Of a DNA stretch of 64,000 nt, positions 1 to 64,000 are shown piece after piece. The position numbers and the translations under genes are program-made. This DNA comes from Enoplolaimus lenunculus (taxonomy: Eukaryota), in assembly GCA_030248215.1 (NCBI GenBank), contig JASANG010000864.1:62001-126000 (forward strand). Reading direction: 5' to 3'. Under the pieces are notes generated by a model. It did not search any database. It was not told where the DNA came from and worked only from the letters and a program-made list of their open reading frames with translations. Every line of letters starts with the position of its first letter. The first letter of the stretch is position 1.

Positions 1-9
1 TCATTTTAG

Positions 10-3000
10 GAATATTTATTTCGCCGACCATGGCAAATCGAATTGTATCTCGATTATGAAAATCATATCCGAACGCGTGTTGAATACGACGATATTTTGT
101 GAACGCGGGTTAAACGTTCGTTCAATGGTGATTGATCAAAAATCTGGGTAAATTGTTTAATTATTCTTTCGTTCATATCAAAGTCAGCGGCGGAAAGTTT
201 TTCTGTGGGACAAAAAACATATAAGCATAAGCGTTCCACTAAATTTTTGCATAGGCTTAGGCTTAGGCTTAGATAGATATAAGCTCATTCTTACGGAGTA
301 AGCGTATTAGTGTTACACTAAATTTTTGCGCAGGCATAGGCTTAAGCTTAGGTATAAGCTCATTCTTATGCTTAGGCTTAGGCTTGGGCTTAGGAATATG
401 CCCATATGACTATTGCGCCCCAGTTGTACACATTGACCAATTATTTAAAGGCTTTGTTATTAGAAACCCTATTCAGACTTGCATGTTTTTGCCACGGGAA
501 CTTCTTGCTCTTGCAAGACTGCGCCGGTGAGGCTACGATTTGCCAGGTCTCCAAGCACTGGTTGCAGGGGGTACACATTTGAATTGCGCCGTACCCAGTT
601 TGCCTAGCGGCGAAACCAGAAATTTCTAATGGAGGGATGGGTTCTAATATATACGATGACGCACCTAAACTGCTGTTGAGCTTTTGTGCACCTTGTGACG
701 TAATCTAAAAGAACGTATCACTCAAGCGTTGGAATCCACTTCAAAATCGAAAACAAGACAATTTCATTCTGGTCTGAGAGTCTACCGCGTGCTGGCGTAT
801 GCTTCCAATGACATTCATGTAGACGGCCATGTTAAATATTAATGTATAAATTACACTAACCTTTTCTCACATGAATATTTTCTATTTCCCCTGACACCTA
901 CTTTTATGCTAGGATTCGAACTCCAGTGACTGGAGTGGGAGGCGTATACCATCACCGCTCAGCTATAGGAGCTTGACGCTCGAGCCCGAGGGGGCTCTCA
1001 CGTCTTGTGGTGATTTAGTACTATGCATACGTGTTGCAATTGTTAAACGCAATACGGTATAGATTATTTAACGTATATACACTGCGCTGAGTAGCCTATA
1101 GGCAACTCTATGTGAGAAGAGGTTAAAATCGAAACGATAGTAAAACAAATTACTCCTACCAAAATAGCACCAAAATTGTTTAATCTGTTGTGTACAACAG
1201 TGACAATAAATTTGCGAACGAAACGAGCTAGAAGCTTGGCAAATTTTAGCATTGAAGTCCTTTTGAAATTTGCTAATTTTTTACGTATAAAAAATGGTGG
1301 GCTACAGCTCCATGAGCCCATTTTGGATTCGCCACTGAACAAAGCCAATTGTTTTTCTTAGGAGGAGGGTAATGAACGAAGCCAATTGTTTTTCTTAGGA
1401 GTGGGGGTGTGAACTTTTATAGCGATGAATTATCGCAGTTTACCTTGGAAATTATTTTAATCTAATGTTTACGCAGAATAATGACGTCTATTTTTAGTTA
1501 TTTATACTTTGCTCATTGGAACAATACATCTGCAAATAGTGGTACTTCGTATATCGCTCGGATTGGACAAGACGGTACAGCGTACCGTAACCTAGTTTCA
1601 AAACCGCATGGATTCAGCCTATCACGTCCGTCCGCGTTAGCACTTGACACAAAAGCACAAATGTTGTTTTGGTTTGATTTTGATCCCAATTCCGAATCAA
1701 ACGCCGGCCGATTTTGGTAACGTTTTGTGGCAAAAAACCTGTAGTTGAATAATTAGGCAGGCGTCTGCATTAAAGTGCCTGATTCGCGTTTTCAATGAAC
1801 GTTTGGTAGCGTTTAGAACAGGATCAGAACTTAACACGCAATTTTAGCACTAAATCTGATTACTACTACAAGTTTGCTTATGGTCTTTGTTTGGGAGCAA
1901 GGCTTGAGTACTCGAGTTTGAACCGGCTGTGTATTAACAAATTATGTGTTAAGATTCAAATTGATTTGAAAACTTTAGAAACTGCCCTTTTTGAACTCTC
2001 ACTGATTCCGTTGTGTATGTGTCTGGCCCATGTTACTTTATGGGGCGTCCAGGTTTCTGAAGGGCTATAAAAGAGTAGGTTTAGATTCTAGATTACAGTT
2101 TTTGCTTAGGCTTATGTTTAGGCTTAGGCGTAGGAACACATTTTTGCAACGCTTAGGCTTAGGCTTAGGCTTAAGAATGTATACACTTAATCTACTGCTA
2201 CGCCCCTTAAAGTAACATTAGCCATGTGTCTTAAAAAATGTTTGCTTATTAGCATACTTGTTAACGGTACCTTTAAAGGTGTCCAAATTCCCAGTAATTT
2301 TGTTTGCAGTGCCGGAGCAGGCTAGGGTGACGGCCACCCAAAATTCCATGGTGGTAACCACTTGCGATGATCAGAACATTTTCAACTTCCCATGAATATT
2401 AACGGCTATTTTTTGTTCAAAATATTGTTAGGATGTGGCCCCCTCGCTGGGGTGGTCCTATCGTTGGGGTGGCTTCCTCGTTGGAGTGGTCCCCTCGTTG
2501 GGGCGGCTCCCTTGTTGGGGTGACTCGTTGGCGCGTGGCCCCCTTAAATGGGGATTATGAGATGTGGCTGCTTAGGTCCTGCGTACGTTATAACCGCAGG
2601 CAGATGTTAAAGTTGTTTGAATAGTAAGCAAATTAACGTTGAGATTCGTCATTATAAAGTTTGTAAACATAATAAATATGTTAAAATTAAATAGCAAATT
2701 TTGCTTTTAAAATGTAATTCATTTTTGAGGTACGCAAGCATCTCACAGCTCACCGAGCGAAGCATTTATTACTCAATTTACCCCACCGCGTTGCCTGTCG
2801 ATCCTTCACCCAGCAAACCCAATGCACTCGTCAACTTTTTGACAATTGTTGATGGAAATCTGTTCTGGCACGACCCACAGCCATCGGGTGGCATTCGAAG
2901 TGCCCCTAAGTTTACACATGACTCAACTAGCGCCACCCAGCATGATTTCATTGGAGCTGACGAAAATGTTTGGGGAATGTTTGCAGTTTACCGCGAGACA

Positions 3001-6000
3001 GGTACAGGCCGGTGGCCAGGTTTCCTTGCTAAGGGATGCTGAAAACTTGTTAAAAGGGGGCATACAAGGGAGTTCGATGACTTACGAGCAAGGTTGAAAA
3101 TTGTTTAGGAGGCACAAAATTCTTCTATGGAAGTTGAACCCATTCGGCCGTCCTCTGGCTACGGGCCGGAACGGGTAGTACTATAACTTCAAACGCAAAC
3201 TTGGGGGTTAGATTTGATTGGTGCTATAAACCATTTCAGAATGCAGGCACTTTTCTTTAATATGACTTTCTATTTTTTTACAAAGTAATCAAATACATTA
3301 CGTCTTGTAAGCCCATGTTAATTATATGGGCCTTCCCACTAAGCCAAAAAGCCTAAGCCTAAACCTTAGATTAAAAACAAGTCATATATGTACTTAGTAT
3401 ATAATTAAATTTTCTCAAAGTTTCATTTAAATAGTCAAATTATTTTTAATTCATTTAATAAACCAGTGGTAGAATCTGGTTTACTAGCATTTGCGACTGA
3501 TCACAAACCCGGCGAGGGGGCGTCTCAACTAAATTTCTAGAAAGACAAGAAAAAAGGTTCTAGTAGGTTTTAGACCAACTTTTGGCAATAGATATGATGT
3601 AGAAAAATGTAATGATTTGTTTACGATCGGTTGTCAAACTGAAATACATGGTTAATTAATGTAATTTTAGAATCAGAACAACTAAATTTTAGAATCAGAA
3701 CAACTAAGCCAATTGTCACATCCGTGTAACATTGCAAACGCCGGCTGTAGTCAATTTTGCCTGCGGTCTCCATTTCCACAACGCGGATCTCGGCACCGAT
3801 TGCATCATATATGCCGGTGCGCAACCGGATATATTGCTCAAACCTCGGACGACGCGGAATGTCAACAAAATTGTTCTGCGCATCGAATGTTTGAATGCCG
3901 GATGGGAAATGTTAGTTTGTCACATAAAGAGTCAAACCCAATCACTTTCTACTAAAAAAGGATTTCATACCCTTTATATGGGTACCTTTGAAATTTCTCA
4001 CAGACCTTTCGGGGCCCAGATTATAATCTCTTTCTAGCATTTGGCCGAAACAGCAATACTACTTTGCCGATTTGCTAAAATTGAACATAAAGCAATTTTA
4101 CGGCCTTAGTAAAGATCAGGAACGGAACGTTACTCTGCGGAACTGCAATAATGTAAGCTTATGCTTTAGTCTAACTTTTTTGTTTAAGATTAGGCTTAAG
4201 CTCAGGAACATGCTTATACTAGTGTCACAGCGCTATTCTGTACATGTGCCAATTTTACTATACCTGACACAATTTCCGAAGACAAGCAGTTATACTATTG
4301 GTCAAAGGCTTACACTGACAACCTTTGATCAGACATCGATAAATTTTCTATCAACATCTGCCAGGGTGCGACCGGATGTTAATTTACCGAATACCGGAAC
4401 CGGATACAGTTATTGAACTTCTTACCGGAACAGGAACCGGAGACCGGATATAGTATATTTCAAAAATAATATATTTTTCGTTGTAATTTTAGCGTCATCA
4501 AGGTTTTCGTCTATTATAATGTTCATAATTGCTGCTGATAAACTGAATTTTTTTAATTAATACAATGATTGCACTCAATTCTAAAGTCGTAGGTATAATC
4601 TCAAAACTAAAGCGCAAAAGAATAAGTGCCAGCTTGAACCTAATCCCTAAGAGATTCTGGAATCATTCACGTCTTTCTAGTAAACGATGTTGTTTTAGTA
4701 TTAGACGATTTTTGTTAGTTTTAGAAATGCATTACTCGTAGCCAAGTTTGCGATTCAAATATTGACTGTCCGGACGGTTCGGACGAAGTCAGTTGCAATT
4801 CCAAAGGTAAAATTATTAATCTTCGGCCTTACATTTGGAATTATCTAAAAGACCAAAAAATGTTTTAGTCCCCATTCAATATGTCTTAGGCTTAGGCTTA
4901 TGCTTTCGATTATTTCTACCAAGAGTGTATAATGACAAGAGTGTGCAACTCTTGGGATGCCGCATGGTACAAAATGTACCACCGGGCGTTGCGTTTTTAG
5001 CCGACCCCACGCCCATGTTCAGAATACCCCTAAATCAATCTATAAGGTGACAATGTTTGATACCGCATACATAATGTGCGATGGTTCGCACCGGCTGTAA
5101 CCCCCTCTAGATAAAGGGGACTACGGCAAAAGCGCAACGCGTGCCGGGTACATTTATTTCTACACAGAATGTGCCCAGTTAAACACTCTTGTTAATTAGC
5201 GATTATCCACTCTTGCTTGTACTGATATTGTATGCGAGAGACAAACTATTAAACATTCTGTAGAAAAACGCGATAAAATTCAACTAAAAATATTCATAAA
5301 GCAACTTTTTTGTACACTATTTTATAGGTTTAGGCTTTAAGGCTCACACTTAGGCTTACGGTTGAACCTATTAAGGCTAAGCCAATGGTTTAATTTTAAT
5401 ATGAAATATTAAATACAAGGCCCGTTTTGGTTATACTCTCACCACGTGGAGCATCCATAATTTACTTTTATTAGTAGGCTTGTAATATGCGGCGGCACAC
5501 AATAACATCTCGGGATTGTAACTACCTCGGCGGGCAAGGAATCACTTTTTATGGATATTTTAACCCCCTGATCGAAATTTTTTCCAGAACAATCATGACA
5601 GAAAAGTTTCATTTGCACCCCTTTTTTACCATCTCCTTTGCCTTCGACTAACAATTACTTGTTTTTGGGCCAGGGTTAATAAATTGACATTCAGTCAGAG
5701 GGGTAACAATTGGCTAAAATTCCCTAAGGATCCCACGTTCTCGCGCACCCTAAACATTGCGTAATGCCCACTGTTACTCTTGTACACTTTCCCCCACAGG
5801 CAGGCCTTAGGCTTGAGTTCAAACTTTGGTTAGGTTTTGGAAAACGCCTGCCTACAGGCGCGTCCGCAGAAAGTTATATTTGGGGGAGGGGGCACCGAGG
5901 AATTTTGCGGGGCCATTACGCTTGCAATTCAAGATTGTTTACTTTTCGACCAAGTTTCTTTGGGGGGGGGCACCAAACAAATTTGGGGGCGGCACGCCCT

Positions 6001-6388
6001 CCAGTGGCCCCCCGCAGGGACTCCCTTGCTCGCCTAAGTCCATGCCTAAACCTTTGCCTACAGCGTTCACCTAAAATCCTTTAACATATAATGTGGGTGA
6101 ATGTGTATGAGCGCTTCCACCCTAAATAATATACTGGTTTCTTTTTCAGCCGCCATGTCTAACGTCGGGCCGTTTCGATTAGTCCACCAGCGTGACTCAG
6201 TGATCTCATCAGAAGCCCAAAAATCATCGCAAACAACGTCACAACATTCGTGTGCTTCTTATGACATTTTCCCACGCTATTGTCAACTTGTTCACAGACA
6301 ATTAGGCGACAGTGTGTTTTGTCGCTTTAGTGGAGTCGCGTCTAGTTGCCCTAAAACTTGTTGCCGCTATCTTAGATCGTGGGCGTAA
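10..6388 (+). CDS. LRP/LDL-receptor-like protein, 3' part (YWTD-type propeller repeats, EGF, LDLa, C-terminal ShKT-like domain); 5' end lies outside the window
   Basis: Exons 10-147, 1498-1716, 2730-3001, 3693-3910, 4725-4806 and 6150-6388 have AG/GT ends and compatible phases. Peptides: NIYFAD, YLYFAH, MLFWFD, NLFWHD (YWTD-like); HPCNIANAGCSQFCL...CRCATGY (EGF); FECRMGN|KCITRSQVCDSNIDCPDGSDEVSC (LDLa); stop at 6386-6388. Confidence 0.85.
905..968 (-). other. tRNA-derived (SINE-like) Pol III internal promoter remnant
   Basis: A-box-like TAGCTGAGCGG (955-965) and B-box GGAGTTCGAATCC (912-924) at tRNA-like spacing; no convincing cloverleaf. Confidence 0.35.
2025..2223. mobile_element. GGCC-ended MITE with internal TTAGGC repeats (family B, Merlin-like)
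   Basis: TIR ggcccatgttacttt/aaagtaacattagcc; perfect 8-bp TSD atgtgtct. Related copies at 7573-7913 (TSD gaaaatat), 13759-13997 and 51947-52136. Confidence 0.8.
4725..4806 (+). CDS. LDLa-domain exon of the LRP-like gene (not in the ORF track)
   Basis: ttttag|AAA TGC...AAA G|gtaaaa; encodes KCITRSQVCDSNIDCPDGSDEVSCNSK with the canonical DCxDGSDE motif. Confidence 0.9.
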
Positions 6389-6908
6389 AATCTCTATAAC
6401 CAGAAATGACGGCTGTGGGATGGCCAATCATCACATCGCTCGAAAAAATTGGGACCTTAATTTAGATCACGTAAAATGGTTCTTGAATGAAATAACGCTC
6501 AGTACAAAATTTGACTCATTACGCAAGGTGTACCAATATTCATAGCAGCATACTCAAGTCTTAAAAACATATTCTTAAAACGAACTTAAACATAAGAGAA
6601 TGGCCGAAATTAGTCAAAGGTGGTATGGTAGTCCAAATAACTAGAGTTGCATCGTAAAATAAATAAGCCGGATTTGAATAGCAAGGGGTACTCTGTAAAC
6701 AGATGAAATAAATATCAGTCACCCACATCCTCTTATTCGAGTCACTACAGTAAAGCCTCAGCCTCTAAAATTTAAATAAAATATTTTAATTTTTGAAATC
6801 TCTAAGTTCGCCGGTCTCATTGGTTCCTAATGGAAACGCCCTTGTAGATAATGTACATGGGCCGGTCTTAATATAAAAAGTAAGTAGTACTTGTGCCATA
6901 AAAGTATG

Positions 6909-7112
6909 GGCCAATGTAAAGAACAGGGGCGGAACAGTATTATAAGCATATTCCTAAACCTAAGCCTAAGCCTAAGCGTAACAATGAGCATATTCATAAT
7001 CCTAAACCTAAGCCTAAGCCTAAGCCAAGCATAAAATCAGTCCAAAGCTTAATAAGCTTACTCCATTGTAGTCCCACAGAAAAACGTTCCGCTCATGATC
7101 TTTACATGGGTC
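6909..7112. mobile_element. GGCC-ended MITE with internal GCCTAA/TTAGGC repeats (family A, Merlin-like)
   Basis: TIR ggccaatgtaaagaaca/tgatctttacatgggtc; perfect 8-bp TSD aaagtatg. Related copies at ~8400-8585, ~9680-10022, 10557-10732, ~30550-30732, ~33440-33578, ~33875-34080, 34904-35002, ~38340-38449, 59713-59986 and ~62195-62330. Confidence 0.8.
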
Positions 7113-7225
7113 AAAGTATGTTACGAAATAATTTTTGTATATATTTCACAGTTAAATAAAAGACACTGTTCGTTTGGATGTGGACTAAAGTTAATTTGAT
7201 TTGCGTCGACCATAAATAGAGGTTA

Positions 7226-7434
7226 CACTGTAAAAAATTGTGAGTCAAAGTGACTCTTTCCGAAATAGGCTCTACGGGACTACACAAACTGAGTCAAATT
7301 CGACTCCTCCAGAGTCAAACGTGCGACTCAGAGATTAGAATTTGACTCCGGCGGAGTCGAATTTGACTCAGTTTGTGTAGTCCCGTAGAGCCTATTTCAG
7401 AGAGAGTCAATTTGACTCACCATTTTTTACAGTG
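7226..7434. mobile_element. Palindromic MITE CACTG...CAGTG flanked by TA
   Basis: Nearly the whole element is one inverted repeat; TA on both sides. Copies at 7737-7855, ~17846-17950 (half), ~51537-51738 and ~52494-52702. Confidence 0.85.
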
Positions 7435-7572
7435 TACCATAAAATAGAGAATGCCTCATTCTGCATATACGTGATCGGGAAAATACATGAATCTTCTAGA
7501 GACAAGAGAAAAAACATTTTTACTTGCTTTATCTGTAGAGGTGAGACGGTTTCCGCTCGCTACAGAAAATAT

Positions 7573-7913
7573 GGTCAGTGTTACTTTTAGGGGCGCAAAC
7601 AGTAGATTAAGCGTCTTTCTATGCCTAAGCCTGAACGTTATAAAAATGCGTCACTAAGTCTAAGCCAAAACCTAAGCGTTGCAAAAACATATGCCTAAGC
7701 CTAAGCAAAAAAAATGTAATCTAGAATCTAAACCTACACTGCAAAAAATGGTGACTCAATTTGTGACTCTAGCGGAGTCGGATTTGACTCAGTTTGTGTA
7801 GTCCCGTAGAGCCTATTTCGAAGGGAGTCAATATGACTCACCATTTTTGGCAGTGTACACTTTTATAGACGACCCAACAGAAACCAGGACGCCACTAAAA
7901 AGTAACATGGGCC
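7573..7913. mobile_element. Family B MITE with a CACTG MITE (7737-7855) nested inside it
   Basis: Outer 8-bp TSD gaaaatat; the inner element interrupts the host aaaccTA|c..ttttat with TA duplicated (compare the uninterrupted copy at ~13940). Confidence 0.8.
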
Positions 7914-8862
7914 GAAAATATTAATTTAGTTTTGTACCCTCTTGAAATAAAATTTTGGCTGCGTCCCTAAATGTAGACGTTAAAAACATCAACACTTAGC
8001 TTCTTCCTTCGCTTGGTTGACCCATGTAAAGATTATGGTAGATCGCTTTCCGTGCGACTGCAATAGAGTATTAAGCTTAAGCTTTAGAATCATTTTTTAC
8101 TTAGACTTAGGCATAGGTATAAGTTCATTCTTATGCTTTGGCACATGAGTATGCTTAAGTATACTGATGTTACAAATCTGTGCTATACACTGGCCGCTTG
8201 GCTCATAGGAATCAAATCAGTTTACCTTACGCCCCTGAAAATTTCTGACGGGGGAATAATGCAAAAGAGCCAGTTTTACATTATATAAACATTAATTTAG
8301 TTTCTACTTTTTGTAACAAAAATTTCGCAGTCTCTGTATTATATCTTGAAAACTTTTAAATCTTATAATACTGAGACTTCGATCTGTTTTATGGCTCATG
8401 AATTAAAACAGGGCAGGAACGGTATAAGCATATTCCTGTGCCGAACTCTAAGCCTAAGCCTAAGCGTAAGTATGAGCATATTCCTAAGCCTAAAGCCTTC
8501 GCAAACCAGATTGTCTAAAGATTAAGCTGACTCTATTACAGCTCCGCCAGAAAACAATCCGGCCCTGTTCTATGCATATGGGCCTGTTTATTATAGCCAG
8601 AGGTACGTTTAAAATTTCAATCAAGACAGTGTACTCGCTAGATTTCATTTTTATTAATTTGAAATATTTTGCAGCGGTTTGTTTGTTTGTTCGATAGCTT
8701 TTCTGGAAAACATTTTATTAGTCCATTCTTACATTAACAGAAAAACGACTGATTCAAAATAGTAAATGGGTTCTTGCTAACCACCACCAACATTGCGTCA
8801 AGCAAAACATTTGCCAATCTTTATGTAAAGGTCCCACTTTGGTCATATCGCATCATTGAGTC

Positions 8863-9410
8863 CTATCTTCTTCGCAACCCTTTAGCCCCAGTGCCCGGAA
8901 TCACCCCTGTTCGGCTTCGGCTGGCAGCAGCACTTTTCGGCCGTTGTGCGGATCGAACAACTTGGCGGCGTCTTTCGTCAGCTGAGGCCGTTCGGGCTCC
9001 TGCGTAAGCAGTTTGGGCACCTCCGGTTCGCCGCCGGGCACCACCGGTAGTCGCAGCAGCAGCGGCAGCTATCAGCGTTGCTCCGGATACCGAACGACCA
9101 CCCATGGCGAATCCAGATCCAGGTGCCAGCAACGACGACGCATCCTGGTCGGCGCCGGGCGAAACCTGGGCGGCGGACAGACGATAAACATCGGCGAGCA
9201 GCCGGTAATCTCGCCCATGCCGCAGCCCAGATCCGGCAGCTCCGGTGCCGTGCCCGAGTGCTAGCCGGAGCTGACGCGGCGTCATATGGTGAACAAGGTT
9301 TGAGAATAACGGATTTCGGTTAGATTGCTGCTGTTGACGAAGCGCTAGAATGCTCGGTGAAATTGGCGCAAGAGTGTTCGCATTTGCTGGTTCATCATTG
9401 AGGGCTGTAG
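8863..9410 (-). CDS. Orphan phase-1 terminal exon (Ala/Gly/Arg-rich); possibly an alternative C-terminal exon of the innexin
   Basis: gaaattttag acceptor at 9411-9420; the frame is open from the acceptor (TALNDEPANANTLAPISPS...) through ORF 8863..9285 to TAG; GC-rich island in AT-rich DNA; AATAAA on the minus strand at 8650-8655. Confidence 0.55.
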
Positions 9411-11371
9411 CTAAAATTTCTTGAAAAACTCAGGAGTCTTTAGACATGTTTGCCTTTGCCTATATCTTTTTTGTTACAGTTTTTAAAATAATTTCCCTAT
9501 GGAAACGTTTCGCTTGCCCCTAGCAGACCGATGTTAAATTATAGGCGCCTGACAACTGGAATACATGGGTACTCGGGAATTGGAGACTAGAAACCTTTGG
9601 CTTGGGTTCCGACTTAGGACTTAGGCTTAAGTTTAGGTTTAGATTTTGACTTAGTAGGCAGGCACCGGTAGCTAACATGACCTATGTATAGAACAGGGCC
9701 GGAACGTTTTCCTGCAAGGCTGTAAATAGCGTCAAGTTGAGCTTTAGACTAACTTTTTTTTGCTTAGGCTTAAGCTTAGGCCTAGGAATACGCTTGTATC
9801 ACTGTTCCGGCCCTGTTCTATACAAAGATAAGGGGCGGTACGCTATTCTGTTATTAGAATAGAGTAAGTTTAAGTTTTAGACCATTTTTTTGCTTGGCTT
9901 AGGCTTAGGCTAAGGCGGCCTAGGAATAAACTCATTCTTACGTTTAGGTTGCGGCTTAGTCTGAGCCTTAGGCTTAGGAATATGCTTATAATACTGTTCC
10001 GCCCCTGTGCTTTACACTGGCCGTTTAATTTAGCAAAGTAATTCAAGCAAAAATTTACCATCAAACATCGTTTCCAGTCAAAACAGTTTCGGGAAGCACT
10101 TGTATGTAAAGTTCCCACGCCCGAACAATACGAATACTTGTTTACACGTACGTGAATGCCTGCATCCCAATTATAGAACACGTGGCTTCTTGTTTACACC
10201 TCACTGCATGTAAAATCACAGCGCAATACTTTGACGCACGTTCAATTCAATACATTTGTCCATTTTATATTTGACAAATTTTAGCCAATAAAACATCTGG
10301 AAGCACCTCTAGAAATTCTTACCTCTATTAAAATATAAGCTAGAAACAATAATTTTACTACCGCTAATGTTGACTAAACAACAAAAACAACACTGTGTTA
10401 TGTGGTTCGTTTACATGTTGATCAAGCCAAAAATTTCAAATTTTGAACGTCGGCTTGAGCTATTTGGCAACGCTGATTGAATACAGCGTTAACTTCAATG
10501 TAAATTAAATTGAAACCTGGGTCACACAGAGTACTTTAATTATTTACGAAAGTTTCGGCCAATATATAGAACCGGGCCGTAGCAGTTGTATAAGCGCATA
10601 CCTAAGCCTATGCCTAAGTCTAAGCGTAAGGATGAGCTTATACCTAAGCCTAAGCATAAATTAATCTAAAGCTTAAGCTACGCTATTGCAACCCCGCAGA
10701 AAAACGTTCCGCCTCTGATCTTTACATAAAGCAAAGATTCAAACGGATTTATGACATAATTCAAACCCGTTCTAAAATGCTGGCGGAAGACAGATCAAAA
10801 AATCACATGAACAACATGAAGTTGGGTTTATATTACTGCATAAAAAACACAAGGCACTATAAGTAATGCACAATACCCATCGCCTATATACCGGAACCCG
10901 AACAACATCGAAGGCTTACGTATTTTAAGATTTAGGCTTAGGTTTAGATTTACTTTTAGCGTTCGGGACCTGTTTCTGTAAATTTAAGCAGTGTCACGGC
11001 ATGCATATATCAATGGCCATGTGAAAATAACGCGCAGGTAATACCTGCTTACCCATATGTGCACATGCGATCAAATCCACTTCAATATTCAACCAGAACA
11101 ACAAAACCTTTTAAGGCTGTATTTATCAGTTACCATATAAAACACTACGTTTGCTCATACAGGGGACAAGGGCAGGGACACTGTTTAACCCCACCAGTTG
11201 TGCCATGTTGAAAATTTTGCAATGCAAACGGAGTCATCGATTTGCGACATCGGCTCAATTAAAATATTAGCTATGTATTTTTCAAATTATAAAAATCAAG
11301 ATGTAAGATAATTTATCCTGCTAGTCGTAAAATTTTCAAGCCGCCACTAGCGTATCACAAAAAATTGGTAC

Positions 11372-12371
11372 CTACAGCAAAGTCGGAGGCCGATCAAAAA
11401 CGCTAAATTGCTGCATATTATTTCTACGAGATTGGTTATTATTCATTGGGGTACCCTCTGTGGAATCGGACTTTACATTGAATGCAGGTATTGCCATTAG
11501 TATATCGTGGTTAATATGATTAGTTTGTGCGTCAGGCACCCTATTGCCCTCGCTAGGGTTAGCATTTTGAAAAGTCAACCGGCCATAATTAGCAATAGAC
11601 GGTGCAATACGTGCTTGTTGTTGCAGTAACTTGCTTGCAGTAATTGCAGCTTGCATTCCAGCATGCGGTGCGTTGGACAGTGTATAGTTTGAAGCGTTAT
11701 TGATGTGCTTTGTTGAATAAGATCCCTCAGAATCGCTTTCATTACCATCGCTTGGAGACGGGACAATCAGACGAAGCTGCGGTCTTGAGCCATCAGCCAA
11801 TTGCCGACCACCATTGGCCGACGTTCGCAGACGAACACTTGGAGATCCTTCGATTCTGCCGAATTTGTCTTGCTGAATAAATATTTCTGCCTGCCTGTCA
11901 CCGCCACCAATGACGTCATCTTTGTCGTCGTTTCTGATTGGCTGATTGCTGTCGTAAGGCGGTGCAGAAGCTTCGAGATTAAGTTTTCCGTATTTCGGCT
12001 CTTCCAACAGTATTGGAGCACGACTGCTCAGTAATTTCTCATCGTCCCCTGATTTCTGAGATACCGGACGCAACCTTAACATATTGAGCTGATTATCAAA
12101 CTTTGACCGATTGAGTGCTGAATAAATCGCATCCAGCGACGTTGGCTTTTCCGCGCGCTCGTTTGACGCGCGCTTTTTGAAATCTTCTTCGATGCCGTAA
12201 AATGTTCGCCACAATGACAATGTGAGATCGGTGCCGAAGATAATTCCCGAATGCATTGTAATCATTCGAAGTATGAACAGGCCGTCGGTTTTCAAGTAGC
12301 CTCGAACAAATCTGTCAACGTCGCGGGCGCTTTGAGATGGGTCGAACGGCATTTCGGATAGTTCTAAATGT
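11372..12371 (-). CDS. inx-10: Innexin constant exon 5 (cytoplasmic C-terminal domain and long tail ending in PTLL)
   Basis: tttcag|A CAT TTA GAA (phase 2); RHLELSEMPFDP...YLKTDGLFILRM...; TAG at 11372-11374. Confidence 0.9.
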
Positions 12372-12618
12372 CTGAAACGAATTCGATTGTCAAGGTACTA
12401 ATATAATTTAAAAGAACTAATATTTATTGTAACCTCAATAATAACTAGTCTGCTAGCTTTGCGCAATGCGCAAAAGTAGCGAAAGTACAAAGATTTCCTT
12501 GCTAATTTTTCTTTACATAGAACACTCACGTGTTTTTTCTATGAAATTATTGTTAACAAAGTAATGCTGGAAAGTTGCCCAAAATACGTGTGTGAGGCGT
12601 TACAGCTTTAATATATAG

Positions 12619-12664
<46 letters not shown>

Positions 12665-15600
12665 CGTAATAATAATAATAAAGAAAAACAAACTTCATTA
12701 TCGCCGATATCGGCATTGGTAAGAATTACAGTGAAATGACAACTTGTAAATTCATTAACATTGTATACACAAAATTCGATATGGCTGCGGCAAATTGTAT
12801 ATATTAAGTCGCAAGGGTTATTTTACGTGTTTATCGCATAATTGGCGTTGAAAACGGAGACCATAGGTGCCACAGTCTATACACCGTTTAACATGAACGT
12901 ATCTTCCAATTCTATAGGCTCATGCACAAAATTGTTCCCATCCAACAGTTTAGTGAAACTATCAAATTTTGGCATAACTTAAGCACAGGATTAGTCTCAG
13001 CGTTAGGCGATACTCAGGCTGTCGGATTCTCGTCAGAAGAAAGTGTATAACAGCTCATTTCACACACACATATATATAATATATATATATTATATATTAT
13101 ATATACCTGTTGATAAACCACCTTGAAAACGCAGGCACAACCATGATGACAAACCAATAAATTGCTGAGCAAATCGTTAAAAAGAACAAGCAAATGTACC
13201 AAAACCATAGAAAAACGAATATTTTTTCGTTGAATATGTTAATTACGAGGACACACTGAACACTGTAGCGTTGGACCAACGAACCCATGGCGCGTACCTG
13301 GATAAAACACAACAGTTGGTGGGCGGCTTATAAAAATGTTCAAGAAATTGAATACGCGGCCCCGTCTTAGCGATGCTCACATGTTTAGGGTTGCGTATAC
13401 TTTTTAATGATTTTAATCGCATTTTAAACATGCCGACCCGGTCGCCGTATGTCGTCATTAATGACCGTGAGGTATCGGATACGAGACGGCCACATATAGC
13501 GACGGACAGAGGATGATCCAGAAATGTCTGACAAGGTGGGGGCGGGCAGGCATCATTTTTTGCAAAAATACTCTGAGGGGCAAATTGGATTTTTTTACAA
13601 AAAATTTTGTGTGGAAAAATTGTAAGGTTGGAGACCTTACCATTTTATCACAAAAACGCTGTAAACAACAGACCACCCTCCGCTGTTGCTTGGATGACCA
13701 CAGCTTGCAAAGCTGAACAATCAAAGCATAGCTCTGAGCTCTAGTGCATACGATTTCTGGCAAATGGTACTTTAAGGGGCGTAACAGTAGATTAAGCGTA
13801 TTCCTAAGCCTAAGCCTAAGCCTAAGCGTTGCAAAAATGTGTTCCTAAGGCTAAGCCTAAGCGTTGCAAAAATGTGTTCCTAAGCCTAAGCCTAAGCCTA
13901 AGCCTAAAGCCTGAGCAAGAAAATGTAATCTAGAATCCAAACCTACTCTTTTATGGACCCACTAGAAACCTGGACGGCCATTAAAGTAACATGGGCCCGA
14001 TTTGTCATGCTTAAATCCAAAATTACCATTTGCAGAGCAATCTGTTGCAATTATTCTCAGTTGATTTATAAATTTGTTATCGAAACTGCTTTCATATAAA
14101 CATAAAGGAGGTTCCGCCTGCTACAAGGCGTTGTATGAAATTACTGTATAACGTCGAACAGCGCTACACGAAGCGCCAGCCGTTAAGATGACGCCATACT
14201 TGTGATAACATCCGGCACCGTCCGTCATCGTACGAGACATCGTATGTGAATTTACTCCAGTACGATGCCGTATAGTGACGGATGGCGACGGGCAGCGCCG
14301 CACGACAAGTATAGTACCACCCTTTCTCGATCGATATGGGCAACTACCAACCCAAAAATGACGTCATGGAAACCTTATAGTAAGCGTCACCCATGCAATG
14401 TTCTACTACTGGTGGTTTGTTTGAAACCTGCGCAAGTCCCGTGGAAAAAACACCGTTCCCACGCTTTGTGCCCTAAGCTTACCTATATACGTGCATGCTA
14501 CGCGTGTGTTTGCTTTGTACTTACATGAAAATCGCACAACGTGACCCGTGGGAAAATTCCCGATACTTCCCACGTTGTCCCGGCGATTATATCGGTCAAC
14601 GCTCCAAAGCCATACATCGAATACCGAGATCGGCCCACGCTGTCTGGGGTGCTTCCAGCTGCCGCGGTGCCCAAAAACCAATTCATAAACACCAACTGAA
14701 CGATCACATTTGCTAAATATAGCGCTTTAACGCCAATATACACAAATGTAACAAAACACGCCGTATACGGTAAATTCAGGGGACGCAAATAGCGATGAGG
14801 GGCGAGTTTCTTTTTATAGAGACGTCGATGGAATCGAAGGGCGTTTTGAAGATGAAGCGTCAACGATTTTAAGTTCGCACGACGTACGTCATGCTCCAAG
14901 TTACGCGGATCGGTGCCTAGTGTAACGATGTCGTGGATTTGAATGCCTGAAAAAATGTGACAATTTTGAAAAATCAACTTTTGAACAGTGCCGCAGCTAA
15001 GGTATGCAAGCCTCCCGAACAAAGAGCGTAGTGGAAAAAAGGCAACTTATAAATCCAAACTTGCTCCCTGCCTCGAGATATATATTAGCCCATTCTCAAA
15101 TGAATATTTACTAATATGTATAAGAGTAAGATCTGATCTCAAGCAAAGGCTCGAATCGCAGCTTCTCGGGCGGGCAGGGCAGAGGCTACGTGTCGCGATC
15201 CCCCTCTCCGGGTACGTCGGCCCTAAAGCCCCCTTACGATCAACCAGGGCCCCAGTGTGTTCTGCGCAGGCCTGTTATGGTTCATCTATGCTCTATGTTG
15301 TTTTGCTAGAGCATCCCGTCTTAAATTTAAGATTTCGGACACCCAGCCATTGTCCCTAAAATGTGTTTTTTACCTGAATGCCCGGCCATATATTTCCACA
15401 AAATGCTTGGAAGTCGAAAACACGCTGCTTCGAAAAGTAAGAAAAACGGCACCCACTGATAGTACGAGATCTTCGACTGATACCGCTCGTTTTCATCAGT
15501 CGGAATTGATTCAGTGTCGAACGGCAGGAAGTATGTGTCTTGTGCCCAGCAGAAGTTTTCAGCGTACTGTTAAAAGCAAAACGAACGAATTAAAATGAAC

Positions 15601-16890
15601 AAAACTCGCATCTCCGCGTTCAAGATTCGTCTAAAAGCTTTAGCTTGCCCTATTGCTGGGTAGTTGTTTTCTTTCAACCTGCAAATATCTTTCTCTCGCC
15701 TACAATAAGCGGCTACAGTACCTCTGAACCGTCCGCAATTTCAAAAGACACTAAGCAAAGACGGGTACTGTCGCCACCAATTCCCCACACTAAGCAGCTT
15801 GTTAATAGAACAGCTAAAATTTCTAATGAAGTACTTTTGATTTTTTACGCTACAAAATGAGAACCGCATAGCGCCAGGAGCTTGGATGCGGCGGCCACAT
15901 AGACATAGAATCCGATGAAACTGCGGATTGAAAACTAAAACTGACCATACAACGCTACTCTATTATAAATTTTGAGGGAAACTAAAAATAACGTATTGCT
16001 TTGTACGTGCAAAACTGGCATGCATCTAAAAGTAAATATGGATCGAATAATGGAACGCTAGATTCAGAGGAGAATCTTAAGTTTGGATATTTTCCGTTGC
16101 CAGCTATCTTGTTAACTGGCACCCCGAGCAGCAATTGTTATATATACTAGGGTGCGACTGGATATCCGGCTCCGGTTCCGGCGCAAAGAATCGACATCCG
16201 GCCTGGATGCGAGAAAAAATCGACATCCGGCTCTGGCCTGATATTAGATTATCCAGCTCCAGTTCCGGCTGTTTTTGGTATCCGGTCGCACCCAGATATA
16301 TACGTTTATATGTAGAAGGATATATTTATGTCGTAGGCACATGTGCTTGCTTTTCAGGCCAATTACCAATCGGCCTTGGCCAATCTGCTATTAAAGTTTA
16401 CACCAATCAGATTTGATTACTTGGATAGAGGCAATACCGTTAACAAATCAGCGATGGTATTACAGCACTGTTGTTTTGCTACAATCGCAATTTCGCCAGT
16501 GCCAATCTGCTGTTTGCTCAAAATATCAGCTTTGCCTGGGTCAATTGGTTGGCCTAAGAGATATATGCAAGAATACTTGCTGCGAATGCAGTTATCTTTT
16601 GCACGAACTCTGCGGATTAAAACAGTACCGAATGAACTGATATTAAGCTACTTTTTACTGTATTCCTCGCAGATATTCAACCAGTATTTTGTGTTCACCT
16701 GTTCCCAAGCTGAAGGAAATATATCGGGTACCATACATTCGATAGGTTTGCCTCCAAACTGCTTAAAACTGGTCAACACAGATAGTGCCAGACAAATATT
16801 AGACGTCATAAAATAATGCAGCCGGTCAATATGGTCGTCGTCTGATCGGCGGCCCAAATAGCCGAGCATCGACAAAACGCTTGTCAGCAT
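11372..16890 (-). CDS. inx-10: Innexin (gap-junction/hemichannel subunit), isoform using proximal first exon 1a, 665 aa
   Basis: Exons 16699-16890, 15374-15566, 14525-14946, 13107-13297 and 11372-12371 join in frame (1998 nt). Motifs DRLHY, GGKPIEC, YAENFCW, YYQWVPFFL, FPRVTLCDF, QCVLVINIFNEKIF, YLKTDGLFIL. From memory it most resembles C. elegans INX-10 (VPDIF, EAACFRLPS, ALRFHRRL); the orthology is not verified. Confidence 0.9.
12619..12680. repeat. (AAT)n microsatellite in innexin intron 4
   Basis: Direct reading; one short interruption. Confidence 0.95.
13107..13297 (-). CDS. inx-10: Innexin constant exon 4 (end of EL2, TM4)
   Basis: atccag|GTA CGC...AAC AG|gtatat; VRAMGSLVQRYSVQCVLVINIFNEKIFVFLWFWY. 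Confidence 0.92.
14525..14946 (-). CDS. inx-10: Innexin constant exon 3 (cytoplasmic loop, TM3, EL2)
   Basis: tttcag|GC ATT CAA...TTT CAT|gtaagt; GIQIHDIV...KALYLANV...GIFPRVTLCDFH. Confidence 0.92.
15374..15566 (-). CDS. inx-10: Innexin constant exon 2 (second half of EL1, TM2); not in the ORF track
   Basis: ttaacag|TAC GCT GAA AAC TTC TGC TGG...TCA G|gtaaaa; YAENFCWAQDTYFLP...SYYQWVPFFLLFEAACFRLPSILWKY; phase-0 acceptor. Confidence 0.93.
16699..16890 (-). CDS. inx-10: Innexin variable first exon 1a (N-terminal helix, TM1, first half of EL1)
   Basis: ATG to phase-0 donor gtgaac; 64 aa MLTSVLSML...DDDHIDRLHY...SFKQFGGKPIECMVPDIFPSAWEQ. Confidence 0.92.
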
Positions 16891-19800
16891 GACTTAAGCT
16901 GTTGGTAAACAAGAAGTCGAGGGTTAATAAATAAAAGTCGAGACACTTTTTAAAATAAATTAAATTTTAAACTTCACGGTATTTAAAATAGAGTATTAAA
17001 ATGTGACAAAATATACCTTTATTACAAACTAATTTCAGGTATATAAGTAGGGCATTTCATTCGCACTGCCTTTTGCCCCCTCAGTATTGAAAAATTTAGC
17101 TGAAAAGTAACTTTCTAATATTTGTATTAACAACTATGTCTATTGGTTAAAGTTTGCGTTAGTTTCTGGCAAAAAAATTTTGGTCAGGTGAGAAATAGCT
17201 GTTATTTACAATTTCGCAAATCTTTATTTGAAAAACTCAAAAGTGCAGGTGGGATGATCAGGAGATACTACAAGAAGTCCAAATATGTAAAATTCCATGG
17301 ACCAATTAAATTTAAGTCTGTCTCGGAGGTGTCTTTAGTAGACCTTTAGTTTTTTGTTTGGGTGGTTTATAAACCGTAATTACTCAATACACATTGTTAT
17401 TCGCAGAATTTTTCGAGTGACAATTTTTAACCCATACATAGATGTGGTGAAATGGCACAAGTGAACATACATCAAAAATTTTCAGATATTCAAGAAGTAT
17501 TGTCTGAAATTTAAGATAATTTTACTATAGTACAGACTATATATTTTTTGAATTCCTGATATTAATTTCTTAAAATTTTCAGAAATATCGGTTTGAAATG
17601 TCTAAGAATTAAAGGTTGAAAATTAAGATTAATAGCGATTATGACAAAAATTTCTGAAATAAAGACAAATATGTCTCAAATTAAGACAAATTTTACACAT
17701 CACATTCAGACTAAATTAAACAGTTGATGTTCAGCCTAATTCCCAAATTTTACAACCTAAGATACGTCCAATACCAATATGAAACTCAAGTCGGAGGAAG
17801 TTTGAGCTTAACCCGAAGTACTTTCAAAATTAAACTGTTTATATACACTGCAAAAAATGGTGAGTCAAATTGACTCTCTCCGAAATAGGTTCTACGGGAC
17901 TACACAAACGGAGTCAAATTCGACTCCGCCAGAGTCAAATTCGACTCAAGCTTGACACAATTTAAAAATTCATGTATCCCAATAAACAATTTGTTTAATG
18001 TGAGTTTGACTCTCTTTGCAATAGTCGAATAACGTTCCTTGGTTGATTACGGGGAGTGTAGTCCCCTCGGACCCTCCTGCCAACGCGTCTGCCTGCTCCA
18101 CCTCAGTAATTATACATAAGTCGGACCGAAGCCATGTAAATGAAAAACAGTAACATATTTCGTTGAATAACCCGATGAATTTAACATTGCAAAATTCCAG
18201 TTTTTGCAATATTCTAACTGAAGAATAATAATAATAATAATACTAAAATTTCGGCTCAAACTTTCTACGATTATACATATCTCTTCACACTTATTCCTCT
18301 CAAAGTTCTGAGGTGCCAATAGTTTGCAATTTTGCTGTTTTTGCAGCGACGTTGGAAAAAACTTCAATACACTCATCATGGCAGGGAATTTTCAACGGCG
18401 GGTAACGCCATAGTGAAAAAAACTCGCGATCGAAACAAGCGAAAATCCGAACGTAATTTTAGTACTAAATCCTAATACAAAGTTTAGGTTTTGGTCCCAC
18501 TTGTGGATCATTGCCTACGAATGGATCCGATAAGATCAGCCACTGGCAATGCACTTATACTTTGAGTCAATTTTTCGCGCAAACAACACGACGTGCGAGA
18601 AACACTTGAGCTTACAGTGAGAAAATATTGGAATCCAAAAGATTTTTCAAGTCTCACAAAGTTAAAAAACACAAGCTAACAACAAACTTTTACATTTACG
18701 CAAATACAAACAGATTATGTTGTAGTTTTGCAATGACGAAAACTCTTTAACTTAGAATGAAAATGAGTGATGCAATAAAAGGCGCCCACAGCAATCGCCG
18801 CAGGGGGCATCCAGTGACGCAGCAACAGAGATGGCATGGGGCCGGTCCCCCCGATCCATTTTTGCAGTTAGAAATCTTGCAAAATATAGAATTAAAAATT
18901 TTATGAAAAAATAGTAACATTCCACTGCCTTACAAATCATTTAAATTGTAAATCTTATCTCGCTTAAAATTTAGCAAAGTTTGCGTATTAGACGCTTCCG
19001 GCTTAGGCTTCTGCTTTAGTCTTAGGTTTCTGAAAAAGCTTACTTAAGCCTAAAGCCTAACCTTGTGTCGAAGCGTTTACCTAAACCTAAACGTAAAGCC
19101 TAAACCTTACAGTTAAGTGTGGCGATTGGAATTGCACAAGAGTTGAAAATTTTGAAACCTATCGCTGTGATTGGTGGTTTTTAGTTTAATAAATTCTTAT
19201 TGTGAAAGTTCGATAGTTGAAACGTCTAATGTTTCCTGAATCCTATTATTTTTATGGCAAAAACATGACTCAGCTTAAAAAGAATTGAAAAATACAACCT
19301 ATTTCATCTCTCAGAGCAAAATTTTCTTTACAAAATAAGCAGCCGTTAATAAATGACGTATTCACAAGATACGCTTAACGTTGAAAAGTATTTTGTATCC
19401 GTAACCACCCATAAACGAGTGTCATTACTGGTCAAATTCAAAATTATAATCCGAAAAACGAAGGTGAAGCAAAAATTGTAAAGTAGAACAAACAAGATTT
19501 ATACAGGAACAGCAGGGAAAATTTTGCTAACATAGAATTGTTTTAAGCTGTAGAAAATTTTTGAGCAACGAAATGATCATGTCACAAGGGGTCTTCAACA
19601 CGCCCCCTTGTTCGCGTAGCTGCCGGATTGGTAAAAAGTCGGCCACGGATGTATACTATTCTTTGCTAATGACAAACTATTGTAAGTATAGTTGTTCGGC
19701 GAATGTACTACATTTTTACATCAAAGTAAACATTAAAAACATTAAATAAAAATGATTTAAAAAAGGTTTTGCACTAAACTGCAAACTTCAAACTTTCGTG

Positions 19801-20934
19801 TACTGTATTGCATTTTTGCAGTCGTCCGCTAAAGTGCAAACAACACACATTTGAGGGACATATCGCAGTACTTGGATAGTTTAAATTTTGAGCCTGTGAC
19901 TAAGCATCGAACGCAAAATCCTTTATCTAACAGCTGACAAATTGCTAAAACCACGTACGAGAGAATCTCTGGATGTACAGAAAATTAATTTATATAATTA
20001 TAGTTGGAATGGCCCACATACATATTTTGGGCAACATTCTAGCAATACTTTGTTTACATTATTTTCTTAGAACCAGAAATGTGATTGTTTCTATAAAAAC
20101 AAAATTTGCATGCAGATTGTTGTGCATTCGCTAACTTTTGCACATTGCGCAAAACCGGCTGATTTAGTATTAATTAAACGGGCGAGATGGATTAATGTCT
20201 TTACTATTTTTAAAATTCAAAACAATTTACCAGGTTTTGAACGAAATAAAAATTGTAGTCGGTGTTTAGCAATAAGTTTGCACGTATAACAATGCTAGCG
20301 GTACATCTATTTAATACATCGGATATAATTAATCTAAGAAACAGTTAACATTAAAAAATTGTTATCCAAACTATCCTGATCCTTGCTTCTGCCGCCCCAA
20401 CACTAAATCGGATTAACAAAATGTGTTGAGGTTTAAACTTTAGACATGACAGTAATAAATAGTAGTGCTATACTTTTGCCTTTCATTACCAGCGGCCCCA
20501 CTCAAATCAAAACCCTGCATTCGATTTTACACGCTTGGAGCATATTTTTGTTCAACTCTGTCTAGCCTTAAGTGTGGTCGTAGAATCGCATCCTAGACTA
20601 GCACACGGCAATTGATGTCCGTTGTACACTTTCCCCACCTTAGGCTTAAGATAGGCACAGGTCCGTAGCCAAGGAGGGGGCAGGGGGTTTGGCTCAGCCC
20701 CTAGACAAATTATGCCCCTCCCAGATTTTCAACCTTGCTTGTAGCTCACTGAAAACCTTTAAACGCCCCTCCTGAAAAATTATTAGCCCCCCTAGCAAGG
20801 TTGGCTGGCTACGGGCGTGGATAGACCAAACGTCTGGCAATATGTTAGGCTTGCGCTTTTAGGTGAGCCTTTTTCTAAACCTAAACTTGCCTCAGGGGGA
20901 GGTGAAGTATACCCGAAATCAATTTGCTACTTAC

Positions 20935-21129
20935 GCGTTCCCATGACGCAGGCATCATTTTCGGAATTATGCATTCTATTGGTTTACCGTTGAATTGTTT
21001 GAAGCTGACCAAAATTGCCAATGCGACTAAAGTATTGCTGGTAATAAAATAGTGCAAGCGGTCTATTTGATCATCATTTCGTCGTAAATTGAGAAGCGGC
21101 GTCACCGAAGATAATATGGTATGAAACAT
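20935..21129 (-). CDS. inx-10: Innexin variable first exon 1b
   Basis: ATG to phase-0 donor gtaagt; 65 aa MFHTILSS...NDDQIDRLHYFITSN...SFKQFNGKPIECIIPKMMPASWER. Confidence 0.85.
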
Positions 21130-21441
21130 TTTTGTTGTTATGCTGTTAAATTGAACGCTTATTTGAGTAAACTATTGTAAAAAATTTAAAATTATGATAT
21201 AAGGGATCGTAAATGACCGGAGTCGACCCGTATCATAATTTTGAATTTTTTACAATAGTTTACTCAAGCGAGCGTGCACTTTAGCATAGCAATTAGTATG
21301 TTTCATAACATATAGTGACACCGAAGATAATATATTATGAAACGCACTTATTGTTATGCTAAATTGCACACTTTCTGGAGTAAACTATTGTAAAAAGTTT
21401 AAAATTACGATAAGGGTTCGTAAATTGCCAGAGTCGACTCC
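21102..21441. repeat. Direct/inverted/direct triplication of the start region of innexin exon 1b
   Basis: Copy A 21102-21229, inverted copy B 21231-21312 and direct copy C 21319-21441 share tatgaaac...gagtaaactattgtaaaaa.tt.aaaatta.gata. Confidence 0.85.
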
Positions 21442-24351
21442 TAAATGTTGTGTGTATTACTGACTTTTAGAATCAAAAATGAAAAAGTGAAAATATTTTC
21501 CCGAATTATAAAAGCTTCACTGTGTGACCACCACTACCGTGAAAAAGGAATGCTGGTACCATCAGTGGAACAGGATTAGCTTCATATTTAGGCTTATACT
21601 TACGTTTACGTTTAGGTGTAGGCTTAAGCTTAAAGTAGGCAGACACTTAGGAGCATTTTCCAAAAATTAATAGCGGAAAGTTGTTAGATTCTTTTCACTC
21701 ATTTTGGTCTCATTCCAGGTCCGTTGCCAGCACATGTTGCTAGCGAAGCTAAACATGTTTGAAGAGGGGCATACAAGGGTTTTCGATAACTTACAAGCAT
21801 GGTTGAAAATGGGGGACAAAATTTTTCCGGGGGCTGAACCCTCCTCTAGCTACGGGACCGTATTAGCCAGACATACAAGACAGCGTTACAAACAAACGCT
21901 GTACTCTCATTTAAAGTCAACGATACGACTGTGAAAATCAAGGGGGGCTCCCCGCTCTATCAACGAATTTACTCGGCAGAGTAAAGTTGCATAATTTTTG
22001 GCAATATTCAAATAATTCTCTGTTGAACTCTCTTTGCTCTCCTACAAACTCGTTTTGCCAACCCGCTCTGCTAAAGATTAATGAATCCGAAGCGAAATTG
22101 AATGCCTAGCAGTCCGGAACGTATTCAAGGGTAGGGATAGAGAACATATCTGCCCCGAAAACTTCGGGATAAAAACAAGAAAAAACCTTCTCTATACTAA
22201 TCGTCAAATAAATATTTTACACGAGAGTATATGCCCTCCCAAACTGAATTCTTGGCTACGCCCCTGCCAGCTATTTTCGCGTCGTGCTAACGCTGAGCCC
22301 ACGTTAACTATAGAGACCCCTGCCAAGAAAGCCTAAGCCTACGTCAAAACCTAATCTTAAGCCTAAACATAAGCGAAACCTCACAGTCTCTAAGTCGTCA
22401 AATCTGAAAGTGTCCTGGTTCGCGGACACTTATAATAAACATGGAATATTCCCTATTTCGGTCAATGCTTTTTTTGGCGCAGGACAGAATTTGCTCGAAG
22501 GGCCTATTCATGGCACTGCATTACATTTTTAATTACTAAATTAACTTTGTACTAAACTTAAATTGATCTTGGGTAAAGAACCTATATTTTAACATATTTC
22601 TTGCTTTAGAAACATGCTGGCTGGGTATCTGAAATCTTACTTAAGTGTTTTCTTAAGTAATGCTTAAGTACTTACCAAAGTCGCCACTTAAGTAAATACT
22701 TAAATTTTCGAGCAAAAACAAATAAACGCCAAAAGTCCGCCATTGACCAGGAAAAAACAGGTTTGCTTTATATTAAGTAGGCACCATGAGTCTACGATTT
22801 CAAGTAGATCAAGATTAGTATGCTTGAACGGTTAATACGTAATCCATCAAAGTTAGTCTGCGACTTAATTATTTACTTAAGAAGTCTTACTTGAGTAGGG
22901 TTTTAGAATCAACCATTGTCGAAGTTTGCAAAATTAGGAACGACTTGCAATTTGCATGATTAGTTTAAAACAATTTCGTTCACGGGACAAATTCATCACA
23001 TGGAATATGTGGAAACAAAGAAAATGCAGCGAATCAGCCTTAGGAGCAGTTAGCTTCGTCATATCCAGCTATCATATTAAAATGTTTCTCGAAGGTTTAA
23101 AGACGGAGTTAAATTGGACAGGTGTCCCGACAATTCGTCACCCGACAAGTCGTCAACCGACAGCTAGTAATCTGACAGTCCGTCGATTCGACAATTCGTC
23201 GCCCATCATTATGCTTAGGCGTAGGTTTAGGCTCAGGTTTACCCTTAAGATTAGGCTTAGATTAAATAATAGGCTTTAAGACACAATTGGTCGGCAAGTT
23301 GTCGTGCGACTAATTGTAGATTTAATTGGACTGTATCGCATCGTATTGTCAAATTTACTTAGCTAAAGCGGGTATAATTCAAAACTTACTAAATCGTTCA
23401 AAATCGAAAAAATAAACTACGGCGAATATATTTCACACTGCGTTCCCATTTTTTAATATTTAAAAGCCTATTGCTGATTCATCTCAGCCAAAACCGCTGT
23501 ATATATAGACACAACCGAAACGCATATAAATTGACTTTGGCTTTACAATGTAAGCTGAAATATCAATTTTTTCGATGCAAAACATTGAAAAATTTTGGTT
23601 AATGTATGTTTATACTAGTATAAAAACAGAATTAAGGTTTTGGGGGTTGGACTTGGATATGTTTAGCAGCAGGGGCGCACTGAGAGGGATGACCGGGAGG
23701 CAATCATTAAATGCGTCATAATTTTCATTAAATACTAAAACAACGTCTACCTGGTCGCTCGCTTTGCTCGCGCGAATTTAACAGCTCAACAACTCCTGAA
23801 ATCAGGCTCAAAGTTAACTCGGGTTAGCTGACAGCTAACTTCGGATTTTTCCGACAAAAAATACGGGACCTGTTATTGTAAATGGTTCTTTTGGGTTAAA
23901 ATTTTGTAACAATCAGAAAGGGCACAATGCTCGGACTGAGTGATATTTTTGATAGGAATATGTAGCGTATTTTTGACCATGTAAAGATTGCCGCTGCAAA
24001 TATACTTAGCGAGGTCTATTGGCATTTTACCCGTTGCTATTTTTCCTTGAAAAGATGACTTACCTTGTAAATTACGCCAAACCCACGTGTAGTTATCTTA
24101 GCATTATCCTGGTCAGCTCAAGCGTCATGTTTGCTTGCTACGGGTCTAAATTATGGTAACCGGTGTATTGAAAACGCATAGTAAAAACGTAAAACCACAA
24201 ACTTTACAGCCACTACATTCTCAACTGCCAATAAGCCGGCACCAAATACAACCATTTCGAACGCTCTTTCGCTGTTTACATGGTTAAACCAAAGCCTGTC
24301 GTCCTATGCGTTCCCGAACCCTGACGCAAAATCCCGTCCAGCAAACCTTAC

Positions 24352-24555
24352 ATGCTCCCAAGTTTGCGGCAACCGTTTTGGAACCAAACATTCCAACGGT
24401 TTTTGACTGAACGTTTTGAAACTGATCAACCCGGCCATTGCAATTGAAATTCCGGCCGTCCAACGATAATGAAGCCGGTCAACAACATCGTCAACTGGAG
24501 CACCGGTTGAAAATAAAGCATCGCCGAACGAATAAAACGCTTCCGACAGTGACAT
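24352..24555 (-). CDS. inx-10: Innexin variable first exon 1c
   Basis: ATG to phase-0 donor gtaagg; 68 aa MSLSEAFY...VDDVVDRLHYRWTAG...SFKTFSQKPLECLVPKRLPQTWEH. Confidence 0.85.
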
Positions 24556-26288
24556 TTTGAACGACTCATTGAAATATTAACTGACTTAAAATAGGAATTT
24601 TAGTTTAGCTGAAAAATTATTACAAAACATCGGTGTAGATTGCTGGAGATCATTAAAAGCTACCTTGCGAACCACGGGTACACGAGTTAACTGCTACTAT
24701 AGGCCACAAGTATCATTTGCTAATTTACGGCAACTTTAACAAAAAGTGGTCAGCGTGTGGATTAAAGGTCTCGCCATTAAGCCTAAATTTAAACCTAAAC
24801 CTACGCCTACGTAGGAACCTAAACACAGGCCTAGTCTTAATCCTTCTATTAGCCTATTAATCTCTAAGTCCCCCGTCTTCTTGTCTTCCATTGGGTACAG
24901 TTCATGTAGTTATCATGATCGCAAAAAGTTGATCTAAATTTACCAAAGTAGCAGAAATTGCAGTGCGTTTTAAAATCCAATTTATGCGCGATTCGCTAGG
25001 TCCGTAAACAAGGGCGGTGGTAGGGGGGATGGCCCCCCTGGAAAAATTTTGGCGCCCCCCTTAGAAAATTTTCAACCCTGCTTATAACTCATTGAAAACC
25101 CTTGAATGCCCCTCATCAAAATTTTTAGCCCCCTCATCAAGTTGAGCTGCCTACGGGCCTGAATTCTGAATAAACAAATTCGTAACGAAAAATACCACTT
25201 GATTTATTACAAGAGCAGTGTTAAGTTTTCATTATACCTCAAAATGTAAAATTAATGTAAAGTGAGCTGGCTACGCACCTGGATTCGCTGTAAATTCTCG
25301 GAGAATTTTGTTGCAATTCATTATATATCGTAGATTATTTTGAGGAAAACAAACTTTTATGTCACCGAATGTTATTACGAAATTTCAACTACCGGTAAAA
25401 TTCGACAATCACAGTTCAAACTATTTCAATTTTTTACGTATTTAATACTAAAATTGACGGCCAAATTGGTGATAAAACGCGTAACTGGCTTTGGCACGTT
25501 TATAGCATGATTTTATAAGGCATGAAGCGAGACGCTATTTTGTTAAGTAATATACGATCACACGTACCTGTTACAATTTATCATATCCGGCTACATTTTG
25601 CTGCAATGACACTAATTTTAACCTGGGTATCTTAGAAATAATAAATAGTATATAATTTGATACTACTAGTCAGGGTTGTTGGCCGGAAAAGTTACCGGAA
25701 AAATGGATTTTTTTCCATTTTTTTCCATTTTTTTCCGAGGGAGTGAAAAAAATGGAAAAATATTAAACGATTCTTAAATATAATTTGCAAGTAAATATGA
25801 TATAAAAATGTTTTTACGTCTAGCTTCAAACTCGCTTTGCTCGCGAGGTTGCAGAAATTGCGAGGCTTTGATGTTAAAAACTCAAAAGTATCATGGGATT
25901 TAATATATACTTAAAAACAAGTGTGACTTCTTTAGCTCGCTCCATTCATGAGTTTCTGATGTTGTGATGACCTCCTCCGGTTATTCCACGCCAAAATTTA
26001 AGTTTTTAAAAAATTCGAATTTTAGTTTCCCAAGCATACAGCAAAAATTACGTTTCCCAACTTTGCCAGCTCCACGTCTTAAAGTTTTTGGAAATGCCAC
26101 TGCTCAATAGATATACTAGTCAAGCCTGTAAACATTTCCGTTTCCTTCACGTAGAAAACTTGAATATTCCCACAAAAGCAGTGTTGAATGTAACGTCGAA
26201 ATCAGTATTTATCGTCAGACGCAATTTTAACACTGAAAAATCTTTGAATCTCCTTAAAAATTTAAACTCATGTGTGATGCAATCGATC

Positions 26289-26464
26289 CGGACTCTACCT
26301 AAGGAAGAGGGCCAGGGGGGCTCAGCCCCCCATGGAAAATTTTTGCCCCCCCCCCGCTAGAAAATTTTCAACCTTGCTTGTAAGTCATTGAAAACCCTTA
26401 AATGCTCGTCCTGAAAATTTTTCAGCCCCCCCCCCCCCAGCAAAGTAAACGGGCTACGGGCCTG
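26289..26464. mobile_element. hAT-like MITE with G/C homopolymer runs
   Basis: Perfect 8-bp TSD aatcgatc. Related elements at 24998-25281 (TSD gattcgct), ~20658-20820, ~3005-3168 and ~21716-21860. Confidence 0.7.
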
Positions 26465-27063
26465 AATCGATCGAAAGTTAAATTTCAAAGATTGCGGCAG
26501 CAGTCAAATCAAAATGTTTTAAAAAAATCAAACGCAAGCTTGCATTAAACACAATGGTAAATTTCTATAGCAAAATCAGCAAATACAACAAAGCTCAACT
26601 TATAGACAACAAAACCTAGTTTTATATTTGAAACTTTAGATGTGAACAAGTACGAATGTTAACCGAATTTTCACCATCAAAAGTTAACGGGGTTAAACGC
26701 TTACAACGGTATGGGATTTTTTAAACGTAGCTTAAAAATGTGGACCCACTACCAGATCCAGCGATGGAAGCGCCATACGACCCGTCGTCCGAAAATTTCT
26801 TTTGGTAAAATGGTACCGTTCCTACTTTACATCATTGTCCGTGAGAAAATTGGCACATATAGAGCAAGCAAGCAGTAAAATCTCGCGTTTCATAACGTTT
26901 GCCAGCCCGGCCGCTTCCCGTCAAAAATGTCAGTATCTGCCACACTTGGTGGACCAATGAATGTTTGAATCACTAGATTTGTATGTATGATACATATATA
27001 GATATACATGATATAGATACATTTATATACATATAGCTGCAATTAGCATTGATAGTCAAACAG

Positions 27064-27405
27064 ACCAGGGCCAATGCCAGTCAAACGGGCAGGTGTCAAT
27101 GCCACTCAAACGGACCAGTGCCAATGCCAGTCAAACGGGCAGGTGTCAATGCCACTCAAACGGACCAGTGCCAATGCCAGTCAAACGGGCAGGTGTCAAT
27201 GCCACTCAAACGGACCAGTGCCAATGCCAGTCAAACGGGCAGGTGTCAATGCCACTCAAACGGACCAGTGCCAATGCCAGTCAAACGGGCAGGTGTCAAT
27301 GCCACTCAAACGGACCAGTGCCAATGCCAGTCAAACGGGCAGGTGTCAATGCCAGTCAAACGAGTTAGTGCCTATGCCAGTCAGACGGTCCAGTGCCAAT
27401 GCCAG
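27064..27405. repeat. 50-bp minisatellite built from two related 25-mers, about 6.5 units
   Basis: gccactcaaacggaccagtgccaat + gccagtcaaacgggcaggtgtcaat recurs at 27101, 27151, 27201, 27251 and 27301. Confidence 0.95.
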
Positions 27406-27880
27406 TAACGTAATGATCAATTTGAGGCTTTGAGACTCTATTAACTAAAAATACTATCATATTGCAGCACTAGTGTTTACGAGTTTGTATAAAACAGAAT
27501 TTTACAGCACAGAGTAAAACTTGACCAAACCCAGCTTTAAATTTGCAAAATCTTTCATGTGTGATATACACTTTCGAACTGAAATTTAGGCAACGTTTCC
27601 AGCGTGCGCTGTCGATATATGCATATGGTCTGCACGCCGCGTTGTTGGAAAACGCAACTTTTACTCACTTATAGTTGAATCACTGCGGTAAAATTAGTTG
27701 AAAACATATGCGACCTGCGTAGTTTAATTGGTTTATGGAATATTCAAGGTGAAAGACAAGGGATTACAATATTGCATTGTTTGAAACGGTGGGAACAACT
27801 TAAACTTGAAAATTCGTGATCAACAGCCATATTTGCAACATATACGTTTTTCAAAGTAAGCCAACATTCAAAATATCTTA

Positions 27881-29094
27881 CTGTATTGACCCGAATAAGA
27901 GGGGGTAATAAGAGGGGGGTGCCCATTTTGAGTCCGAATCAATAGGAGTCCGTATCCCTAATAAGAATCCGTAAGCGAATAGAGTCCCTAAACCCTAATT
28001 AGAGTTTATAAATGGCAATTAACCCTAATTGTAGCGCATAAATGACTCCAGGTCGAAATAATTTGAGTTCGAAACTTTAAAGCGTACTTAAATTTTAAAA
28101 GTGCATTCCAAAGTTTAACCTTGTATTATCGCTCAAGCTATTGAGACAAGACGAATAAACGTTTAATTCAAAGCATAATTGCAGTACCGGATATATATCA
28201 GTAACGAAGGGCGGCGGTGCGTGGGTTAAAAATAAATAACAGTTCGTAACCGAATAACAAGGGGTGGTACCCTCTGGAGAGGCCAAGTAAATATCAGTCC
28301 CCCCTCTTGTTCGGGTCACTACAGTAACATCTGAGTTATTAATAATCTTCGCGGTCTTTTCGGTTATCCCCGCCAGTCGGTGTTTGTACCAAAATGCTTG
28401 GAATATAAATATTGTTACATTGGGGCGGCTCCAAATCAGTTAATTCGCCATAACTCGTAAGCCAGATGTATGATTGCGGAAAATGTTAACACCATTCAAC
28501 TCAGTTCTGAAAGCTGTGTCGAATAGTTTATAATTTGTCTGAACTTTTTGACAAAAAAGTTTTTGGGTCCCAGGGAGGCCATGAAACCTTGAAAAATAAA
28601 GTCTTTTAACAATTCAAATTTAAGCGTGGAATGATCTGGGAAGATTAGGAGACGCTCAAATACTCTAGTGACCCGAATAAGAGGTGGTATTGATATTTAT
28701 TTGGCGTCTCCAGAGGGTTCCCCTGTTATTTGGTTACAGACTGTTATTCATTTTTAACCAACGCTCCGCCACCCTTCGTTACTGATTCGTATATATCCGG
28801 TACTGCAGTTATCCGTTGAATTAAACGTTTGTTTGGCTTGTTTCAATAGCTTGAGCGATAATGCAAGATAATGTACTTTAAAAACTTAAGTACGCTTTAA
28901 AGTTGCGAACTCAACTATATTTGGTCCTGGAGTCATTTACACACTACAATTGGGATAATTGACATTTATGGACTCTAATAGGGTTCAGGGACTCTAACCG
29001 CTTACGGACTTTTATTAGTGATACGAATCCCTACTGATTGGGACTCAAAATGGGGACCCCCTCTTATTACCCCCTCTTATTCGGGTCATTACAA
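27881..29094. mobile_element. Two ~440-bp TA-flanked MITE copies in inverted orientation (27881-28324 and 28663-29094)
   Basis: Each copy has TIRs similar to ctgtagtgacccgaataagagg and TA flanks; the internal sequences are reverse complements of each other. A partial copy lies at ~6680-6750. Confidence 0.8.
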
Positions 29095-30898
29095 TATGCA
29101 AAAATGTTTCAAAACTCAACCACTTTTTAAGTGGACGCCGACTGGCCGGATAATTGAAAAGACTCAAACTGCGCTTTGTCTGTTGTATTAAAGTATCAAT
29201 AAAGTATATACATACATTATCGTTTTCATTAAAAAACGCGTGAAATTTTGCTACATCTATCAAATATTCAAAACGCTCCAAAATTTATATTTCACAGCTC
29301 TAAAAACTGTGACTATTTTGGCGAAACGTAAAGTCATGTTTGTGTTTTTTTCGCTCGCACATCGACAGAACACACAAAAATTGACGACTGAGTGTGTAAA
29401 CAGAATTAACGCCATGTACGGCCTTACACCACAGGTGCGAGCTATAGTTGAAAACTGATCTCTTTCAAGCTGATAGGTAAACATAGTCTAAGGTACACAG
29501 TCATTTGATACTGAAAAATATTCATTTGAATTGTTTTTCGGGACCCTAAAACAAATTTCGGAACCCGCTTCAAAAAATTTTGATCTCTCCGCCACTGAGA
29601 GTATGTACTGCGTGTTGAATTTCAACAAATGTATTACTGTATGTTAAACTTGAGGGTATTTAACTTGGGGGCGCCGAAATTTAATTACCTATAAGAAAAA
29701 TTGCGATTATTAGAAACCGGATCACACACTTTCACCTCTTACAATGACCGTATTAAAGTTATAGTACTTTTCTGGGGTACGTATGTGCAAAATAGGCCTC
29801 TGTTTTGCCATAACCAGAAATACCTCAATCAAGTTTTCCTTCTTCAGAACATTAGCCTTTCCCGCAACTTTACACCCACCATACGAACGTTTCGGAACCT
29901 CACTTTATGTTCCTTAAGCATATCATTTGACTCGGAGCACCCATTGAAACTAAACTTCCATGCAACATAAACGTTGCGAAAAAGCCAGTAAAATTCCAAT
30001 GCGATTATTTTCATTCAGTTACCGTTACACCGAGTACTTGCGTTTTATAGCTTATTGCAAACACCAAAAAGCTGCCGACTTATTGACGTCATTTTCATTT
30101 GCGTCCGCTTCCCAAAATTAACGTTGGTTTGAATTCTTTTCGTATGCCTTGAACCAGTGCAACAGTTTTTATGCTGAACCAGTAATACTTTCGTTTTCAA
30201 ATAAAACAACAAATATTACGGCTATTTATGCTACGGGTAGGTCGAAAATGTTTTACTGCAAACGCAACGATAAAGGCTACACTGAAGAAACGCGTTTTCA
30301 AACATAGTAATTTTGGAAAACTAACAGTTTCAGATGGCAGAGTTTAAAGTCAAGAACGAAACATCAAATTTTAAGGTCTAAAATTTAGTGAAAGTTTTTT
30401 AGTCTTTCAGTACACATAAGTTTAGGCCGGAGGAGATGATTTATTGACTTTGGGAGCTAACACCATAAGCACAGTACTGGGTTGCAAGAATGTGGTCCTA
30501 TAAAAACACGCCAATTTCTACTTGAATTGTATACGCCGCTCTAGAGGTCATGTTTACAGAAACGGTGGAACAGTATTATAAGCATATCACTAAGTTTATA
30601 TCTAAGCCTAAATTTAAGCGAAAGAATGAGCACATTCCTATGCCTAAGCCAAGCACAAAAATTAGTCCAATGTTTAAGCTTACTCTATTGTAGTCCCACA
30701 GAAAAACTCTCCGCCCCTATGTTGACATGGACCAACAATTTTATTTAAAATCGTCTTCTCCTATAATGTTTCCATTATACACCAGTGTTCCAGTGTTTAT
30801 TTCACAGAATAGCATGTAGCATATGGAACAGAAATGTTATACTGAATAAATCGGTTTCATCAAAAAATATTTTCTTAACAATTATATATTTCAAGTGT

Positions 30899-31076
30899 CT
30901 GCCGTCGGAGCATCCCAAGGTCCCGTCGGAGCATCCCAAGGTCCCGTCGGAGCATCCCAAGGTGCCGTCGGAGCATCCCAAGGTGCCGTCGGAGCATCCC
31001 AAGGTGCCGTCGGAGCATCCCAAGGTCCCGTCGGAGCACCATTAACTGCAATCGGAGCACCCTAACTGCCGTCGGG
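30899..31076. repeat. 21-bp minisatellite (ccgtcggagcatcccaaggt[c/g]), about 6 good and 2 degenerate units
   Basis: Direct reading; it explains the PSEHPKV / GCSDGTL repeat ORFs. Confidence 0.95.
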
Positions 31077-31975
31077 TTACGAATCGATGCCTAAAGAGAT
31101 AATCTCTACAGTAACCTTGTTTAGGTTGCCGTTTTACCGGATGACCACCAAACGCTAAAAGCTTGAACCCTAAACAGTTGAGCCTCAGATTACCTAACAC
31201 GACCCTAAGGCAGTTGTACCACGATGCCTAGAAGACATCGTAAGATACAATCTGTCTAAATCAACCAGTCGAGGTCACCGACACAAACAATGTCAGTAAC
31301 CGAACGAGGTCACTGGCCGATTAGGCGATGACCAGACACAAAGGTCAAACATCTGTATCTGTCATGAACGTCGTAAACGTAAAAAGGGGAACTGTTGAGA
31401 ATTTTGAACTGAGAGAGTAAAGATTTTTGAATACGGATAAAATTTTAAACGATGCAATTAATGCTACTTTAGTGGAATTTGTTCGATGGGTGTACATTAC
31501 AAAACAACATTTGGGAAGGTGAGTCCATAGTCAACTCAACCTGCTATGAGGTTAAAACAATTTTAGAAGCGGCAACTTACTACTAAGACTTTTCTAGGTA
31601 AAAGGCTGCTTCGGGGCGAAAACTTTTCGAGGTGGAAGGCTGAGCCGAGCCCCAACTGCCCGACTGTTTAGCTATCGGTCCGTAAAGAGTGAGTAAAAAC
31701 AAAAGCACCAGCGAATTTTGTTATAGGTGCCAGCAACAGTCATATGTGGTAACTACAGGTAACATTTGTGCTCTTGGCACACCCCGACCCAACAGCTTAC
31801 ACCAAATCCTATGACTGACATATATGTTGTCCCAAGAATTTCGATAGCAGAAACAGGAAGTTTACAACAAGTCGAAATATGACAGTTGTAGCCAGGATAG
31901 AATTATTTTAAAACATCACAATAATTAATGTTATCATTAAAACAGATTTCACAAATTTCGGCACATACAAATTAA

Positions 31976-32759
31976 GTATAAACGGTACTTGTCGGAGCGC
32001 TTTTGTAGTTCCCCCTCGCCATTTACACAAATGTGGGTTGACTTTTTCAGTTGTAACATAAAAATGTTTTATTTTCCTGGTTTTTAAAAGCTGGTTTCTT
32101 GTGGGCAAATTTTTTCGGCAATTTTTGTGTGATGTTTTTCGGGGGGGGGGGGGGGGGGGTGGCTGTCGCCCCTCTTCAAATCCTGCGATTTGAAGGGATA
32201 TTAAGCAGAGTGGGGGCTGCCCGTCTGCAAGCTCTCTGCACTAAACATTTTAATCGAAAGACCAAAAATTGCAATAGTTCTGAAAAGTTATGGCGCGTAT
32301 TTAAAGCGCTTAGAAGGGGGGAGCTTGGGAGCGGAAGCCCCACATCCTGCTTAGTAGCCTTTCAAATCGCAGGTGAAAACGAAACTGTTGTGGTTGGGGA
32401 ACTTTTCCACTGTGGAGGGGGGAACTACAAAGCGCAGTAGAAAAATCTCCACAGACGAGAGCCACCCAGGTCTTGTCAGCGGCAAGCTCCCACAGCTGAT
32501 TGGCCATGATAAATGCCTCACAGCCAATAGGATGCGATTCGATTCTGGTGTGAAATTATAGATCTTTACACAAAATAAAACGATATTCATATGAGAAAGC
32601 GTAAAGCAGACAAAAGTTCCCACCTCAATGTTACACTGTCACTTGCTTAGACTTATAAGCTTAAAATTAGGCGCATATTCTCAGGTTTAAGCTAACGCTT
32701 AGGCTAAGTTTCGTTATGTATGACGGGACACGAGGACCTAAACAAAGTACCGTTTATAC
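31976..32759. mobile_element. Possible non-autonomous DNA element
   Basis: 15-bp perfect inverted repeat gtataaacggtactt/aagtaccgtttatac, plus an internal inverted match (gcgcttttgtagttccccctc versus gaggggggaactacaaagcgc). Confidence 0.35.
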
Positions 32760-33081
32760 GATTTTTCCGGATACAAAATCACAAATTCTTGGTTAAGTTT
32801 TGAGGTTAAAATTTTAGTGTACATGACTCGGTTCTTCACATTTTTATCGCTTTGATTTGTCAGACTGAGATTTGTTTCCCGTGACCGACGAGTTTGCTGC
32901 CTGAAACACTGAATGCATTTCCTGGTTTTCTTGCCATGATTTTGCGAACTTAACCCAAAATAAATTCTCGATTTGTTCTAATAGTATGCTTATAACCAAA
33001 TTGCCTGATCCTTGTAATGAATTCTGGTACAGTTTGTTGCACATTCTTTTAGGAAAGGGCTGCCTAGCCGTAAAGTTTTTT

Positions 33082-33240
33082 CCTAAACCTAAACCTAAAC
33101 CAGCGCATAAACCTATGCCTAAACCAAAGCCTAAACCAAAGTCTAAACCAAAACCTAAACCAAAACCTAGACCTAAGCCTAAACCGAAGCGTAGACCTAA
33201 GCCTAAACCGAAGCCTAAACCTACGCCTACATCTAAGCCT
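33082..33240. repeat. Degenerate interstitial telomere-like hexamer tract (CCTAAG/CCTAAA)n
   Basis: About 26 hexamers; it explains the PKPKPK and RFRLRF ORFs. Confidence 0.85.
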
Positions 33241-36200
33241 GAAAGTTTTAAATAGGTTCAAAACGAAACCGTTCAATAAAGTAAATTCAGATTGTTGTAA
33301 AATTTGATTCCTAAAATCATATATCCGCGCACAACAACAAATTGTTTCAAATTTAATATATACTTGTTTACTTTCCCTCACACCAGTGTTTAGTTAAATT
33401 CAAAGCGAACATACCAACAGTATTTTGATATACTTTATGGCACATGTAAAGATCAGGGGCTGAGAGTTTTTCTGTGGGACTAGAATAGACGCTTAGGCTT
33501 AGGTTTAGGCGTAGGCTTAGGCTTAGACTTAGGAATATGCTTATAATACTGTTCTGCCCCTGTAATTTACATTGACCATCACATGCTCAGGTTGAAGCTC
33601 AAGTTAATAGTCTTTAGGGCTTAGGTGTTTACTCTTAGGTTTAGGTTCAAGTTCGTTAGGCGTGGGAGACATGAAACAAGTACCTAATTCGGTAACAGAC
33701 TTTTGAACCAAAACTGTAACTATCGCGGTGTAACTTCTAACGGTAAAAAATAACGCAAAGTGTTTCATGGTCGAAAACCCAATTAATAAGTTAACAGATA
33801 CAAAAAAAATTGATAAAACCTGCGAAAACTTGACAAAAGTCACATTTCTGCGACCTTATTGGTTATAATTAATCGGCCCATGGTAAAGATCAGGGTCAGA
33901 ACGTTTTTCTGCGGAACTGCAATAGAGTATGCTTAGACTATTTTTTCGTAGGCTTAGGCTTTGTTTTGAACTCAATTCTCACACTTTGGCTTACTCTTAG
34001 GCTTAGGAAAATGCTTATGCTTACACTTAGGCTTAGGAATATTCTTATACTACTGTACTGCATTGTTCTATACTATTCCAATTAATGCGTGCAGCTTGAA
34101 ATACAGCGCGATATAGTTGCCAGTCCATGAATTGTAAGGATGGCACTTATATTTTTCATCTTGTGGTTGAAAGTAAGCACGCCATACTATAAGAATTGGA
34201 ACAAAAAAAATTAAACAATTACATTTATGAATTGAAAACACCCAGTTTTAATGCTACGATGAAGTATTATAAAGACCCAAAACAGCACTACATCAGTGCC
34301 GGAGCAGCCACGGGTGGGGGCTCCCCTCAAATTCCAGGATGGAGGGCCCCAAACTCGCGAGCGGAGCGAGCGTGAAGCCAGACGCCCGGTTAGGGTGGGT
34401 GCCCCTTTAAGGGTGTGCCCCCCCAAATGGGGGTATAAGGGGTGGCTGCTCCGACCCTGCATTACACTAGATGCTTTTGGGGACAATTGATTGAAACATT
34501 TCCTGATGAATTTATACATGAAACCACTTATGGTTACCTGGCTTTTTCCTTTGGCTCCACTTTCGTTGTTGTTGTTGTTGTTGTTCTCACTTTTGCCAAA
34601 TCCGTCACCGTCATTGTAGTGATACTTTTCGATCACTAGAAATACAATCTGATAGTTTTAATCACCGGTTCTGACAGTTGGCTCGGATTTAAGGTTATTT
34701 AATTGCCTTCGGCTTAGGCTTAGGCAAAGGCTTAAGCTATGACTAAGGGTTAACCAAAGGAATATGCTTTCGGTGATTTTTTCCCAAAGCCTCAGCTTAT
34801 ACATTGAAAATACTTGACTACGTCGTTAGGCTTGGCGCTGTGAATTTTTCAGTTAAGCATAAGGGTGCCCTAACGCTCCTAAACTAGGTAGGCTTCGAGA
34901 CTAGGCCGATGTAAAGATCAGGGGCGGAATGTTTTTCTGTGGGACTGCAATTGAGTAAGCTTAATCTTCAGACTTGATCGGTCCCTGTTCTTTACATCGG
35001 CCGAAGACTAAGTAGCAATATGTGTCGGTGGCTATCAGAACTGAGTTTTTGAAGTGATCGTATCAGTGGCAAATACAAAAAGTTTCCACGAAGGCGTGAA
35101 ATATAACACTGAAAAAATAATGAGCGATAAGCCAAACGCAATTTATTTTAAATTTCAACAAATAATTTTGGTTTCGATCTCTATTGGGGAGCCCGTAAGC
35201 CTGGGTGGCACCCGTTGGATACGTCATTGAACGGTGTAAATATAATATTTCGGGTAAAACTTGCAGCTGCGAAATGAAAGTGCACAAACGCTTGCTTACA
35301 CAGCCATAACTTAAAAGTCAGATTTGAACTTAGAATTGTGAGCGTGTTTCGTGCTTTAAAGCTAAACCTTTAATCAGGATAATCGCAGTACAACTCAAGT
35401 TATCGTTGAATTCAATGGCTAGGTTTCTGAAACATTACTTAAACACGACTTTTAGTACTTAAGAACGAGATATGTAATTTTTTTAACCATTTCGTCGTTT
35501 TTAAAAGCGTACTTAGTAAATGCTTTCGTTAAATAATTTTGATAGTAAATGCTTTCGTTAAATAATTTTGATACAGTACAGATTAACCGCTCTACTAAAG
35601 GAAGTCTACTTGAGATTGTACGCTCATGGTGCCGTCTTAATATAAAGCAAAACTATTACTTTTTAGTTATGACAATGGCTTGCATTCGGCGTTTATCTGT
35701 TTTTGTTCAGTAATTTAAGTATTTATATACTTAATATTTCAGAAACCCACCTAATAACAATTTTAGTTCAACCGAAAATGTTGGTAATGATAAGAGAACA
35801 AAATCTGGCATTTGTTTTTCATAAATTTAAAATGAGGGTCGCTATTCCACCAGCAACGTGTGCAACCGCATTTTCGGTTCCGGAATAGAAATCCGGTAAT
35901 TTTCAACATGACATTCCAGTAAAGAAATGCGACATTTTTTTTCATTCCGGCTGCATCGTGTTATATCCGGCCAGTTTTAATAAGGCAACTTCAAAACTTA
36001 CTTTTCCAGTAACGTGGCCTTGAAAAATGCTTTCGCGTTTCTTCGTCATAGTCGCCCACAAGTGTGTACTCCGGCCCTACAAAATACAGTATGAAATTAA
36101 CAAATTTTAAACTTGTTAAAAAAATTTTCTTCACGTATTAAACACTTAAAATCAGTCCTAAATAAATGCGCCTTAAATTCCACAATGATGAACTCAAACC

Positions 36201-36544
36201 AGCATCAGACTGACTGCCAAGCAATGAACTCAACATTGTTTTTTGTAAGCTTCGTCTAAACTAATCCAAGCTTAAATATTGAACTGCTCTAAACTGTAAC
36301 TTTACAACATATTGCAGATATCTGCTAAAATTAACTAATTAACCATCATTTTTACTACCTAATTTCGCCTCCCCTCCGGCTTCGGCAAGTTTAGTTGACC
36401 TCCGGCTCAGGTTCCACGGTTTTTTTCACCTCCGGTTGCACCCTGATACCAGGTTTTAGTTTGCTCCCTGTCGGGGTTACTGGCCTGTGTGGCCACCCTT
36501 GAATCCACCAGTAAATGGCTAACTTTGAAACCAGTTCGGACATT

Positions 36545-37395
36545 GGCCCATGTATAGAACAGGGGCTTCCAGTTTTCCAGGGTGGAAACTTATAACCAGG
36601 AGTGTAGCGTAGCCACTCCTGTATGATGGCCTGATTTTCCACTGGTTTGGTAGGAAAAATTACAGGAATAGGTTTTTCTGGGGAAAAGTGGAAAATTCTT
36701 AAGCCTGGACATCCCTTGGTTCGGTAGGGAAAATCTGTAGTGTAAAGTTTGTTTGTAAAATAAAAAAAGCCGAAATTTTAAAAGTTTAGATTAATTTTGG
36801 GTTGGTAGGGAAAATCTGAAGCATAGGCTTTGGTTGGAAAACGGGACGTGGAAATTTTAAAAGCTTAAAAGCTTAAGGGATACTCTAAGCATTTTAATTT
36901 CCCACTTTTCTTGTTTTCCAAACAAAACCTGGGCTTTAGATTTTAACTACCAACCCAGGGTAAATCTAAGCGTTTAAATTTTCCCATTTTCCAACCAAAA
37001 CATACGCTTCGGGTTTTTCCTACCAACAAACGTGAAATTCTAGGCGTTAAAATTTCCCCCTTTTCCAACAAAAACCTATGCCCTACGCTTGAATTTTTCA
37101 CTTTTCCCGTTTTCCGACCCGAACCACACATCCCTATGTTCCAGGCAAAGCAATCAAAGTGTTCCTTCCCAACCACACTTAGAGAAACCCTATACGTTTA
37201 GCTTTTCCAGTTTTACAAGTTTCCGTACCTCGCCTGGCGTTTGAATTTTCCACTTTTCCCAGCCACACTTATGCTTTTTAATTTTCTACCAAAAACAGCG
37301 GAAGATTTGCCGTCATACAGGAGTGGCTGCGCTGCACTTCTGGTCCTAAGTTTTCCACCGTGGAAAACTGGAAGCCCCTGTGCTATACATTGGCC
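36545..37395. mobile_element. 851-bp foldback element with GGCC termini (Merlin-like)
   Basis: Long imperfect TIRs (ggcccatgtatagaacaggggcttccagttttcca.../...tggaaaactggaagcccctgtgctatacattggcc); perfect 8-bp TSD cggacatt. Confidence 0.85.
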
Positions 37396-39767
37396 CGGAC
37401 ATTAAACTATTGAATTGAGATGTATACAAAACAGTGAATTATTCAAAAACTGTCGCAACAAAGACTCACCATCATTGGTATTTTTGTTTTTACTCATATT
37501 TGCTATACGCTTTACTTAGCTAAATTTAATTAATAAGACGACTTTGAAAATTTAAAATTATCGCTATTCTGCTTAATATTTTGTACCTTTATTCAATTGC
37601 CTAAAATGCAGAGATGTACAGAGGTGAGACTTTACCCGTGGGTTTTCTGTCCTGTGCTTTAGTTTAGTTGGCTTTGAAATTTTGTTGTTTCAAGCAAACG
37701 TTCACGTGTAGAATTTATTGAAGCTATGAAGTCAATAAATTTTGTTGCTCTCGCTCAGAAAAAACTGGTAGGCGTTTGTAATCCCTTTCCCAAATACAAT
37801 TCTGGCTTCGCCTTTGACACAAGTCCAACATGTAAGAACAACCCTTTTGACCTTTCACACCAATTTTAAATATTCAACTGAAACAAACACAGAAACAAAC
37901 AAGAAAGACAACCCAAAGTATTCATTGCAAAGCACCAACACAAGACGCTAAAATAAACAAGTCTGTCTCAAATTTTTGAGCATCCGATTGCCAGTATGCA
38001 AATTAACTTTAGCTATCGTGTCACAACCTCGTCTAGACAAAAGGAACCAGTTGTTAAAGCGTACGAGAAACGGAAAACAGCAAAAGTTGCCAATATTTCT
38101 TTGATTAATAACTCAAATAAAACCTGTCTAACAGTTGTTTACGCTTATTTAAAACGATTAAATTATAAAACCAAAACATTAATTATCCCGGGGCAAAATC
38201 AACGCCCGCCTATGCGCAGAACAGATGCTTAAAGTCACTAGCTGGGTACTTACAATCGGAGACAGTCGTGAGTTTAAAGCTTCTTTATCTCCCATAGAGG
38301 GATCATCGTCCCTTCAGGTAATACAGTAAAGCTAATACGTTAGACTAATTTTTTGCTGGGTTTAGGCTTTAGGAATAACTCATTCTTACGCTTAGGTTTA
38401 GGCTTAGTAATATGCTTATAATGTTCCGCTACTGTTCCTTACATTGGCCACGGAAACGAATATCCAATTTTACCCTAAAACGCTACTTCAGTGTACTGTA
38501 TAGTGATCCGAAAAAGTTTGGATCCCATTCAGAGTCCAAATCAGTAATGCGTCGGTTCCAGTGAATACATTCCGTAAACCCTTTATTTAGTACATACATA
38601 AAAGACACCAAAGAAGTACGGCCTAGACTGCTCAATGCAAGACATTCAGCCAATCCTCATAAACTTTATTAATCGCAAAAAAGAATAACGGGCACGATAA
38701 TCAACACAAAATATTTCAGATTATTAACTCAGTTCTGCTAAACAGACTCTTTAAAATAAAGTGTCGGATCCAACTAAAACGGGGTGAAATAAAATATGAT
38801 GAACGCTTCCCAAAGTTCACATACTAAACATTAATGTGAGAAAGGGTTGAATATTTCTTTTATCCAGCTAACTCATGACCAGAATGGTTATAGAAAAACT
38901 TGATTTTTGAATAATTCTGTTAAGCAGTACCATACAGAGCCCTCCAAACATTTTGCTGCGGATGCGGTGGGACGCGAACTCACGACGTACGAATACCACT
39001 GAGCTAAGCAGCCATGCAAACTTTTCGCTATAATGGCTCTATATACCATGAGTTTTTTGTACAAGATATGTATGTGAATACGCCGCGAAGCGTAATTATA
39101 AGTTAAGATAAATTGAAACTATGAACTCTTGTGCGTTCTATTCCATACATTAGTTGTTTGTGCTTTTCGATTAACAGAACAAACATTATTTTAGTGGTAT
39201 ATATATTGAAGCTGTATACACTTTTAGGCCAATGTTACGCTAAAACCGTCCCATCGTCGCGGAACAGCAATGTAGCAGGAGTACACACAACAAATATAAT
39301 TAGTACAGTGGAAACAGTTGGGACAGCAAGACAGTTGGATCAGCTTGGAAAGTTGGGTAAGCGGGACACCGGATTTCCTAGTGGAACCAAATAATACAAA
39401 ATAACACCGAAAAAATAGTTTTCAGCACAATTTCACTGAAAACATTGCCCACCATACGAAATTGGCCAACACTTTGTGAGCAAACACGTTAACACACAAC
39501 TTTTTTGCTGCTTCAACTGAAAGTAAAACCACAAAGAAATTGTGTGAAATTCTTAATTTTGCTATTGCCATGTTTTTACTAATCAGTTATACAGAAAAAA
39601 ATCGTCAAACAAATTTCGACTTTATATACTGAAATTCAGAAGTATCAACGCCTGTAGTACCGGAAAATTCCGATGGAAAATACCGGATCCAGTACCGAAC
39701 CCAAATAGTGAAAACTGCTATGCTAGATTTTCCTACCGGAAAACGAATTCCGGTTGCACATTGCCAC

Positions 39768-42700
39768 CTACGATTTCCTCTTTCTACCCCTTTGTTTTTC
39801 CTCAAACGTCGACTTTCTACCCGTTCCAGACCGCCCTGAGCCTTTTTTCAGCCCTTTGCCGGTAGCCAATTGTTTTCCCTTTCCCATACTGTACTCAGAG
39901 CCGCCTTCATCGTCAACTAATAGCTTCACCGCATCACCAGGTTCGCTTTTATCACGGTCATTTTCATCAAATTGCGACTCGCTGCTTATCACCGAAGATT
40001 GTGACAATAAATCAATCGTATTCACGTCAGACACAGACATAAGGTCTGGTGTCTTGAGATCACTGTCTGAACTTTTCTGTGATAAGCGTTTCGAGCGCGA
40101 CCGGCCCACATCGACCATTAAACGCTTTCCCGACTTTTGACTGCGAGGACTACGAACGTCAGATCTCGAAGGTAAAGCATTACTTTCAGCTCCTGAAATC
40201 GCTACAAGTCGCTAAAACAAGATTCTGCAAAGATTAGGTAATTTTTATCATTTGGCGTGCAACGACACTTAACGGATAAAACAGGTGTATGACAAACACT
40301 ACACATTGTATAGCGAAAGGTTCAATACTGAACTAAATTTCGACAAGGAAAACCAATAATAGTTAATTTATCTTACACCGTCAAGCAAAAGCTACTGTGA
40401 AAACAATTTCAAGCATACGCATAGGTCTCAGAATATATCCTAATAATGCAACAGTCCACAAAGCTACTAGTGCCCAATTCTGATACTCGCATGCCTCGGG
40501 ATAGTATTTCCACTATTGAAACCAAAAAATACAACACCCTGACGGATTTCACCGAACAAGCAAAAATACTACTACGGTTTCACCTGTACCGCACATGGGT
40601 GTAGGCAGGATTTTGAAAAAGAAGGGTCATATTCCGTAAATATTTCGAAAGGGTTTGACACCTGAAACCCGCTCTGGCTACGCCCTTGGTCACAGGGTCC
40701 TCACCTCCGATTACCAAACTTCGATCATGACTAGCAGCTACGCCATCTTGATTGGGCACTTCTTGATCTCCAACTGATGTAATTGGTTGCTTACCAGCTA
40801 CAGACTCAACCGGTGATTTGGGTTGTTGAGCAACAGTCTGATCATTCTTCTTACGTCTCGGTGCTGTTTTTGCAGTTATATTTCTCCTGCGTTTTGTAGG
40901 TGACGCAGGAAGCGTTGAAGTAGTCTTGCTGCTCGCTTGTCTTCTACGTTTGTTTGCATTTCGATTTGCAGCAGCAACATTGCGTTGTATTGCACAATCG
41001 ATAGCGTTCACCGTTTCGTCTTCAAAGAACATATTTTATATTACGAATCAAGCGAAGGTGTGCCAATATTTAATATTACAATACATTTTTCGATATGCTT
41101 AATTCAACTTACACCTAGGGTTAAATCAATTGATGCTGCAACTCAACAACATTATAACAGAATAACAAATCAAAATTGAATTAATTTAAAAACAGAACTA
41201 GTTGGTGTCCGGTAAGGCAAAGAAAAAATTCGTACCGCAAAATCAAAAACACTAAACGTACCAAAAATACCACCGTCCATCGAATTCGGTATTTTCTTTC
41301 TTCGTCCAGGTTTTTTCCTCACTGTCTTCTTTAAACAAAAGATATCACATCAATTAAACTCTTGTAAAATGTTGCTTTTAACATCGTAATTACTTCTAAT
41401 TGATATTGCATATTGGTTAATTATTGTAATTTGTTTATAAAATAAAAATAGCATAGTTTGACATAAAAGTAGCGCAATAATTTTCTTTTAAATTGTATTT
41501 AATGTTTAACCACTAAACATTTTTACCAGAAAAAAATTACATTTTCACGGCCAGTTGCTCGCGGAATATTAATTAAAACCAGCCTCAAACACAAATATCG
41601 GCATTTATTTTGAGTATTAAAATAAACAAACACTGTCAAAATCAGTTAATCATGTTGGTTATTTACCTGCCTAAGCTGAATTAATACAGTGACTTTCGCT
41701 AATGTCCCGACAAAATTCAGCTCAAGCTAGTTCAAACGTGTCGTCTTTTATTATCCTTTACGCAAACGCAAGTTTCTTTCGGGTGTCACTGTTGATATTT
41801 TGCAATAATTGCTAAAAACTGGGCCTGCATTGTCAAATGTGATGTAAAAACTTGTACAGCGGTCATTTGCTGATTGGAAAATTACAACACCTGTCACCTA
41901 CTGGCGATAGTGCTGCGCACATTACTTGAGAAAAACCCAAGATTACGCAAGCTTAACAAGCTAACATAGCTAACCACAACCTGATATTATATTTAATGCA
42001 ACATACTCTATTATCGACTTCACCATCACAACTCTTTTCTGACTCGGAAGATAAAACGTCACGCGTAAACGTTTTTCCATTAGTTTCATTATCAAGACCT
42101 TTAATAATAATACTCCGATCAAACTTTTTCGGACTGGACGTAGGACTTTGTCGCATTGCTTTTTTCGACACGTCTAAAACAGTGCAATTTAAACTAATCT
42201 CAGAACTCAAACTACAACTTGAATTTTCGAACTTCATGACAAAACCGAATGTGTGTTGTCAAACATGTGTCACACTTTTCCTTAGCTGGTACATATCAAG
42301 CATGGCACCAACCGACGCAGTAAGGTCGAGATAAACAACACACTTATGTACTGCAACCAGGGTGCAACCGGAATTACGATTTACCGGAACCGGAATTTGA
42401 AAATTTTACCGGAACCGGAAAGTGAAAAATGCATTTCACCAAAAATTTCATTTTAATCTTATTTTTTGCTCTATTATTTGTGAAATAACCTTAGTCGAAC
42501 ATAGATATTTATTTTATTTGTTGTATTTTAGATTTTCATCATCGACTGAAGTGAAATTCACCATCAATGGCTTATATTCGGAGTACAAGTGGCTTTCAAA
42601 AGAGATTCTTAAAAATTAGCAAAGTTAACAAAACGGCCAAATTATAACACCGGAATTTTTAAATCCGGTAAAAATTTACCGGAACCGGAAGGTGAAAAAA

Positions 42701-45700
42701 TGCCGGAACCGGAACCGGAATTCCGGTTGCACCCTGACTGCAACCAAACAAATCCTAGATTCTCTGCAATTTTACGTTCAGAAATGTTACTGAAGATCTA
42801 TATGTGTAACATAAAACCTATCCCTAACAAGCGACTGGTATTAACTGGCGCTGCCAGCTATAGAAGAACGCTAAGTCGAACGATATACTGCAACGTAACA
42901 ATGAGCATAGTTCATTTTTACACAGTTTTTCCATGATCGAAACACCGGATCGTTCTTCAGCTCTTTAAAACAAATCGAGTTAAGTAAGGCTAAGCAGATA
43001 ACATTAAAAAGTTAGGCCCGGCCAAGTTACCACGCCCCGGGACCTCTGAGAGGTTTAGTAGGCAGGCCGACGCGTTACGATTTAGAAAAGTTTTTACTGG
43101 GGGGTTACTGTGTTGCAACCTGAAACTGTGCCTAAATCCCCAGTACTAAATACCAACACGGGAATCCGCGTGAATCCTCCTGGATACGCCCATGAGTATT
43201 CTTACTTCGTTCTGCAGAAGAAAATTGACTTTCATCTTGAGAACTGCTAGGTTGTGCATCTTCGGACAAATCCACATCCACGATATATTTACTACGACGA
43301 TGTTTAGCACTACCGGGTTGGGATGCATATGCCTTTTCACGGATTTCAGCTCTACGATTCTAGAATAAACTAAATGTTGCGTTCTGTAAGAAATAAGTCC
43401 ACATTAGAGCCTATCAAAAAATTGCCCAAAGCTGCCAAACACCAACAACGTATAGTGTTTTCATAATGTAAACAACGGTTTTCCAAACAGACAATTTTAC
43501 TACAGTCCAATACTTTACGTCTCATCCAAATTCCACACGGTACAATATTTTGGGTTCTTAGTTCTTTGGAAAATTGCGAAAGTTTTGAGGACTCAAAACA
43601 AACACCTAAGACAGTGTAGGCTACTACAAGCCTGTTTCATTAACGAATGGCTCTTTGCATAATAGAGCTACGAATGATCATGAGCGAAGGAATTATCAAT
43701 TTAAAATAATGAATATACTAACCCAGTCAGGTTTTGCCTTCAGTTGCTTTTTCTAAAATTAAATCAGCTCCATATATAAAAGGAAACAATATTTTGAAAT
43801 GAAAAACAAAACCCGCAATCATCAGTTTGCCGTGTTTTAGGCAGTAAATTTCATTAAAACTTTAATATCACAATATTCGTTTCGACAGAACATTAATCAA
43901 TTCTGTTAAAACAGAACATTTATTCCGCTTCAAAATGCAAATAGTGAGAAACAATAACGAATTCGTAAAATTTGAAGAGGCCGAGCAATATATACATCGT
44001 AAAAAACACGCTAGCGAGCCGAAATCAATTTCTTTCAGAAGTAAATGTTAAAACATAATTTTGGTTTTGATCCCTTTGTTTTGTGACTTAGTCCTGAGTG
44101 CTCCCTAGATATCTGCAAGTGCTAGGAGGCCTCAAAGCGCCGCATTTAAACTTTACAAACAAAATACTAAATAGATTACTATATGCAATGTTTGTATTCA
44201 TGACAGGTCCAGTACCGCTATGAAATGTTTTGAATGAGTCGTTATTCTTGAAAGTATTATAAACCATAGCTTTATAATTGGACGCAAAACGTGTACCAAG
44301 CCCAAATACTCTAACTTCTAACTTACGAATGCATATTTTTGACAAGTTAAACCTATGCACTTGCAATAATCAAAACAAATTGAAACATGTGTACATTCAC
44401 TATCGAAATCGGTATCACTATGGTGTAGAAAAACAATTTAGGCTTAGACCAGGAACTCTTACCGGTGAAATTGACCTTTTTCCTTGTATTCGATTCAAAC
44501 ATTCAGATAGTGTACTTTAAAATAAAAGAAAATATGATCATTATACAGTTTGAATTATATACTGACACCAGTTTAAAACGTTTACTGCTCTTCACAATCT
44601 TGAGTGCAAACGGGATATACATGTTTAACTTGCAATACAATTAATGATTTTAATCTTTTGTACGTACTTCGCATTAGCCAATCTACAATCAAATATTGAT
44701 AAGTTACGTCGGAATCGGAATTCCGGTTGCACCCTGCACGGAAGCGAAATCTACCTTCGATGGTTGATGTTCCGCGATCGTCAAGGCTTACATACTATAC
44801 TAATGAAATCTATTTAATTTTTATCGTCATTTTTTAGTAAAATATCTTAATTCCCGTGTAAAAATTAAAACGGAACCGGAACCTGAAAATGAAAAATGCC
44901 GGAACCGGAATTGCAGTTGCACCCTGATAAAAACACAGCATTTATCGATACATGAAATGTAAGCAAACCGAAACTGACAAAACAACATTATACGCGGACA
45001 TGTCAACAACTATAGTCTGATACTTAGTATTACAAAAAGATGTTTATTTTCATTTTATTAAATTGTTTCAGTTTCTAAGTTCTTGAGTTCAAAATGTTAA
45101 AGATTGAAATTTAAAACTTGAGTCAATTTTTAATACAAATCAATGTTATTCTTTTAGTACCTTTTTATAATTGTCGCAGGATTTTCGACGACAAAATTCA
45201 GCGCTTGACTAGGTTCAGTTGCCATTGGTCCATTTAACTGACACTTCATTGAATAGTAGTTTTCGTGTATCGTATTCAGTTGCTAAAGAATAAACCATAG
45301 CAGAATGTAAATAACGGAAACGAGATCGGCGTGCAAAACTGATTCCGTGATAATGTAATTAAGAAAAACATACAAGCCGAATTAATTAACACGCTTCATT
45401 CTAATTTAAATGTTACGTCATTCGGGCTATAAAAAATACAAACTGTATACCAGTTCCTGATAGTAACAAGTCAGTGTGTACAATCATAGAGTGTGGTTCT
45501 TGGTCAGCACGCAACCAAAAACCGCATCTTATACGTTTATACTAATTTTTTGCATATACTGGCACAGTGCCTCTTCGTTAAATATATAAACAAAAGACAG
45601 CTATATCTATATAATTAAAGCATGAACCGCCCCACATACTTAGTAAAATCAACATTCTAGTTGATAACAATGTACTTAAATTAAAACATTAAAATTTCGT

Positions 45701-47627
45701 TGAGATGCATAGTTTTGGCTCCATAACATTTTGGCGTCGGATGCAAATATTTCAACAACATTAGGCTAAAGTTGCGTTGAGGCATTTCTGATCGCAACAT
45801 TTTAGCGTCGGTTGCAAATATTGAAACCACATTAGATTAGCAGTATACAATTAGCGTGTTCCTTTAGAATACCTTAATGATAGGATCTTCAAACAGTTCA
45901 TCAATAACGGCTTTTTCAGACCGCAGCTCTTCTGCAATTCTGTCCGTATCATACGGATTTTCAAAACGGTTATACGTGAGCGGGTTATGCTAAAAAAGAA
46001 AAGGTGTATACCTGACAATGAACACTACTGTTAAGTAAATTTTTAGCATGCCGACTATTGAGCTCACACCTTTAATAACAGACAACACACCATCAAAGCT
46101 TGCATTAGCGAATTGGATTTTATGTGTATATCTCTTTGACTAGCAAGCAATAGCTCCTGTAACTTTGAACCTGTAAACCCAGTTTGAAAACGGTTTGTAT
46201 CCACGCACCGTTTTTCAAATTTATGCAACTTTCAAACGGCATAACTTTCGCTAACAGGTTAAAGACACCGTCGTTAATTATCATAAAATATACAAGACAC
46301 CTACTTCGTCACCAAAAGCACAAAGAGAAAATGCGTTGTCGCGCACCAGCTTGTGAAATACATAGCTAGCGTCATAGTGCTGTTGTGCGGTTACTTCAGT
46401 CATCAGCGATTGTAATTGTTTAAACTCGTCAACTGTAATTCTAATCTAAAGGATTACACAACCAAAAATTAAAGATGCGTTTAGAGTAAACTTAAACTAA
46501 AGAACTTTTAGAAAACAAAAATTACACAAATTTTCACATCTCAGGAACATACATACAGTGAAAAATATGTATGAAACACAGAAAACAATAATATCAAACT
46601 GATAACAAGCTCTATGTGTGCTACATATAACGTCAATATGGTTATAAAAACAATCAATATGCATATGATTATTTAAATAATTTATAACAACGCGAACAAC
46701 TTACTTTAGAGCGCATTTCTGGGTTCTGTGTTGCGTACATACCATAAAGCAAGTACAGTCCACCCACTCGAGCTTGAAAGCTATAAGGCGGATTTATGAA
46801 CAAAAGTGCTACCCGGAGGGCTTTTTCCGTAAACTGAAAAATGACGATGCATCTACTTAAATATATATAACAAAACATATGGCGTTCATAGGAACTTGTT
46901 AACAAAAACTAACTAAACAAATTTGAATATGATAGCTAAAAGTATATTTTCGTGAGAAATAATCGCACGATGAGTCAAATTTTACATCCTGCTTTGAGGC
47001 AAACTGTCTCGCTATTTATTTTCTGTCACTGCTTTGTAGTGTCTGCAATTAAAATTGGTTCTGGCGACTGACAGGTCAATCCACCAGCATATGAATCTAG
47101 ATTTCATTATTGAACAGTTTATTACCTCTCGCAATTCAGATTCTGTTGATCGAAGTCTGTAACAAAAGAAATACATATACCCTATACCACAGGAGTAAAT
47201 AATTAAACAAAATCTGACACTACACACCACAAGATTGATATTAACAGATGGTAACCTCTGTCAAAAAATAAATATACCACATGCTTTACCAGACTTAATA
47301 TTGCTCGTTTGCTCTGTTTCCTGACCGTTATTTTTGATCTGGCTGATGGAAAAACCGACCGTTTGAATGAAATGCTTGCACCAAATCATGTGACTTCTAG
47401 GATACCGAAATTATTTTAATAACTTCTATGTTCTAATTTGCCAAGTGAACAGAGCAGACTTAGTTCTGGTACCTGTAGATTAGCGAAAATTTCATTGTCC
47501 TGAAGATTCTGGCAAAATGTTCAAACCGCACTGATGGAACTTCGACAAACCGAGCAAGTAGCGTTTCACAGTCACTACGAATCCCAGCTTCGATTGGTGT
47601 AACGCTAGTGCCCTGTCCTTTACCCAT
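39768..47627 (-). CDS. SNAPC1: snRNA-activating protein complex subunit 1 (SNAP43/SNAPC1 family), about 600 aa
   Basis: Exons 47473-47627, 47126-47156, 46705-46833, 46305-46445, 45873-45989, 45161-45282, 44463-44514, (43723-43752), 43206-43359, 42007-42173, ~41271-41328, ~40795-41019 and 39768-40192 are phase-compatible. Peptides DCETLLARF...SVRFEHF...MKFSLIY, FTEKAL...PPYSFQARVGGLYLLYGMYATQ and QHYDASYVFHKL..DNAF match the SNAP43 N-terminal domain as I recall it. The 3' exon boundaries are less certain. Confidence 0.85.
42358..42736. mobile_element. hAT-like MITE in a SNAPC1 intron
   Basis: TIR cagggtgcaaccggaa/ttccggttgcaccctg; perfect 8-bp TSD actgcaac; internal ccggaa repeats. Related ends at ~4362, ~16149-16295, ~36445, ~44736, ~44926 and ~62618. 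Confidence 0.85.
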
Positions 47628-48408
47628 AATGTTCGTTTAATCGTAATATAGTTGTGTGTTTATTACAATGTAGCTGACATTGCCAAAAGTTCGAATCTCA
47701 ATTATAATAAAAGCTTTTTAGATCACCTAAAGCAAACAAAACTATATCAATTACGCAAGCCGAAATTTACTTGCACAAATAAGAAATGCTAACTGTTTGA
47801 AGTACCTATATAAGGTCGGAACAACCAATTTTAATTAAAGATATGACTACATCTGGAATCGAACCTATCATCTCTCACGCCAGTTAAATCCGCTTCAAAT
47901 TTTACTACGCTGCCAATAATCCGATATAATGACTCAGACGCACTATATGTCAACGTTTATTCAAATGTCTTTGCATTTCTACATCCTGTGATATGCGACT
48001 GGAATTACATGGCTAGGTCGAAATGTGGTTAGAGGCAACAAGGACATATGAAAGAAAAATATGGAAAAACGAGGAAGAACCCGGCTTTGATGTTTCGAAG
48101 AAAACCTTACGATTTTGAGAATACTTTTACGTTAAATTTTTCAGCGTGTTATTTTATGTCAAGGAACTGGTCGCGGTTTTGGGTTGCGTGTATCGCAAGT
48201 CAGGTGTATTAGTTTATGGTGTGACATGCGGATGCATGGAGGTAAAACGAAACTTTATGCTAATGCTGCACATCGGTAAAACGTTGATGCATATGTATGT
48301 AGTGCCTTCATATGTAAAAGCAGCAAAAACATCGAAGAACCAAGATACATGTGTATGTTGAGGTTCCTGTAAGGTAGAAAAACACAAAAACTTAGCAGTG
48401 GAGTGGGA

Positions 48409-48480
48409 GACGGCGTGGTTCAATGGCTAGCGCGCTGGACTGATAATCTGTCGACCGAGTTCGAAACCTCCTGGGAACGC
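48409..48480 (+). pseudogene. tRNA-like sequence (pseudo-tRNA or SINE head)
   Basis: A-box TGGTTCAATGG (48416-48426), loop CTGATAA, B-box GAGTTCGAAAC (48457-48467); poor acceptor stem. Confidence 0.4.
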
Positions 48481-50308
48481 CCCTCATTTTCAGCTGCTGA
48501 GCACTCAGAACTAAAACTGTCGTACTCTAGCCTACCCAACTTATCACATACGACATAATTTTATCGGCAATATTTTAACTGCTTTATTGGTTTACTCAGA
48601 CGTACACTACGATTTGCGGGTAGTTTTGGTAGAACCAGGTATATAACTATATATGATGACTATTTTGTAATTTCAGGCCCGAGACCAGTTTTTAACTTAC
48701 CGCAGTGCAAAAGTCCCGACACCGGTTAGTAACTGTCCAAAAACCTTGGTGACCTCTAGTTATTATACAGAACTGTTAAAACTTGCAACTTTTTCAAATG
48801 ATCGCGTACCAGTGCGATTATTTTTATACCTTTGTACGTTTAATATCGCTCGCAACAATAATTCCTAGCTATGCATTTAACACGGAACATATAATGAATA
48901 CTGGCGAGTAGTTTTACACACATAATGCGTTTTACGTGTCCCAACAGCTATGCTTTAACTTACCACAGTCCAATAAACCAAATCAAAGAATAAACCAAAT
49001 TGAAACACATAGTTTCGATGCTTTGCACAAACCCTGTGGAACCAACTAATAAACTGATTAAGCAGCCTTGTTCAAAATTTAAGCATCTAAAAGTTGATAG
49101 ATGCAACGATGTAGAGTACAGATTAAGTAAACGTTCTGATCACGTGATAGCTTCCAAAAAATAAAGAGCAACAAACGATTTATTTGTAATGCAATCTATA
49201 AAAGATTCACTTTAACAACGTATACACAAATGCGTGTAAAGTAAAACTGTAGCCGCAAACAATCGACTGAAGCACCCCTTAAAGTTAAACTGGTATTAAA
49301 TACATGCATTGTAGAAAACATACTTCCTTTAAGCTAATATTTTCAATACGAAATATCAAGATGTTTTTTGGAAAAAATTATGACCGGAAAATATGAATTT
49401 TTCCATTTTTTCGGAAAACAATGGAAAAAATGGAAAAAATTCATTCATTGTCTGAGTGATCGGTTATCCCATCCTTAGCCGTCGTTTGCCCAAAAACGCT
49501 TGCATTTTGAAAGTTTTTGCATATTTGAGCTTCTGATTCATTCCGTGCCCAAATATGAATTTTTAAAAAAATTCGTTTTTAAGGCCACAAGTTTCAGTAA
49601 ATATTGTGACAATCTTTGGTTCCACATAATATATACATTTCCGAATACCTTTTGAGTTTCTGCTAGTACTCCTCCAAGCGCTGTCTCAAATTTGTTACGG
49701 TAATTTTTACGAGTAAAGTGCAATGATTCGAAAAAGCGTTGCAAACTAAACATGAGAGTATACATGAAAGGTAATTCAACAAAAATGACAAACTTTCAAA
49801 TTATGAATTATTATGAGTTGTGAGCACTTAAGATCGAACTCCTGATGCGGTTACAGTGGAAAACATATGCATATGAGTTGTGGCGATTTTGAAAACAAAT
49901 TTTTCATTTTACAACTTTTAAAAAAAGTGTTTCTATAACCGATTTCGCTTCAATTTTTTGAAAGATTCTTTGAATTTCGCAAACCAGATTTTTGCAAACA
50001 AGTTAAAGAAGCGTCTATAACCATTCATTAATTGCTTACAAAAGAACAACGAATAAGTTTAGAAAGTTATATCTTTTGCTAGAAAGCGTAACGAAATATC
50101 GCTAATATAATATCTTTAGTTGATGTAAACACAGTATACTTTCGTTACATTTTAGTTGCTGGCAGTCTTAACAAATCTCTCAGGTGAGTATATTTAGTTG
50201 AAAACGTCATACAGTTCCCCAGTTTGAAAATGAAATGTGCATAGCACGCACATTTATGATGAATACACAGTTCTAAATTTACTACATGACAAATTTATAG
50301 ACATATAT

Positions 50309-50430
50309 CTAATTGAAAAGCGGTCGAAGATTTTGTCGATGGCATGTTAGTATTTTAGGCATCGACCGAAGGCACGCAACGCGTCTGCTGAAACGATCGC
50401 TGACTCCACCTTGACAAAATTCGTCACAAC
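50309..50430 (-). CDS. Alternative last exon 4b of the ShKT/DB gene (paralog of exon 4a)
   Basis: tttttcag|GT TGT GAC GAA TTT TGT...AAT TAG; same phase (1) as exon 4a; CDEFCQGGVSDRFSRRVACLRSMPKILTCHRQNLRPLFN versus CDELCRGNMSSSFSRTLACVNESMAKILKCHRDGLESK. Confidence 0.8.
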
Positions 50431-51388
50431 CTGAAAAAGTATCTGCACAGCTCACAAATTGTGGAATTTGCAAAACAAACAACCGATTCGTTCATTCGAA
50501 CAAACTTTCGCCTGAAAATTTACGCTGCGCCTTTTGCTGACTGTGCTGGTATACAGCGTCGATGGGAAAATGATTAATTTGTTGTTAAATAATTGTTTTC
50601 AGCAAGACATTATTTGCAACCTTAAAATAACGATAGTAACATAATATATCAAAAACACCTGGGATTTTTGTATTTTTTGAGGAAATAGTCAATCGTGAAA
50701 AATCAGCTAAGAAATGATTCTACTTTGCCAAAGATAACTAAAGACGGATTATGCAAAATCATTTTCAAAAGCGTTTGAAGCCTTATTCTAGCAGATTTGC
50801 ATCAGAATAAGCCAAGCTTAATGTACATGCAGTGCAGTGTTTCGCTTGAAAAGCTAAAAACAAACTAAAGTGAACAAAATAATTGCATATGCACACATTT
50901 ACCAATATAGAAGGCTCTTTTTCTAGAAAGATTTATTTATCACGGTAACTAATTTTGACTCAGTGTAATGAGTCCCAGCACATCAATTTACCTTCTTCTA
51001 TCCGCTATTTTGATAGTATACGGACAAAATATACCACTCAGACAAGCTCGTTTTTGTCATTTTGTAAAGACAGCGCAAAACTTTTAGACGCCTCCAGTAC
51101 AATTATTATTATTAATTTTTTACTTTTAACTCTTAGAAAGAAATTTAAAAAGTTTAGGTCCCTGCCAATACTTTGAACAAACTGTAGCTATATTGAAAGC
51201 TTTTACGTTCCCCGAGAAGTCGTGCTTAAAATCAACTGGAAATTTATTTTTAATCTAAAATTTCTTGCAAAATATTGCCTTATTTGTCGTACAAGCCCAA
51301 GAGTGCTTGAATGTATACCTTTGTAAGAAATCCAGGATCTAGCCCTGCCCTGCAACAAACCGAGATATACATTTGTAAATTTTTGAGT

Positions 51389-54300
51389 TCATTTCGATTC
51401 AAGTCCATCTCGATGACACTTCAGTATTTTAGCCATTGATTCATTAACGCACGCCAGTGTTCGGCTGAAGCTTGAACTCATGTTGCCTCGGCAAAGTTCG
51501 TCACATTCTGTTCGTTGAAAATAAATATTAATTCTGCACTGTTAAAAATGGTGAGTCAAATTGACTCTCTCCGAAATAGGCTTTTCATGACTACACAAAC
51601 TGAGTCAAAATTCGACTCCGCCAGAGTCAAATTGAGTCGAATTTGACTCAGGCGGAGTCGAATTTTGACTCAATTTGTGTTATCAAGAAAAGCCTATTTG
51701 GGAGAGAGTTCATTTGACTTGCTATTATTTGCTGTGTGATTAAAAAGTTGACGACATTTGACGTGAATTTTGCCACCCAAATTTTCGATGAAAAATATAT
51801 ATCTCAATTTTGGAAGTATATATGCCGGTTCAAAGATCATCCAAAACTTTTCATACAAAAATGTCATTGAAAATTTTATTTCAGTCTAATTAATTTGGTT
51901 CAAATGTTAACTTGAATTTTAACAATCAAAGTTTCATAGAAATTTCGGCCCATGTTAAGGGGCGTCCAGGATTCTGGCGGTTCTATAAAATAGTAGGTTT
52001 AGATTCCAGATTACATTTTTTGCTTAGGTTTAGGCTTAGGCTTAAGTAAGCTTAGGCTTACGAACTCATATTTGCAACGCTTAGGCTTAAGCGAATGCGC
52101 ATAATCTACTGTTAACCCCTTAACGTAACATTGGCCGAAATTTTATATTAATTTCAGTCCAAAATTTCGTTCAAAGATTCGGTTGAGTTTTTGTATACAA
52201 AGGTTGCTTGAAAAATTACTTACGTGAACTTTGCTCACGTTGAACTGGTGTTTAACCGAAATTTTGTCAACTAATTAAGTTCAGCTGAAAACGCAGATTG
52301 AGTTTTACGCACAGATATGGATTTATTGAAGCTTAATTTAAATTATTGCAGCCACTGCTTATGCGATGGATTTTTATCTATCGACAGCGCTAATATGCAG
52401 CGTCTAAATTTATTATACAAAAAGCCAGCATGCAATTTCAGCGAATGTTTTCTCTAAAAAATCTAAATATCTGTTAAACAAACTGAGAACTATATTGCAA
52501 AAACTAGATAGTCAAATTGATTCTCTCCGAAATAGACTCTGCGGGACTACACAAACTTGAATCACATTCGACTGCACATGAGCCCAATTCGACTCACTTG
52601 GTCGCACTGTTGACTCTGGCGGACACGAATTTGATTCCGTTTGTATAGTGCCGTAGAGCCTATTTCGAAGAGACTCAATTTGACTCACCATTTTTTCAGT
52701 GTACTACTACAAGCACTATTTGAAGCGTTAGCCAAGAATAATCATACAAAGTAGAACGAAAATTTCCTTTGAAAACTAAACTATATTAATAAGCGTTTAC
52801 TCTAAAAAAGTTCGCAACATGCCAGGGGTACAAAAGTCCAGAATGGGCATGCAGGGAGTATTTTGAATGGCTTGCAAATGGGACTAAAACTTGTTCCAGG
52901 GTCGGAACAGAGTTTGCTGGGGCGTTGAGCTTCTCCCTTTCTCCGACTACGGGCCCATCAGCGAGTCGTAATGCAATCAGCAATATATGAAGTGCATTTG
53001 CAAGAGCAACTTCAACTCAAACTCAATAACTTAACATGCCATACTACAAGCGTGCCTTGAAGTATAAAAATATACCGTGTGGAAAACAGTGATTAAACGC
53101 AAGCGCCCGTATTCTCAAATGTGTGTAGCACTGTAAACTTTTGAAGCAATAAATATTGTGAGGCTCAAACTTCAGAACATTTTTTGCATATGATTTGCTC
53201 TTCTGTACCAATTTTGAGTTCAACAACTGCTATAGTTAGTGAGTTTGAAAACCTATTACGAATTAACTGATGATAGTTGCTATACATAGTTGAGACTATG
53301 GGCTAAGGTGTCAAATGAAAATTTATGTGGAATTTGACTAAAATTGTAAGCTACGTAAAACAAGTTGAAACGCTTACGATTGACTTTATTTCGTCGACAA
53401 CAGCCGAGGTTATCATTGCCGGCCGCTGCGCAACGCATCCACGCTTTTGCGTCTTCAATTTTGCACTTTTTCGATACTGCAGCTGCAATTATCTGAAATG
53501 AACGAGAAAAAACCTTCAACTTTTAGCTGATCAAAATACAACACCAATATAGAATTTTAAGCTCTGGAATTCAAAAAATCTGTTCACTAATCTTAGCTTT
53601 GCTTCAAATAATACCCATTTAAGTGCTCGATTTGGTGTTAGCTCAATACTACGCTTACACTCAGCCATAAATTTACGCCTACGTAAGCCTACGTCTAAGC
53701 CAAAGCGTTAACTTTAAACCCACATTTCGTATAAAATATACAAATTTTTGATCGTATTTATACTATAAAGCAATGTTTTCATGGCGCGGAGGGCCCGTGA
53801 AATGCCGACGCTGCCCCATGGAACGCTTCCATTTCCTGTTGCTTTTCACAAATGGTCAGCCTCGAAAAATGTTTTTAATTGCTTACCTCACTTTTCTTTG
53901 TATCGTACCGACACAGCTGCAGACATCTCGGTATCAAGCCTGCCTGCCTACAACAATCTTGAATACGTCCTAACGCTTCAGCATCTGATACGCCACGCGG
54001 CCTTTGTGGCGGCGGCAGACGCCTTTGAAACGGAGGCGGTCCGTCACGTCGATTGAACTCATTTCGACCATTTGCCGGTCCAAATCGTTCTCGTCCTTGT
54101 CGATTGTTACCGTTATTGCCATTAAACCTTTGCTGAGGCCCGTTGTTTTCTTGAAATCTGCCCGAATTGTTGCTCTGAAATGGCTGACGCCCACTACCAG
54201 TTTGTTGGTTGAAAGGCTGATTGTTTCCAGGACGGCGGTTGAAGTTGCGGAGTTCGGCGCCGTCAGGGTTTCTTCTGCCTGGACCAATGTTGTTAGAGTT

Positions 54301-56524
54301 AAAAGGTCCTAGTCTGTTGAATCCACCAGAATTATCTCCGCCATTTTGGTTTTGTCTATTGGTGTCGAATCCACGTCTGTTGACGTTGTTTCCGTTTCTG
54401 TCCAGGTTTTCTTCTCGCCTATTGGAATCCAATTCATGTCCCTGATTATTATTATTGTTATTATTATTATTATTATTATTGTTGTTCTTATGTTCGTTGT
54501 TGTTGTTATTATTATTTCTGCCAAGCTCGTTCGCATTATCATCAATCCGCGACCCGCCAGGAGTTCTAAATCCATTGTTGTTGCCTTGTGTGTTTCTGCT
54601 ACTTTCACCTGAACGTCTTCGGTTGTTGCTGTTGTTGTTATTATTGTTGTTGTTGTTAGTGCTGCCTTTTCTACTTCTTCCGATGTCGTCCGGGGGCCTT
54701 CGTTCTTGTTGAAAGTTGCTGTTCCTGCCGCCGTTTTGTCTTCCACCTGTATTTTTTTGTTTTGGTTCCGTTCCATCTTCTCTTCGGTTACTTCCTCTGA
54801 AATTTCTCCGCTGTGGACCTTCTCGTGGACGTTGTTGTGACGGATTTAGACGGTCTCCAGACGACGAGCTACGATTATTTCCTCTCTGGCGATTTCGCAA
54901 CGGCAGTCCATTTCTGCGTGCAGGTCTATTTGGCGGTGGGCCGAAACTTCTTCCACGAGGAGGCGGTCCACCGCCGTTTCTTGGTCCATCCGGTGGCGGT
55001 CCAAATCTTCCCTTGCGGCCATTGTTAAGCCACGGTCCATTTTGCCCACCACGACGACTGGTAAATGGAGGTCCATCTCCAGGTCGGCTGTTGCCGAACG
55101 GGGGTGATATATTGTTCGGGCCCCGATTAGAGCCGGGAAAACCGGACAAGCTGTTTCGACCTCCAGATTGTTGAGCACTGTCTCGTCTAGGACCTTCGGA
55201 TGAATCCTGGTTTCGAGGCTGGTGCGGTTCCTGTGGAGGCGGGCCGCTTCCTGCAAAAGGACCCACACGATCCAGTCGCTCTCCAGGAAGAAGTGAGCCC
55301 CGGTTTGGAGTAACCTTCGTTGGTAACTGTCGTTGTTGCGTATCCGGTACATGTGGTTGAGGAAACGGCGTATCATCACGAGATGAAACGTTCGCTGGAA
55401 GTAAAATGGTTCGGTACTGGTTTAGGGTCCCCTTTATACACTAAATATTAGTTTAATAGAAGACGAAAGTGCCCCCCCCCCCACAGTGTATAGATATTTT
55501 GCATCGCGGCTGTTTTGAGATGTTTTGACTCGTTTACACCGAGGTAACAAAAATAATCATTCTTTTTAATACTTGTGAGCCCAAATGTGACATTGATAAC
55601 CCCCGCCCAAACCGCGGCAAAAAAATTTAAACAAAACGATGGTTCTAATCTGTACACATTGAGTAAACGATAAGTGTCTAAATTATCGGCTGGGTTTCTG
55701 AAATTTTACTTAAGTATTTACTTTTAAGTCAATGACTTATTGCGAACAAAATAGGTCAACGCCAAATGTGAGCGATTGTCATTGCAAAAAGTAACAGTTT
55801 TGCTTTATATTAAGGAGGCACCACTAGTGGTTACAATTTTAGCTAAATTAACGTTAGCATACCTGAACGGTTAATTTGTAATGTATCATATTTAGTCAGT
55901 GACTTAGTATTTACTTAACTTAAGTACGCATAAACATTTCGCTACAATTCAATAACGAATAATTACTGTATTTCATACAAAGTTTGGTACATGTTAACCA
56001 TAGTGCCTGCCTACTAAGCCTAAGTCTGAGCCTACGCCAAAGCCTGAGTCTAATATTATAAATTTCTAAATATCAAAGCCGTCTGTCTTGCAGTAGACTG
56101 GCCTCTTGACATGGGCCAAAACATTCGATTTACCATTACTGCTGGATCCACCTGGCCTTGCTTTGCCTCTCCGAGGTGCACCCAGTTCAGCTGCATCACC
56201 ATCTACAGGTGCCCTATTACTCCTACTACCATCGGCTCTACCGGTTCCACCACCACAAAGTCCACAGGTGGCAGGGCACGTTTTTCGAAAATTATCCGCA
56301 GTTTCATAGTTGCAAAAATCTTTCAATGCTTCACAGCGATAATTAAAGTACAATCCGCGATCCTCACACGGCAACGAATTGCTTACGTCACGTCGTCGTT
56401 GGCTGTTTTGACATAAAGCTAATGGTAAATGCGTTGTTGCAATTGCAATTATTGCAATTATGCATGCAGTAATTGTAATAAGGTCGATTCGGATGAGATC
56501 TAAGCTAATCTTTGTGACAATCAT
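51389..56524 (-). CDS. Secreted protein: signal peptide, ShKT, long N/G/R/Q/P low-complexity region, DB module; 710 aa with last exon 4a
   Basis: Exons 56134-56524, 53887-55394, 53378-53492 and 51389-51507 join in frame (2133 nt). Hydrophobic leader ITACIIAIIAIA; ShKT CEDRGLYFNYRCEALKDFCNYETADNFRKTCPATCGLC; DB-type DCCRQAGLIPRCLQLCRYD...CAAAGNDNLGCCRRNKVNQCDELC...ACVNESMAKILKCH. Confidence 0.85.
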
Positions 56525-58095
56525 TGTTTTTTGCTGCTTTAGATTTGGTCGCCAGCTCGAGTTGTGTCAGGTAAAATATATCAATTTTACATAATGACGC
56601 GATTTGCTAGTTTCAATTTAAGATCAAATATTTTGATTTTGTGTCTAAGTGAAACGTTTTCTATTGCTGACAGTGCTAGAAAATAAACAATTTCAAATGC
56701 AATTATGATATTTTAAATGCGATTAAAGCGTAAACTTGCCTGTTTGTTTATTTAAAATCTAGAAAGTTAGTTTAATGCTGCTAGAATCGCTCAAGCTTAA
56801 ATCAAGTTTAGTTTACGCTTTTGGGGTGTAAATTAAAACGTTTCACAGGCATAATTTCAGAATTTGAAAATGCTTATGACGACACAAACGTTGTAAATGT
56901 ATCACTTTCAACGAACACTATATATTTCTTAATCTAATGAAACTGATACAAAAGAGTTTATCAATTTTGTGAAAAATAATTGTCACAAAATTAATCTTTT
57001 CGAATAAAAAAGAATGGAATCCATAGTTAATTTATAGTATCATTTGATGATAAAATACTCTTTGTAGTATTAAACAGATTTTGATTATTTTTCTATTGCA
57101 AACGTTTTTTTTTCTGTCCGGACAGTAAAAGTTTCAGTACGAATCGTATACAAAAAAAAGCCACTGACTACTGATATTTAAACAGCAAAATTTCATTTAA
57201 CTTTATCGACAGAACGAATAAACTCTACTCTTTGTACAGCAACGCACGTTGCGCGGCATATGAAATGATTGGATTGAAGAACGAAATATAGAGTTAAATA
57301 TTGAGTTTTCAAATTGTGTTGACAAATCATTTAACGATAAATCAATGAAACATATTCGATATAAATGCTTTTTACAATAATCAGTTGAAATTATGAAGAT
57401 GTATTTCGCCCCCCGCCGTTCCTTTCTCGGAGCGTCCACATACGACAAACTGTGGTTACAAGCAGCTGTAAAACATGTGCTTGCAGGAAATATGTTTAAT
57501 TTTTTTGTATTTAGAATTTTTTCATCACTTGTAATCTAGGACACGGCAGCGAATCTACTATAAACCGTAGTGTTTATAATTATTTTCAAACTAATGTTGT
57601 ATCATTGTGTATTTTAGTATATAAAATCAAATGAAAATCAATGAAAAATACTTACTTCCCTGCGATGCGTTAAATTCTAACTTTGTTACAGAGTTTGTAG
57701 GTGGCTGTGCCACTCTCAAAATCCTATTTCAAACTAAAAACTAAAATACAAATTAAAACTAAACACTAAAAAATCACTTTAAGGGAGTCCCTCGATCCAC
57801 CTAGTCTATCTTAGAAGTTAAGTTAGGCTTAGGCGTTGCAGGCTATGTCAACATCCTGTAGGTGTCCCGGATATTTTGTTGTCAATATTGTTGTTGGTCG
57901 TGTGTCATGCCGAAGGTGTCTGGACCTGGCTTGTGTAGGCTGGCGGACACCCGCTTATGGGTGTCGGTTTGCATGCAAATTAGGTCGAGACGCCGACGGG
58001 ATAACCAGGACAAAATTTTATAATTTAACTGGATCTTTTACAATCGGTTGCTTATTTTTGGTGTGATTTTAATTCATCATTTACTATAGTTTGGA

Positions 58096-58437
58096 GTAAG
58101 AGAGTTTTGGAGTTCTTCGGAGTTTGGAAATTTGTCAGGATAAGATTGCCACGGAAGTCTGATGTGAAGGAAAGCACGGCTTGGTTGTTACTTGGGTTTG
58201 CGAATAGCGCGGTTAAGTTGCACAGCACAGGGTGGTGTTATTTTTTATGGAGTATAAATGGAGAATGTAAGAGTGTTTTGGAGTTTTTTGGAGTTTGGAA
58301 ATTTGTCAGGATAAGATTGCCACGGAAGTCTGATGTGAAGGAAAGCACGGCTTGGTTGTTACTTGGGTTTGCGAATAGCGCGGTTAAGTTGCACAGCACA
58401 GGGTGGTGTTATTTTTTATGGAGTATAAATGGAGAAT
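58096..58437. repeat. 171-bp tandem direct duplication, nearly identical copies
   Basis: Unit gtaagag.gttttggagtt...tataaatggagaat starts at 58096 and 58267. Confidence 0.9.
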
Positions 58438-61400
58438 TTAGGGTAACGTAGGAGATACCGGGGGCAATCGCAAGTCTAGTAACGCAAACGGGGTTAGTTT
58501 TACTATTCTACAAGCAATTTGGCCATGTTAACGGGCTTAATTTGGTCGAAAATTTGGTGTAACTCTAACGGGTTCAGAGTACACGGTTTTTGAAAAACTC
58601 TAAATTGCTGGAGAATTGGCATTAGTGGACTTGTGGCTGATCTGAACACAATCTAGGCATAAGTGCTCAGGAATTTTGGATCAGGCTACGTCAATTGGGA
58701 CATATCTATTGTGTCGTAATTGCATTATTGTTATAAAATCGGTCTATCACAGTTTTCGGGTGGGGCAATAAACGGATATTACGGCCGCGTTACTGAATCA
58801 AAGCGATAAGCATAGATCGGGATAGAATTGCACGGTGTTGTGGTTTGGGGGCTATAAGTCCTATAAATCATGAACTTCTTACAGAGTTAACAGCTTAATA
58901 TCGATAATAATTTTTGTTTAAGAGCATGTTTCCTCGATTTCGCAAGTCGCTTTTGCTTTAACATTAGTGTAACATATCAGGATACAACCGTAGGTCTGCC
59001 TCAGGCTTCGGCAAAAAATCGAATTAAAAGTAGGGTATATAATCTTCCTAATTTAAAAAAAAAACAATAAAACTATTTTAGACATGGTTTGTAATTTTAA
59101 ATAATCGTTTGAATCTTAAAGCTATATATATTTTGTATGTTCTGCGCTATATCTGGCAAAACAACGCTCCGTTAGGTGTAATATTCAACAAAGTTTATCC
59201 TTGCAACAAACGTGATCTGGAACCCAATTTTACTCAATTTTTCAAATACCAACTCAAAAAATTCAAAAATTTTACATTTACAAATTAAAATAGCACAATT
59301 TCCAACAAAATATCCGGTTGCGCTCTGGATGTGGCCATTAATAAAATGTTTCAGTCAAAAATTGTCTTGTTATAAAGAATAGTTATACAAATATAATTGC
59401 AAAGTGACAAAAAAAACTTAAAAAATATAATTCTCCAGACACGTTACGCAATTTCAAATGTTATATACTTCAGAAACAGTTGTCAGGAACTGTAAAAGTT
59501 TCTGCACACAAAACTGTTGATTGTGCAATTTGGACAAGTCAGCATGGTTGAAAGATATCTTTGTGTTTTACTGGAGCGTAATTTGTACACTTTTTTGTCG
59601 ATATATGAGTGCAAAAAACAGACAAACAAACATTAAAAAATATTTATTATTAGAACTTCCTGCAAATTTGTTTCTTAATGTTGCTCATTTTTTCATGAAT
59701 TTTACCTGCAAGGGCCTATGTAAAGATCAGGATCGGAACTTGTTTCTGTGGGTCTAGAAAAGAGTAAACTTAAGCTTTAGACTAATTTTTTGCCTTGACT
59801 TAGACTTAGGCGTAGGCTTAGGAACATGCTCGTTCTTTCGCTTAGGCTTAGGCTTAGGAATATGCTCACTCTTACGCTTAAGCTTAGACTTAGGAATATG
59901 CTCATTCTTACGCTTAGGCTTAGGCTTAGGTTCAGGCTTAGAAATATGTTTATAATACTGTTCCGCCCCTGTTATTTACATTGGCCAACGCAAGAACGTT
60001 AAATTTGAAAATATCTATTGACCGCAAGTTGAAATGACCTCTTCGAGGTTTACAAACGACACAAACGCTGTTATATTTATGTTTTATGTCTACACAGTCT
60101 TAAATATGTATATATAGCACTCAGCGCGTTTTTTTGTGAAAATTGTGTCAAACAGATTAGGAAACGGATAGTAAAACGAACCGAAAACGAAGTGAAAAAT
60201 TAAAAATTGTCTTTTTGATCATGTGCTCAGTGATGTGCACTATGCTAACATTCCACAACTGAAAGGTTAATCGAGTGATTTTTGTCAAATTATGAACAGA
60301 TAAAAACAAATGGAATTATCGATAATATTCCGCTTAACACACCAGTTTCACAGCACAATTTAACAAGTTTTAATGGTAAACTTTAGCCACTGTAAAAAGT
60401 GGCTGCTTGTAGTTTCCAAAAAAAATTTTGAGCGAAATACCCTTTGTAAATCAGGTTACAACCGAAGTCTGCCTTCGGCTCAGGTAGAAAATCGACCTCC
60501 GGCTCCAGCTCCGGTAGCATTTTTGCTAGAAGGTTCCGGCAATTTTGGTAGTAGGATTTTGCACTGTTTTACAAAATTTATTTGTTTGGTGTGATTCGTT
60601 TCAACTTTTGTCACAATTTGGAGAAAAAAATACTGATATTTCGTTAAGCGTATTAAACCAAAAGATTTAACAGTTAGCGAATTAAGCATCATTTTACCTA
60701 CCAGGTTTAGGCTTACCTCCGGCAAAATTTATTGACCTCCGGCTCCCGTATTTTTTACCTTTGGCTGCTAATTGCAATGTACAATTATGTGAAAGTTTAG
60801 AGTTGAGGGCATTTTGTTCACTTTTTCATCTCCGGTGTCTACCGGATTCAGTTTTGCATGCACGGTGCAGCCGAACAGCTTCATTTCGTTCTTAATATTT
60901 GTGGTTCACCTCCGGCTTCAGTTCCAGAAAGTTTTACTGTCTTCAGCTCCGGTTTCTATCATATCCGACTGTACCCTGTTACGTACAGGATAACACCGAT
61001 TTCACGATTGTCAGGTATTTTTCATGGCTACAAGATATATTCTACGAAACATACTGAACGAGAATTCGTGGCCACGAAAGCTGCTCGAGACATTGGTTCT
61101 CTTGTTCATCGCCTGTTGTTTCTGCGAGCCATTTTTTACTGGAGTTTGTGTTTTGTCAGGCATAAAATCTTAGCCGAAATTAGGGTCGACTTCAAAAAAG
61201 TTACTGTATATGAAATGCAGCCCTTTATATTACGAACTTCTATGAAAGCTAGGTTCCAGAGGACGACACTTTTGCGGATTCACGTTATAACCGGGCAGGC
61301 GGGACATGGTTTGTCCCATGTTGATTCGACGTCAACGTTAAAATTTGAGCACTCATATCGGGTGAACAGATAAAACTCGAATGTAATGTGACATTTCCTT

Positions 61401-62285
61401 ACAAACCACTGCTCTCACAACATCAATGTGTATAAGAGACGGTATGTCACATTATATTAACAGGCATTTATGCGAATATCATATGATGTTCCAAAATTAC
61501 AACGAATATCAAATGATATTCAGCGGGACAGTGTAACCTTCGGTTGCTAACAGATTAATGGAAAGTCTGATGGCAGAGGGACAATGTGCTTAAAATACCA
61601 AATACACGTCTGCACAGCCATTTCCGACACAAAATCGATAAGAAAAACAGTGTCATAAATTCAAAAATTCAAATTTCAAATTTTAGTATGTATTCAACAG
61701 GACAATTTAGGTATATTACCTCAAGTGTGCGCACATTTGAAAATATATCATATGATATTCGCTCACAATACGTCCAATATCATGTGATATTGAAGGACAA
61801 AAGGTGACCTACACATGATGACAGCAGACAAATACGACTTTTTGAATATGATATGGGGTATGTTTCAGACAAAATGTTACCAAATGGGCTAATAGGCACA
61901 AAACGTGCCCCAAGCTGCTCCGGTTATAACGTGAACCCCGCATTTGTAATACCTGTTCTCTACATATGAATAGAACAGTGGGAGCAACCCGGTTTGGGCC
62001 CTCCAACAGAAATCAATATTTAGCTCTATAATAGCACCCAACTTCTCGATTGCGAGCTTGTTGTACTAGCTTTCCCTTCCACAAATTTGAGGATCCGACA
62101 CTGGTAACACCCGAATTTTATTGACAATTTTTCTGATTTCCAAGTTTAGCTGTATGGCGTATACAAGTAAAGTATCGGTATCCAAATATCGCTCATATAT
62201 AGAACAGGGCAGGAACAGTAGTGTAAGCATATTCCTAAGCCTAAAGATGAGACTATTCCTAAGCCTAAACCTAAGCAAAAAAGTT

Positions 62286-62435
62286 AGTCTAAAGTTTAAA
62301 CTGACTCTTTATTACCTAAACATGGGCCCAATATCGGTATTTTGCATAGTCGGTTCAACAAGTCTAAAGTTTAAACTGACTCTTTATTACCTAAACATGG
62401 GCCCAATATCGGTATTTTGCATAGTCGGTTCAACA
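62286..62435. repeat. 75-bp tandem direct duplication spanning a MITE end
   Basis: agtctaaagtttaaactgactc...cggttcaaca occurs twice. Confidence 0.9.
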
Positions 62436-64000
62436 ATAATACCTCTAAAACCCACAGTTCGTATGGCCTTGTTTAGATACAGGACTGGGTCAGATTCACC
62501 ATTCGGCTGTGCATCACCTGGCACTGTAGATCTACACGCTCATAAATTACACCAGTGAAATAATTCCTATAACATTTATTACAATGACGAGCGACCAGCA
62601 CAGAAGATAACTGAAAACCAGGGTGTAACCGGAAGCGAAAAATACCGCAACCGCAAGCGAAAATACTAGATTGCTAAAATATTTGACAATTTCAGCAAAT
62701 ATTGGTTAAATGTTGTCAAATTGTCAAAATTTTCGTTTTGGCTTATTTTTTAATAACATCCGACAATTTGTTCCTCATTGTATCAATTGTTAAAGCTAAA
62801 TACAGTGGACGATAAATGGTGTAAATTATAAAAAAAATCACTAACAAAATTGCCGAAACCTTCGGCGGAAACTCTATTGGAGCTGCAGGTCGATTTTCGG
62901 CCGCACCGAAAACAGCCCTCCGTTTGTACTCTGCTTAATATCAATGTCACAATATAGTTCATGCATTTTACAATATTATAATGCTTTTACTATGCAAGTA
63001 CGATATATGTTTCGAATTACGACACAATAGAACACGTATCGTTTATAACCGCATTACCATAAGCTGCGCCTTTTGGTGTTTGAAAATTATTTACAATGCT
63101 ATGACGTTTCTTTTTGGCAATTTACAGCAGTCATCAATTAGTTTAGGACTTATCTCAAACCAATTAAAACGCACATAATTCAGCTGTGACTTAGTAAAAC
63201 CAAAAGTGGATGATGTCCACCTTGCAAGAGTGTGCAACTGCTTGGGCTGTGCATGGTACTAAACGCACCAGCTCGCGTTGCATTTTTGTTCACCCCCCCC
63301 TCAATCTGGGGGGGGGGGGGTAAGCAAGAGATTAACAATAAAGTATGCTTCAGTACACCTGCCCCCCTCATTTAAGGGGGGTCAACTATTTTGTTTAATC
63401 ACACTTGCGTGTACGACTATTTAACACAATAATTTTACTACGATATAGAACTGCATACAGACCCCCCCTAAACAAGGGGGGTAGGCTAAAAACGCAACGC
63501 GTGCCGGGTACATTCTTTAATACATAGAATGTACCCAGTTGCACACTCTTGTTATAAAGAGTGATCATCCACTCTTGGTAAAACTGTCTAGATTATTGCA
63601 CATACTCCAGCTATTAATTTCCATGAGTAATAAATATGCACTTTGTAGTACACAACTAATTACCACAGAGAATACACGGTTACCCCTAACTTCCAAAACA
63701 ACAATATAGTTTTGCAGCTAAATGGGTAGGATCACGATAAAATCTCAAATTCTTCATCGCTATCGTATGTCGGCTCCACATACATAAATTCTACAAAAAA
63801 ATTAAATAATTAGTGAAAAGTTCAATATCCCAATAACCGTTCTACGGCATTAAACAGCTTAAGATATTTAAACTAAGCATGCATATTCCATCACCTACTA
63901 TCATAAAAATGTGATAAGTTTTTCAAATAACACTTAAAAACTTAAAAAATTATTTAATTTTTTAGTCAAATCTATAACTATCAAATGCGTGGCAGGAATA

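Follow-up and report, generated by a model that had tools for sequence, protein, structure and literature searches.

Three paralogous first coding exons precede a single innexin body in Enoplolaimus lenunculus and may supply alternative pore heads

An innexin locus lies at 11372-24555 on the minus strand of a 64-kb window (the whole stretch of DNA analysed) from the nematode Enoplolaimus lenunculus. It consists of three paralogous first coding exons, called heads here, and one constant body of four exons.

24352-24555, minus strand: exon 1c (distal head), ATG to W-E-H, 68 codons, donor GTAAGG; N-terminal helix, TM1 and first Cys of extracellular loop 1
20935-21129, minus strand: exon 1b (middle head), ATG to W-E-R, 65 codons, donor GTAAGT
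16699-16890, minus strand: exon 1a (proximal head), ATG to W-E-Q, 64 codons, donor GTGAAC
15374-15566, minus strand: constant exon 2, phase-0 acceptor; second Cys of loop 1, YYQWV and TM2
14525-14946, minus strand: constant exon 3; cytoplasmic loop, TM3 and start of loop 2
13107-13297, minus strand: constant exon 4; rest of loop 2 and TM4
11372-12371, minus strand: constant exon 5; C-terminal domain and long tail, ending in TAG

Each head is open from its ATG, contains D-D-x-x-D-R-L-H-Y and P-x-E-C, and ends in W-E-x followed by a GT donor, at the same position and in phase 0 in all three. The boundaries of constant exons 2-5 are AG/GT throughout. Joining 1a, 1b or 1c to the body in silico reproduced the single frames of 665, 666 and 669 aa predicted in an earlier note on this DNA, and the three open paralogous exons with a shared phase-0 donor that it had described were confirmed on the minus strand.

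The lone heads 1a, 1b and 1c score 41.4, 45.5 and 32.0 bits against the Pfam Innexin family (PF00876, profile positions 1-46), for which the gathering cut-off is 25 bits. Exons 1a, 1b, 1c, 2, 3 and 4 each exceed 25 bits and together cover profile positions 1-286. For exon 5 there is no Pfam match, but a custom segment profile matches it at 98 bits. Isoform 1a has the innexin cysteines C52, C70, C266 and C284, two per extracellular loop, with YYQWV at 99; C52 is encoded by the variable exon. A scan of the 64-kb window with five segment profiles, derived from 95 database innexins, detected the head three times (86, 80 and 61 bits) and every constant segment a single time (93-151 bits). Partial repeats of these matches aside, no further innexin exon in the window scored above 5 bits with these profiles, with which 38-43 of 43 other innexins score above 15 bits in a sensitivity control. 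The single copy of exons 2-5 claimed in the earlier note therefore stands within the 64-kb window, and the hidden second body behind 1b and 1c, which it had proposed to exclude, was not found there by the segment profiles. Tandem paralogous 5' coding exons with same-phase donors and, within the window, a single set of constant exons are the features of a cassette layout.

The heads are old and under purifying selection. No nucleotide match among the three heads or their 600-nt flanks was found by blastn. Pairwise comparisons of the heads give pS of 0.54-0.81 and pN of 0.29-0.35. Across 47 codons, the counts of differences at codon position 2 versus position 3 come to 6/33, 11/23 and 14/26 (Fisher p of 2e-8, 0.018 and 0.021), and the signal for 1c is the weaker one (p about 0.02). 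A pN well below pS, together with this positional bias, argues against the decaying duplicates that the earlier note had raised. In neutral simulations, 0 of 20000 runs at each of three divergence levels kept both an open frame and the observed amino-acid identity. For a head that is under protein-level selection and has no body of its own, splicing to the shared body would be the simplest account.

Database models of inx-10 and inx-11 in other nematodes have the same module and the same junction and belong to the same gene clade, but they have two heads where the gene in the window has three. Two heads on one body are found in inx-11 models of C. briggsae, Haemonchus, Dirofilaria, Strongyloides, Steinernema and Plectus, and in inx-10 models of Plectus, Steinernema and Bursaphelenchus. 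Trichuris models are also two-headed at the same junction (P0023 versus P0052). These isoforms are database annotations, for example P0355 versus P0350 in C. briggsae and P0091 versus P0090 in Plectus. Nine same-species pairs of 14 hand-picked have bodies that are 99.7-100% identical over 300 aa and heads that are 41-62% identical, and all 9 switch just before Y-A-E-N-x-C-W (one pair includes a Logan protein). A systematic comparison of the 305 of 426 proteins with the junction motif yielded 48 such same-body, different-head pairs, 2 of which include an apparently mis-predicted model. In 7 of 271 proteins both heads are fused in one model, and many database models of this fused kind are probably wrong. 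No second head was found on INX-10 in 7 of 7 cluster members for C. elegans and 13 of 13 for C. briggsae, or on C. elegans INX-11 among 15 listed of 23 cluster members. A C. elegans inx-11 cDNA (KF137646) is reported to have been cloned by way of a novel exon conserved with C. briggsae (PMC3793928), and this exon may or may not be the distal-head exon. Taken with the DNA, the two-head models at the same junction elsewhere make one body with three selected, interchangeable heads a well-supported description of the locus.

The phylogenetic position of the body is an open fork with the inx-10 group, the inx-11 group and the clade I innexins, and its nearest row is Soboliphyme at 69%. Since the body lies at the base of inx-10 and inx-11, it is not clearly an inx-10, and the tree does not support the inx-10 label of the earlier note. 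In the head tree, the eight distal inx-11 heads, which range from Plectus to Caenorhabditis, fall into one clade (91/85) and the three alternative inx-10 heads into another (97/95). Head 1a is closest to the canonical inx-10 and inx-11 heads, and 1c is the most diverged head (branch length 2.93). A joint grouping of 1a, 1b and 1c is not rejected (p-AU 0.18, from a head alignment of 65 columns only), so a lineage-specific duplication of heads stays possible.

We consider it probable that this is a single innexin gene whose three intact, selected first coding exons and four-exon body provide three subunits, through starts at one head at a time and splicing to exon 2. Each transcript would start at one first exon, presumably from a promoter belonging to that head. 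Spliced-leader addition is usual in nematodes, and a leader would be added at an acceptor just before the ATG of the head. The donor nearest to the leader would then join exon 2, and any downstream heads would be removed with the intron. Putative acceptors for trans-splicing or for a 5' exon are present upstream of each head, and a repeat lies next to 1b.

24580-24620, minus strand: acceptor-like sites upstream of 1c, 25 and 53 nt before the ATG
21143-21157, minus strand: acceptor-like site upstream of 1b, ending 13 nt before the ATG
16899-16912, minus strand: acceptor-like site upstream of 1a, ending 8 nt before the ATG
21103-21438, no strand assigned: repeat trio, three copies of about 105 bp (direct, inverted, direct), 77-80% alike

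These acceptor-like sites carry little weight, with a chance of about 10% per 55 nt by a rough rule, and they are equally compatible with a shared upstream exon. The repeat trio consists of copies of the 1b 5' flank and its first 8 codons. The idea that the inverted copy hides the 1b acceptor in read-through transcripts was rejected, as the middle copy pairs elsewhere in long transcripts. The predicted unpaired fraction in such transcripts is 0.58-0.63 for the 1b acceptor versus 0.36-0.49 for the others, and predicted pairing covers the 1b acceptor only when the 5' end of the transcript is near 21300-21400.

The same three proteins could be made from a single upstream promoter by mutually exclusive splicing, through a shared non-coding exon or a choice of trans-splice acceptor, which is an unlikely mode but one that several features would suit. 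An acceptor-like AG lies 8-53 nt upstream of each ATG, and in chelicerate sDscam the cap-proximal and downstream cassettes are both described as splicing to the constant exon (PMC4835542). If two heads were included by way of the nearest acceptors, the frame would shift and a stop would follow after 69-90 aa, so decay could clear mistakes; the exception among the routes is 1c to an AG 42 nt before 1b, which is in frame (748 aa). Against a single promoter, the 4.0 and 3.2 kb between heads leave room for promoters, no Dscam-like docking or selector pairing is evident among the 25 longest of 70 inverted repeats, and distinct promoters are reported for shakB (PMC2663713).

Use of only 1a, or of 1a and 1b, with 1c as a once-selected relic that is decaying or barely expressed, appears improbable. 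Head 1c is the most diverged, varies among samples at a coding position (D12N) and has an out-of-frame ATG 14 nt upstream of its start, and pairwise dN/dS is an average over the past. However, 1c retains its ATG, its frame, a strong donor and the key residues (Cys, Trp and Asp), despite differing from the other heads at 5/8 and 6/7 four-fold sites, and at 50-60% divergence just 6-7% of neutral simulations leave the frame open. It is highly improbable that 1b and 1c are read into the intron to give short single-pass peptides that modulate innexin channels and are not subunit heads: the frames do extend 15-17 codons beyond each donor before a stop, and relatives have stand-alone distal-head models of 68-72 aa (P0351, P0354 and P0415), but conservation stops right at the donor, the retained Cys is reported to pair with a body loop-2 Cys in INX-6 (PMC5146279), and annotations in other species place the same heads on full bodies. 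Least credible is an assembly artefact, or a tandem array of whole genes with bodies collapsed or lost: although none of the listed contigs spans 1b or 1c to exon 2 and pieces break at repeats, a second-sample contig joins exon 2 and 1a (15225-17515), 1b and 1c lie within 20786-25091, a stretch tiled by pieces from two runs of a single sample, the listed sample differences over the constant exons are single-base, no second body is found at the protein level in 64 kb, and the layout recurs in other genomes. Among the 40 listed of 97 differences between runs, 11 are coding (8 synonymous, 3 missense and 0 stop). Per-contig depth in run X2, which is not a copy-number measure, is 31-38 for the constant exons and 38-46 for the heads, with no sign of a collapsed body. 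Run X3 has no cover at 23925-24441, a part of 1c.

With head choice at transcription start as the preferred reading, its structural effect can be predicted from a relative. The variable exon runs from the N-terminal helix through TM1 and halfway into extracellular loop 1. The evidence for the fold is an AlphaFold model of C. briggsae INX-11 with the distal head (pLDDT 85), which matches INX-6 (Foldseek E 2e-15); a PDB sequence search returned INX-6 only, weakly (E 0.11). The model head has a helix at 3-12, TM1 at 21-46 and Cys54, and a loop-1 helix at 62-74 straddles the junction. INX-6 is described as forming octameric hemichannels and junctions, with constrictions at the N-termini (18 A) and the loop-1 helices (19 A), and the loop-1 Cys whose equivalent is kept in the heads pairs there with one in loop 2 (PMC5146279). 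A swap would exchange the funnel helix at the N-terminus together with TM1, the first cysteine of loop 1 and the opening turn of the loop-1 helix. These parts are predicted to form the tightest constriction of the pore and to begin the second one. All isoforms would have TM2-4, the loop-2 hairpins and the tail in common. The computed net charges of 1a, 1b and 1c differ, at -1, 0 and -4 for the N-terminus and -1, +2 and +2 for the loop-1 part. In UNC-7, voltage dependence is reported to be set by the N-termini (PMC7455501). Because the swap affects the pore constrictions, the isoforms would differ mainly in voltage gating and permeability. Cells with different heads could form asymmetric, possibly rectifying junctions.

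Clustered protocadherins, UGT1A and chelicerate sDscam also have a tandem row of paralogous coding cassettes at the 5' end, followed by constant exons, although the gene in the window has only three cassettes and encodes an unrelated protein. In UGT1A, the 5' variable cassettes are chosen via alternative promoters. Alternative-promoter choice is likewise described for chelicerate sDscam and clustered protocadherins (PMC4835542). Within the innexins, Drosophila shakB is the published precedent for N-terminal variants: one locus gives partly identical transcripts with different N-terminal parts, its isoforms ShakB(L), ShakB(N) and ShakB(N+16) are reported to come from distinct promoters, and mixed junctions rectify (PMC2663713, PMC6193117). 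The ShakB differences are described as reaching TM2 (PMC7455501), whereas here the variable part ends inside loop 1 and consists of three paralogous single-exon versions of the N-terminal helix, TM1 and half of loop 1. N-terminal variants of UNC-7 alter voltage dependence, and one is reported to confer rectification (PMC7455501), but they vary before TM1 (24-168 aa) and do not swap TM1 and part of loop 1 by means of paralogous exons. Given the second heads already in inx-10 and inx-11 models and the shakB variants, the arrangement is less unusual than the earlier note implied. No description of a duplicated first-exon cassette in a nematode innexin was found in the mainly open-access literature searched.

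Electrical synapses are diversified by the innexins expressed in each cell, and the N-terminus controls gating and rectification. The exchange of a whole pore-facing head would add subunit types that are missed by gene counts and by 3'-end reporters. The C. elegans innexin expression map is described as using reporters placed after the stop codon and as separating only 3' isoforms (bioRxiv 10.1101/406207). Tentatively, and with less confidence than in the gene itself, we suggest an ancient inx-10/inx-11 pore-head cassette that predates the split between clade I and chromadoreans, with two heads in Caenorhabditis inx-11 and three here. One gene could then supply both sides of an asymmetric junction, changing the pore lining and keeping most of the docking surface. 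Since C. briggsae and parasitic nematodes also have an annotated second head, a model genus already offers a way to test the idea, and the heads would serve as natural chimeras for mapping the contribution of the N-terminal helix and TM1 to gating.

The innexin gene of the window has three alternative first coding exons, or heads (1a, 1b and 1c), before a single constant body, and we regard this arrangement as real. Its exons and the other features of the window are listed below.

Features of the window
16699-16890, minus strand: exon 1a (proximal head), ATG-initiated, 64 residues, no stop, GT donor GTGAAC
20935-21129, minus strand: exon 1b (middle head), ATG-initiated, 65 residues, no stop, GT donor GTAAGT
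24352-24555, minus strand: exon 1c (distal head), ATG-initiated, 68 residues, no stop, GT donor GTAAGG
15374-15566, minus strand: constant exon 2, AG/GT borders
14525-14946, minus strand: constant exon 3, AG/GT borders
13107-13297, minus strand: constant exon 4, AG/GT borders
11372-12371, minus strand: constant exon 5, AG/GT borders
8866-9429, minus strand: likely coding exons of the downstream neighbour, no Pfam match
39771-43359, minus strand: likely coding exons of the upstream neighbour, no Pfam match
1466-3952, plus strand: exons of a putative LDL-receptor-like gene, with a sub-threshold match (29.7 bits) to PF14670 (EGF-type)
53283-55421, minus strand: DB-module match (PF01682) adjoining a long Asn/Gly/Arg-rich exon
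27054-27406, 13801-13916, 33082-33240: seven tandem copies of a 50-bp repeat, plus interstitial TTAGGC-like arrays

TTAGGC runs are a nematode telomere motif.

Joined to exons 2-5, heads 1a, 1b and 1c give a single frame of 665, 666 or 669 aa with four loop cysteines and YYQWV; the earlier note gave coordinates and lengths correctly. The heads have 22 invariant columns in common (45-59% identity), and each scores above Pfam's threshold for Innexin over profile positions 1-46. All end in W-E-x and a phase-0 GT donor, which matches the consensus better in the distal heads than in the proximal head. The ~260-residue C-terminal tail (11372-12150, minus strand) has no Pfam match, and most relatives of the protein are shorter by 100-180 aa.

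The body is single, and the earlier note's concern about hidden constant exons is answered for the 64 kb: each constant exon occurs once by tblastn and blastn. For greater sensitivity, five segment profiles were derived from 95 database innexins and run against the six-frame window; the head profile matched three times (86, 80 and 61 bits) and each body profile once (93-151 bits). Partial repeats of these hits aside, nothing in the 64 kb exceeded 5 bits, and the window holds no fourth head. The same profiles scored 38-43 of 43 other innexins above 15 bits.

Three DNA runs contain the stretch, and two of these runs may be its source; all belong to one study and represent no more than two samples. 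In the second sample, one contig connects exon 2 with 1a, and contig pieces tile the 1b-1c interval; none of the contigs listed in the runs reaches from 1b or 1c to exon 2, because the pieces break at repeats. Among 40 of the 97 differences between runs, 11 were coding (8 synonymous, 3 missense, 0 stop).

Decay of duplicated heads is disfavoured by pN of 0.29-0.35 among them against pS of 0.54-0.81, near saturation, and by neutral simulations, which reproduced the observed identity and open frame in 0/20000 cases at each of three divergence levels. Differences at codon positions 2 vs 3 (47 ungapped codons) were 6/33, 11/23 and 14/26 (p = 2e-8, 0.018 and 0.021). The signal is weaker for 1c, whose branch is also the longest in the head tree. 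No DNA similarity between the three flanks was detectable by blastn. Duplication of the heads is old, and they have been retained as protein. At the 5' end of 1b, three ~105-bp copies (21103-21438; direct, inverted, direct; 77-80% alike) look like a local fold-back duplication. They span the 5' flank, acceptor and first 8 codons, and the two extra copies stop short of the remaining exon sequence; masking of the 1b acceptor by them is unsupported.

Gene models of related nematodes, where the earlier note had suggested looking, also show second heads. Searching with a profile of the 1a-1c heads gave 49 proteins; two models, from T. trichiura and Elaeophora, scored ~60% above the rest because they hold two consecutive heads. 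Database gene models were surveyed through protein-cluster look-ups and two further searches. Models of C. briggsae, Haemonchus, Necator, Dirofilaria, Parascaris, S. stercoralis, Steinernema and Plectus join a distal inx-11 head to the body; those of C. remanei, Brugia, Wuchereria, Elaeophora, Anisakis and Rhabditophanes fuse it before the usual head; and C. brenneri and C. remanei also have models of this head by itself. An inx-10 second head is annotated in Plectus, Steinernema and Bursaphelenchus, and partially in Aphelenchoides besseyi. In the T. muris model the distal head is joined to the body, and the T. suis and T. trichiura models have both heads. The switch invariably falls directly before Y-A-E-N-x-C-W, as in the window. 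Among 14 hand-chosen pairs, 9 from the same species combined bodies of 99.7-100% identity with heads of 41-62%; systematic screening of 305 of 426 proteins found 48 pairs of this kind, of which many are redundant and 2 are doubtful. Arguing against a general rule, a second head was absent from the models of C. elegans INX-10 (7/7 members), C. briggsae INX-10 (13/13), Brugia INX-10 (15 of 16 members listed) and every Trichinella model seen; C. elegans INX-11 had the usual head alone among 15 of 23 members listed. The chained-head database models (P0001, P0002, P0051, P0054, P0273, P0309, P0362, P0414, P0426) would have five membrane segments each, and the two-head chains are probably annotation errors concealing alternative isoforms. 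One S. stercoralis model (P0114) fuses inx-10 to inx-11 with its distal head, which suggests that the genes are adjacent in that species.

The tree does not support the earlier note's inx-10 label. Among 39 bodies, that of the window gene shares a polytomy with the inx-10 and inx-11 groups, a Soboliphyme/Trichinella/Trichuris group and Romanomermis (nearest row Soboliphyme, 69%). The gene is best called an inx-10/inx-11-clade innexin, and its neighbours in the tree suggest that it probably belongs to a clade I nematode. A tree of 45 heads, built on 65 columns, groups the distal inx-11 heads (support 91/85) and likewise the alternative inx-10 heads (97/95); 1a, 1b and 1c separate in the free tree, but their joint grouping is not rejected (p-AU 0.18).

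Each head would probably start its own transcript. Separate starts are favoured over mutually exclusive choice from one promoter, which would yield the same proteins and is rather unlikely. An acceptor-like AG lies 8-53 nt upstream of each head ATG, as expected under leader trans-splicing. These sites may fit trans-splicing or a shared 5' exon alike, and they are weak evidence because such sites are common (~1.8 per kb by a rough rule). Heads chained via the nearest acceptors reach a stop after 69-90 aa; one alternative AG keeps them in frame (748 aa, two TM1 segments). Since both mechanisms yield the same proteins, three isoforms are the likely output of the gene. An out-of-frame ATG lies 14 nt upstream of the 1c start; its 47-codon frame (24429-24569, minus strand) overlaps 1c and could reduce 1c translation if transcribed.

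An AlphaFold model of a relative's protein, C. briggsae INX-11 with the distal head (95-row alignment, pLDDT 85.2), matches INX-6 (E 2e-15). Its head comprises a helix (3-12), TM1 (21-46) and Cys54, and a loop-1 helix (62-74) crosses the exon junction. In INX-6, N-termini form an 18-A funnel and loop-1 helices a 19-A constriction, TM1 is innermost, docking involves both loops, and loop 2 holds the disulphide partner of the first loop-1 Cys (PMC5146279, available text). Given this model and pore layout, the variable exon would encode most of the pore lining, and the loop-2 hairpins and second half of loop 1 are predicted to stay constant across isoforms. The heads differ in charge as first proposed, with a net -1, 0 and -4 at the N-terminus and -1, +2 and +2 in the loop-1 part (1a, 1b, 1c). 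By analogy with available accounts of UNC-7 (PMC7455501) and ShakB (PMC2663713), we infer that a head swap would alter gating.

Drosophila shakB is the published innexin precedent, with distinct promoters and rectifying pairs (PMC2663713, available text), although its variable part is longer; the available part of PMC6193117 mentions ShakB isoforms and no others. The protocadherin-like architecture first proposed stands as tandem heads before one body, a layout shared with protocadherins and sDscam (PMC4835542, available text) and known here from exons; promoter choice, one of the features that define such loci, is predicted here. No description of a nematode innexin with duplicated first exons turned up in the literature searched. 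Beyond this locus, the finding matters for the second head that nematode inx-11 and inx-10 models show, a conserved and apparently undescribed feature that is testable in Caenorhabditis.
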